53,569 nucleotides of DNA from a virus: positions 1-53,569 of IMG/VR virus record IMGVR_UViG_3300045988_160359; one strand, written 5' to 3'. The notes beneath the pieces were generated by a model. That model saw only the letters and a program-made list of their open reading frames with translations. It did not search any database and was not told the DNA's origin. The position numbers and the translations under genes were made by a program. This document shows positions 1-53,569 of the stretch, piece after piece (within the stretch, counting starts at the first letter, position 1; every line of letters begins with the position of its first letter).

Positions 1-11
1 CTTTCTTCATC

Positions 12-52
12 TTATATATATATTATATTATAAATTTATAAAAAAATCAAAT
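12..52. repeat. AT-rich ~40-45 bp element, copy 1
   Basis: tatatatatattatattataaatttataaaaaaatcaa is about 85% identical to the sequence at 2813..2855. The two copies are in direct orientation and flank the early gene block 87..2758. Confidence 0.45.
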
Positions 53-74
53 AAGAGTATTTGGCATCGCCAAA
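43..74. terminator. Hairpin terminator downstream of minus-strand gene 87..398
   Basis: Perfect 13-bp inverted repeat aagagtatttggc / gccaaatactctt. It is flanked by an A-run on one side and T-rich sequence on the other, so it could act on either strand. Confidence 0.5.
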
Positions 75-86
75 TACTCTTATATA

Positions 87-398
87 TTAGTGTCCAAAAT
101 CATAAATTGAGGTTTCGTATACGAATGAATCGTACTGACAGAGACGGAGGTCAGGCTCAATATCCTTCCACCAATCGGGGCAGTATGTAATCTCAGGATA
201 ATGTTCAGCGCGCTGACACATCTGAATATCATCATCCAGGAGTTCCTCGACAAATGCGAGACAAATCTCTTCGGCTTCTGCGCGGTCAATGCCGTGGAAA
301 ATATAGCGCTGGTCAGCATAGAGGGAATCGGGCTCGACAACAAATGCTTTGCGGATTTTAACAGCCATTTTCAATTCTCCTTGTATTGATTTTTCCAA
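87..398 (-). CDS. Hypothetical early protein (103 aa)
   Basis: Intact ORF in the standard code, in the same orientation as the whole early block. No motif recognised. Confidence 0.5.
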   Translation of the reverse strand: MEKSIQGELKMAVKIRKAFVVEPDSLYADQRYIFHGIDRAEAEEICLAFVEELLDDDIQMCQRAEHYPEITYCPDWWKDIEPDLRLCQYDSFVYETSIYDFGH

Positions 399-456
399 AA
401 TTATTTGGTATAATGATAATAGAAATATAAGGTGGTGAAAATCTTGACGAATTTAA

Positions 457-825
457 TTACGCATTATCATAATCAAATATATCTTCATAGTCGCGGTCGT
501 CGTCTATCGCTCGAATCGCGTAAGAATCAATATATTCATTACGCACATCAATGGACATTTCAATTGCGTCTCTATACATTTCTTTGGTTAATGCTGCTGA
601 TTTACCATTTTTGCGCGCGTTTTCTTCCAGTTCGGCAATTATATCATCGAGAGTAGGTAGACGATATTCATTTTCACACTCTTCATAGCGCAAGCAAGTT
701 TCATTGTATGCGCTAGCCTCGGCATCTTCATCATTGTCGAAACGGGCCGAGAACAGATATAGAAATGTGTCAGGTTCATCGACAGTTTCGATGTAGGAAT
801 AGAGATTATAGAGTTCCATTTTCAA
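457..825 (-). CDS. Highly acidic small early protein (122 aa), possible DNA mimic
   Basis: Intact ORF. By my count about 34 Asp/Glu against about 12 Lys/Arg, giving a strong net negative charge. The function is inferred only. Confidence 0.5.
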   Translation of the reverse strand: MKMELYNLYSYIETVDEPDTFLYLFSARFDNDEDAEASAYNETCLRYEECENEYRLPTLDDIIAELEENARKNGKSAALTKEMYRDAIEMSIDVRNEYIDSYAIRAIDDDRDYEDIFDYDNA

Positions 826-1158
826 ATGCCTCTTTAATTAGATTATCATCTTCTACTGGAACGGCGTAAAACCACATATCTACGGTAGTATTCATACAGT
901 ATTGTTTACGCCCGATAGCATCCATTAATTTAGAGTCGATACCTTTTTCAATAAGATAGGGATTCCGGTGCGCCAGGTCGATATAATCTTCAACTCGACC
1001 AATCTGAGGCTCCCACTCAAATTGACTGTCGATACATCGAGTGGCTGCATAGAGAGTGGCCTCATGGAAATTTTCAAACTCTTTTGATTTTTCTTGAATA
1101 CAAGGCGTTTCTCGGTCTGGCGAGAAAACATTATAATAGTAAATATTATACAGCATTA
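806..1158 (-). CDS. Hypothetical early protein
   Basis: The start is placed at the internal Met of MLYNIYYY, which is preceded by GGAGGAG. The track ORF runs 806..1210. Confidence 0.4.
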
Positions 1159-1364
1159 ATACGCTCTCCTCCGTCTCGACTTTCCCAAGCCTCAACGAGA
1201 CGCTTAGCATCCTGCGCGCAAATCGTGATAGGGGCGATATACTCAGACCCTCCGATAGGGAGAATTTTCAGTTTATTGCCGATGCCGATATAGAATGAAC
1301 TGATGGTGTCGAGGTCGATACAGAAACAGCCACAGTCTTCAAGGTTAATTCTAAATAGTGTCAT
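1146..1364 (-). CDS. Hypothetical small early protein
   Basis: The start is placed at MTLFRINLEDCGCF, preceded by GGAGGATGG. The track ORF runs 1146..1412. Confidence 0.4.
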   Translation of the reverse strand: MTLFRINLEDCGCFCIDLDTISSFYIGIGNKLKILPIGGSEYIAPITICAQDAKRLVEAWESRDGGERINAV

Positions 1365-1558
1365 TCTCTTCCATCCTCCGGTATCCAAATTACTGCCGGG
1401 ATTGCTTTCCATACTACTTCTGGAATATCGCCAAACTTATCGAGTGCCTTATCATAGGCATAGGTATCTGCGACGAGGGGATTATTTTCCTCGATAGTTT
1501 CAAGGTAATAAATCGCACCACGTTTGCCGATGTAGATGTCGTAGCCCTTACGTTTCAT
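1361..1558 (-). CDS. Hypothetical small early protein
   Basis: The start is placed at MKRKGYD, preceded by GGAGGAG. The track ORF runs 1361..1612. Confidence 0.4.
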   Translation of the reverse strand: MKRKGYDIYIGKRGAIYYLETIEENNPLVADTYAYDKALDKFGDIPEVVWKAIPAVIWIPEDGRE

Positions 1559-1686
1559 ACGCTCCTCCTGGTCAGTTTTGTTAAATTTAAGAATTTTGCC
1601 CAACGTGCTCACACATTAATGATTACGTCAGGCGAAGGAAAATTTGTTTTAGTCCGAGCAAGAAGCCAATTCTGGCGAATCTTGTT

Positions 1687-1854
1687 GAGTTATTCATCTT
1701 TTGTGGGAAACGGAAATTTATAGGAACCGCCATTTTTGAGAAGCATTACTGTGCTGAAATTTACCTCGCCATTATAGACTTTGGCGACACCAATGATTTC
1801 ACTGGCTTCAACGGTGAAGTAAGGAGAACCGTTATGCATTACTGTAAATATCAT
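1687..1854 (-). CDS. Small ORF (~55 aa) coupled to the upstream gene by an ATGA start/stop overlap
   Basis: Its ATG overlaps the TGA stop of gene 1851..2300. The sequence reads MIFTVMHNGSPYFTVEAS.... It is below the ORF-track size cutoff. Confidence 0.3.
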
Positions 1855-2300
1855 ATAACCTCCTGAATGTTAGCGCAGTATCGAAGTTGTTTATTACAAC
1901 TTTCTGTTTCAGCGTCCCAACAAGGACAACCTTTCTTACACGTAATGAGGATTCTGTCGGGGTTTTTTATAATCGTCTGTCCTATCATATTTCCCTGACG
2001 GATTTGTTTTTGTATTTGTTTCGGAAGTGGCGATGGGTCTGTTTCAAAAAGGCAGATATTCCCATTATGGCAATTATCACATGTAGACAGACGATTACAG
2101 CAATCTGAACAAACAATCTTATTACTTTTGCTATCATAAATTACCTCAGTATGGTGAATTTGACGGTGGCAAATGTCGCACTCGTAGCGTTTGCTACTGA
2201 ATGAGGCACAAGCAATGTTGTGAGAGATAGCCGGTTGTCCACTAATCTTACAGCGCATATCATCGAAATAGGCGCACTCTTTACAGGTTCTTTGCCACAT
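1851..2300 (-). CDS. Cysteine-rich multi-zinc-ribbon protein (149 aa)
   Basis: Many CxxC and CxxH pairs, for example CKEC, CDIC, CSDCC, CDNC and CPC. The function is unknown. Confidence 0.55.
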   Translation of the reverse strand: MWQRTCKECAYFDDMRCKISGQPAISHNIACASFSSKRYECDICHRQIHHTEVIYDSKSNKIVCSDCCNRLSTCDNCHNGNICLFETDPSPLPKQIQKQIRQGNMIGQTIIKNPDRILITCKKGCPCWDAETESCNKQLRYCANIQEVI

Positions 2301-2758
2301 TAGGTTTCATCTCCGTGGCTGGGCATCTCAATAGGGAGGCCGTTCTTAACGCACTCATTGATATATTCGATAGACTGCTGAGACAGAGGGAGTTTGTCAG
2401 AGGGGCCATAGTTGCCGCTGGTCAGATGCTTCTCAATTTCCTTCATAACTTCATCAGTCTTTTCTGCGGACAGCACAGAATTAACATTCTTAAATTGAAC
2501 ATTTTTGTCCTCGCGCGCGTAATCGCTGCTGAAATAGTCGTACTTGGTAATCTTATCAGCAATCCAGTCGGGCGTCAGGAGGACTTCACCGGGCTCCATA
2601 CCTTCAATTTTGATATCCGCGATGTCTTCATCATCAACCATATCACAAACCTTCTCAACCGCATTGGCATAATTTTCGGCATATACGAAACCGTGAGCAT
2701 TCTGTTCAGCGCCATCGAAGAAATGGACGTCGAAACGATAAAAGCCGGCAGCATTCAT
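2300..2758 (-). CDS. Hypothetical early protein (152 aa)
   Basis: Intact ORF preceded by GGAGG. It is the last GC-richer gene before the AT-rich island. Confidence 0.5.
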   Translation of the reverse strand: MNAAGFYRFDVHFFDGAEQNAHGFVYAENYANAVEKVCDMVDDEDIADIKIEGMEPGEVLLTPDWIADKITKYDYFSSDYAREDKNVQFKNVNSVLSAEKTDEVMKEIEKHLTSGNYGPSDKLPLSQQSIEYINECVKNGLPIEMPSHGDET

Positions 2759-2812
2759 ATTTATTACCTCCTGATTAGTTGTAGTTGAACTGTTGTTAAT
2801 TCATTTCTTATT

Positions 2813-2855
2813 GTTTATATATATATTATATAAAAATTTTTATTAAAAATCAATT
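2813..2855. repeat. AT-rich ~40-45 bp element, copy 2, at the left edge of the AT-rich island
   Basis: tatatatatattatataaaaatttttattaaaaatcaa. Compare with 12..52. Confidence 0.45.
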
Positions 2856-2940
2856 AATTATACATTGTACGGCACGCGGAGGACAAAATAGGACAAACAT
2901 ATAAATTATATTTTCAAGATATGGTGAGAGGTGATAAAAA

Positions 2941-3096
2941 TTGGCAAATGAGAATAATACAGTTAAAATCAGTGTTAGACTGACACAAACTGAGAAAGAT
3001 GAATTACAAAATTTTGCCCAAGCGCAGGATTTAACAATGTCTCAGGTTATACGCAAGGCATTGAAAGAGTATATGAATAAAACAGACAGAATCTAA
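2941..3096 (+). CDS. Ribbon-helix-helix (Arc/CopG/omega-like) DNA-binding protein, ~51 aa, TTG start
   Basis: The translation ...VKISVRLTQTEKDELQNFAQAQDLTMSQVIRKALKEYM has the typical RHH beta-strand plus two helices. The TTG start lies 6 nt after GAGAGGTGA. It is below the ORF-track cutoff. Confidence 0.5.
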   Translation: MANENNTVKISVRLTQTEKDELQNFAQAQDLTMSQVIRKALKEYMNKTDRI

Positions 3097-3111
3097 GGAG
3101 TTGCCAAATTA

Positions 3112-3330
3112 ATGCTAAATACTAATAAAAGAAAAATTATATACTCATTAAGAGTATATGTAGGGCTTAAAGAACGAGGGTTTATCCCTATTGCAACAAC
3201 AGAAAATCCTACCAAACCTAATTTTATGTGTTGGATATTTGAACGGTCAGATGAGTTTGATGATGCATTAAAAGAACTTATGCCTGAATGTAAAAATTAT
3301 AAGTCAGGTGGTGAAAAGTCTAATGGCTGA
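3112..3330 (+). CDS. Hypothetical 72-aa protein
   Basis: ATG preceded by AAGGAG. The stop overlaps the start of the next gene as ATGGCTGA. Confidence 0.45.
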   Translation: MLNTNKRKIIYSLRVYVGLKERGFIPIATTENPTKPNFMCWIFERSDEFDDALKELMPECKNYKSGGEKSNG

Positions 3331-3766
3331 TGTTGAAAAACGTTTTGTATTTTATGGAGAATGGTTAAACAATATTAAATCATTAGATTAGGCCACTTAG
3401 GATAAGGTTATTGCTGATATTGTGCGTTATGGCACTAATGAAGATATGTTTTATAGTGATGACCCTGTGGTATCAACTATTGTTAATTTTACCAAAGGGG
3501 CAATTGACCATTCAAAAGATGAATATTTAAAAAAGGTTATGGCAGGTAAAACAAATGGTAGAAAGAAATCTGTTGATGATGATTAGATATTAAAACTTGC
3601 GAGAGAAGGTAAAACCGCGAGTTAGATTGCGGAATTATTGAATTTGAGTGTGAGTTCAGTGAATCATAGCGAGGGATGGAAGCGTCGTAAAGAATCAGTT
3701 GCTGAAAAATCAGTCGTTGAAGAATCGGTGCTTGAATAGAAAAAACCAGTTGAGTTTATATTTTAA
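3323..3766 (+). CDS. DNA-binding protein with a C-terminal resolvase-type HTH; needs read-through of 5 in-frame TAG codons
   Basis: When TAG is read as sense, the single frame gives ...GRKKSVDDD-x-ILKLAREGKTAS-x-IAELLNLSVSSV. Gln fits the HTH consensus at TAS-Q-IAELL. Under the standard code the ORF is only 21 aa long. Confidence 0.5.
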
Positions 3767-3950
3767 TTGCAAATTTGCAAAAATGTTTTTGCAAATTAAT
3801 TGCAATGCAATGCAAAAATGTTTTGCAAATTTTGCAAGTTTGATTGCAACTTGTTGCAATTGCAAATTGCATTATATAATATATATTTTTGCAAAAAAAT
3901 TGCAAAGTTTTTGCAAATTGCAAAAACTTATTTGCAATTTTATTTGACAA
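3766..3950. repeat. Dense array of about 15 copies of the palindromic hexamer TTGCAA, mostly as TTTGCAAA or ATTGCAAT
   Basis: Directly visible in the sequence, for example ttgcaaatttgcaaaaatgtttttgcaaattaattgcaatgcaatgcaaaa...ttgcaattgcaaattgca. Confidence 0.7.
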
Positions 3951-4327
3951 AACTAACGCTGTGGCACTTGAAAAGTGGCAGTAATGGAAAATTTGGAATA
4001 AAAAGTTCCTATTAATGTATAAATATAATATATAAAAAGGATGTATATGGGTATGATAAATTTTTATAAAGGTTCTTATGAGAATTTAGTAAGTAAAGCA
4101 TTAAATTTTTAGAAAATAGATAATATATATTTAACTAATAATAATGATTTATATTTTTGTATTGAGGAAGCAGGAAGGGTAAATAAGGACGTAGAGAATC
4201 CATTTTTAAATGATAATATAAATGAAATATATGGGTTTAATATATAAAAATAAGAAATAAGCGCATACTTACTTTTTATTTGAATTTAATTAGAAAAATT
4301 ATAAATAGGTAAAAGGAGAAATAAAAA

Positions 4328-4807
4328 ATGGGTTATCATAGTGGATTAAATGGGGAATATAATATTCCTGTGGAAGTAAATAATAAGAATGTAGCGCATT
4401 TTAAAAGATGCTGTAAAGAAGAAGTGCCTGAAAAGGCAATTAAAATAGAAACATATTTAAAAGATGATACAATCTATTTTGTATTACCAAATAATTATAA
4501 ACCTGTAAAGATTTGTTTTGATAGTAATGAAGAAGATAAATGCTATGCCTATGGTGGTAAGGGCAATAAAAAGTTGAATACTAATATTGATTTTACTTCA
4601 TCAGACCCTCGTACTACTGGATATTATTAGAATAATGATTATGTAAATATTAGTGATACGACAGATTACGCATAGCCTAATAATACTTATGTTTCTATAT
4701 TTGATTCTCTTCTGGATTTAAGTAAACAAGTAAATGCTATGGGGTATAAAGCAGAAGACGCTAGTGATGTATTAAATAATATATTTGATAAGTTATATAG
4801 TAAATAA
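4328..4807 (+). CDS. Hypothetical protein (~159 aa) with 2 in-frame TAG codons
   Basis: RBS AAAGGAG. Track ORF 4328..4630 ends at a TAG. The same frame then continues to a TAA at 4805-4807. Confidence 0.45.
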
Positions 4808-4961
4808 TTAACAAGGTTAATATTGTGGCATTTGATTTATATATAAAATTATTATATAATATTTATATATAAGAATAGGAGGTGCCATTTTTGAAATTTC
4901 ATTTGAAAAATGGGGTATAAATAGACATTTTGAAAAATGAAATGAAAAAATGAAATGAAAA

Positions 4962-5345
4962 ATGAAAAATGAATTTACTTATGATGAATTGAAAAATAAA
5001 TACAGTAAAAGAGTTGGAAATTATAAAGGCAGAGATGTAATTGTACGCTCTAAATATGATGATTTGGGCGATAATGTATATATTTTATATGATTATAACA
5101 ATGCCCTTATTGTTGATGGCTATTGGATTGCGACTATCAGTGAAGATGGTAGTTTAAATCATAGAAGAGCAACACCCTGGATTAAGATGGATCGAGCCTC
5201 GCCGGCGGGCAGGCCACTAACGTGTCCTGAAAGTGATTCGGGTGGCGAGAATGATATTAGTCTTGATGTTGACTCAACTCTCGTTGATTCTCTCTTGGAA
5301 TCGGCGTATAATGATATTTTGAGCGATTTGATGTATAAAGAATAA
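4962..5345 (+). CDS. Hypothetical protein (127 aa)
   Basis: Intact ORF preceded by an ATGAAA repeat leader. Confidence 0.45.
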   Translation: MKNEFTYDELKNKYSKRVGNYKGRDVIVRSKYDDLGDNVYILYDYNNALIVDGYWIATISEDGSLNHRRATPWIKMDRASPAGRPLTCPESDSGGENDISLDVDSTLVDSLLESAYNDILSDLMYKE

Positions 5346-5347
5346 AA

Positions 5348-5388
5348 AAATGGAGTGGTTTATCGCCACTCCATTTTTTTTAACCAAT
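5348..5388 (+). terminator. Rho-independent terminator closing the island operon
   Basis: ggagtggtttatcgccactcc hairpin followed by tttttttt and preceded by an A-run. Confidence 0.6.
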
Positions 5389-5770
5389 GATGTTTTTTTT
5401 GACTTATAACGCTTTTTTGAATCTGAGGTTAATACTTATTTAATTGTTTTATCTCCTAATAAACTAAATTAAATAAACCTATTAGCGGGGTTAATGAATA
5501 TAATTGTAAATAACGAATAATGGAACCTTATAATGTTTTTTCTTAATAACAAAATGATTATGGTAGAATGATGATAGTTTTGAAAAATTGAAAAATGAGA
5601 AAATGATGGAAGTTTGGTGCCCCCGCTCGGTACCAACTCATCACTCAATTTCATCGTTATCGTCATCCTCTGAATTTTTCAAGATACCCTTTCCAAAAAA
5701 CGTCGAGCCCAGGTATTCTAATCGCCAATTTCCCAAATAAAAAATACCTGGGCCGACACGTTAATCGAAA

Positions 5771-6145
5771 TTAAATGCGAGAAATCCAGTCGTTGAGAAT
5801 TTCGTCTACGGTTTTACCTTTCTTAATCGCACCCTTAGAGTTTGTCTCAAACCGGAAACCAGGCAGTTCAATCTTGAAGTTACCAGGGTCCTTGTAGAAT
5901 TTAAGGAAGTTGTCCATTACCTTAATGACGTCCTCGCCCTTCAACTCTGCACCCTTATAGCCGACGTAGGCCGCATAGTCGTTGATAGCATCGGCAACCG
6001 CTTCCGCTCGGGCCATCTTTTCTTTGTCCTTCTTCTGGTCAGCATATGCCTTGGTGGCGTCATTTAGCATCGCAGTCATTTCCTTAGCAATATCCTCAGC
6101 GCTCTCGCCATTCATTAAGCGCGTCAGAATATCGTTCTTATTCAT
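5771..6145 (-). CDS. Hypothetical early protein (124 aa)
   Basis: Intact ORF. Confidence 0.5.
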   Translation of the reverse strand: MNKNDILTRLMNGESAEDIAKEMTAMLNDATKAYADQKKDKEKMARAEAVADAINDYAAYVGYKGAELKGEDVIKVMDNFLKFYKDPGNFKIELPGFRFETNSKGAIKKGKTVDEILNDWISRI

Positions 6146-6249
6146 ATAAATAACCTCTTTTCATTTTGTATACATATATTATACAAAAAATTTTTTTAAA
6201 AGTCAAGTGAGAAAAAAAATGTTTTTTTTTATCATTATAACATAAATTT

Positions 6250-6490
6250 TTTTTTATGTCAAACCGGGCGGCATATGGGTACCGCTCGGGGCCCTTTACG
6301 GGATTTTTAGGGCGCATATGGAGGCCGCTAGAATTACGGAAAATTTTCCATATGGGGGTACAGATCGGAATTTCGGACCGCAGCGCCCGCGCTCGGCCCG
6401 TTGTATCCTCCCCTTTTATTATACCACACTGGGCTCGCGCTGTCAATAGGCAAAATGAACAAAAATTAAGGGTGGATTTCTCCACCCTTA
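6250..6490 (-). promoter_or_regulatory. Variant terminator-promoter-leader module upstream of 5771..6145
   Basis: On the minus strand the gggtggagaaatccaccc hairpin plus T-run terminator is followed by TTGACA-N17-TATAAT and a long GC-rich leader. Confidence 0.4.
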
Positions 6491-6494
6491 ATTT

Positions 6495-7103
6495 TTAATC
6501 CTCCCACGGCAGTTCGGGCGAGATTTCGTCCAGTTCCGCCTTGTCGTTATAGTCAGCGTTGATTGCCGGAATGTCGATAAACGAACGGCTTGCCACATAG
6601 TCAGCCATGTGTACCAGTCTGTCGATAGGAGTAAACGGTCTATCCGCCTTGTTGGTAGTCCACTGACCCATGTGGGACTTGATGGCTTGCGTCAACTCAT
6701 AGGGGCAATCCTCATTGAAAAACACCATCCATGTCCGGCAAACTTGGTCAGCGGCAATCGCGCCGTGCTGGGCATACTGTTCCTTGTCGAACTCGTGTAA
6801 GCCATACTTGGCTGTATCGTGGAGCAGACAGGCAACTCGTGCGTAGTCCTTGCGCTCGTCAGTCAGATACGCCCACTGGCTCATACGGAGCAATTCCTCA
6901 CAGAACCACGCCACCGCCTTAGTGTGCCGAACCAGACCGCCCTCACCCTGCGACATAGTCGGATGGAACTTACCGGAAGAACTTGCGCCGATAGTCTAGA
7001 AATAATCAGGAACGCGGCAGTCGAAGTAGAAACGCACGAACGAGCGCAAATCCTCGGACTGGATAAACTCGATTTCGTGGTCAAAAAACTGGCTCTTATT
7101 CAT
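6495..7103 (-). CDS. HD-domain phosphohydrolase; the reading frame contains one in-frame TAG at codon 36
   Basis: HD motif LLHDTAKY, with an upstream His in GKFHP/VRHTKAV. A strong AAGGAG lies 8 nt before the ATG at 7103. Codon 36 is TAG, at plus-strand 6996-6998. The track ORF runs 6495..6956, but its ATG has no RBS. Confidence 0.55.
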
Positions 7104-7227
7104 AGTAGTATCTCCTTGCTGTTGGTGGGTTCCAGCTCCCTCAGATTGTTTATAGTATAGCGCATTTCGGGACAAAATGCAATAGTCAATTTATACAAAC
7201 TTTCGCTGGAAAAATTATTGAAAATGT

Positions 7228-7350
7228 GTATTGACAAAAATGCCGGGCGCCACAATCGTGAGCGCCCGGTTCATTATACCACAGTCAGAGGGTGTTGTCA
7301 ATAGTCAAATTGAATAAAAAAATTGCTCTCAATTGAGAGCAATTTGATAA
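7228..7350 (-). promoter_or_regulatory. Promoter / hairpin / terminator module, minus-strand promoter only
   Basis: On the minus strand TTGACA-N17-TATAAT is followed by the conserved hairpin ccgggcgcc...ggcgcccgg. The aaattgctctcaattgagagcaattt hairpin sits at the gene boundary. Confidence 0.5.
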
Positions 7351-7673
7351 GTTCGACGAATGGTAATTTCAACAGACTTCGGCTTCACAGGACAGGCAAA
7401 TCTGTCATTTCTCACAAACACGCCGTATCCCATTTTCTGCCAATGCTCACGGTTTTTGTCCTCGTATCGCAAAGTGTTATACTTGGAGAGCGGTATCGAA
7501 AAATCGTAAACAAATTCAGAATTGTGCGGTAAACGGTGAATGGCGGTTTTGCGATAGTTTCTTGTGTGTTCCTGCTGTCTGCGTTTTAGGTCGTTAGTAG
7601 TGCCTATTTTCAGAATGTATACACCATTTTCATCATAATAGTGCCCTACATACAAAAATTCCTTGTTTTTCAC
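7329..7673 (-). CDS. GIY-YIG nuclease-domain protein
   Basis: Motifs YVGHYY...GVYILKIGTT...RRQQEH. The start is placed at an in-frame GTG preceded by GAGGA. The track ORF starts at a TTG at 7727. Confidence 0.55.
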   Translation of the reverse strand: MKNKEFLYVGHYYDENGVYILKIGTTNDLKRRQQEHTRNYRKTAIHRLPHNSEFVYDFSIPLSKYNTLRYEDKNREHWQKMGYGVFVRNDRFACPVKPKSVEITIRRTYQIALN

Positions 7674-7723
7674 ACTTTTTTCCTCATTTTTCAGGGAAAA
7701 TGGGGGATTTCTCCCCCATTTTC

Positions 7724-8122
7724 TCAACTTTTCGGCTTGCGCTTCTGCACAAGGGTCAGTTCATAGGAATTTTCACCGATTTTGAACGCAATCTGTCTCT
7801 CTTTGTTGGTAATTTCCACATTTTCACAGGCATTTTCGCTGTTTTCGGTCAAAAATCTTGCCAATTCAGCGATAATGGACGCTTTCGTGGGATTTGCCTT
7901 GCGTTCTCTCGTGGTGAATTTGTATGCGGTGGGGGTTTTGCGTGTGCCAGTTTTGGCGAATTTCTGTGCGACTTTGAGCTGTTCTTTCGACAGGTCAAAA
8001 TCCTGTGCCTTGCCCTTGTCGATTTCTCGGTCAGAGTTCCACACGGCTTCTGCTTCATCAGCCGTCCAGCCCATTTTCGCCATAGCGTTTTTCAGCCATT
8101 CAGTTTTGGAGATTTCAGCCAT
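7724..8122 (-). CDS. Cassette protein B (132 aa), paralog of 10339..10695
   Basis: Shares the motif PTAYKF-x2-RERKANPTK-x-IIAEL with 10339..10695. Confidence 0.55.
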   Translation of the reverse strand: MAEISKTEWLKNAMAKMGWTADEAEAVWNSDREIDKGKAQDFDLSKEQLKVAQKFAKTGTRKTPTAYKFTTRERKANPTKASIIAELARFLTENSENACENVEITNKERQIAFKIGENSYELTLVQKRKPKS

Positions 8123-8182
8123 AAAACACCGCCTTTTTAGATTTTAGAGGATAGGGGGGGAGAATGTCTCCCCCCTCATACC

Positions 8183-8635
8183 TTACTTGGCGGTGAAATA
8201 CGCCTTGCGCTTATCCTCGATACGGTCTGCCTGACCGTCCAGCACCATCTGACGCACCAGAGAGGAGACTTTCTGGTTGGATGCCTCGGCGATAGCGGGG
8301 ACAGACTTCATCAGAGCGGACACAGTGAACTTCTCGCCCTTGTGGGCGTCCAGGAACGCCTTGATGTCAGCCTTGATACCCTCGTTTGCCACCTGCGTGG
8401 CGGTCGGCTTCTTGTCCACGGTGTTCTTGCGGTCGAGCAGTTCCAGCTCATGCTTGGCGAACTCCGCCATCTCTGCGGGAGAAATGTCCACATAGACAGT
8501 CTCGAAGTCCTCGGAAGTGCCGATACGCTGGGAAATGGGGAACTTGAACTCGCCCACCTCGGCAAAGGTTTTGAGGGCGGTGAAGTAGTCGCGCTTGGTC
8601 ATACGGCGGTTAGCGGTGGAAGTGATAGCAGTCAT
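8183..8635 (-). CDS. Cassette protein A, paralog of 10747..11178
   Basis: Shares HELELLDRKNTVDKKPT-x-TQ and NQKVSSLVRQMVLDGQ...EDKRKA with its paralog. The start is placed at the internal Met of MTAITST. Confidence 0.5.
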   Translation of the reverse strand: MTAITSTANRRMTKRDYFTALKTFAEVGEFKFPISQRIGTSEDFETVYVDISPAEMAEFAKHELELLDRKNTVDKKPTATQVANEGIKADIKAFLDAHKGEKFTVSALMKSVPAIAEASNQKVSSLVRQMVLDGQADRIEDKRKAYFTAK

Positions 8636-8894
8636 AGTATCAACCCTTTCTGCGTTTTTAGGTGTCGCCCACCATATTGTTGTTTCCCTCTTGGAACATC
8701 TATATTCTAACACATATCCGAAGCCTTGTCAAGACTTTTTTTCGGATTTGTGGAATTTTTTTTAAGGTACACGCCCCGCCGGAGAACCTCTCGCCCTCTC
8801 CCTTGGAACAATTATATACTACCACACCCTTGGGCAGATTTCAATAGTCAATACTCACAAAAAATGGGATTTTCAACATCCAAAATTTGTGCAA

Positions 8895-9050
8895 AAAAAC
8901 ACTTGACAAAATTTGTGCTCCGTGGTATAATGGAAATTTCGGGTGCCATAGCCGTGAGCGCCCGACCCATTTTAACACATTTGAGCGCATTTGTCAATAG
9001 GTAAAATGCACAAAAATAAACCAGCGTAGTTGGCTACTACGCTGGTTCCC
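8895..9050. promoter_or_regulatory. Convergent-promoter / hairpin / terminator module
   Basis: The plus strand has TTGACA-N17-TATAAT at ~8903-8931. The minus strand has TTGACA-N17-TAAAAT at ~8997-8969. Between them lies the hairpin cgggtgccatagccgtgagcgcccg. The accagcgtagttggctactacgctggt hairpin follows. Confidence 0.55.
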
Positions 9051-9407
9051 CTGTTGATACTCGCCAGCCGTCCGGACAGCCAGCCCACTTCTACACAGCT
9101 TGACACTTAGAGCAGGCGCAATGCCCATGTAAAGGTCTTTCTCGGCACGCGGTGAATGTGGTTAGAACTTCGTACCCAGTCCCAATTTCTAACGAGGGGT
9201 TCAAGATGGCGGTTGAGAAGAAATTATTGAGTGGGACAAACACTCTATTAAACTCCATCTTGGCTGGGGTCTTAATCAATCTATAATACATATCTAATCA
9301 ATAAATCATAGATTGATTACTAAGGTGGTCGATACAATCGCCATTTCATTTTTCTCACCTCACGATGTTAGTATAGCATAGGCGGGGCTGTTTGTCAAGA
9401 GTTTTTT

Positions 9408-10091
9408 TCAAAATTCCAAATCATCACAGACGCCATAGCCGGAGAAATCGAGGATAACCGGAGAAATGCCAATGTAGCCGATGTTTGAGCCGTGGAGGTC
9501 GTTGATGTGATACTTTTTAACGAACTCACAGAGGGCGATAACCTTGCGTTTGCCGTAGATAGAAACGGCAACTTTCGCCCATAGCCCATCGAGGTCGCGC
9601 CCGTAGCCGTTAACATCAGCTTTGCGGAACTGACGCTCGATTTGAGAAATACGACAGTCGGGGACAGTCTTTGCGATACGCGAGAGACGAGTTTTTATAC
9701 CGTCCTCACTCCAATGGATTTTGTGTGCGCTGTTGGTGATAATCTGTTGTGCGGTAAACGCAACAGGGTCATCACCCTCACGCGGAGGAACAATGTAGCC
9801 AGCCAACTCGGTGGCGGGGAAAAAATCCGCGAGGTTTGCATCTACGGCTTTCTTATACACAGCCACTTCGCGCTCTGCATCCCGCGTCTCCGTAGACCAT
9901 TTGAGGACATACCCCAAATCAGGGAACACCAGACATTCCTTGCTTGCGCCGTTGCTGGACGCTACTTTGACATTAGGATATGCGTCGTGGATAACGCGGG
10001 CTAAGGTGTCCGCGTCTCTGACGCGCCTTGGCTTTTCAGATACCGCCTGCTGAATGGTCAGGATAAAATCCTGAACTCTCGGAAACTTCAT
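9408..10091 (-). CDS. Protein-kinase-like early protein (APH/CotH-like fold; 227 aa)
   Basis: VAVYKK (VAxK-like), YHINDLHGSNIGY (Brenner-type HxDLHxxN catalytic loop) and ILDFSGYG (DFG-like). The RBS is AAAGGAG. Confidence 0.45.
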   Translation of the reverse strand: MKFPRVQDFILTIQQAVSEKPRRVRDADTLARVIHDAYPNVKVASSNGASKECLVFPDLGYVLKWSTETRDAEREVAVYKKAVDANLADFFPATELAGYIVPPREGDDPVAFTAQQIITNSAHKIHWSEDGIKTRLSRIAKTVPDCRISQIERQFRKADVNGYGRDLDGLWAKVAVSIYGKRKVIALCEFVKKYHINDLHGSNIGYIGISPVILDFSGYGVCDDLEF

Positions 10092-10194
10092 CGTTCATCG
10101 CTCCTTTCAGTATCATTATTATAACACATTACAGGGGAATTGCAATAGTCAATACCTACAAAAAACGGGATTTCCAACATCCAAAATTTGTGCA

Positions 10195-10340
10195 AAAAAA
10201 CGCTTGACAAAATTGCCAGTGGGGGTGTATAATAGAAATTTCGAGCGCCACATACGTGGACGCGCGACCGAATTATACCACACGCGCCCGGATTTGTCAA
10301 TAAGCAAAATGCACAAAAATGAGGGAGATTTCTCTCCCTC
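10195..10340. promoter_or_regulatory. Convergent-promoter / hairpin / terminator module
   Basis: Plus strand TTGACA-N18-TATAAT and minus strand TTGACA-N17-TATAAT. The central hairpin is gcgccacatacgtggacgcgc. On the minus strand a gagggagagaaatctccctc hairpin plus T-run terminator follows. Confidence 0.55.
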
Positions 10341-10695
10341 ACTTGCGCGGGCACGACAGCACAACCTTGTATTTTGTTCCATCAAGCGTGAATAAAAATT
10401 CGCGCTCCGCGTTGCTCACGTTCAGGTCAGTCGCGCCGTATGTGGTCAGTGTCTCGGTCAGCAGAGTGATGATAGTCTGCTTTGTGGGATTAGCCTTTCT
10501 TTCTCTTGGTGCGAACTTGTATGCGGTCGGCTGGCGTCCTACTCCCCGCGCTTTCTTGCTTGCCTTTTCCTGTTCTTCGGTCAGCGGAAACGGATTGCCG
10601 CCCTTGTCGATGATAGCATCTTGAACAATAATGTCCTTTGCTTCGGCTTCGGTGCAATCCAGCTTTCGCATGAGGTCGGCAACTCGGTCAGTCAT
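10339..10695 (-). CDS. Cassette protein B' (118 aa)
   Basis: PTAYKFAPRERKANPTKQTIITLL, paralogous to 7724..8122. Confidence 0.55.
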   Translation of the reverse strand: MTDRVADLMRKLDCTEAEAKDIIVQDAIIDKGGNPFPLTEEQEKASKKARGVGRQPTAYKFAPRERKANPTKQTIITLLTETLTTYGATDLNVSNAEREFLFTLDGTKYKVVLSCPRK

Positions 10696-10746
10696 GCGGT
10701 ACTCCTTTCAGGGGTAGGGTGGGGATTGCTCCCCACCCTTTGAGGT

Positions 10747-11178
10747 TTACGCGCTCACCTTGCGGAAGAACGCCTTGCGCTTGTCCTCCACGCGCTCCAC
10801 CTGCTTATCCAGCACCATCTGCCGGACGAGGGAGGACAGCTTCTGATTGCTCATGTCCTTGCAGACGGGGAACTCTTTGAGCATCTCGCTGATGGAATAC
10901 AGCCGGTTGCTCTCCATAGCGGACAGGACAGTGGTCTTGATGACCTCATTCTCCTGCTGGGTCTTGGTGGGCTTCTTATCCACGGTGTTCTTGCGGTCGA
11001 GCAGGTCGATTTCGTGGGTGATGAACTCCACCAGCTTGGGGTCAGCCTTGACCTCGGACAGGTTCAGCAGGGCGGTGAAATTGTCGCGCTTGGTGGGCTT
11101 GCGGGTGGTGGTGTTAGTGTTAGCCATAGTATCAATTCCTTTCTCCATTTGGTTTTGAGGGCTTTGCCCTCCTGACAT
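10747..11178 (-). CDS. Cassette protein A'
   Basis: Paralogous to 8183..8635. The true start may be the internal Met of MANTNTTT at about 11127. Confidence 0.5.
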   Translation of the reverse strand: MSGGQSPQNQMEKGIDTMANTNTTTRKPTKRDNFTALLNLSEVKADPKLVEFITHEIDLLDRKNTVDKKPTKTQQENEVIKTTVLSAMESNRLYSISEMLKEFPVCKDMSNQKLSSLVRQMVLDKQVERVEDKRKAFFRKVSA

Positions 11179-11880
11179 TATCTATTATAACAGCTTGCGC
11201 TGGGATTGTCAAGAGTTTTTTCAAAATTCTTGATTTTTTTTGATAGTGTCAACAGGGGAACGCTCCACAAGGGTTCACAGACGACTTACCACCTCGCCTG
11301 ACGAATAAGGTGTTGCTGTTGGTTCAACGTTTCCATGCGCATGGACGAACTGACCAATCTACTCACTTTTCGTTCATCGTTTGGGTTTACTGCGCTGGTA
11401 TAGTCCTTACTTCCTTTACTCTCACACGGTTCGCGACCCGTGGATTTCTTGGGTGGGGCTATTCCCCTCTTGACATTATCAATTATAACACAGGTGCTGG
11501 GGATTGTCAAGAGGTTTTTTGAAATTTTTCCAAATTTCTGAAACCTGTCTACACAGGCGACACATTAGACGCATCTGCCGTGCCGTTCCCCTCTTGACAT
11601 TATCCATTATAACACAGATGCTGGGGATTGTCAAGAGGGGAAATGCGGGTCAGTTACCGAGTTGTCACACCCGCCAGCGTGGCTCCCCCGAGGAGCAACT
11701 TGCTGTCCCCTCTTAACATTATTCATTATAGCACCTTTGATGGAGTTTGTCAAGAGGGAATTTTGGTCTTTTTTTTCAGTACGGCGCGCTCTCACTTACA
11801 CTTGGGACATTACCTACCATTAGCCCAGCCCACGGGGTCTCACCCCCTCTTGACATTATGTAGTATAGCACAGGTGAGCA
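11165..11880 (-). repeat. Tandem array of five ~50-bp palindromic promoter repeats (CTCTTGACA ... TGTCAAGAG)
   Basis: Copies at ~11168, 11464, 11590, 11707 and 11845. On the minus strand each reads TTGACA-N17-TATAAT(TATAGC). They are separated by 70-250 nt of non-coding sequence. Confidence 0.6.
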
Positions 11881-11929
11881 TGAATTACAATAGGCAAACT
11901 ATACAAGTTTCGGGAAAAATAAATAAAAA

Positions 11930-12090
11930 AATTTGTGTAAAAAAACTCTTGACAAAATTGCTGGCGGGGTGTATAATGGTGAATTCCGGCCGAGACGCGC
12001 GAAATCGGCCGGCCATTATACCATGCCCAGGCGCGTTTGTCAATAGGGAAAATTATACAAAAAATGAGGGGAAAATCCCCTCATTTTTTA
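11930..12090. promoter_or_regulatory. Convergent-promoter / hairpin / terminator module
   Basis: TTGACA-N17-TATAAT on both strands. The central hairpin is ccggccgagacgcgcgaaatcggccgg. A bidirectional terminator follows: gaggggaaaatcccctc with A/T runs on both sides. Confidence 0.55.
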
Positions 12091-12621
12091 GTCCATCTGA
12101 CAAGCGAGAAATGCGTCCCGCTTTTCGTTCAGTTTGACGATTTCACCCGCGATTTTGTCAGCCCTCATAGCCAACAGACGCCCATAGCTTCTGCGCCACG
12201 CCAGCATACCATCGGGATTGACCGTGTAAATATACTTTTCCTTTTCCACGGTCTTGGTGTCCTTACGCTCCGTGCGGAAATTCTGTCCATTCATAGTCCG
12301 CAGAGCGTTCTGCGCCACTTCCGGCAACCGCATCCAGTCATACTCGGTCATCAGGGCGTTGCCATCCTTGTCAATCATCCAGATTTCCGCTTCCCACGGG
12401 TCGAGCGTGATTTCCTTGGTGGATTTCTCGGTGCGAACTGCCTTGATGATACCCTCGTCCCGCAGGAACGCCAGAGAATTGTAGGTGTATCGCCGATAGT
12501 CGTGCTTTGCTTTGGTGAAGTCCTCGGAAGTGAACTCCTTATTCCCGAACAGGTCTACCAGCCACTTGTAGGTCTTGACCGTGCGGTTGAAGTTGTGAAC
12601 GTTAGCGTAGCGAGCTTTCAT
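12088..12621 (-). CDS. Hypothetical early protein (177 aa)
   Basis: Intact ORF. Confidence 0.5.
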   Translation of the reverse strand: MKARYANVHNFNRTVKTYKWLVDLFGNKEFTSEDFTKAKHDYRRYTYNSLAFLRDEGIIKAVRTEKSTKEITLDPWEAEIWMIDKDGNALMTEYDWMRLPEVAQNALRTMNGQNFRTERKDTKTVEKEKYIYTVNPDGMLAWRRSYGRLLAMRADKIAGEIVKLNEKRDAFLACQMD

Positions 12622-12733
12622 AGTTTTTCTCCTTTTCTATTGGTGGGGCTTACCATCGTTTCCCCTACCTTGAATTTGTAATGTTATTATAGCATGGAAT
12701 GGGGGCGTTGTCAACCCCCATTCCAAACTTTTT

Positions 12734-12949
12734 TTACGGGGGATCGTGCTTGCGGTACTCAGTCAGGTCAGGGTCGCCAATCCATTCAGAAAAGTCAACC
12801 CAGGAGTCGAACACGTGAAGAATTTCGATTTCATCAGGTTCAAACACCCCGCCACAACAGGCGCAGATTACGAAACCATTTTCAAGCTGGATACCAGCCT
12901 GAACGCCATCAGAATGGTCGCCCTTAAAAAGCACTTGCTTAATAGGCAT
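12734..12949 (-). CDS. Hypothetical small protein (71 aa)
   Basis: Intact ORF with a CACCGG motif. Confidence 0.4.
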   Translation of the reverse strand: MPIKQVLFKGDHSDGVQAGIQLENGFVICACCGGVFEPDEIEILHVFDSWVDFSEWIGDPDLTEYRKHDPP

Positions 12950-13016
12950 TGTACTTACCTCCTTGTTTTAGTATAGTCATTATACCACATGAGAAAGGGG
13001 CTGTCAAGCCCCATTC

Positions 13017-13673
13017 TCAAAACTTGGGAAAACATTTTACCTCAAAGGGCGCGTCCCATGCGTGGACGTTCTTGGTGTATCGCTTGTGCATCTTCTGACA
13101 GGCGAGGAAAATTTCCATTTCCTGCATAGCGTCAGACAGGGCGGTGTGTTCTTCGGAAAAGTCGGGGTTATCGTGGAGATAACCATACACCGCTTCGACA
13201 GAGGTTGCACAGGTCTTGCCATTCTTGGAACGCTTGCCATGCTCTCGGCAGTATTCCGCATAGGACTTTTTGTGGGTGATAGTTTCCAGTGCCATCAGAT
13301 AAAGGTCGATGAACTCGAAATTATCCAGCAGGTCGCGGAAACAGGTCTTGCAGAAGTCAAAACCGGAATTGTACGCCATCACATAGCGAACGCCGTAATG
13401 GTCGCACAGGTTTTTGACTACCTCATAGGCTTCGCGCTCCGTGGCGATAGCGGAGATTTCGCCAGTTTTGAGCCGTTCGGCATATACGGGAAAATTCTTC
13501 TTGGCGTAGCCATCGAGGGCGATTTCGTCATAATGCTCCATCACCAGCAGGGAAGTGGTGGCGAGGATTTCGCCCTTGCGGTCGTGGATAATCGCGCCCA
13601 CATTATACATTCCCGTGGGGTGAGCCGCGCCGCCTACCGTTTCAGTGTCCAGCGTGCAGTAGATATTTTTCAT
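13017..13673 (-). CDS. DnaQ-like DEDDh 3'-5' exonuclease
   Basis: Exo I LDTETVG, Exo II YNSGFDF and Exo III HTALSDA. Confidence 0.6.
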   Translation of the reverse strand: MKNIYCTLDTETVGGAAHPTGMYNVGAIIHDRKGEILATTSLLVMEHYDEIALDGYAKKNFPVYAERLKTGEISAIATEREAYEVVKNLCDHYGVRYVMAYNSGFDFCKTCFRDLLDNFEFIDLYLMALETITHKKSYAEYCREHGKRSKNGKTCATSVEAVYGYLHDNPDFSEEHTALSDAMQEMEIFLACQKMHKRYTKNVHAWDAPFEVKCFPKF

Positions 13674-13784
13674 TATTCATTCTCCTTTTCTCTTGGTTGG
13701 GCTTACCATCGTTTCCCATACCTTAATTACATTACATATTATAGCAGACAGGGGTGAGGTTGTCAACCCCTGTCTGCTATTTTT

Positions 13785-14231
13785 TTACAGGTTTCGCAAA
13801 ATTTCCATCAGGAGGTCGGCGTTGTATGCCATATTGTGAGTGTTTGCCGTCCACTCGTTGAGGTTGCGCTGTTCGTCATCGAACAAAATCGCGTTGGGGC
13901 AGGTCGCACAGTTGGACTTGGGAACGCCATAGGGGACAATATGGATTTCGTCCCACTGAACGCTGGGGAGATGTTTTGCCAGCCAGTCGCGCTTGACTTC
14001 GGCTACTTCGGCATTGAACTTATCCGTTCCGCTCTTGGACAGCCAGCTGATGATGCCGATATTGTAGCCACGCGCCTGCAAGCGGTTCAGGTAGCGGGCG
14101 AGGGTGGAGAAATGGACAAGCGGGCGAGCGTCCGCATATACGCTTGTGTCAGCGGCTTCCAGCTTTGCCAGCCAGTTAGGGTCGCCATACAGGTCGGCGA
14201 TAGTCCCGTCCATGTCCAGATAGATAGTCAT
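13785..14231 (-). CDS. HAD-superfamily phosphatase (DxDGT)
   Basis: MTIYLDMDGTIAD at the N-terminus after GAAAGGAAG. The track ORF extends to 14354. Confidence 0.55.
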   Translation of the reverse strand: MTIYLDMDGTIADLYGDPNWLAKLEAADTSVYADARPLVHFSTLARYLNRLQARGYNIGIISWLSKSGTDKFNAEVAEVKRDWLAKHLPSVQWDEIHIVPYGVPKSNCATCPNAILFDDEQRNLNEWTANTHNMAYNADLLMEILRNL

Positions 14232-14384
14232 AGTATCAACTTCCTTTCTTGATTGTAATGCTATTATACAGGATAAAACGCAATTTGTCAACAGTTTTTT
14301 TCGGTTTTGCTCTTGGTCATTTCGCACAAACTTTCGGGATGCGCGCTTGGGCAAATTTGTTCAATTTACCTATTGACAAAATTG

Positions 14385-14520
14385 CTGGCAGGGTGTATAA
14401 TGGAAATTTCGAGCGCCAGGGCCGTGGGCGCTCGGCCGAGTATACCACAAATAGGGGTGTTTGTCAATAGGTAAATTGAACAAAAAAAATCTCCCAAATT
14501 TGGGAGATTTTTCAATTTAC
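14385..14520. promoter_or_regulatory. Convergent-promoter / hairpin / terminator module
   Basis: Plus strand TTGACA-N17-TATAAT. Minus strand TTGACA-N17-TATACT. Hairpin tcgagcgccagggccgtgggcgctcgg. Terminator tctcccaaatttgggaga. Confidence 0.55.
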
Positions 14521-14720
14521 TTGTTGGCGTGGAGAATGGAGTGCAGGATTACGACAATGAGCCAAATGACCAGCACCAGCTTCCACGAGAACACGATGGC
14601 GAAAGAGCCGATGGACGCGATGCCGATAGCAGGGAGAAGCCAGCAGAACAGCCAAACCAGTCCGGCGGTACACAGGAAGTCGAAAGCGGCAAGTGCCAAA
14701 AACAACAGAACGATGAACAT
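14517..14720 (-). CDS. Small hydrophobic membrane protein (67 aa)
   Basis: Almost entirely hydrophobic. The RBS is GAGAGGAG. Confidence 0.5.
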   Translation of the reverse strand: MFIVLLFLALAAFDFLCTAGLVWLFCWLLPAIGIASIGSFAIVFSWKLVLVIWLIVVILHSILHANK

Positions 14721-14722
14721 TT

Positions 14723-14920
14723 TTATTCTCCTCTCTTAAATACGATGGTTTTGTGTGTGGTAAAGGTCGCTCCGCGAACAAGCGGGTCATTTGCCAGGTC
14801 ATTTGCGATGAATGACAAGGCTTCATTCTCGTTCTTGAACCACTCGCTATTAGTGAAGCGTTCGCCCCAAGAAGTTATGCCCCACCACTCGATGTTGTAG
14901 TAGACATCTTTGGTTTCCAT
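14723..14920 (-). CDS. Hypothetical small protein (65 aa)
   Basis: RBS AAGGAGGG. Confidence 0.5.
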   Translation of the reverse strand: METKDVYYNIEWWGITSWGERFTNSEWFKNENEALSFIANDLANDPLVRGATFTTHKTIVFKRGE

Positions 14921-14933
14921 TGTTAATCCCTCC

Positions 14934-15083
14934 TTAGTAAATTTGTTCGCCGTTGTGATAGCGTTCGTATCTCGCTTCGAGGAAGTCGAGAATGAACTCG
15001 AAATCGTCCGCGTCCGCGGGGTCTACGAACGCCTTTTCGAGGATTTCGCCGGTGTGGTCATTGAAAACTTTAATCATTTCCAT
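14934..15083 (-). CDS. Hypothetical small acidic protein
   Basis: The start is placed at MEMIKVF after AAGGGAGG. Confidence 0.4.
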   Translation of the reverse strand: MEMIKVFNDHTGEILEKAFVDPADADDFEFILDFLEARYERYHNGEQIY

Positions 15084-15149
15084 TTTGTTGTCCTCCCTTA
15101 TTTGATGATACCATTCTAACACAGAGGGGCTGATTTGTCAACCCCTATT

Positions 15150-15626
15150 TTACAAATTTTTGCTTTCTGCCACGAAATATTTTGCGCCATACTGCGCCAC
15201 AATGTCCTTGACCTTTTTGCTCTCAGCTTGCGTGGCACAATAGAAATTAAATAGCGTGTGTTTGTTGCTAATCTCAATGTATGAGTGTGGAATGTCTCGC
15301 AGGTCAAAATCCACGGCGGCTCGATACTTAGTAGGAACAGTCATTTCGATTTTCCACAACTTTTCTTTGCGCGCCAACTCCTCAACCCACTTAACCGCCA
15401 GCACACCAATGAAATTACAGGCGGCGGTGATGCCCATTTTTGCCAACGTAGAAACGCCGTCAATGTTAGTCAAAATAATAACATAGGAATAGAAGCCATA
15501 GGTTAGCGCATTGATACCGGCGGCAACCCATTTATTGCCTTTAACAGTCAGAATAGACTTGATGGTGGACAGCACCACATTCACAGCGGTACAGATAATG
15601 AATAGAATAATAGCGTTCATAATCAT
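15150..15626 (-). CDS. Membrane protein with two N-terminal TM segments and a cytoplasmic domain
   Basis: The start is placed at MIMNAIILFIICTAV after AAAGGAG. Confidence 0.45.
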   Translation of the reverse strand: MIMNAIILFIICTAVNVVLSTIKSILTVKGNKWVAAGINALTYGFYSYVIILTNIDGVSTLAKMGITAACNFIGVLAVKWVEELARKEKLWKIEMTVPTKYRAAVDFDLRDIPHSYIEISNKHTLFNFYCATQAESKKVKDIVAQYGAKYFVAESKNL

Positions 15627-15762
15627 CACTCCTTTTTCAGTATAATAATAATAACACATTTAATTGAAAATGTCAAGAAAAATTTTTGTCGTAGTTAAAT
15701 TCTCACAAGATTAGTTTTTTGTTCCGTGTAGTTAGTTATAGCTAAACTTGAAAAGAGGGGCG

Positions 15763-16134
15763 TTAATGCCCCTCTGTTAGTTTGTTATACATACTCCACA
15801 GCGTTTCACAGGAATGGTTAGTCTGTTCAGCCATCCATACAATTTGGTCATCAGTCGGCAGGTATTTATCATCACGCCACCCGAAAAATCTTTCACAGGA
15901 CTGGTATGCCTTATACTCGTCCTCTGTCAGTTTGCCGCGCAACCGCCAGTCCCAGCAAACAGAGTCCACCATAGACCATATACACGCGCCTACGATAGTC
16001 AGTACCATAATCGCAACCGTTGCATATAGCACCAGTGTGGATTTTATCATACCATACACCAGCAGACCGAAACCACACACAATGAGGAAATTGCGCCCAT
16101 ACCTTTTAAGGGTCAACTTCTGAAAATCAGACAT
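15763..16134 (-). CDS. Membrane protein (123 aa)
   Basis: Two hydrophobic segments. Confidence 0.5.
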   Translation of the reverse strand: MSDFQKLTLKRYGRNFLIVCGFGLLVYGMIKSTLVLYATVAIMVLTIVGACIWSMVDSVCWDWRLRGKLTEDEYKAYQSCERFFGWRDDKYLPTDDQIVWMAEQTNHSCETLWSMYNKLTEGH

Positions 16135-16345
16135 TTTCTCTACTCCTTAACATATTGTCAGTAAATTCGTTGGAGAACTCCTCGGCGAAATCCTCACCAT
16201 AACCACGATTGGCAATTACCTCCATAACTGTCTCAATGCCGGACATATAATAGGGATTGCCGTTGATGGCATCATAACGCCCTTGGAACATAGGGCATTC
16301 GCGCAGGTCGCTGAAAACCATCTGATACGCTTTCTTCAACTCCAT
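16127..16345 (-). CDS. Hypothetical small protein (72 aa)
   Basis: Intact ORF. Confidence 0.45.
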   Translation of the reverse strand: MELKKAYQMVFSDLRECPMFQGRYDAINGNPYYMSGIETVMEVIANRGYGEDFAEEFSNEFTDNMLRSRENV

Positions 16346-16424
16346 TGTTCTTACCTCCTTGTTTCAGTATAGCCATTATACCGTATTACAGGATAGAAGT
16401 CAATCGTCAAATTGCACAAAATTG

Positions 16425-16560
16425 CGGCGAAAAATTTGTGGAGTATACCTATTGACAAAATGCCGGGCGCCACAATCGTTGGCGCGCGGCCGAAAATGTC
16501 AAGTGAAAAATTATACAAAATTTGGGCTGGATTTTTGTTCATCCAGCCCAAATGATTTTT
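16425..16560. promoter_or_regulatory. Degenerate copy of the promoter / hairpin / terminator module
   Basis: It has TTGACA boxes and the gccgggcgccacaatcgttggcgcgcggc hairpin, but weak -10 elements. The gggctggatttttgttcatccagccc terminator is present. Confidence 0.4.
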
Positions 16561-16807
16561 AGTCCTTTTCAAAAATAAAATCCGGTTTGAAAATGTAGAG
16601 GAACGCCACAGCGTAATGGAAAATCGGAATGATTGAGCCGGTGATGACTGTCAGCCAGTTAGAAAACGGACTGCGCTTGCTTTCGCCCCGGTTCTTGAAT
16701 GCTTCCTGCGCCTGTTCCTTGTTTTTCTTCATAGTCGAAATGATGCTTGCGATGCCCAGCCAGTAGAGAACGATACCGATGATGTAAATAATGAGAATGA
16801 TTTTCAT
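16559..16807 (-). CDS. Small membrane protein (82 aa)
   Basis: Two TM segments. Confidence 0.5.
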   Translation of the reverse strand: MKIILIIYIIGIVLYWLGIASIISTMKKNKEQAQEAFKNRGESKRSPFSNWLTVITGSIIPIFHYAVAFLYIFKPDFIFEKD

Positions 16808-16891
16808 AAATGTATCTCCTTTTTATTTGATTTACTTTTCCGATTTTGGAACGAAGCCACGGTTACTGGCTTTTGCGCTGAGAGTAAATGA

Positions 16892-17173
16892 TTATTCAAA
16901 CAAAACTTTTTCCCGGATGGTATAGCTTGCGATAATAGCACCGGAAAGCAAAACATAGGTTTCAAAACTGTATTTTTTCTTTTTGGAGGTATACGCCCTA
17001 CGCTTGCCGTTGAAATGCTCCTGAATGGTAAAACCCATTTCTGCATCAACGAGGTACAGGAAATAACTCAGTTCTTCAAACAGAGATAAAACCATTTCTT
17101 CGGCATCAGCTCGATTACCAAACAGTGCTATTAGTCTGGATGAATTTTCAAATACGGCATACCCAGTTTTCAT
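16892..17173 (-). CDS. Hypothetical small protein
   Basis: The start is placed at MKTGYAV after AAAGGGAGG. Confidence 0.4.
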   Translation of the reverse strand: MKTGYAVFENSSRLIALFGNRADAEEMVLSLFEELSYFLYLVDAEMGFTIQEHFNGKRRAYTSKKKKYSFETYVLLSGAIIASYTIREKVLFE

Positions 17174-17190
17174 TTTACTTACCTCCCTTT

Positions 17191-17391
17191 TTAGTGCTTT
17201 GGAACGAAACCCCGGCAGAATTGACGACACCAGGTGCGCTCGTTCTTTCGCTTCATACATTTACTCTCGCCCATACTGTTCATTACCTTGCCGTGGTTAT
17301 AACCCCAGTATTCACAGTTGGAACATCTTACCTTGTCAGGCTCTACGCAATAACGGTCGGCCAGTTCAGTTCTGATTTCAAAAGTAGTCAT
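17191..17391 (-). CDS. Cys-rich small protein (66 aa)
   Basis: CVEPDKVRCSNCEYW...C...C. Confidence 0.45.
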   Translation of the reverse strand: MTTFEIRTELADRYCVEPDKVRCSNCEYWGYNHGKVMNSMGESKCMKRKNERTWCRQFCRGFVPKH

Positions 17392-17479
17392 TCGGGGTAT
17401 CCTCCTTTATTTGATGTATTTATTATACCACACTTCTTGGTTGTTGTCAATAAAAAATGTGGGATTTCTCCCACATTTT

Positions 17480-17710
17480 TTATTTATTTTCTAACCGCAT
17501 TTTATCAGATCCGATAAGCGCGGCCAGCAGGTTTGAGGTATCACGGACTTGGCTCATAGAATACTCTTCGCCAATGTTGGAAATAGCGTATTCTTGTTCG
17601 TAGTCATACATCAAATCGAACAGGTGAGAAATGACCTCACGGGCGTCTTGAAGTTTGTTCTTTTCCTCTTGGGTAAGTTGAACCTGAACGTTTGAGGTAA
17701 TAATGTTCAT
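17480..17710 (-). CDS. Small protein (76 aa), paralog of 17726..17953
   Basis: LTQEEKNKLQDAREVISHLFDLMYDYEQEY aligns with LTENERKTLRDAYDILNELYDVIADNDCEY. Confidence 0.45.
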   Translation of the reverse strand: MNIITSNVQVQLTQEEKNKLQDAREVISHLFDLMYDYEQEYAISNIGEEYSMSQVRDTSNLLAALIGSDKMRLENK

Positions 17711-17725
17711 TTGTTGTACCTCCTT

Positions 17726-17953
17726 TTATTTACCGATTTCCACTTTTTCAGTGGGGGCAAGCATTTGAAGCACATTGGCTGTAAGCGCGACGTCCACTCT
17801 GTCATAGCCATTCCCGCAAGTATCGCTCACATACTCGCAATCATTATCGGCGATGACATCATACAATTCATTGAGAATGTCATAGGCGTCGCGCAAGGTT
17901 TTCCGTTCATTCTCTGTCAACTTGGCATAGATGGGAGCTTTGATAATTTCCAT
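17726..17953 (-). CDS. Small protein, paralog of 17480..17710
   Basis: The start is placed at MEIIKAP after AAAGGAG. Confidence 0.45.
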   Translation of the reverse strand: MEIIKAPIYAKLTENERKTLRDAYDILNELYDVIADNDCEYVSDTCGNGYDRVDVALTANVLQMLAPTEKVEIGK

Positions 17954-18022
17954 TTTGATATTCTCCTTTCTCTTGGTATTATCTATTATAGCAGATAAGG
18001 ACTTGTTTGTCAAGCCCTTATC

Positions 18023-18352
18023 TTAATTTTTATTCATCAGGTAGTTAGTCTCGATAGTCCAACCGCAGTCTTGACAGGTGTAGTAAAATGTTTCGCTCAT
18101 ACGGTAGCGAGTAGAGGAAGAGAAGCGGTATTCGCCGCCGCACTTGACACATACGCCATTATTGAAAGTGTCGCAGTCATTGATGTGTTCCTGTCCCATC
18201 ATAGCACCAACACCGAAGAAGATAGCACAGCAGATAATGAATGACAGTACCTTGCTCACCCAACGGTCGCAACACCCAATAGCAACAGATAAACCGATAG
18301 GCAGACCAGCGACACCACCCATAAGCAGACCACCGATAATTACATCAGACAT
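18023..18352 (-). CDS. Membrane protein with a C-terminal zinc ribbon
   Basis: The start is placed at MSDVIIGG after AAGGGAGG. CVKCGG...CQDCG. Confidence 0.45.
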   Translation of the reverse strand: MSDVIIGGLLMGGVAGLPIGLSVAIGCCDRWVSKVLSFIICCAIFFGVGAMMGQEHINDCDTFNNGVCVKCGGEYRFSSSTRYRMSETFYYTCQDCGWTIETNYLMNKN

Positions 18353-18422
18353 TTTTTCGTCCTCCCTTGTTTTGTTATACTCATTATAGCAGAAATGGGG
18401 CTTGTTGTCAAGCCCCAATTTT

Positions 18423-18746
18423 CTACTTTACTACATAAAATTCGGGGTGGCGTTCTTCATTCTTGCGAATGCGCTTGACCAACTGTTGAGGTAAGCGGTT
18501 TTTGCCAGCACTCTTGTATATAGCGACAGCCCGTTCAAAGGTTGCGGGGTATGCGGTGATGATGAAATTCTCATATAAGTCCAGCACCAAAATGATGCCA
18601 GTCGAGAGCAAACGCAGGCGCGCAGTTTGGCGTTGGTCAATGACCTCAATCATCACGCGGTCAGAATATCCGAGATATTCCTGTAAGAGGGCGAGCCGGT
18701 TAGCCCGCTCCTCTGTCAGATGGTTCGACATAGTGTAGTTTTCCAT
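18423..18746 (-). CDS. Hypothetical protein (~107 aa)
   Basis: The start is placed at MENYTMSN after GGGGTGG. The track's 186-aa ORF fuses it with the upstream gene. Confidence 0.4.
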   Translation of the reverse strand: MENYTMSNHLTEERANRLALLQEYLGYSDRVMIEVIDQRQTARLRLLSTGIILVLDLYENFIITAYPATFERAVAIYKSAGKNRLPQQLVKRIRKNEERHPEFYVVK

Positions 18747-18751
18747 ATTAC

Positions 18752-18928
18752 CACCCCATATTGAACACGAAGCGCACCAGACCGATACAGGCAACGCCAT
18801 ATAGGATAGAGCCAACGAGGAAGTGCCAGTCGTGCGTCTGACGATAGACCATATACCCGCCGACACACTGAACGCCAGCGAAGCCAGCGAGGGCGAGGAT
18901 TGCGAGGATTGCGATAGTAGCCATTGTG
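18752..18928 (-). CDS. Small membrane protein (~58 aa)
   Basis: MATIAILAILALAGFAGV... after AAAGGAGG. Confidence 0.35.
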
Positions 18929-19044
18929 AATGACCTCCTTTAATTGATGGTATAAGTATAGCATACCTACTGGGCGTTGTCAACCGTCAAATTGCACAAA
19001 TTTCGGGATAAAAAATTGTTGAAAATACCGAACACAAAATGCTT

Positions 19045-19190
19045 GACAAATTGGCTGGGCTGTGGTATAATGGAATTTCCGGCCGCAACAGTCGTGGGCG
19101 GCTGGCCAAATTATACCATAGAAATGCTATTTTGTCAATAGGCAAAATGCACAAAAAAATGAGCCAAAATTTGGCTCATTTTATAATTCC
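19045..19190. promoter_or_regulatory. Convergent-promoter / hairpin / terminator module
   Basis: TTGACA-N17-TATAAT on both strands. Hairpin ccggccgcaacagtcgtgggcggctgg. Terminator gagccaaaatttggctc. Confidence 0.55.
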
Positions 19191-19284
19191 TATTCCGATA
19201 AGACAGAGGTACAGAAGAACACCACCGAAACCGAAAAATACAATCAGTCCCATAAACCACTGCCACAATCTTTCGTGTTTCATA

Positions 19285-19470
19285 TTATCTCAGCCCCCTA
19301 AAATCAACCACTTTGCCGTCTACCATCTCATGCCAGTAGAGCTTATCATTGTAGCGGATAGCCCGCACGCGGTAGTTGTGATTATCCCATGTGGTGTATT
19401 CTTTGTCGATTACATACTCGCCATAGCGGAGAACAGAATTGATAAATGTGTTGGTAAATGTCTGTTTCAT
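19285..19470 (-). CDS. Hypothetical small protein (61 aa)
   Basis: Intact ORF. Confidence 0.45.
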   Translation of the reverse strand: MKQTFTNTFINSVLRYGEYVIDKEYTTWDNHNYRVRAIRYNDKLYWHEMVDGKVVDFRGLR

Positions 19471-19480
19471 ATTCGCGCCC

Positions 19481-19702
19481 TCACATTCCGCGGACTGCGC
19501 CGCACTCGCTCATACCGTTTTCATCAAAGCGGGCGATAGGCTCGCCGTTCATCTCGCGGAGTTCAGCCCACGCTTCACCAAAGCCGCCATCAGCCAGCAT
19601 CAGCCGCACCAGCTCACACGCCGTTTCAAACTTGTTCCACGCGGCTTCATCACCGCTCACGCGCACGACTTCAACATTATTGACTACCACACTGTATTCC
19701 AT
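19481..19702 (-). CDS. Hypothetical small protein
   Basis: The start is placed at MEYSVVVNN after GAGGGAGG. Confidence 0.4.
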   Translation of the reverse strand: MEYSVVVNNVEVVRVSGDEAAWNKFETACELVRLMLADGGFGEAWAELREMNGEPIARFDENGMSECGAVRGM

Positions 19703-19783
19703 CTTGAATACCTCCCTCATTTGATAATACAATTATAGCACGCTTATTTATATTTGTCAATAGAAAAAATGAAAAAATCCGAA

Positions 19784-20062
19784 TTAGCTTCGGATTTTTT
19801 CAACGGTGATGATATTGGAATTGTCCCAGTTATAAGACACGGAGAACTGCTCATATAGACCATATATAAACCGCGTCCAGCCTTTGGTGCAGAACTCTCT
19901 CTGCCAATATCTTTCCAGAGGGCGCAGCTCCCACTGGATATACAACTGTTCTTCAAGGAAATCGCATATACTGGTGTCGGTGTCCCACTGGGCAGTAGCA
20001 GTTTCGCTATACTGCGCCTCGCTGTCGATGAACCTAATCTTGTACTCACGTGTCATACTCAT
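19784..20062 (-). CDS. Hypothetical small protein
   Basis: The start is placed at MSMTREYK after AGAGGAGG. Confidence 0.4.
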   Translation of the reverse strand: MSMTREYKIRFIDSEAQYSETATAQWDTDTSICDFLEEQLYIQWELRPLERYWQREFCTKGWTRFIYGLYEQFSVSYNWDNSNIITVEKIRS

Positions 20063-20174
20063 GACCTCCTCTGTTTTATGTATACAGTATAGCACAGGGG
20101 TGCGTGAATGTCAATAGTCAAAATGCACAAATTTCGGGATTTGGAATGTATAATTTTTGTTCATAATGCCTATT

Positions 20175-20290
20175 GACAAAATTGTTGGGACATGGTATAA
20201 TGGTAAATTTCGCGCGCCAGGGCCGTGGGCGCGCGACCGAGTATAGCACAAATGGGGCGCGTTGTCAACAGGCAAAATGACCAAAATTTT
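20175..20290. promoter_or_regulatory. Convergent-promoter / hairpin module
   Basis: Plus strand TTGACA-N17-TATAAT. Minus strand TTGACA-N17-TATACT. Hairpin tcgcgcgccagggccgtgggcgcgcga. Confidence 0.55.
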
Positions 20291-20346
20291 CAATCGAATT
20301 ATGGGCATAATGCCATATATAAAAAACAAGGGCTTTCGCCCTTGTC

Positions 20347-20538
20347 TTAGTAGCCCCTCTTTTCCAGTCTTTCCAGCCGGTCGGCGAGGGAACGCGCCAG
20401 CAGAACTTTTTTCCATTTCATAAGCTCGGCTTTGTTGCCCTCGGTGTTCGCCCAGATGCCCCAGGTGATGCCCTCGTTGATGATTTCCGCTTTCTTCATG
20501 CCCATCAGGTTTTCGAGATACTGTTCAAAGTTTGTCAT
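20347..20538 (-). CDS. Hypothetical small protein (63 aa)
   Basis: Intact ORF. Confidence 0.45.
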   Translation of the reverse strand: MTNFEQYLENLMGMKKAEIINEGITWGIWANTEGNKAELMKWKKVLLARSLADRLERLEKRGY

Positions 20539-20635
20539 AGCGTTTAGCTCCTCTCTTTTGATGGTTTAATTATAGCAAGTTAAACGCAGTTTGTCAATAG
20601 TTTTTTCAAAAAAAATAAAAAAAATAGTCGAGGGA

Positions 20636-20800
20636 TTAACCCTCGACTACTGCGACAACCTCGCCGTTCATACACGCGTGAACGTCGAACTCAACGCCTT
20701 TCCAGCTATCGCTGTAAAGGTACGTCCAGTCATCGCCCAGCACATAGGGCAGAGGCTTTACAGGGAGCACGCCGTCGGGAGTCTTTACAGTAGTCATCAT
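20636..20800 (-). CDS. Hypothetical small protein
   Basis: The start is placed at MMTTVKTP after GAAGGAGG. Confidence 0.35.
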   Translation of the reverse strand: MMTTVKTPDGVLPVKPLPYVLGDDWTYLYSDSWKGVEFDVHACMNGEVVAVVEG

Positions 20801-21106
20801 AGTCTTGCGACCTCCTTCATTTGATGGTTTAATTATAGCACCGTAGGTACATTTTGTCAAGCCCTTTTTCAAGAAATTTCAAAAATTTCTTCGTAGCCAT
20901 CATCCCATACCTGCCGGCATTTAGTGTTATCTTCATTAGCGTATTCGTCATAGCCAAAGCCCATGGACTCAACACGTCCTACAAAAATCCATTCCATTTA
21001 ATTATCTCCTTCCTTTTATCTGTTTGTATTATAATACAAAGGAGGGCTTTTGTCAATACTTTTTTCAAAATTTTTTCAAAAAAAAATAGGGCTTCCGCCC
21101 TATTTT

Positions 21107-21415
21107 TTAGCAGTAGGCAAGCGTCATAGTCGCCCATTTCAGCACGGAAATTTGATTACACGCTTTGCCGATTTCCATAGCTTCACGCTTTGTCGCCACG
21201 CGCTTGCTCCGGTCAACGAACCAAATTCCCCCACTATACCACACGCCACAATTTCCGCCGTAGTCTCTCACCGCGTCAATGGCTTCCTGTGCGGTCTTAC
21301 ATTCGATGCCCTCTGTGGCAACCTGCCAGCCGGATTTATAGTTTACCTTTTTGCCCATTTTGAGGGTCAGCCCGTCATTGTTGCCCAGCTTGCGGATAGA
21401 ACGAATGTTAATCAT
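21107..21415 (-). CDS. Hypothetical protein (102 aa)
   Basis: Intact ORF. Confidence 0.5.
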   Translation of the reverse strand: MINIRSIRKLGNNDGLTLKMGKKVNYKSGWQVATEGIECKTAQEAIDAVRDYGGNCGVWYSGGIWFVDRSKRVATKREAMEIGKACNQISVLKWATMTLAYC

Positions 21416-21534
21416 GTTGTGTATCTCCTTTGTTGTTTTGTTGTACTCATTATAACACGCCTATTTCGTTTTGTCTATTGGCAAACTATACAAATCGGGA
21501 TTGCGAATTTTGTGCGAAATTTTCGCATTTTTCT

Positions 21535-21640
21535 CTTGACAACTGGTGGGCTGCTGTGGTATAATATTTCGGGGCGCCACGTGCTTGATGAGCGCGACGA
21601 TGCTCGTTAAAATTTTAACAATCCAACAGCAAAAAATAAA
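21535..21640. promoter_or_regulatory. Promoter / hairpin module, followed by one TTTTAACAATC iteron
   Basis: Plus strand TTGACA-N18-TATAAT. The hairpin is cggggcgccacgtgc.... aaaattttaacaatcc lies at about 21613. Confidence 0.45.
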
Positions 21641-21646
21641 GGACGC

Positions 21647-21835
21647 TTATTCAGCGTCCCATTGAGTGATTTCTTCAAGGGTCAGCCCATAGAACTCAAC
21701 AGCTTCTGCCAGCTCCGCGGCTTCTTCCTCTGCGCCATAGCTTGTCCAATAGGCGTCCAGTAAGTTGATGATTTTCTCATAGGCTTCATCGGAAAGAGTA
21801 TCAATGATGTTGGAAACCTCGAATGTGTTTTTCAT
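21647..21835 (-). CDS. Hypothetical small acidic protein (62 aa)
   Basis: Intact ORF. Confidence 0.45.
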   Translation of the reverse strand: MKNTFEVSNIIDTLSDEAYEKIINLLDAYWTSYGAEEEAAELAEAVEFYGLTLEEITQWDAE

Positions 21836-22180
21836 TTTATGTACCTCATTTCTTAATTTCTGTATTCATTATAACACGCTTATTTGTGTTTGTCAATAGT
21901 TTTTTCAAAAAAAATAAAAAAAATAACAGGGCTTTTGCCCTGTTATACTGTGGGGATAAAACTCACAACCTTGCCGTGCTTGCGTTCCTCGACTTTGCGC
22001 TCCTGTGCGCTCAGACCGTAGAACCATGCCTGTGTGCCGTCCGCGAATTTGTACCAACCCTGTGTGCTTTTTTTCATTTTTGTGTACCTCATTTCTTAAT
22101 TTCTGTATTTAGTATAACACCTATTTCGGGATTTGTCAATAGTTTTTTCAAAAATAAACAGGGCTTTCGCCCTGTTTATT

Positions 22181-22369
22181 TTATTTAATTTTCAGAATTT
22201 CCTTGCCCAGCTTGCCGGACTTGAATACACGGCGGACGCTCACGATGTTGGCTTTTCGCAAAAACCCTATTGCGATGTTGTGGGCTTCGTTGCCCGTGCG
22301 GGCGATGATGGAAAGCGTCTGCCCCTCGGCGTTGATGCAGATGTAGGTATTAGCGATAGTGCGTGTCAT
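22181..22369 (-). CDS. Hypothetical small protein
   Basis: The start is placed at MTRTIANT after AAGGAGG. Confidence 0.4.
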   Translation of the reverse strand: MTRTIANTYICINAEGQTLSIIARTGNEAHNIAIGFLRKANIVSVRRVFKSGKLGKEILKIK

Positions 22370-22382
22370 AATTACTTCCTCC

Positions 22383-22619
22383 TTAATACATTTCCTCAGA
22401 CTGAGCAAGATAGAAATGGTCAATCTTGGTCAAGTCCAGCAGTTCGTACTTTTCCACACCCTCAGCAAGCAGGGCGTTCAGCTTGTCCACCAGCTCCGTA
22501 CCATTGTCCTTGCGTGCCTGAACGAACAGAAAGTCAGAACAGGTTTTCTCCCACTGTGTCCCTCTGTTGTAAACAACAGGCTCTTTCGTGGTGTAGCAGA
22601 CTCCATAGATGTTAGACAT
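22383..22619 (-). CDS. Hypothetical small protein
   Basis: The start is placed at MSNIYGV after AAAGGAGG. Confidence 0.4.
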   Translation of the reverse strand: MSNIYGVCYTTKEPVVYNRGTQWEKTCSDFLFVQARKDNGTELVDKLNALLAEGVEKYELLDLTKIDHFYLAQSEEMY

Positions 22620-22691
22620 TGTATCGTCCTCCTTTGTTTTACTGTAATCATTGTAGCACACATAGGGCAATTTGTCAAGAGGTTTTTTCAA

Positions 22692-23520
22692 AAATAACCT
22701 ACTTATTTTCGGGACAGAGATTGTGATTATTTTAACAATCGGATTTGCGATTTTTTTTCTTTAACACTTTAATGTAGTGAAGTCTGGGGCGTTGCGACCG
22801 TGTTCGGCATCCAACAGTGAATGTGAAATTTTTAACAATTAAACAGCGACTTCACCACATCCACACATTGTGAATTTTTTAACAATCTTGCTCGGTCAGC
22901 GAATGTATCAACTGTGCCGTGTGTATCCTGCTTGCTACCTGTGCAAGCGCACTCTTTACTCTCTTGCTCTTGGCTCTCACATTGTTAAACTTTTAACAAT
23001 CTTGCTCGCCCCTCTGTGAGGACTGTACGTTGCGGGATGCGCGCCGTTCAGCGCCCGCACTGCTGTGTTGTTTGGCAATTGTGCGAGGGCTTATTCTTGG
23101 GCGATTAGGGCCGTTAACGATGATGAACCTAAAAGAGAAATGGAATACTTACATTAGATTTGTTGGTGCGCGGTTCCCGGTGAGCCGACCGGTGGGAAGC
23201 GCGGTCTATTCTCTTATTGTTGGTCTATTCTCCTCCACCATCTACTACCCATAGCTCACCCTCTATCTCATACCCTACCATACCATACTACTATACTACA
23301 TTGTTAATACATTAACAATGTATCTATCATTGTGTTGTGTTGTGTGTTGTTCTCTTTGTCTGTTGGTCGTTCGCTCGTTGGCTCGCTCTGCCTTGTCCAC
23401 TGTGCCGTGCGTGTCCTTGTCCTCTTTTGGTTGAGTGATTGTTAAATCTTTCACAATCTTACTACATTATTAATCTTTTAACAATCTTACTACATCGTTA
23501 AATTTTTAACAATCTTAGGG
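22692..23520. repeat. Non-coding region with at least 7 TTTTAACAATCTT iterons, a 26-bp palindrome and a CA-rich to GT-rich switch
   Basis: Iterons lie at ~22735, 22843, 22884, 22990 and three tandem copies at 23440-23510. Palindrome tacattgttaa-taca-ttaacaatgta at ~23280. It is flanked on the left by ccataccatactactatactac and on the right by tgtgttgtgttgtgtgttg. Confidence 0.6.
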
Positions 23521-23536
23521 CAACAAAAAAACCTCC

Positions 23537-23632
23537 CTCAGTGAGGGAGGCAGATGAGGCACATCAAGATGCCAGTGCCCGCGACAACAGCGACCGCGGT
23601 GATGAAGCGCACGACTTTGTAGATGATAGACA
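23537..23632 (-). CDS. 31-aa hydrophobic peptide
   Basis: MSIIYKVVRFITAVAVVAGTGILMCLICLPH after AAAGGAGG. The cctccctcactgagggagg hairpin plus T-run follows. Confidence 0.3.
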
Positions 23633-24063
23633 TAGACCATTCCTCCTTTGATGATACTATTATACCAGATTTCAGGATGCGTGTCTATTGACAGAATACA
23701 CAAATTTGCAAGAGATTTTTTGTGGAGTTTGTATTTATTGCGAATGAGGACCGCGACAGCCATTCGCGGTCCTGCGAGTTGAGGGGTTGTATTGGGGATG
23801 GTCTAGTCTTTCCGCGTGCGCCAAGCCCAAGAAGGTCTCGATAGTGTTCAGATTTTTTCTCAGATAAAAACCGACCGGGGGGGGTGGGTTTCGGGAAAAA
23901 ATTTTTTTTGCTTTTTATTTTTTTGTTTGGCTGGTACAAACTCTCACCAAAACTTTTTTCAATTCAAATAACGGTAAAAAGAATTACTTTTTAATTTTAT
24001 TTCTACCAAAAAACCAAATAGGAAAAAATAAAATTAATCCTATCAATGCTAATGCTTCAAGAA

Positions 24064-24207
24064 TCATTTCTTATTCTCCTTCTTAGGGCGACCACGTTTA
24101 GGGTTTTCGCCCCATACAATTTGATGAACTGCTTTAGTAGCATAATAATTAGCTTTTTTCTGCATTTTAGCAGCGAGGGCATTTCCAAAACTTTTATATT
24201 TAGGCAT
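24064..24207 (-). CDS. Small basic protein (47 aa)
   Basis: MPKYKSFGNALAAKMQKKANYYATKAVHQIVWGENPKRGRPKKENKK. Confidence 0.35.
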   Translation of the reverse strand: MPKYKSFGNALAAKMQKKANYYATKAVHQIVWGENPKRGRPKKENKK

Positions 24208-24208
24208 A

Positions 24209-24526
24209 TTACATTACTCCATTAATAGCATCAGTTAGTTTTTGAGGAATTTCAATTCCTAAATCATCTAATACTTCTTTAGCGCGTAAATATTCTATTC
24301 TACTACCATATCGTTTACTCACTCGCACTCCAACATAAACTTCACCATTATATTCAATAGTATAAAATTCCATACGGTCGCCAGGAGTAATACCATATTT
24401 TTGTCTTAAATTTTTAGGAAAAACAAGACGGCCTAAACTATCAACCTAATGGATAGAACCTTCATTATGAACTATTGCTTGGCCTTCTCGCATTACAATA
24501 TCAAAATAATTTTTTCCATCTTCCAT
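24209..24526 (-). CDS. AbrB/MazE/SpoVT-type swapped-hairpin DNA-binding protein, with 1 in-frame TAG
   Basis: VDSLGRLVFPKNLRQKYGITPGDRMEFY matches the AbrB N-domain consensus vDelGRvvIP.elR..lgi..gD.lei. A single TAG lies 27 codons after the ATG. Confidence 0.55.
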
Positions 24527-24530
24527 AAAA

Positions 24531-24824
24531 TCACTTCTCCTCCATTATATGACATTTTTCTCCAGAAGACTTAATAATATGCCAAATATACTCACCATCA
24601 TTAATAACTCCTAAATACTTGTCATTATTATTTACATATGTATCCAATTCCCAACCTGTGCCAACAGCATTAATTTGAAAATATTTTTTGGGTGCTTTTT
24701 CATCATAAGCTGCCCATACGCATGGATTATTATTTACATCTAATCCAGCAGATACAATATCAGTCAGATGGTCCATAATATGAGTTGACCCTGGAGTTTC
24801 AATTAAATATTTATAAATCTTCAT
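24531..24824 (-). CDS. Hypothetical protein (97 aa)
   Basis: Intact ORF. Confidence 0.45.
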   Translation of the reverse strand: MKIYKYLIETPGSTHIMDHLTDIVSAGLDVNNNPCVWAAYDEKAPKKYFQINAVGTGWELDTYVNNNDKYLGVINDGEYIWHIIKSSGEKCHIMEEK

Positions 24825-24825
24825 A

Positions 24826-25152
24826 TTACTCCTCTTTTAACACTTCTACCCAAACACGCACATCTCTATCTTCTGCATTCATTACTCGATTTTTATCATA
24901 TACAAAAATAGGGCAATGTAGTGGATAACAATTTAATCGCATAATTTTAATATCAATATTATCCACATAAATAATCATATTATCTTGAATATACGGCCAA
25001 TAATCTTGACCTTCACCCAATAGGATACAAGTATATCCTGCTTCAATTAATTGTTCAAGATTAATATATTGATTAAATGATACACCCATAAATAGAATAG
25101 TAGTGCCTCGTTTAAAATTTTTTAAAATATATTTAATCTATTTTTCAGTCAT
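24826..25152 (-). CDS. Hypothetical protein with 1 in-frame TAG near the N-terminus
   Basis: MTEK-TAG-IKYILKNFKRGTTILF continues into track ORF 24826..25089. Confidence 0.4.
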
Positions 25153-25334
25153 CACCATTCCACCCTTCCGGTAAAAATATATCTAAAATTCTTTGCAATA
25201 AATCACTCGCAGCAAATATTGGACCACCAATAAAAATATTAAACAAACAATTAATTTATTTTCACCAGCGCTTTGAATTGCATCAATATATTCAAACATT
25301 ACTAATGCTGAAATGATTATCCAAAAAATAACAA

Positions 25335-25733
25335 TTACATAGGCTCCCAAAAATATTCACCATCCTTATATTTATTTACTCGAACATTGTGGACTAATAC
25401 TCTTATAGAGCCGTCTTCTTCTAATTGATTGGCGTATCCAGGCGGTGGCGGGCCCTTGGACAAAACTGAATAAGCGATTATATTAGAATTTTCATAATTA
25501 GAGAAGTCTGTAATTTTTGCGGATTCTTTCGCATTAAATTGGAGATGTAATAGCAAACAACAAGGAAAACTTTCTTCAATATTATTTGCGTCTTCATAAT
25601 AATCTGCTATTAAATTATATTTTTGTTCAATGTTTTCAGGGTCAAGAAGTTTAGCGACTCCTTTTGTAAACAATATATTATATATAATAGATAATATTAA
25701 TAATATACTTAATATAATAATAGCAATTACCAT
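25335..25733 (-). CDS. Membrane-anchored protein (132 aa)
   Basis: N-terminal TM segment. The RBS is AAAAGGAG. Confidence 0.45.
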   Translation of the reverse strand: MVIAIIILSILLILSIIYNILFTKGVAKLLDPENIEQKYNLIADYYEDANNIEESFPCCLLLHLQFNAKESAKITDFSNYENSNIIAYSVLSKGPPPPGYANQLEEDGSIRVLVHNVRVNKYKDGEYFWEPM

Positions 25734-25754
25734 AAACTTCTCCTTTTATTTTTT

Positions 25755-25880
25755 ATTATAATAATAATACAAAAAATTTTTTTTATTGTCAAATTTTTTC
25801 CAATTAATAGTATCGTTTAAAAATTTTTTAAATGCATTTATTAAAATTTGACACCTGGAAAAATTTTTTGTATAATGAAG
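25755..25880. promoter_or_regulatory. Divergent promoter region between the minus-strand regulatory block and the plus-strand late module
   Basis: Plus strand TTGACA cctggaaaaattttttg TATAAT at ~25848-25876. Minus strand TTGACA-N17-TATTAT at ~25790-25760. Confidence 0.5.
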
Positions 25881-25904
25881 ACGTAAAAAAATCTGGAGGT
25901 AATA

Positions 25905-26966
25905 ATGATAAAATTAGATTATTCCTTACAAACTCCAGAAGAAAGAAATGAATTAGTCAAGAAAATATTAGAGGAAACCCCAGACCCCTCTCCTCGATAT
26001 TTAGAAATATTAGGGGACTATATCATTCTTTGTATGGAGAAACAAGAGAAAAAGGAGCGTAAATTATTAACTGATAATCGTATGGCAACAGTTAATAAAC
26101 GTGAAACATCTTTTGAAGGTCTTGTTTCCCAATTTGAGAATGGCGAAGATGGAATTTATAATTTAATTACTGAAAATAAAAATACAATATTTTAGCCTAA
26201 AATTACAATTACTAAAAAAGATATAGAAGAAATACCTCATTTAAAATAGTTAAGAGACGCCATTACTACTTGGGAAGCCAAATTACGAGTTAGCGAAGGA
26301 CGCGAGGCATTTATAATTAAACGTGCTATTATTGAAATGCGTAAAGATTAGTATGTTATTAAAAATGCAGTTCGTCGTCCAATTGTTATGACTAAAATTA
26401 CTCGTTCAAGAAATTTTATTCCATTAGAGGACACGACTTGCATTTTTGATGATGATGGTTATCCAATCCCGGATGGCGTTTCACTCTTAGACCCTAGAGT
26501 ATGTTCTGCAATTTTATGTAATTATTCTCGTTTAAAGCAAGATAGTTGGGGAGATTTTGAAAGAGATTTATGGTATATTATGGAAGATTTCGATAATTTA
26601 TGTACCATTGCTCTTAAAGATTATCCCTTATATGATAGAATAGTTGAATATAAAATTGATGGATTATAGAATATAGACATTCAAAAGAAAATTCAAGAGG
26701 AATTTAATATTACTCATAGTTTAGAATATATTTCTAGTTTATGGCGTAATAAAATTCCAAAATTAATCGCCTCTGCGGCTGAAGACCAATACCTATATGA
26801 TTATTATTTACATAAAGCAAAAGGTAAATATAAAAAATGTAGTCGCTGTGGGCAAATTAAATTAGCACATAATAAATATTTTAGCAAAAATAAAACTAGT
26901 AAAGATGGTTATTATAGTATTTGTAAAAAATGCCGTAATGCTAAAAACAAGGGCAAACAGTTATAA
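25905..26966 (+). CDS. Hypothetical protein with a C-terminal zinc ribbon (~353 aa, 4 in-frame TAG)
   Basis: Track fragments 25905..26195 and 26388..26669 are in one frame, joined through TAGs. The C-terminus reads CSRCGQIK...YYSICKKC. Confidence 0.5.
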
Positions 26967-27008
26967 TTTTGAGATGCCTGTTATTGGATAGATATAAGGA
27001 GGAAAATT

Positions 27009-28205
27009 ATGACTGTAGATAATGATAAAAAAGTATATTATTGCGAACGATGTAATAGAACTATGGGCGCTGACCAGTTTTATACATCTAATAATTTAGA
27101 AAAATATCCAAATGATGGAAAACTCCCTCAATGTAAAAAATGTATTACAATGCTTGTAGATAATTGGAATCCAGAAACTTATATGTGGATTCTACAAGAA
27201 ATTGATGTACCTTATGTTCCAGATGAGTGGAGTAAATTAATGGTAAAATATGGACAAGATAAATCTAAATTAACTGGTATGAGTATTTTAGGTAGATATT
27301 TGTCCAAAATGAAACTTAAACAATATAGAGATTATCGATGGAAAAATTCTGAGTTTTTATAGGAAGTGGCTAATAATAAATTAGAACAAACTATGAAACG
27401 ACAAGGCTATGATGCCCAGCAAATAGCAACAGCTATTGCTAAATCTACTGTCGCTATCCCAGAAGAAGAATTAAAACCTTACACTCCTGAATTACCAGAA
27501 CGTTTTAGAGATGGTGATGATTATTTTGATCAATAGAATGGTATTGAATATGATCCAGCAGATGACCTCGATTTAACAGAAGAAGATATTTTATATCTTC
27601 GTATGAAGTGGGGTAAAGCGTATAAACCCGAAGAATGGGTTAAACTAGAGCAACTCTATGAAGAAATGATGAGTTCTTATGATATCCGCGGCGCTGGCCA
27701 TATTGATACATTAAAATTAATTTGTAAGACATCCTTAAAAGCAAACTAGTTGATCGATATTGGTGATATCGAAGGTTTCCAAAAGATGAGCAAGGTTTAT
27801 GATAGTCTAATGAAATCAGGTAATTTCACCGCCGCTCAAAACAAAGCAGATACAGGAGAAGCATTTGATTCTATTGGAGAATTAGTGGCCATGTGTGAAA
27901 CTGAAGGATTTATTCCTCGGTATTATATGGAGGGACCAAAAGATAAAGTTGATGAAACTTTACAAGATTTAAAGAATTATACACACACATTAGTCACTGA
28001 AGAGATGAATCTAGGTAATCTCATTGAAGGGGCTATTAAGAAAATGCAAGAAGAAGAAAATAAAGAAGAAGACCAAGATATTGAAGAAGATTTAACGATG
28101 GAAGAAATCGATCATCTTAAAGATGAAGATTTAATTGAATATAATGATTTCCTTGAGGAAGAGTCTGAAATAGATGCTTAGACTTTAAGGAATTTAGAAG
28201 GATAA
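27009..28205 (+). CDS. Putative terminase small subunit (N-terminal CxxC...CxxC zinc ribbon, acidic C-terminus; 3 in-frame TAG)
   Basis: The call rests on its position directly upstream of terL. Track ORFs 27009..27362 and 27750..28181 share one frame. Confidence 0.35.
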
Positions 28206-28206
28206 T

Positions 28207-29940
28207 ATGGCTTTATAGGATTTACTTGATTTATCTTAGAAGCGTAAAAAGATTGGAATTTCAGAGGACCGTCTTCGTGCGATTATACCAGAAGCAAGAT
28301 AGTACATAGCCTTTTGGAGAGAATATCCAGATATGTTTATCGACTTCATGGCAGGACCTGATGGCGGCCCTCAACATTTTAAACTCTATTTTTATTAGAG
28401 AATCTTTTTGCGCGCTGCGATGCGTCATAAATATATTTATGCTGTATTCCCTCGTGCTTATTCAAAATCTTTTTTATCAATGATGGTCTTAATGTGTCGT
28501 GCGATTCTATATCCTAGATGTAAATTATTTATTACTTCTGGTGGTAAAGAACAAGCGGCTGGAATTGTAAAAGAAAAAGTTCAAGAAATTTGTACTCTTA
28601 TTCCTGCATTTTAGAAAGAAATAGATTGGCGTCGTGGTTAGACACTTGAAGGTAAGGATTATGTTAAATATGTATTTAAAAATGGTTCATATTTTGATAA
28701 TATTGCTGCAAGAGAATCTTCTCGTGGTAAACGTCGCCATGGTGGTTTAATTGAAGAGTGTGTTGGCGTTGATGGTGATATTTTATCACAAGTTATTATT
28801 CCTACAATGAATATTTCTCGTATGTGTATGGATGGTACTACTCAACCTGATGAAACTCTTAATAAATCTCAAATTTATATTACTACTGCTGGATATAAAA
28901 ATACTTTCCCCTATGATAAATTAATCCAATTATTAGTTTGGGAGATTGTTAAACCTTAGCAATCTATTATTATGGGTGGTACTTATCGTATTCCTGTTTT
29001 AATGAAATTGTTAGATGCGAATTTTATTAAAGACTTAAAAATGGACGGAACGTTCAATGAAAGTTCATTTGACCGAGAGTATGAAAGTAAATGGTCTGGC
29101 ACAGTAGAAGATGCATTTTTTAATGCTGAAATATTTGATAGAAATAGAATATTAAATTAGCCTGAATATGAAGCATCCGGGCGTAATTCAAAATTAGCAT
29201 CTTATGTACTTGCTGTCGACGTTGGCCGTAAAGGATGCGATTCAGTTATTTGTGTATTTAAAGTAACTCCACAATCACAAGGTGGTTCAATTAAAAGTTT
29301 AGTAAATATATATACATTATCTGATGAACATTTTGAAGACCAAACTATTAAATTAAAAAAATTATATTATAAATATAATGCTGATAGAATTGTAATTGAT
29401 GGTAATGGTTTAGGAATTGGTTTAATTGATTATATGGTTAAGACATAGATTGACCCTGAAACTAATGAAATTTTCCCTGATTTTGGCGTTGTTAATGATG
29501 ATGATTTATTTTATAAAAAATATAAAACATCTAATACAGTATTAGATGCTATGTATATTATAAAAGCTAATGCGCCACTTAATACTGAAGCTCATGCGAT
29601 TGCCAAATCACAACTTGCTTCTGGAAAAGTGAAATTTTTAATTGATGAGCGCGTAGCAAAAAATAAACTTCTTGCTAAAAAGAAAGGTCAAACCATGACT
29701 CCAGAATAGAGGGCAGAAGAATTAAAACCATTTACATTAACTTCCATATTAAAAGAAGAAATGATGAATTTGCGTGAAGAAACTGAAGGAGTAAATATTA
29801 TCCTGAAGCAAGCAAATAAAAGTATCCGAAAAGATAAATTTTCTGCTTTTGAATATGGACTATATTATTTAAAATTAGAAGAAGATAAAAAGAAGAAACG
29901 TAAAAAGTTTAATGCTAAAGATTGGTGTTTCTTAAATTAA
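28207..29940 (+). CDS. terL: Terminase large subunit (~577 aa) with about 10 in-frame TAG codons
   Basis: Walker-A-like VFPRAYSKSFL. Nuclease-domain motifs LAVDVGRKGCDSV and IVIDGNGLGIGLIDYM. Track ORFs 28408.. and 28972.. lie in the same frame and are separated only by TAGs. Confidence 0.75.
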
Positions 29941-29950
29941 GGAGGTAATT

Positions 29951-30307
29951 ATGAGAGCGTCTAGAGGCGAAATTAAAATTGAAGAGATTTTGCGACAAGC
30001 TGAATTACCATTTAAGATGGAGTATATTTTCCCAGATTTGAAGGCACCAAGCGGTAGACCTTTACGTTTCGATTTTGTCGTTTTTGATGATGATGGTAGA
30101 ATTGATTTTATTATTGAATATTAGGGTAAATAGCATTATGAGCCTAGTGCGAAATTTGGTGGTAAAAAAGGTTTATATCAACAACAATATAATGATAATC
30201 AAAAACGACGTTTTTGTGCTTTACATGATTTTAAATTAATAGAGATTCCTTATACAGATGAAAATCTTATTACATATGATTATATAATGCAATTAGCTGG
30301 ATATTAA
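29951..30307 (+). CDS. Small nuclease-like protein (possible PD-(D/E)xK/DUF559-like) between terL and portal, with 2 in-frame TAG
   Basis: RFDFVVFDDDGRIDFIIEY-x-GK-x-HY has an FDF...IExDG-H pattern. The RBS is GGAGGT. Confidence 0.4.
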
Positions 30308-30319
30308 GGAGGTGGAATT

Positions 30320-31981
30320 TTGGATACTAAAGAATTATCACGTTAGGAAATCATCCACTCCAAAGGATTTAATATCAGCAATGGAACAAGTGATTATCGA
30401 ACTGCTGATCCAACAGAATATCGTAAGATAAAAGTTGGGGTTCAAACATTAGATGATGCTGTATTAGATTTAGGGTCATTCGCTCGATTATATCCTAATC
30501 GCCGCGGTCCATGTCGTATGGTTACTAAAAATGATGTATTACGAGCTATGATAAATCGTGATATTGTTGAAATGCGTAGAATTTCTAATTTATTTTATGA
30601 TATTAGCGGTATTTATGAGCGAGTATGTAATTATTTTGCTTATTTGTATAGATATGATTGGTATGTTGCTCCAGAGATTTTAGATGATACAGTAAAAGAT
30701 GAAAAAGTTTTAAAAGATTTTTCAAAGTTATTAAATTACTTAGATAATACTTATATTAAAAAAATCTGCGGTGATATTGCTCAAAGTATTATGAAAAATG
30801 GTTGTTATTATGGATATATAGTACAATCTGCAAATAGCTTAATGTTACAAGAATTACCTGCTAGTTATTGCCGCTCTAGATACTTTGTGGCTGGTATGCC
30901 AGCGATTGAGTTTGACATGCGGTTTTTTGATTAGTTTCCAGATCCTAATTATCGTATGCGCGTATTAAAATTATTCCCCGAAGAATTTTAGCGCGGATAT
31001 GTTTTATATAAGAAAGGAAAATTACTTCCTGATATTAAGGGAGATTATAGTGGAAGTTGGTATTTACTATCTCCAGAATTAAGTGTAAAATTTAATTTTA
31101 ATGGTAGTGATGCCCCGCCATTTATTAATTCTATTCCTGCTCTTATGGATTTAGATGCTGCTCAAGATTTAGACCGCAGAAAACAAATGTAGAAGTTGTT
31201 AAAAATTATTGTTCAAAAACTTCCAATGGATAAAAATGGCGATTTAATATTTGATATTGATGAATCTCGTGATATACATAATAATGCTGTTGCTATGTTA
31301 TCAAGAGCTATTGGTGTTGATGTTTTAACAACATTTACTGATGTTCAATCTATTGATTTATCAGATAAAAATACTACAACTACTACAGATGATTTAGCAA
31401 AAGTTGAACGTACTGTTTATAATAATTTAGGTATTTCTCAAAATCTATTTAATACTGATGGTAATTTATCATTAGAGAAGTCTATCCTTAATGATGAATC
31501 AACTGTTAGAAACTTGTTGTTGCAATTTAACATTTTTTTTGATAGAATAGTAAAGATGAAAGTTGCGAACAATAAGAAATATAGTTTTAAATTTTATATG
31601 CTTGAAACTACACAATATAATTATAAAGAAATGTCAAAATTATATAAAGAACAGACGCAACTTGGTTATTCTAAGATGCTACCTCAAATTGCTCTTGGTC
31701 ACTCTTAGAGTTTTATTTTAAATACTGCGGTATTTGAAAATGATGTGTTGAAATTAACTGAAATTATGATCCCACCATTAATGTCTTCTACTATGAGTAG
31801 TCAAGATGTTTTGGGTAATAAAGGTTCAAACAATTAGAATAAAACACAAAATAATTCAGGAAGTAGTAATCAATAGACTACTACAAAACAGACTACTGAA
31901 ACAAAATAGTCTGGGCGACCTGAAAAGGCTGATGATTAGAAAAGTGAAAAAACCATAAAAAATAAAGAGTCAATGAATTAA
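30320..31981 (+). CDS. Putative portal protein (~553 aa) with about 8 in-frame TAG codons
   Basis: TTG start 7 nt after AAGGAGGTG. Track ORFs 30518.. and 31196.. lie in one frame. The call rests on size and the terL-portal gene order. Confidence 0.5.
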
Positions 31982-31992
31982 GGAGGTAAATC

Positions 31993-33582
31993 ATGAAGCA
32001 TCAAAGTATTAAACTTGAAACGCCTTGTGAATTTATTAATATAACTCCTATTAATCCTTTGATTTCTAAATGCCAAATTAAAGTTTGCTACGTTGGGGAT
32101 AAACCAAATCGCAATCGAAGCATTATTTCTAAAGAAACTGCGAGGGAGATGGCTAATAGTCTCCCTGGCAGTCCTATTGTTGGTTTTTACAATAAATCTA
32201 ATGGAGATTTTGAGGAACACAATAGAATTATTGATATTTCAAATGGAAAATTTGAAATGAAAGACACTACTAAACCTTACGGTTTTGTAGATTTAGGTGC
32301 CAAGGTTTGGTTTTAGAAATTTTTAGATGATGGCGTTAATGAACATGAATATCTTATGACTGAAGGATATTTATGGACCGGCCAATATCCAGAATGTAAG
32401 CGCATCATTGAGCAAGGCAATAATCATTCTATGGAGCTCGATGAAGGCACTTTAGATGGAACTTGGACGAAAGATAATAATGGAAAGCCGTAGTTTTTCA
32501 TTATTAATGAAGCAATTATTTCTAAACTTTGTATTTTAGGAGAAGAGTGTGAACCTTGCTTCGAAGGCTCCTCTATTACAAAGTTTTCTCTTTCATTTGA
32601 TGATAGTTTTAAAAATGAACTATACTCAATGATGAATGAACTAAAAGAATTATTAAAAGAAGGAGGAGCAAAAGTGTTTAATAGATATGCCGTAGAAATC
32701 GGAGATTCTCTATGGAGTGCTTTATGGGAATATGTAAATAAAGCTTTCCCTGATGGCTCTAACAATTATTGCTCTAAATATCGTATTGAAGGTGTTTTTG
32801 AGGATAATAGTCAAAAATTTGCTATTCTTCAAGATCGCGGAGATATGAAATATTATCGTTTAAACTTTTCTTTAAATGATTCTGATGGTCTTGTTCCTGG
32901 TGAAGGTTTAATTGAAGTGACTAAATCTTATACTCCAGCAGCAGAGCCTCAGTTTGCTTTAGATGCGGTTGAAGCTTATGAAGCCGAATTTAAGAAAAAG
33001 CAAGAAGAAGAAGAAAATAAAAAGGCAAACGATGATAAGGGCGATAATTCTGGCGACCCTGAGAACAAAAAAGATGATGGTTCTTCTAAAAATAATGGTC
33101 AAAAGTCAGAAAATGAAGATGACGATCCTTCAGAAGATGATGAGGATAAAAAGAAAAAGAAAAAGTATTCCTTGGATGAAATTGAAGAATACGTTAGCTT
33201 AAAGGCAGAATATGAAGAATTGCAAAATAAATTTAGTTTATTAGAGGCTGAAAATAAAACTCTAAGTGAAACTAATACTTCTTTAACTGAGTTTAAAAAT
33301 AGTATTGAACGCAAGGATAAAGAAGCTATGATTCAATCATTCTATATGCTGTCTGATGATGATAAGAAAGATGTTATTGATAACATTGATAAGTATTCTG
33401 TTGATGATATTGAAGCAAAACTTTCTGTTATTTGTGTTCGCAACAAGGTTAATTTTAACCTTGATGATGATAATAATGATAAAGGCCCAACTACCTATAA
33501 TTTAAGCAATTTAGATGATGACAGAGATGCTGGAATGCCAGCTTGGGTCAAGGCTGTTCTAGAATCAGCCAATAAAAACTAA
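31993..33582 (+). CDS. Putative scaffold (or protease-scaffold) protein with an acidic low-complexity and coiled-coil C-terminal half, and 2 in-frame TAG
   Basis: 31993.. and 32629..33582 share one frame. It has a KKQEEEENKK...EDDEDKKKKKK stretch and heptad-like LQNKFSLLEAENKTL. It lies between the portal and the capsid genes. Confidence 0.4.
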
Positions 33583-33600
33583 TAAGGAGGACATACTTAA

Positions 33601-34536
33601 ATGTTTAAGGATTTTTTAAATTCTCGTTTAGGCGTTGGTAAAAATCCACCTAAGTCACAGGCTAAGTATGTTGAGTTTGGTTATGGTCAGGTTGAGCCAA
33701 ATCACCTGTCTGCACAAAGAACCGCTCAAATTTATGCTCAGTTGCCTGCTAACAAGGATATTAATATTCTTGAAAATGGCCAATTTGTCAAGTATGATTA
33801 CGCTGCTAATGCCAATGGTATTGGTGAAGTGAATTTTACTGGCAAGGGCGAGTGGATGCTAGTTTATAATGAGATTAAGTTATATCGCGATCATCCTGAT
33901 GGAACTAAGCAGTGGGATTGCGAATTTGCTATGCTAAAGGACGACTATCAGGCTCGTATTTATTCTCCATACGATTGGGAGCATACCGAGGTTGAATATG
34001 GTGGACGTTTCTGGAATGGTGTTGATGAAACTGGTGCTGATCACAAGGTGCTTGAGCACACTGTTGCTTTAGACCAGGGTCTAAAGACTGTTACCATCGC
34101 TGGCGAAGTTTATGATGTTAAGGACAATAAGTTTACTTATAATGGTGTAGAGTATGAGATTGATCCTAAGACCAATCAGACTAAGACTCCTGTGCCTGTA
34201 AAGTATACTTATGATAAGGTTCTAACTGATGTTGCTGACATTTACGAAGAGCTGACTTGGACTAATGATCCATATAAGAAGCTTGGTGTTTATCATGAGA
34301 AGCGCATGACTCCAGGCACTGCAATGGTTCCTCGTGTCTTTAAAACTAATGTTGGTGATCATTATACTACTAATATGATTAATGAAGATAGTGTTTCTGT
34401 TGGTGACATTTTAGCTCCAGCAGCTGCTGACGGAATTCTTGTAAAAGATGAGAGTCAGGATATGAAGTGGCAGGTTGTTAAGGTATATACTATGCCTGAT
34501 GGACAACGTGGCGCTAAAATTCTACGTATTGCGTAA
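33601..34536 (+). CDS. Head protein (311 aa), TAG-free
   Basis: Intact ORF with a strong RBS AAGGAGG and higher GC than its neighbours. Confidence 0.45.
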   Translation: MFKDFLNSRLGVGKNPPKSQAKYVEFGYGQVEPNHLSAQRTAQIYAQLPANKDINILENGQFVKYDYAANANGIGEVNFTGKGEWMLVYNEIKLYRDHPDGTKQWDCEFAMLKDDYQARIYSPYDWEHTEVEYGGRFWNGVDETGADHKVLEHTVALDQGLKTVTIAGEVYDVKDNKFTYNGVEYEIDPKTNQTKTPVPVKYTYDKVLTDVADIYEELTWTNDPYKKLGVYHEKRMTPGTAMVPRVFKTNVGDHYTTNMINEDSVSVGDILAPAAADGILVKDESQDMKWQVVKVYTMPDGQRGAKILRIA

Positions 34537-34553
34537 GAAAGGAGAGAAGAATA

Positions 34554-35660
34554 ATGTTAGATAGAAACAATTTAGTTGCTTTAATGAAGACTGTTGCTAA
34601 GGCTGATCCTTCTTCTCCTGTGGCTTACAGTTATAATGGTCAGAACCTTTCTTATGAGGCTCTGAACGATACTTTACGTAATGAGATGAATGAGCTAGCT
34701 GGTACTAATGCTCTATATCGTGAAAATAAAAATTTAATTTTCTCAATGATTGAGGAGACTTTGGATGAAGTTCTTCCTAAGAAGGTTTCTCAATCTTATG
34801 AGCAGTTTGCTGAAGTTAAGCAGTTTGCTCAGGGTGATAAGCCTATTTTCCGTCGTCCTCTAAATACACGCGCACGTGCTAAGCAGTTTGTGACTCGTGT
34901 TGGACTGGCTGGTATCTATGAAGTCTTCAAGCTGGGACCTGCTGAGAACGAGAGCTTTGAGGTTCGTACTTCTGCTATCGGCGGAGCGGCTCAAATCGGC
35001 TTCGAAGAGTTCTTAGATGGTCGTGTTGATTTTGCTGAAGTTACCAAGATTATTATGGATGGTATGGATGAACTGATTTACAAGGAAGTTGCTTTGGCTT
35101 TGAAATCTTCTATTAATCAGCTACCTCCTGCTAACCGTGTTGCTGCAGCTGGTTTTGATGAAGGTGCTATGGATCGTTTGATTACCATTGCTTCTGCTTA
35201 TGGTACTCCTACTATTTATTGTACTTATGAATTTGCTGTTCGTATGATTCCTAATGAAGCTTGGCGTTATACTGAAGCTATGAAGACTGAGCTGTGGAAT
35301 ACTGGTCGTTTGGCTACCTATAAGGGGACCAAGGTTGTTATTCTAGAGCAGGGCTTCGAAGATGAAAGTAATACCCGTAAGGTTATTGATCCTGGTTATG
35401 CATGGATTATTCCTACTGGTGTTGATGGCAAGCCTGTAAAGATTGCTTTCGAGGGCGGAACTATTGTTGATGAATTCAGCAATTATGATCGTTCTCGTGA
35501 GATTCAGGTTTATAAGAAGGTCGGCGTTGGTTGTATGTTGGCTAACAACATTTGCTCTTATGTTGATACTTCCTTAATGGGTCAAATGTATACTTGGAAT
35601 TATGATGGCATTACTGGTAAGGTTGTTACCTATGATGGCCGTAAGAGTGGTACTATTTGA
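34554..35660 (+). CDS. Putative major capsid protein (368 aa), TAG-free
   Basis: Size, position after the scaffold gene, strong RBS GAAAGGAGAG, GC-richer codon usage and a very strong terminator immediately downstream. Confidence 0.55.
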   Translation: MLDRNNLVALMKTVAKADPSSPVAYSYNGQNLSYEALNDTLRNEMNELAGTNALYRENKNLIFSMIEETLDEVLPKKVSQSYEQFAEVKQFAQGDKPIFRRPLNTRARAKQFVTRVGLAGIYEVFKLGPAENESFEVRTSAIGGAAQIGFEEFLDGRVDFAEVTKIIMDGMDELIYKEVALALKSSINQLPPANRVAAAGFDEGAMDRLITIASAYGTPTIYCTYEFAVRMIPNEAWRYTEAMKTELWNTGRLATYKGTKVVILEQGFEDESNTRKVIDPGYAWIIPTGVDGKPVKIAFEGGTIVDEFSNYDRSREIQVYKKVGVGCMLANNICSYVDTSLMGQMYTWNYDGITGKVVTYDGRKSGTI

Positions 35661-35689
35661 TTAAAACCTTAATATAACTATTGTTTAAG

Positions 35690-35728
35690 GGGAGAAGGGA
35701 TTTACTCCCTCTCCCCTTATTTTTTTTA
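35690..35728 (+). terminator. Strong rho-independent terminator after the capsid gene
   Basis: ggggagaagggatttactccctctcccc followed by ttatttttttt. Confidence 0.65.
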
Positions 35729-35748
35729 GAGAAAAAGGAGATAATAAA

Positions 35749-36336
35749 ATGATTCATTCTGAAGATATGTTTAATGTAAAAAATAGAAGTACTAGTGTTG
35801 TTGTATATAGAATTCCTGAGAGTAATTTGAGACGTGAGTGGGCACCTGGTGAAGTAAAGCGCATTCCATTTAGTGAATTAGAAAAATTGACTTATCAACC
35901 CGGTGGTCGTGAGTTAATTGCTAATTTCTTACAGATTATGGAAAATGAAGTTACTGATGATTTAAATGTCCATCGTGAGCCTGAATATAATATGTCAGAA
36001 GAGCAAGTGCGTGATTTAATTCTTAGTGGTTCTATTGATGCATTTTTAGACGCTCTTGATTTTGCTCCTATTGGGGTTATTGATTTGATTAAAACCATGT
36101 CTGTTCAACTACCCATTACTGATATGGCTAAGCGTGAAGCTCTAAAAGCTAAAACTGGTTTTGACGTAGATAAAGCTATTGAAAATGACCGTGCTAGTAA
36201 AGAAGATGATAAAAAGGAAACTATCGCAGATAAGCCAGCTGAAAGACGTGTTACAGAATCTGCTCCCGCAGGACGTCGTACATCTGGAAATGCTTACAAA
36301 GTAGTAAAGCAAGCTGAAACTAAATCTGCTGAATAA
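35749..36336 (+). CDS. Structural protein (195 aa), TAG-free
   Basis: Intact ORF with RBS AAGGAG. Confidence 0.45.
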   Translation: MIHSEDMFNVKNRSTSVVVYRIPESNLRREWAPGEVKRIPFSELEKLTYQPGGRELIANFLQIMENEVTDDLNVHREPEYNMSEEQVRDLILSGSIDAFLDALDFAPIGVIDLIKTMSVQLPITDMAKREALKAKTGFDVDKAIENDRASKEDDKKETIADKPAERRVTESAPAGRRTSGNAYKVVKQAETKSAE

Positions 36337-36357
36337 TAAATAAATAGGAGGCGTATC

Positions 36358-36945
36358 ATGGGAACTAAATTCACTGATATTTATAATCGCTTCCTTGGGA
36401 AAATTACTGATGACCTTTATATTGAATTAACTCCAGAAGACACAATTAAAGATTTGCGTGCGATACTTTTAAATATTTTACCTGAATTTGAATTTCCTAG
36501 ATTTGATATTTATGATTATACTATTGATTAGGAAATTAAATATGAAGATGAAATATTAGAAGATGATTTTGTAATTGGTCTTTTGTGGGAAGATGAAACA
36601 GATGAAGAATCAGAAATCCGCCCTCCTCGTGTAATGGTAGAACATTCATCTTTTGGAGCTGAATTAACGCCAGAGGAAATTAATATTTTAGCTATATTGA
36701 TGATGGTGAACTGGGTACAACGCCAAGTCACTTCTATTGAACACACTCGTATGAAATATAGTGGTTCAGATTTTAAAATGACTTCATAGGCTAATCATTT
36801 ACAAAAATTGATGTCTTTATTAAGTGAATGTTAGAGACAATCATTCCATATGCAACGTTTATATAAACGTCGTAAATTAGTAGAAGGGAAATACGAATCC
36901 AATTGGGGCGTATTTCATTATAAGAATTATCCTTATGATAACTAA
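36358..36945 (+). CDS. Head-tail connector region protein (~195 aa, 3 in-frame TAG)
   Basis: RBS AGGAGG. Track ORF 36583..36789 is in the same frame. Confidence 0.45.
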
Positions 36946-36973
36946 GTATCATACAGATATTTCTGATGAAGTC

Positions 36974-37234
36974 ATGGAGAAAAATATAGTAAGATTAACT
37001 AATCAACTGTGGAAATTAATCCCTATGAGAGAAAATGAAGAAGATTGGGATAAACAATTAAATACAGTTATTATTGAAGTTGCGGGCTTAAATGAAATTT
37101 TTATTTAGGACCCGCGATTTTTATAGTTGCTTAGTAAATTAGAAGGGCTAAATGTTTTAAATGATATTGAGTTCTCAATTTATAGAAAAACTGTATTTGA
37201 ATGTATTAGTTTATTATAGGAGATTAAAAAGTAA
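36974..37234 (+). CDS. Small protein (~86 aa, 3 in-frame TAG)
   Basis: MEKNIVRLTNQLWKLIPM.... The read-through frame ends in a TAATG overlap with the next gene. Confidence 0.3.
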
Positions 37235-38385
37235 TGCCAAAACGTCCAGAAAAAATGGAAAAATTATTGCCTTATGGTTTAAATACTAATAAAAGTGTAA
37301 ATCTTGTAGGGGCTCGTTTAGGTGATACAAGTATAAAAATTCCTTAGCCAGATTCAGTTGATGGTAGTTTAGATATGGCTAAAAGATTAATGAGTGCGGG
37401 TGGTTTTGCCCAACAGTAGCGAATGATCAAAGATAAACGACATTCGTTAGACCAAGCTACTAAATATTCTTATTAGGCGGCTTGGGTGCGTAAATGCGCG
37501 GCTACAGAGGTAGAAACTAAAAAAGAAAAAAATATTTTACCTCCTGTTCGAGCATTAATGAATCCTAATAAATTAAAATAGGATTATGATGATAAAGTTA
37601 TTTCAATTGGATTTGAACATAAATTTAATTGTGGAGATGTATTTGAATGGTGTAATACTGGAACTTATTGGTTAATTTATTTATAGGATTTAGATGAATT
37701 AGCTTATTTCCGTGGGGACGTTCGTAGATGTACTTATCAAATTCCATTTATGATGGATGATGAATTAAATGTAGTTTATGTGGCTAATCGAGGTCCAGTA
37801 GAAACTAAAATTGATTATATTCAAAAACATACTACCAGTGTAGACAATCCAAATTATTCTTTAAATTTATTAATTCCTAAAAATGAAAAAACTTTGAAAT
37901 TTTTTAAACGTTATTAGAAGTTTTATATTTGGCCGGAAGACGGTTCAGTTTATGATACTTGCTGGAGAGTTGAAGCTGTAAATAATATTAGCATGACTGG
38001 TGTTATTGAAGTAAATGCTGTTGAATATTATGCTAATGAGTTTACAGATGATCGAGACGCAGGATTAGCTGATGTATTTAAAATACCAGATCCAATATTA
38101 AAACGTAAAATTATAGATGATAACAAAGATAATAATAAAATTTTAAATATAGTTGGTGAAACCTTTATTAAGCCTAAAAAAGAATATGATTTTAATTTAA
38201 ATATTAAAAATGTTCGAGGAACTTGGAAAATTGAAGGCAATGATGTCCCTGTTCGAATTATTAGTGAAGGGACTAATGATAAAGGATTTTCAACAATTAA
38301 ACTTAAATGGGACTCTACTTATAGTGGTTAGTTTGATTTAGTATATGGAACTAGTCGAAAAACTATAGTAGTAGAATCATTGTTC
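37234..38385 (+). CDS. Connector/neck region structural protein (~383 aa, about 7 in-frame TAG)
   Basis: Track ORF 37993..38331 is in the same frame as the ATG at 37234. Confidence 0.45.
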
Positions 38386-38410
38386 TAATGAGTAAAAGGA
38401 GATTGAAAAC

Positions 38411-39013
38411 ATGAGAATAGACGGATATCATATTCCAAAATCAAGTTTTCTATCTATGGAAAAAGATACTGGGATTATTGTTAATGAAATATTAAAAAAT
38501 AATCGTTTAAAAAAATTATTATATTATACTAGTAGTGATGCTATGGAAAAACCTAATCTTACTGAAGATTAGTCTTTAAGTTTACTAGGAACTAATATTA
38601 AAATAGTGCCTAAATTATATGTTGATGGCTCTGTTTTAAATTATGTATTAATTAATTTTGATAATTTTATTCCCAGTGAAAATCCAGAGTTTAGAGATAA
38701 TACTATTCAATTTGATATTATATGTCATTTTGACCAATGGAATTTAAGAGATTATGCATTGCGCCCATATAAAATTGCTGGAGAGATTGATTCAATGTTT
38801 AATTTAAAAAAATTGACTGGTATTGGTTATTTAGAATTTGTGGGTGCTACTTAGATTGTTTTAAATGATGAATTTGCTGGGCTATGTTTGATGTATCGCA
38901 CTGTTCATGGTGGTGAAGATGAAAAGTATATGCCAACTTATCCTGATAAAAATAGTGGCAAAATTAAAGAGGAACAATTTATTAAAGAATTCAAGGATTA
39001 TATTAGTAAATAA
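38411..39013 (+). CDS. Structural protein (~200 aa, 2 in-frame TAG)
   Basis: RBS AAAGGAG. Track ORF 38606..38854 is in the same frame. Confidence 0.4.
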
Positions 39014-39741
39014 TGGATTACCGCTTAAGTTTAATTTGCGGAACTGATATGTTGATTCCTGAATGTAATTTAGTCGCTCATCAACCAAGGATAAAAGAAA
39101 TTTCATTTATTGGGGAATCTGATTTTTTTATTGGAGCATAGACCCTCTGTTTACATAAAACAATGTTTATAGAGGACAAAACTATTCTAGACAGTATCAA
39201 TAATTTTTAGATATTTATGACGATAATGTTATAGGATGAAACAAAGGATAAAAAAGCTAACATTTTAAATGTTTTAAATTTATTATTTCCATCATATAAA
39301 GTAAATGTGACACCAAACTCATTATTATTTATAAAAGAAGGTGTTCCTCCTATTACTGTAGATGGAAATAATTTTGAAGCATTACAAGAAGTGTTGCGTT
39401 TAATCTTTTGTATGCACAATGGCCCGATGGATTAGTAGGCTTTCAATCCTGCCAACGACAAGGCTCGTGAGATTGCTCAAAAGCTAATGCGAGGGAGACA
39501 GCGAGTTGCCGCTCAAAACGGTAATTCGAATGTAAGTGTTTTTAGTTAGTATATGTCAATCTTGACTATTGGATTAGGCTCAATGTCATTATAGGATTTG
39601 ACAAATCTGACAATGTTCCAATTATATGATTTAATGGAGAGATATACGCTATATACTGCTTGGGACCTGGATGTGCGCTAGCGTTTAGCTGGTGGTAAAC
39701 CTGAAGGGACCCCGGATAATTGGATGAAAAACATTCATTAA
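39013..39741 (+). CDS. Structural protein (~242 aa, about 8 in-frame TAG)
   Basis: TAATG start overlap. The frame is continuous through TAG codons only. Confidence 0.4.
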
Positions 39742-39768
39742 TTAAAAATACAAGGAGGAAATAACACT

Positions 39769-40848
39769 ATGAAATTCGGTGTCCGCGAAATTTGTGATGT
39801 TGTATTAAAGGCTAAGTCAGCACAGAAAATTGGTAATAAGATATTCTATGCTGGTGAACCTGTTATTTATTTTGACACCCTAAAAACTTCTAGTTTAGAA
39901 GGTGCTGCTACCACTGTATATGCACAAGGTGGTCGTGGTAACTCTCGTTTGGTAGCATGGGAAGGTGAAAGAACTTTAACCTTCACTATGGAGGATGCTT
40001 TAATTTCTCCTGAAGGATTTATGATTCTTTCCGGTGCTGGCTTAATTGCTGCTAATGCAGATAAGCCAATTTATCAGCATGTGACTGAAACTGTTGATGC
40101 TAGCGATTCTTTACGTTTTAAGTTTGATGCTGCTGGATTTAAGTTCGCTGTTTATACTGAAAATAAGCCTTATCTACCTGCTAATGCTGGTGATAACTTC
40201 GCTTATGTAATGTTTATGAAGAATGGTGAAATTACTACTGAGCCTTATATTCCTGTTCATGAGGGTGATGATACAACTATTGATAATGAGGCTATGCCTG
40301 AGACTGTAACTGATGTAGATGGTAAAACTTATTATCGTGTAGCTGTTATGGATCATAAAATGTATGTTGGTTTGGCTTCTTACGAGGATGAGCAAAATGG
40401 TGGTCATAAGTATACTCCAGAAAGTGGAGATAATACTGCTTATGATGTAGTTACTCTACCAAATCGTCTAAAGTTCGATTCTGTGTTAGTTGATTATTAC
40501 ACTGAGCGTAAGTCTGGTGCTACTCAAATGGAAATTACTGCTGATAAGTTTGGTGGTAACTATTATCTTGAGGCTTCTACTCTATTCCGTGATACTAATG
40601 GTGTAGACATGCCTGCTGAGTTCATTATTCCTAACTGCAAGATTCAGTCTAACTTCACCTTCACTATGGCTTCTTCTGGTGACCCAAGTACATTTACTTT
40701 CACCTTAGACGCATTCCCTGATTATACTCGTTTCGATCATAGTAAGAAGGTTCTGGCTGCAATTCAAGTAATTGAGTATCTGGATAATGAGGATTTACAT
40801 CGTCATAGTACAGTTCACCAGAAATCTCACGATAGTTATAATTGGTAA
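39769..40848 (+). CDS. Putative major tail protein (359 aa), TAG-free
   Basis: RBS AAGGAGG, a strong terminator downstream, and a position upstream of the chaperones and tape measure. Confidence 0.5.
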   Translation: MKFGVREICDVVLKAKSAQKIGNKIFYAGEPVIYFDTLKTSSLEGAATTVYAQGGRGNSRLVAWEGERTLTFTMEDALISPEGFMILSGAGLIAANADKPIYQHVTETVDASDSLRFKFDAAGFKFAVYTENKPYLPANAGDNFAYVMFMKNGEITTEPYIPVHEGDDTTIDNEAMPETVTDVDGKTYYRVAVMDHKMYVGLASYEDEQNGGHKYTPESGDNTAYDVVTLPNRLKFDSVLVDYYTERKSGATQMEITADKFGGNYYLEASTLFRDTNGVDMPAEFIIPNCKIQSNFTFTMASSGDPSTFTFTLDAFPDYTRFDHSKKVLAAIQVIEYLDNEDLHRHSTVHQKSHDSYNW

Positions 40849-40867
40849 TTTAATTAAAAATTTTATG

Positions 40868-40900
40868 GGGAGAGGATTTATTCCTCTTCCCATTTTTTTA
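40868..40900 (+). terminator. Rho-independent terminator
   Basis: ggggagaggatttattcctcttcccc followed by attttttta. Confidence 0.6.
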
Positions 40901-40922
40901 TTTTGTAAGGGAAGAAAGAAAA

Positions 40923-41987
40923 ATGGATAAAATTAATAATTCATCTTATGATTTAACACAAGCAATTTAGGCAGAATTTAAACGAATTGCTCCCTCATTA
41001 GTTTCTGAAGTATCAAATAGTTATATTAATGAATACAAACAAATTAATTCTGAATTAATAGAAGATACATATAGAGATGTTATAGAAAAAGCAATTGTTT
41101 TTCGTGAGGTATGTCGTTTTACTTTAATGCAACGCACTAGTAAGAAAAGTCTTACAATTCGTAAGATTGATCAATATGAAGAAATTACTTATACTGCTTT
41201 ACTTAATTTTCAGAATGCTTTTAATACTCTTAAAAATTAGACAATAAAAATGATATTTGTTTATAAAGGTGAAAATGGGGAGTGGACATTAGGAGAAGGG
41301 GAAAATGATTTATCTCATACCGCTAAAAATCAATGGGGACATTTATGGTATTCATTAAAAGGTATCGAACATACTCTTCAAAAAATTGATAATGGATTTG
41401 ATGCTCGCAAAAATTTAGATGCTACAATGAATGAAGTCCAAAAGAGATGGGATATTTCTAAAAAGAAACACAATGATAAACAAAGAAATTTACCAATATT
41501 ATGGAAAAATGGACAAGGTAAATGGGATGGATATTTTATAAATAATCAAGGAACAATAAAAGAAGCTTATGCAAAATTTTATTTACATAAAATTGCAGTA
41601 GATAATGGAGTTGCTACAGAAGAGTCTGTGAAGTATTTTATTACTGATGAAAAATATGGTGCATGTTCAGTAGACAATACCCCAGGATTTGCAATAGGAG
41701 ATACAAATATTGGTAATATTCATTATGCTATTAAATCAGAAAGTGCTAGTCTATTAGGATATGCAACTTTATATAAACAAGCTAAACAATTATGTGATGA
41801 TTTAATTAGTGCAAAAACTATGACAACAAAAGAATTAGAAAATGCTTTTAATGTTTTTGTTAATGGGAAGAATACTCCTGTAAAACAAGCTGTAAGAATA
41901 GCCGGAGAAGAGTTAGTTATGGCTAATGGTGATTATAAAAAAATTGCTATTCCAACCAAAAATAAAAATAAGAAAAAATCTAAATAA
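40923..41987 (+). CDS. Tail assembly region protein (~354 aa, 2 in-frame TAG)
   Basis: 40923.. and track ORF 41250..41987 share one frame. Confidence 0.45.
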
Positions 41988-42053
41988 TAAAAAAATTGAC
42001 AATAAACTAAATTTTTAGTATAATATAAATAAGTGTAAAAGGAGGATTTTGAA

Positions 42054-42578
42054 ATGGCAAGAGTAACATTTTCAAAGTTAAATTTAAGTAAAAATATAGA
42101 AGTATCAACCTTTGAATGGGGAGATTAGATTATTGAAGTCAAAGATTATCTTCCTATTGGAGATAAGTTAAATCTTATTTCAGAAATTATTAATGATTCT
42201 ATTGATAAAAATGGTTATTATAATCCTGCTCGTGTATATCTTCATACTATTTTAAAAATGATTATGGCATATACAAATGTAAGTTTTACTGACAAGCAAA
42301 AAGAAGACCCAAAGAAATTATATGATTTAGTAGTAGGTTCTGGTTTTTCTGCTAAAGTATTTGGAGAAATTAATCCAGGAGAATATGCACAAATTAAAAG
42401 TTGGGTTGCGGAAACTATTCATTCAATTTATGAGTATAAAAATTCTGCGGCTGGTATTTTAGATATTATTTCTACGGATTATAAAGATACAACATTTGAT
42501 ATGGAACAATTAACTAATGACATTCAGAATCCTGAAACATTAGGATTGCTAAAAGATGTTTTGACCAAGTTGGGATAA
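42054..42578 (+). CDS. Tail assembly region protein (~174 aa, 1 in-frame TAG)
   Basis: RBS AAAGGAGG. Track ORF 42258..42578 is in the same frame. Confidence 0.45.
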
Positions 42579-42626
42579 TTAAACTATTTAATTTTTTAAA
42601 ATTAAATAGGAATAATCAAGTGTATG

Positions 42627-42663
42627 GGTGTGAGAAGATTATTTCTCACACCCATTTTTTTTG
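42627..42663 (+). terminator. Rho-independent terminator
   Basis: gggtgtgagaagattatttctcacaccc followed by atttttttt. Confidence 0.6.
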
Positions 42664-42693
42664 TTTATATTATGAGAGAAAGGAGTCCCGTTT

Positions 42694-45600
42694 ATGGCAA
42701 AACAACTAAATGTCGCATTAGATTTTACTGCAAATACTACTCAAGCGAAATAGCAGATTTAGGAATTGCAGTAGTTATTAACTAAAGTAGCATATAGTAC
42801 TGACTTAGGTATTAATCCCAGTCAAATGAAAGAAGCTTCTGCTGCGGCTAAAGAATTAGCTATTCATTTAAATGAAGCGTATAATTAGAAAACTGGTAAT
42901 TATGATTTAAGTAAATTAAATGCTAGTTTAGCTAAATCAAAAACTAATGTGACTGAATTATCTACCAGCTTACTCCAAGCGGGAACAACTGGACAACAAG
43001 CATTTATAAAATTAGCTCAATCAATAGCGGCGGCTGATTAGCCAATGATTACATTAAATGCTCGTTTATAGGATTTTTTGACTACTGTTAAGAATACAGT
43101 TAAATGGCAAATTTCTTCAAGTATGATTCATGGGGTAATGGGAGCTTTGCAAGGAGCTTATCGTTATGCTTAGAATTTAAACAGTTCATTAAATGATATT
43201 CGAATTGTTACTGGTCATAATATTGACTATATGGATAAATTTGCTGATAAAGCAAATAAAGCAGCAAAGGCATTAAGCACTTCTACATTAAATTATACTG
43301 ACGCTTCTTTGATTTACTATCAACAGGGTTTGTCAGACAAAGAAGTAGAAGATAGAACTGCTGTTACTATTAAAATGGCTAATGCTGCTGGTGAAAGCGC
43401 AGATAAAATATCAGATCAATTAACTGCTGTTTGGAATAACTTCTATGATGGGTCACAATCATTAGAATATTATGCCGATGTTATGACTGCATTAGGTGCA
43501 GCGACAGCTTCCAGCACAGATGAAATTGCGGCTGGATTAGAAAAATTTGCGGCCGTGTCTAACACAGTAGGCTTAAGTTATGAGTATGCTACTTCTGCTT
43601 TAGCAACTGTAACAGCAACAACTCGTCAATCTGCTGATGTAGTTGGTACTGCATTTAAAACATTATTTGCTCGTATTCAAGATTTAGAATTAGGGAAAAC
43701 TCTTGAAGATGGTACTACATTAGGAAAATATTCTCAAGCTCTTGATACTGTTGGCATTTCTATTAAAACAACAGATGGCGGATTGCGAGAAATGGATGAT
43801 ATCCTTAGTGATTTAGGTGAAAAATGGAATTCATTTGATGTTGAAGGTAATCCATTAATTTCTAAAGATGCTAAAGTAGCATTAGCTCAAACTGTTGCTG
43901 GTGTTCGTCAATATACGCAATTAATGGCATTAATGGATAATTGGGATTTTATGAAAGAAAATCTCGAAACTGCTCGTAATGCTACTGGTACATTAACTGA
44001 ACAATAGAAAATTTATGAAGAATCTTGGTAGGCTGCTAATAAACGTTTAAAAGCTTCTTTTGAATCTTTATATACTGATTTAATTGATGATAAATTTTTT
44101 ATTAAATTTACAGATTTTTTATCTGATATGGTTGATGGTGTTGATTCTTTTATTGATAAAATTGGTGGAATTAAACCTTTATTATTAGGATTTTTATCAT
44201 TAATTGGTTAGACATTAAGTTCTAAAATTTAGCCGGCTTTAGATAATGCAATAAATAATATTCAAATTTTAGTAGGTGGAGCAGATAAAGTTTATGCTAA
44301 AATATCTAAAGAAACTTCTGATAATATTAAACTATAGTTAGAAGCAAGAACTAATTTTACTCCAGCTCAAGAATAGGAATTAAAAAATTCTTAGGAATTA
44401 TTAGGAGTAAAAAATAAATTAGCAACAGTGTCTGAAAATTTATCTGTTAGTGAAAAAAGATATTATGAAAATGAAATTCAATTTATTGAAAAACAATAGT
44501 AGGAAACAGTAAAATTAATTAAATTACGAGAACAATTAAATAAAGATACTAATCCTATTGATTTAAATGCTCCTAATCAAATTTATGATTATGGTACTAG
44601 TTATTTACAGAAGTTAAAAGCTAATAAAGATAAAGTTTAGTAGTTATATCGTAATAATCCATCTGAAAGTAATTAGGCAGATTTAGTCGCTGCTAGAAAT
44701 GATTTAGCTTTTTTTTAGAATGATAAATTAGATATTCAGGAACAGGCGGCATCTCAGTTAGCACAAACAGTTGAAAAATTAACAAATGCTTATAAAACTT
44801 TTATTGAAGTTGGACATGAAACAAATGAAACTTTACTATCAGGAAATGATTTATACTCTTTAACAATTGAAGGACTTAAAAAATTAGGAACTTAGTATAC
44901 TAAATTAAATGGTGAAATTGATTTTGAAACGGTTCGAACTTCTATTGATATGCTTATTGGTCCAGTAGATGAAGTCACAAAATCTTCAAAAGATTTTCAA
45001 AATGCTTTAGAAGCTATTGAAAGTGCATTAGATGGAGGAAAGCCGAAAGAAGTAAGTTAGGCTTTTAAGCAGTTAGCAGAAGTTCTAAAAAATACTACTA
45101 TTGAAGGAAAAAATGCGGCTAATGCTTTAGAACAAATGGGTCGTTCAACAAGCAAATCAATGAAATAGGCTAAAGGTGATATTTAGGCGCATGGTAAAGC
45201 ATTAAAATAGTGGGGATAGGCTACTAAAGAAGCAAAAGAGGCACAAGAAGGACTTAATCAAGCAGTTATTAATTTTAAACCAGTTCATAAAATACCTTTC
45301 ACTTAGAGCGTAATATCATTGGCTTCTGCTTGTGGTTCTGCTGCGATGACATTGCAATCATTTAATTCTATGATGCAAACATTATCTGATCCTGATATTT
45401 CTGGATGGGAAAAATTTACATCTGTTTTATTTAGTATTTCTATGATTGTCCCTGGGGTGTCTAGTGTTTTACGAGGATTAAGTACTACTAATGCCTTTTT
45501 ACAACAATAGTCTTAGAAACAATTTCTTACACTTTCTTTAGAAAATGTAGCGATAGAGGCTAATACAATAATATTAACTTAGAATCAAAAAAAGAAAATA

Positions 45601-48600
45601 GATAATATATTAGCTAGTAAAAAATTAAATGATGCTTTTAAAAAGAATGCTATACAAGCAGTTTTAGCTGCAGGAGGAGTGGTTACTGAAACTACAGCGT
45701 TGCAAGCTGAAGCTATTGTAGCAGGAAAGGCGACGGTAACAACTAATGCTTTTTCTACAGCTTTAAAAGGTTTATGGTTAAATATTGCTCCAGTTTTAGC
45801 CACTATTTGGCCTTTAATTGTAGCTTTAGGAGCTTTAGTAGCGGCTTGGACGATATATAACAATGCTACTGGGGCAGCAGCTGAAAACGCGGAATAGAAT
45901 AATAAAAATTTAGAAGAAACTAAAACTGCTTTAGATGATGTAAATAGTAGATTAAATACATTAAATAGTACTTTATCTGGGCTAAATGATAAACGTAAAA
46001 ATATTGACAATCTCACTTATGGAACTATAGAATGGCGAGATGCTGTTAATGAGTTAAATGATGAAGTTGATGACTTAATTGAAAAATATGGTTTAATAAA
46101 AGGATAGGACTGGGATATTGATGCTCAAGGGCGTAAGTATATTACAGACACTGGCGCGGAGACTATGCGTACTTCAATGGATGAAGAACGTTCTAATTTA
46201 TTATCAGCAAAAGCTGCTCAATAGAAATTTAAAGATAAATATGAATACGATTAGAGAAAAAGAGAAATTATTTCTGATTATACTAAACGCGGATAGACCC
46301 ATTATGATAATGATGTAGAATAGATTACTTCTAAAGATCTAGACACTATTATTAATGCTAAATTACGTAATCCAAACTTAGAAATTGATTCTGATGCATT
46401 AAAAGATTTAGGCTTAGATTAGAGTGTTATTGATTTAATTGATAATAATACTGAATTACAAGATGCTATTAAAGAATTGACTATATAGGCACAACGAATT
46501 GCTGACACAGAAACTAATGATATGTATAATAAAATGGTTTCTGAAGGGATTTTAGAAGATTTAAAAGAGGCAGGAGTCAGTGATGAATATGCCTCTGATA
46601 TTGCTTATAAAATGGCTGAAGATGCAGCCCGTAATTCTAATGCTATAGATTATACTGACTAGTCTGCTACCGCTTTTAATGTTTTAAATAATTCAAATGA
46701 AAATATTCAAGAGTTTTTAAAAGAAAGAGGATATACTTATAAAGACAATAATTTTTGGGGTAATCTATCTAAATTATAGAATGATAAAACTATTGAAGTA
46801 TATACAGATGAAGATTAGAAAGAGACTAAAAATATTTCTGTTTCAGAATTACGAGCTTGGTTGGAAAATAAATTAGCAGCTGAAGATACTGTGGCTAATA
46901 TTGATGATTATGTAGGAATAGAAGCCGATAGTAAAACAACTTGGGAAAACGCTTTTAAAGCAAAAGAAACTTGGAATAAAAATCAATCAACTGTAAATGA
47001 ATTTGAACAAATAAATCAACAGGGGACTCCAAACGAAGATTCTTTTGATAATACAGAAGATTATCAAGCGGCTTATAATAATTATCAAGATTAGTTAAAA
47101 GAAAAAGCTCAAGCTATGTCAGATATGTTAAAATAGAATTCTGAAGAGTATGCTTCTATGTTTAATATAACTAAAGAAGGTTTCGAAGAATGGATTAGTG
47201 ATAGTGACAATATTATTGAACATTATGATTTAATTAAGAAAGCAGTTGAAGGAGACGCTGAAGCTGTAAATGAATTACGAAAATTAACTGGTCTTAATAT
47301 TGGTACTATTAAAGATATTTAGGATGCTTGGAATGATAACAGCAAAGAACTAGATAAATATATTGAAAAATTAGAAAAAAATCAAGATTTAACAGAAGCT
47401 GAATATGAATCTTTTGGAGATTTTTTAAATGCTAATTCTGATAGTTTTGCTTCTTTAGCAGCAGTGAGTGAAGATACATTTGATAAAATGTTATCTCATA
47501 ATAAAGATTTTATTAAAAAATCTGGTCCATTGATTCCTAAAATGATGAAAGGCGATACTAAAGCTGTTCAACAATTTAGAGTAGAAGCATAGCGTCAAAT
47601 TGTTTTAGATGTTAATAACACTAAAGCCCGTTCAGCAATGGCTCAATTAGAGGACTCTGCTGATGCTGCGGCTGGAACAGTTGAATCAGATGTTCAAAAT
47701 GCTTTTGATTATATTTCTAATTATATAGAAAACAATCCGATTGAAGTCGGAGCAGAAGTCAATGATGCTGGATTTATTGATGCTTGTAATAAAATAATTG
47801 CCGCTAGTGGATGGACATCTGAACAAGCACAAAAAGAATTTGCTAAAATGGGATTTAATTTAGAATTAAATCCAGTCACTCCTTAGGTTACTAAAAAACA
47901 TTATGAAGTATTAGAAGCTTCAGATGTCCCTGATGCTGTTGATTCAAACCATCATAAAAAAGGTGACCCTGAGGTAGTGTCTTATGAAGCTACCGATACT
48001 ATTGAATACCCCGCAGCAGTTAAGGCTGTAACTGGTGGCGGCTTAGAAATGGGCGGTGAAGTCACTGGAGGCACAAAACCTTCTGGAGCCACTGGAGGAA
48101 ATGGTAGCGGTGGTAGTAGTGGAGGTGGCGGTGGAAGCTCATATACTCCTCCTCCTCCAAAAGAATATAAAGATGAAATTGAGCGTTATCATGTAATTAA
48201 ACAAAAAATTGAAGATTTAGAAGAAGTAATGGAACATTTAGCAAAAGCTAAAGAGCGGGCATTTGGCACTTCTAAATTAGAATTAATGGATCAAGAAATT
48301 GAGAAATATGATGAAATGATTGATTTATAGAATCAATATCTTGATGAAATTAATAAATATTGGGATGAAGATAGAGCTTTAATTGCATCTTATGGCGCTG
48401 AATTTGATGAAACTGGTGCTATTACTAATTATGATGAAATTATGAAGCGCCAGATTGATAAATATAATTCATCTATTGGTAGAAATGAAGAGGCTGATGA
48501 TGCGGCTGAAGATGCTTATGATGATTTTATTAAAGCTTTAGAATAGTATGAAGAAACTAATAATTTACGCCAAGACGAATTGGAAAAATTATATGATTTA

Positions 48601-50991
48601 CAAACTGAATTAGCTGATGTAATTTTTGAAAAGACTTAGTATAAAATTGAAATTAAGATTGCTGTTAAAGATGATGAATTAGAATACCTTGATTATTTAT
48701 TAAGTAAAATTGAAGATGATGCTTATTCGGCGGCTGAGGCTATAGCTTTAATTGGTGATAAAACTTAGAATACTCTTGATAAAATTACTACTTATCAAAA
48801 AGGATTAATAGAGTTATTAAATAATCATGGTATTGATTCAATAGAAGAATTAGAGGGAATGTCTGAAGCTGATTTAAAAGCTAAAGGATTTACTGCTAAA
48901 GAAATTGAGCAATTAAGAGACTGGCGTTCAGAATTATTATCTAGTAATCAAGAATTACTTGAAATGCGTAATACAATTCAAGAAAAAGTATTAGATAGTT
49001 TCAATCAATTTAGTGAAGATATCGAGCATCAAATTGAATTATTTGATCATTATCAAAATATTTTAGAAGGTGTTAAAGATATTACATCATTATTAGGAAT
49101 GTAGTTGGGAGAACAGTCTAAAATAGTAATTCGCAATTTAAATCGTTCATTAATGAATAATAGTATTAATAACTTAGCTGGAACTAAAAAAGAATTAGAA
49201 GCATTGAAATAGATGCGCGCAGACGCTTAGGCTGAGCGTGATAAAGTGGCAGCTAACGGAGATGAACAAGCTATTAAGAAATGGGATAAAACCTTACAAG
49301 AAATTGATGATAAAATTAATGGCGCAGAAGAAAGCTTTTTAGATAGTTGGCAAGAAGCATTATAGAGAGCAAAAGACATCTTTAATGAAGAAATGGATAA
49401 TATTATTCAAGAATTTGAAAAAGGAATTGCTCCTATTCAAGGCACCATTGATGCATTACAAGAAGCCATTGACCAAGCTAATGAAATTGATGCACAATAT
49501 TTAAGTGATACTGATAAAACTTATGAATTAAATAAATTAAGACGTTAGATTGAAGGTTCTATAGAAGATACTGATATTATCGCCCATAAACAAGCATTGA
49601 ATAAATTGCAAGATGAGTTAAATAAAAAATTAAAAGATGGTTCTTAGATTAGTGAATATGATTTGAAAATTTTACAATCTAAATATGAATTAGAATTAGC
49701 ACGTCAAAAATTAGAAGATACTCAAAATAATAGTGAAGTTGTACGCTTGACTCGTGATAATAATGGTAATTGGGGATATGTATATAGTGCCGATGAAGAT
49801 AAAATTGCTGAAGCCGAATAGGCTTATGAAGATAAATTAAATGCTTACCAAAAAGCAAATGAAGAATATTTAAAAACTCTTGAAAGCAATATTCTCCAAG
49901 TGTAGGCGGACTATAAAGAAAAACTTAAAGAAATAGAGTTAGGATTGGCTGACGGAGAAATAACAAAAGAAGAGGCTGAAGCTAGAATTGCTAATTTGAA
50001 CGATTGGTATTTAAATAAGATGCAATATCTTGAAGGCGAATATAAAAAGTTATTTGAAAATAGTCAAGACGCAACAGAAAAATTCACTTCATATTATTAG
50101 ACTAATACTGATAATATTAAAAATACATTTGAGAAAACTACTTTAGCTATTAAAGGTGGATATGAATCATTAGACGCAATGTTCAAACGATTCTGGGAAA
50201 GTCATGACAATGTATTAGATAATTCAATGAAACTATTAGATGATCTTAGTAAAAAATAGGATGAAATAAATCAAACTGCTGGTATTGAAGGTAGTTTTGC
50301 TAATGAGGCCTCTGGTTGGTCTATTAAGATTACTGGTGATTCTGATAAGGCATTAGCTGATATGGATGGGATAGTTAAGAACGCTACCGATTCCTTCAAA
50401 GACGTTATTGAAGCAGCAGGTAAATGGGAAAAAATTTATAGTGAAAAAATTAATAGTGCCATTGATCGGAATGAAGCTCTCGTGGTTAGTCTTAATAAAA
50501 TGGTTGCATTATTATCTGGAATAGATAGCATCGATTATAGTAAGTATGGAAAGAAAATAGATTCTCGCGCTACCGCGACAGATAATAATATAATTAGCAC
50601 TCAACATAATTCTAAAAGCTTTAACAGTACTGATTATATTGCAGAACAATCTTTCCCCTTAACTTATGATATATTTGATAGATTAGATATGAGTAAATAG
50701 ATAGATGAATGGATGTAGAGTAATGAATTAACAATTGATACTGCATTAATTGATAGCTTAGATGTATCAAGTATTTTACAAAGTATAGGATTAAATGTTT
50801 AGACTATTGTAAATTATTTATCTAATTTAACTCCTTCTTCTCTTGGTATTGATAGAATTGCACAAGAATTGATGCAGCAAGTCTCTATTAATGCTGATTT
50901 CCCGAATGTGACTGATAGTAATGAAATTATGGAAGCATTTGAAATGATGGAGAATGAAGCAAGTCAATACGCTAGTCGAAAGACTATTTAA
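42694..50991 (+). CDS. Tail tape measure protein, ~2,765 codons, containing many tens of in-frame TAG codons
   Basis: Nine track ORFs all lie in one frame: 43231, 45319, 45679, 46861, 47638, 47977, 48859, 50362 and more. It has a TP901-type TMP core (AGLEKFAAVSNTVGLSYEYATSALA), hydrophobic TM stretches and a G/S-rich linker. Only TAG interrupts the frame. Confidence 0.8.
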
Positions 50992-50994
50992 TTT

Positions 50995-51035
50995 AAATGG
51001 CGAGGTTTAATTACCTCGCCATTTTTTTATTGGTC
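50995..51035 (+). terminator. Rho-independent terminator after the tape measure gene
   Basis: ggcgaggtttaattacctcgcc followed by atttttttat. Confidence 0.6.
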
Positions 51036-51103
51036 AAATATAAATAATAAAATAAGATTTTTTCTTAAAAATTATTAGAATATGAGAAAAAGGAGAGCAA
51101 ATT

Positions 51104-53569
51104 ATGTCTAATGAATTAAATGAAAAAATATTCCGATCAGTAGACACAATTGTATCTGCTCGATTATAGAATTTACCATTTGACTAGACAATAATCGGTG
51201 TGGTAGAAAGTGTACCTGAAAAATCAGAAGCGCAAAAATACATAGTAAATTATAAAGGTGCAAAATTAACAGTATTTGTAAATGATACTGATAAAAAATA
51301 TGCAATAAATGAAGAAGTATATGTATTAATTCCTGGTGGAGATTTTTCAGCTAAAAAACTTATTACAGGTAGAGTTATAAGTGATTATTAGGCTGATGAA
51401 AAAAGAAATGAAAATAATTATCTGCCATCATTTAGCCATTGGGTTTCGCCTGAGCAAGAATATAGTTTAATTGTTGAAAATAGTAATTCAGAATCAACAA
51501 AATTAATTTATGAAGTTGCATTAAATGATTCTCCTATTATTGGTTATACAACCTTATAGTTAGCTTATAATATTGCCGCGGATTTATACAATAATGAAAA
51601 AATTGTTGATTAGGGAATATATGGAGTAAGAGTTATTTTAACAGCAATTGATTAGAATACTGTTAATACTAATGATAATAATTTAAAACAAGACTTAATA
51701 TATAATATGACTTGTGATAATATGTTATTAATGAATAAATATCGTTCAGGTGGATATACGGCACAAAATTTCAATATTACGATTACTGATAAAATTATTA
51801 CTAATATAAAAATTATTGCATACCACAATGGAAAATTTTATGACAGTGATAATAATAAAATTACCCAAAAAGATGATTTATATGTTAAATTAAAAAATTT
51901 CACATTAACTACTGGGTATTTAAAAAAGGATTTAGACAATGACAGTAATAGTGATATTGCAATTTATTTTTATTCTCTTAATGGTATATAGTATAAAAGT
52001 AATACTAATGAATTAGATGTTACAACAGCATTTCGTCCAGTAAATAAAGTTACTGGTACTATTATTACCTATCCTATTACTAATATTTAGTTATATAGAT
52101 ATAATGACAGCAATACTATCAATACGTCAGGAGTTGGAATAGGCTGGGATTTGATTAATAATGTAATTTAGAAAAATACTACATTAAGTTTTAAATTGCA
52201 ATCTGGCGATTAGATTACAAAAGCGATTTATTGTGTTAAAATTAGTTTTAATGTTAATAATATACCAAATGTTTATGCCGTTTCAAATAAATTAACATTT
52301 ACTAATTAGACTTCTAATGAAAATATTTCATTATTAGCGGGAATTACATTAACTCCTAATAACAATAGTAATGTTTTCTACTCTTATGGACAAGATAATT
52401 AGTTATTAGCTCGATCTGATAGCGAAAAACTATAGAGAATTGCTGTATCATTTTCGTCAAAAGATACAACTGGAAATACTACATTAGTCCCAGGAGTCAA
52501 TTTAACTTATTATTTACCAGTAAAGAATACTATGATTTTACCTGTTGATTCTAGACGAGAAATTAATAAAAAAAATCAATAGGAGTATTATACATTTAAT
52601 AAAAAATTAACAAGCGATGATTTACAATCAAATATTTTTTACATCCCATTTAAAATTGCTAATTTATATAATCCATTATTTAAAAATAATACAATTATTT
52701 GTGATGTAGAAATTAATGATTAGATTTATACTCAAAACTTAGATTTATTGTTCGGTGTTAGTGGTTCTTCAGGTGCTAATTATGTTTTATAGTTAGAATT
52801 ATAGGATAGTGCTTCTAATTAGAAGGTAAAATCTATTTTTTATAAAGCAACTAATTAGCCCGTGTATAAAATTTAGTATTATTTATATGATTATGCTTGG
52901 AATTCAATTCCTAATAATAATTTAAAAAATATTTCATTTACATGGTATAATTCAGCATTAAACAATAATTCTAAAATAAAATTAGATAATAAAACGGGAG
53001 TTATTACTTTATTACAAGATTTAGTCGCAGAAGATGGAATTGCTTCTAAATTAATAGTTTAGATGACTGGCACTTATCAAGGAATTGAATTAAAAGGATA
53101 TATCACAATACCAGTAAGTTTTAATCCTTTATGTGCTTGTATTGATGGCTGTTCTATTATTACATATGATATAACAGGCAAAAAACCAATTTATGAAAAA
53201 ACTCCTTATAGATTATATCAATATTCTGATTCGTTAGATTTATAGATTATAGATGATATAGAGTGGAATTTAATAGATGAAAGTGGATTATTAAAATTTA
53301 ATTCTATTGATCCTAGTGGGCCTAACTCTAAAATTAAAATTATTACTCCACCAACAATTTATTCCCCACAAAATAAATCTTCATATATAACGGCGAGTCT
53401 AAATAGTTCAATTGTTTGGATATAGCCAATTTTAATGATAAATAATACTTATCCAACAGCCATGTGGAATGATATGCGTGGAAATGAAATTAATTTTAAT
53501 AACAATGAACTTCAATTATTTTCTGCAACTGTTGGACAATTAGATGCTAAACAAGCAAATGGAGTATTA
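51104..53569 (+). CDS. Distal tail / tail fibre protein, partial (runs off the window end), with many in-frame TAG
   Basis: Track ORFs 51200, 51707 and 53063 share the frame of the ATG at 51104. The sequence is Asn/Thr/Ser-rich, which is typical of fibre proteins. Confidence 0.5.

Follow-up and report, generated by a model that had tools for sequence, protein, structure and literature searches.

A giant tape measure gene with 63 in-frame TAG codons, probably read as glutamine, in a large siphovirus-type phage

Results

An 8.3-kb frame that is open when TAG is sense

We analyzed a stretch of viral DNA of 53,569 nucleotides (IMG/VR record IMGVR_UViG_3300045988_160359, hereafter the window) around the giant gene described in Table 1. 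Its frame contains 63 TAG codons, no TGA, and no internal TAA, and since the remaining five frames over the same stretch hold 139-499 stop codons apiece, it is open far beyond chance. Under standard decoding, translation would end at codon 20, and code 11 yields only open reading frames (ORFs) of at most 258 aa across the region, whereas code 15 restores the full-length product together with TerL, the gene at the portal position, and the connector genes. The combined length of ORFs of 100 aa or more rises from 25.7 kb in code 11 to 55.6 kb in code 15 (overlapping ORFs, six frames). The 17 complete late genes terminate in TAA (16) or TGA (1), never in TAG; an 18th, which runs past the window end, was left out of this count. 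A first, sequence-only reading had proposed a giant frame of ~8.3 kb and ~2,765 codons, which is confirmed at 8,298 nt provided that TAG is sense, as the 63 TAGs inside an otherwise open frame bear out. The same reading would have been refuted by indels that break the frame on re-sequencing; we found the frame intact in 7 close relatives, each assembled independently, and in a further 48 that are more distant.

Terminator-like hairpins lie on both sides of the gene. The upstream one is identical in sequence in the seven close relatives and hence carries no covariation information; from its stem and T-run, it may act as a terminator. The downstream one is kept in close relatives, with differences confined to the loop.

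Table 1. Features in and around the tape measure gene, in window coordinates
Feature	Position	Strand	Details
Terminator-like hairpin	42624..42655	+	14-bp stem then T-run; between gene 42054-42578 and the TMP start; consensus scan
Ribosome-binding site AAAGGAG	42679..42685	+	ends 8 nt ahead of the TMP ATG; direct sequence reading
TMP gene	42694..50991	+	8,298 nt, 2,765 codons + TAA; 63 in-frame TAG, taken as Gln
Conserved N-terminal module, aa 1 to ~500	42694..44193	+	35-85% identity in each 100-aa block, distant relatives included
PF10145 PhageMin_Tail domain, aa 188-382	43255..43839	+	Pfam E = 4.3e-22, 79.4 bits vs cut-off 33.2
Hypervariable central module, aa ~501-1780	44194..48033	+	11-44% identical in L006-L008, flanks 84-100%
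Hydrophobic segment, aa 908-929	45415..45480	+	Kyte-Doolittle, 19-residue window, mean 1.8; crude predictor
Hydrophobic segment, aa 1026-1056	45769..45861	+	Kyte-Doolittle mean 2.28; crude predictor
G/S/P-rich low-complexity linker, aa 1781-1822	48034..48159	+	GGGLEMGGEVTGGTKPSGATGGNGSGGSSGGGGGSSYTPPPP
Conserved C-terminal module, aa 1823-2765	48160..50988	+	opens with KEYKDEIERYH and a long helix
Terminator-like hairpin	50995..51024	+	12-bp stem then T-run; immediately past the TMP stop codon; consensus scan

Judged by homology and synteny, the gene encodes a tail length tape measure protein (TMP), as the sequence-only reading had proposed. Besides the PF10145 domain, the TMP-annotated PHROGs 4211, 34405, 28, 1272, and 1533 match the product with E-values from 4e-44 to 1e-11, their profiles aligning on aa 1-580. 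The upstream order phrog_31155, 6123, 4051, 2729, 30570, followed by the TMP, is common to the window and the cultured Enterococcus phage VRE9_3, whose TMP is annotated as such, and a major tail homologue lies upstream at 39769-40848. In VRE9_3, genes annotated as 'tail protein' come after the TMP, and the window is syntenic; the downstream gene at 51104-53569 gave no PHROG match. A search for a G/GT-type frameshift chaperone pair found none: the end of gene 42054-42578 has no slippery heptamer with an ORF overlapping it in a shifted frame, and the upstream hairpin occupies the gap before the TMP. As this feature is common but not universal, the missing pair does not exclude TMP membership. 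A Pfam search detected no lytic transglycosylase domain in the window TMP, and a PDB sequence search returned a single match, of the G/S linker to an scFv linker, which we rejected as spurious. The capsid candidate matched neither PDB nor Pfam entries.

Three modules and a conserved length

The N-terminal module is colinear with aa 1-507 of the VRE9_3 TMP, and the C-terminal module is homologous to aa 1659-2242 and 2612-2673 of the same protein. The latter module measures 949-950 aa in all eight close sequences and is 84-100% identical in relatives L006 and L008. Between them, the central module holds its length within 13-19 aa in close relatives despite replacement of its sequence. The whole TMP spans 2,757-2,784 aa in the 7 close relatives and 2,743-3,229 aa in the 48 distant ones, and the 56 sequences, window included, fall into two tight length classes (2,743-2,874 and 3,097-3,229 aa). 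Sequence comparison thus shows length being kept while sequence diverges, the behavior expected of a ruler.

The low-complexity segment that had been placed at 48,050-48,160 in mid-protein does exist, but it lies at 65% of the TMP length rather than in the exact middle. It contains neither Gln codons nor TAG, we found no tandem repeat beneath it, and about half of the family has a similar G/S-rich stretch placed at 0.62-0.69 of the TMP length. A single-sequence AF2 model of a 147-aa TAG-free piece, made with no alignment, predicted no regular structure up to aa 1821, with the first 90 residues at a low confidence that leaves disorder unproven, and a helix from aa 1822 (pLDDT 80-96). As the linker falls at a mosaic junction, ahead of the conserved C-terminal module, it may serve both as a flexible joint and as a recombination boundary between the central and C-terminal modules.

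From ~0.15 nm per residue and the cultured homologue Perkons, we predict a tail of ~415-430 nm, which supports the earlier expectation that a very long TMP implies a very long tail. The scaling of TMP length to tail length is supported by Perkons itself, because its TMP of 2,439 aa is paired with a measured tail of 380.6 nm (PMC13245101).

TAG behaves as a glutamine codon

The 7 closest TMPs showed 63 TAG exchanges in conserved context, 30 of them with CAA, 10 with CAG, 5 with GAA, and 2 with AAA; CAA in turn had TAG as its commonest swap partner, ahead of CAG. As CAA differs from TAG at two bases, mutational proximity cannot explain their exchange. TAG thus behaves as a glutamine codon, the identity of the charged residue being read from codon exchange.

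The 53.6-kb window, which is part of a genome, gave no match to a tRNA or any further RNA family with ARAGORN or Rfam, and ARAGORN found no tRNA in the 57 TMP loci. The same two programs did place a tRNA(CUA) on the contigs of five of the seven closest relatives (L002, L003, L004, L005, and L007), where it sits in a conserved tRNA cluster; the TMP of L004 is 97% identical to that of the window. An exact 39-mer of the L066 suppressor tRNA hit 2 contigs only, and a degenerate anticodon-arm pattern hit 5.

TAG load follows gene length

With 63 TAGs against at most 23 in any other window gene, the TMP carries the heaviest load by count, as had been claimed, but neither by density (22.8 TAG per 1000 codons versus 33.1 in 39013-39741 and 28.0 in 51104-53569) nor by the share of Gln codons written as TAG (63/168, or 0.38, versus 76/240, or 0.32, in the other late genes; Fisher p ~ 0.3). 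Because this share matches that of the other late genes, the heavy load is proportional to length. Similarly, the claim that this gene is the one most sensitive to the suppressor stands as arithmetic (yield ~ p^63), with no sign that the TMP has been singled out.

Along the gene, the TAG share peaks in the central module (37 of 81 Gln codons, 0.46), and a TAG-free run of 278 codons (aa 160-438), which holds 11 CAA/CAG codons, encloses the PF10145 domain. TAGs hence avoid the conserved core and accumulate in the variable center, and TAG columns of the TMP alignment are less conserved than CAA/CAG columns. In the 43 TMPs that carry 30 TAGs or more (that of the window and those of 42 relatives), the first TAG falls where a geometric expectation would put it, giving no sign of an early gate. 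No special 3' context was found either, A at +4 following 43% of TAG versus 30% of CAA codons (p = 0.08, not significant).

In 55 related contigs the orthologous TMP has anywhere between 0 and 115 TAGs, in a series of 0, 1, 7-16, 36, or 50-115, and one orthologue uses TGA in place of TAG (22 TGAs). Throughout this range the sum of TAG, CAA, and CAG stays at 161-223 per TMP. The family-wide TAG share is 0.425 in the TMP versus 0.38-0.52 in connector and tail genes, in comparisons across related contigs that ignore shared ancestry.

Major capsid and major tail genes lack TAG

A sharper pattern than the TAG load of the TMP is the TAG-free state of the major capsid and major tail genes in the family. 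In the window these genes (34554-35660 and 39769-40848, identified by tblastn matches to annotated proteins) have no TAG among 19 Gln codons, and the share in 39 recoded relatives is 1.7-2.5%. Upon adding genes 33601-34536 and 35749-36336, we counted no TAG among 37 Gln codons, with a chance of ~2e-7 at the pooled share of 0.34. These four gene families have a TAG share of 1-3% in the 39 recoded relatives versus 38-52% in TMP and connector genes, and the four TAG-free genes favor CAG over CAA, unlike other late genes. The absence of TAG from these major capsid and major tail genes means that selection acts on TAG placement somewhere, and a purely neutral picture is therefore incomplete.

Comparison with known systems

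Tail length determination has its paradigm in lambda gpH, reportedly through Katsura and Hendrix. Like gpH, the window TMP is the largest gene of the tail module, lies downstream of the major tail gene, and conserves its length while its sequence drifts; unlike gpH, it is about three times longer and contains a probably non-helical G/S linker, and the window lacks a recognizable G/GT-type frameshift chaperone pair directly upstream. The cultured Enterococcus phages VRE9_3, EF1, and EF5 (PP680569, MF001358; ~138-142 kb) share the upstream PHROG order. The 2,673-aa TMP of VRE9_3 is colinear at the N-terminus, in the post-linker module, and at the extreme C-terminus, with a (D/E)RY(Y/H) motif straight after a low-complexity stretch, but it is in the standard code without in-frame stops, at 22-30% identity, and its low-complexity stretch is K/D/E-rich where that of the window is G/S-rich. 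Large Firmicutes siphoviruses (Psychrobacillus phage Perkons, Bacillus SPbeta-like and Tsamsa-like phages, and the Lactococcus 949 group) have a homologous N-terminal PF10145 region and homologous major capsid and major tail proteins, yet they use the standard code, are 23-26% identical, and in some cases have TMPs annotated with lytic transglycosylase domains, unlike the window TMP.

Closer in kind is phAss-1, of the proposed Phassvirus (Babkin et al. 2023, PMC10607447; OQ749652, 'Caudoviricetes code 15 clade'), whose group comprises human-gut, siphovirus-type genomes of ~135 kb with a giant TMP containing TAG read as Gln and with tRNA-Sup-CTA genes; its relatives have TMPs of 3,149-3,209 aa with TAG and three such genes (PMC10607447). 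Amino acid identity to the window is 32% at the TMP N-terminus and 50% in the major capsid protein, whereas TMP similarity is limited to the N-terminal ~500 aa and the structural module sits at another genome position. Members of the genus (phAss-1, BK046881, BK025033) share ~80-86% nucleotide identity and a common synteny (PMC10607447), while megablast of window positions 30000-53569 and 5500-25000 against GenBank phages gave no match, phAss-1 included. Given this and the 32% and 50% identities, we rejected membership in Phassvirus in favor of a related group. Borges et al. described late-gene recoding as general (bioRxiv 10.1101/2021.08.26.457843), and their recoded clades resemble our family in having recoded late structural genes, close relatives that differ in code, and phage-encoded suppressor tRNAs; they highlighted lysis genes, not the TMP, as preferentially recoded. 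Their 'Agate' clade (~154 kb) contains TGA-recoded, TAG-recoded, and standard-code members, and by description only it resembles the present family, whose contigs of ~100-200 kb include standard-code members, TAG-recoded members, and one TGA-recoded member. The window TMP is hence an ordinary example of an already described type of recoded gut phage, TAG-recoded giant TMPs having been reported earlier for the phAss-1 group.

Discussion

We consider it likely, with good though not complete confidence, that the gene encodes the TMP of a large siphovirus-type phage that reads TAG as Gln (code 15) and probably infects a Firmicutes host, with a TAG count driven by length and a ruler built of three modules. 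The full 2,765-aa protein would form only after a phage suppressor tRNA, with the anticodon CUA and presumably a gene outside the window, has read all 63 TAGs. The number of TAGs would stem from the change of code, from AT-biased drift where constraint is weak, and from the sheer length of the gene, and would not be a device specific to the TMP. In the ruler, the conserved N-terminal module would bear the PF10145 domain, the fast-evolving and recombining central spacer would keep length rather than sequence, as expected of a ruler, and the G/S/P-rich linker would form a flexible joint to a conserved C-terminal module that may be largely helical. We infer the timing of TMP expression.

Two alternatives question the reading of the frame itself. 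That the locus is a pseudogene, a mis-assembly, or several short genes parted by real TAG stops might be suspected from the 258-aa ceiling on its ORFs in code 11, but we regard this as virtually refuted already by the intact frames of the relatives and the stop counts of the other frames: 2,765 codons lack TAA and TGA, frame and length are kept in 55 independent contigs, and TMP homology spans many TAGs. Very improbable, if a little less so, is that TAG is bypassed or read as Pyl, Tyr, Lys, or Glu. ARAGORN does label the tRNA(CUA) 'tRNA-Pyl', a call made from the anticodon alone, and GAA or AAA stands opposite some TAG columns; yet 40 of the 63 conserved-context exchanges are with CAA or CAG, the sum of TAG, CAA, and CAG is steady, and in other code-15 phages proteomics found Gln at TAG (PMC9523058).

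Two further alternatives, each of which we think unlikely, give the placement of TAG a function. The TAG load of the TMP might have been selected, coupling tail assembly most tightly to the suppressor tRNA level as a timer or checkpoint of late development. The p^63 arithmetic makes the TMP the most suppressor-dependent product of the window, many of its TAGs are retained in all recoded relatives, and published models have recoding regulate late genes (10.1101/2021.08.26.457843). Against such selection, however, speak the unenriched share of Gln codons, the two window genes denser in TAG, the family-wide share that lies within the connector and tail range, the geometric position of the first TAG, the +4 context not significantly unlike that of CAA, and functional-looking orthologues with 0, 1, 7-16, or 36 TAGs. 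With a similarly low probability, slightly inefficient TAG decoding could act as a dial on stoichiometry, with TAG tolerated or favored where a virion protein is needed in few copies (TMP, connector, tail tip) and purged where hundreds are needed, so that the TAG load would help set expression ratios. The four TAG-free genes, the gulf in TAG share across the recoded relatives, and the preference for CAG over CAA all suit this proposal, but the same pattern is predicted by ordinary translational selection together with the fewer substitutions that conserved, highly expressed genes accept. Moreover, the related loci are non-independent samples, and in crAss-like phages a tail tube family reportedly prefers TAG (10.1101/2021.08.26.457843), so the rule is not general.

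For annotation, the gene is invisible in the standard code, where it breaks into fragments of at most 258 aa, and table 15 is required for calling it. For the virion, the TMP gives a direct and testable prediction of an unusually long tail of ~0.4 micrometer. In terms of biology, the case adds little beyond the studies of phAss-1 and by Borges et al. Should TAG be a graded attenuator, purged from major capsid and major tail genes and making up ~40-50% of Gln codons in low-copy proteins, which we deem doubtful, the 63-TAG TMP would be made at a rate that depends on the suppressor and is a small fraction of its rate of initiation, and the code change would set virion stoichiometry as well as timing. 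Overall, the family offers a compact natural series in which to study the genome-wide spread of a stop codon, and the same series can test selection against recoded codons in highly expressed genes.

A tape measure protein encoded by a TAG-rich frame

Direct reading of the frame showed that the gene at 42694-50991 (+; 8,298 nt) consists of 2,765 sense codons closed by a terminal TAA, with 63 in-frame TAG codons, no TGA and no internal TAA, which bears out the claim, made in a sequence-only reading, of a gene of some 2,765 codons with many in-frame TAGs. The remaining five frames over the same interval hold 139-499 stop codons apiece, and the standard code splits the gene into ORFs of at most 258 aa. 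With TAG translated as glutamine, Pfam PF10145 (PhageMin_Tail) matched residues 188-382 (E = 4.3e-22, over the curated cut-off), while residues 1-580 were matched by many PHROG families annotated as tail length tape measure protein (TMP). The PHROG family order upstream of the TMP is identical to that of the cultured Enterococcus phage VRE9_3, whose annotated TMP of 2,673 aa is colinear with the window protein (residues 1-504 of the window align to 1-507, 1828-2441 to 1659-2242, and 2697-2763 to 2612-2673). The Pfam and PHROG matches, the gene order and the colinearity uphold the tape measure assignment, and by homology the product is a tail length TMP.

Features of the TMP gene, its protein and the surrounding head-tail module
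Feature	Position	Strand	Remark
Terminase large subunit	28207-29940		Head-tail module neighbour
Major capsid homologue	34554-35660		tblastn matches in Bacillus phages Kirov and Thrax1/3 to proteins annotated as major capsid
Major tail homologue	39769-40848		Matches proteins annotated as major tail or tail tube
Strong terminator-like hairpin	40865-40893		After major tail gene
Sigma-70-type promoter, TTGACA-17-TATAAT	41996-42024		Perfect (12/12); before gene 42054-42578
Terminator-like hairpin	42624-42655		Strong; before TMP
Ribosome-binding site, AAAGGAG	8 nt 5' of TMP ATG	+	Direct sequence reading
Terminator-like hairpin	50995-51024		Strong; after TMP
N-terminal module	TMP aa 1 to about 500		Conserved even in distant relatives
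Central module	TMP aa about 500-1780		Identity to window only 11-44% in close relatives L006-L008
C-terminal module	Begins directly after linker		949-950 aa in all eight sequences

Scanning IMG/VR with the first 600 aa of the TMP yielded 57 loci, on contigs of mostly 90-200 kb. With TAG as sense, the orthologous frame was open for 2,743-3,229 codons in 55 of them, in two tight length classes (2,743-2,874 aa and 3,097-3,229 aa), and seven close relatives among the 55 share 58-97% overall TMP identity with the window. The concern that re-sequencing might reveal a frame broken by indels is answered, because independent assemblies preserve the frame. At one locus (L049:10001-11206), reading with code 15 gives an orthologue that a TAA ends after about 401-404 codons, a possible truncation, frameshift or assembly error.

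TAG behaves as a glutamine codon

Codon exchanges were counted among the window and its close relatives (L002 and L004-L008), limited to aligned positions with identity at five or more of the six flanking residues. TAG exchanged with CAA 30 times and with CAG 10 times, against 23 exchanges with all other codons together; the first partner of CAA was likewise TAG (30), with CAG behind (12). As CAA and TAG differ by two bases, this pattern reflects synonymous-codon behaviour rather than mutational proximity. Family-wide, TAG varies from 0 to 115 per TMP, yet the sum of TAG, CAA and CAG stays steady at 161-223. By these codon statistics TAG acts as a glutamine codon, in agreement with published work on code 15, for which there is proteomic proof in crAss-like phages (PMC9523058) and with which the study of the gut phage phAss-1 is likewise consistent (PMC10607447).

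No tRNA and no Rfam family match was found anywhere in the 53.6-kb window. We scanned IMG/VR for a pattern in which a T-arm adjoins a CUA anticodon arm, and obtained matches on the contigs with the closest TMPs, namely _147738 (L004, with a TMP 97% identical to that of the window), _163304 (L005), _141926 (L002), _120995 (L003) and _140174 (L007). On those contigs ARAGORN called a tRNA with a CUA anticodon, which scored 52.5 bits with the Rfam tRNA model. It is located in a conserved tRNA cluster, in the order Pro-Arg-Val...Sup-Tyr-Thr-Ser, where its neighbours include Tyr and Thr. The lineage therefore possesses a suppressor, and we infer that the window phage's own genome carries this tRNA(CUA) as well. 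Inspection by eye of L066:660-860 (contig IMGVR_UViG_3300045988_141926), some 1 kb upstream of the tRNA(CUA), showed two tRNA-Gln(UUG)-like halves that resemble the phAss-1 tRNA-Gln, with roughly 130 nt inserted between them in the anticodon loop region; this split gene was called by neither ARAGORN nor Rfam.

The TAG load of the TMP follows its length

The view that the TMP contains far more TAGs than any other gene holds by count (63 versus at most 23) and fails by rate. TAG makes up 63/168 of its glutamine codons (0.38), compared to 76/240 (0.32) in the other late genes (Fisher p about 0.3), and its density of 22.8 TAGs per 1000 codons lies below those of genes 39013-39741 (33) and 51104-53569 (28). 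Among 39 heavily recoded relatives, the TMP share of 0.425 falls within the range of connector and tail genes (0.38-0.52), and orthologous TMPs exist with 0, 1, 7-16, 36 and 52-115 TAGs. Across recoded TMPs, the position of the first TAG did not depart from the geometric expectation, nor did the base following TAG differ significantly from that following CAA. TAG is most frequent in the variable centre of the TMP (share 0.46), a 278-codon run in the conserved PF10145 core has 11 CAA/CAG and no TAG, and in distant relatives TAG columns are less conserved than CAA/CAG columns. Most simply, these results mean that TAGs build up where constraint is weak, and that their number scales with gene length. 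That expression of this gene should be most sensitive to the suppressor level stands only as arithmetic, and not as a special TAG enrichment: for a per-codon read-through probability p, the full-length yield p^63 computes to 53% at p = 0.99, 4% at p = 0.95 and 0.13% at p = 0.9. Overall, the initial observation was confirmed, while its interpretation found only partial support, the TAG load not being special by rate.

Past the TMP, gene 51104-53569 (+) runs off the window end and has no PHROG match; its TAG share of 23/40 glutamine codons is the highest among the larger genes (binomial P = 0.002), and it presumably encodes a distal tail or host-recognition protein.

Four other genes, 33601-34536, major capsid, 35749-36336 and major tail, contain no TAG in 37 glutamine codons (chance at the pooled share about 2e-7), and in three of them (33601-34536, major capsid and major tail) CAG is used at least as often as CAA, whereas in the other late genes about a third of the glutamine codons are TAG and most of the remainder CAA. 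In the 39 recoded relatives, whose loci are not independent samples, the TAG share in the same four families is 1-3%. This pattern would fit selection that removes TAG from genes with very high expression, and it would fit slower turnover in conserved genes as well; the codon counts are compatible with both.

Outside the late module, window 5700-24000 forms an 18-kb block with a GC content of 0.42-0.50 (GC3 mostly 0.4-0.8), compared to 0.28-0.32 in most of the rest. It holds about 30 or more small, tightly packed minus-strand genes, many of them preceded by a near-consensus TTGACA-N17-TATAAT promoter and a hairpin, which form many repeat families. Among its PHROG matches are phrog_5889, phrog_20187 and a 5'-3' deoxyribonucleotidase. 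The IMG/VR contigs that carry the close TMP relatives also carry this block (gene 13017-13673 is 96-100% identical in amino acids), with the same high GC, which rules out a chimera and makes it a genuine part of the lineage. Within it, codon 36 of the HD-like gene 6495-7103 (-; phrog_5889) is an in-frame TAG, the only one in that gene, and falls within the matched domain, so that TAG read-through extends beyond the low-GC late module.

A G/S/P-rich linker at a module boundary

The low-complexity segment reported in mid-protein was found at nt 48034-48159 (GGGLEMGGEVTGGTKPSGATGGNGSGGSSGGGGGSSYTPPPP, residues 1781-1822), 65% along the TMP, with no tandem DNA repeat beneath it. Identity profiles of the window TMP versus its relatives were used to draw the module boundaries; the flanks of the central module are 84-100% identical in L006 and L008 and 65-99% in L007. 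Although the centre is replaced in L006-L008, their YTPPP junction is found at 1830-1836, compared to 1817 in the window. On these alignments, length is kept in a ruler-like manner despite mosaic exchange, with the linker at the 3' exchange boundary.

G/S-rich windows are found in about half of the family, 0.62-0.69 of the way along the TMP, and a (D/E)RY(H/Y/K) motif usually comes within the next 20 aa or so; VRE9_3 has at this position a K/D/E-rich stretch and then DRYY. Many relatives have a second G/S-rich site at about 0.92-0.93 of TMP length (for example L009:2897-2913 aa, L012:2545-2560 aa), which was not found in the window TMP at the threshold used. An AlphaFold single-sequence model of the TAG-free piece 1732-1878, built without an alignment, showed no regular structure up to residue 1821, a part of low confidence and not proven disordered, and a long helix from residue 1822 (pLDDT 80-96). 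The linker is probably a flexible joint between TMP modules; a processing site is conceivable, and nothing seen here points to one.

Transcription context and tail length

The TMP-flanking hairpins are kept in close relatives, without informative variation. Promoter and hairpins suggest a stepwise transcriptional attenuation along the tail module. Read-through attenuation of a low-copy gene is possible. TMPs scale at about 0.15 nm per residue, and 2,765 aa compute to a tail of about 415 nm. The cultured homologue from Psychrobacillus phage Perkons has 2,439 aa, with a tail of 380.6 +/- 16 nm (PMC13245101), a ratio of 0.156 nm per aa that gives about 430 nm for the window phage. Its tail would thus measure about 415-430 nm. 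For the relatives with TMPs of 3,100-3,230 aa, tails some 50-70 nm longer would be expected.

Relation to known recoded phages

The orthologous TMP at L042:10001-18658 (IMGVR_UViG_3300021399_000103) is open for 2,885 codons only with TGA as sense (22 in-frame TGA, 0 TAG, 7 TGG), so that standard-code, TAG-recoded and TGA-recoded members occur within one TMP family. Borges et al. (10.1101/2021.08.26.457843) reported that late structural genes are recoded and that the code can differ between close relatives. phAss-1 and its relatives have TAG-recoded giant TMPs, tRNA-Sup-CTA genes and siphovirus-type genomes of ~135 kb from the human gut (PMC10607447). The window phage is 32% identical to phAss-1 in the TMP N-terminus and 50% in the major capsid protein, with no megablast match; as the relation is at the protein level only, it is not a Phassvirus. 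Judged by these comparisons, it is of the same kind as the phAss-1 group, outside that genus. The TAG-recoded giant TMP is already known from phAss-1 and its relatives, and the window adds a further example.
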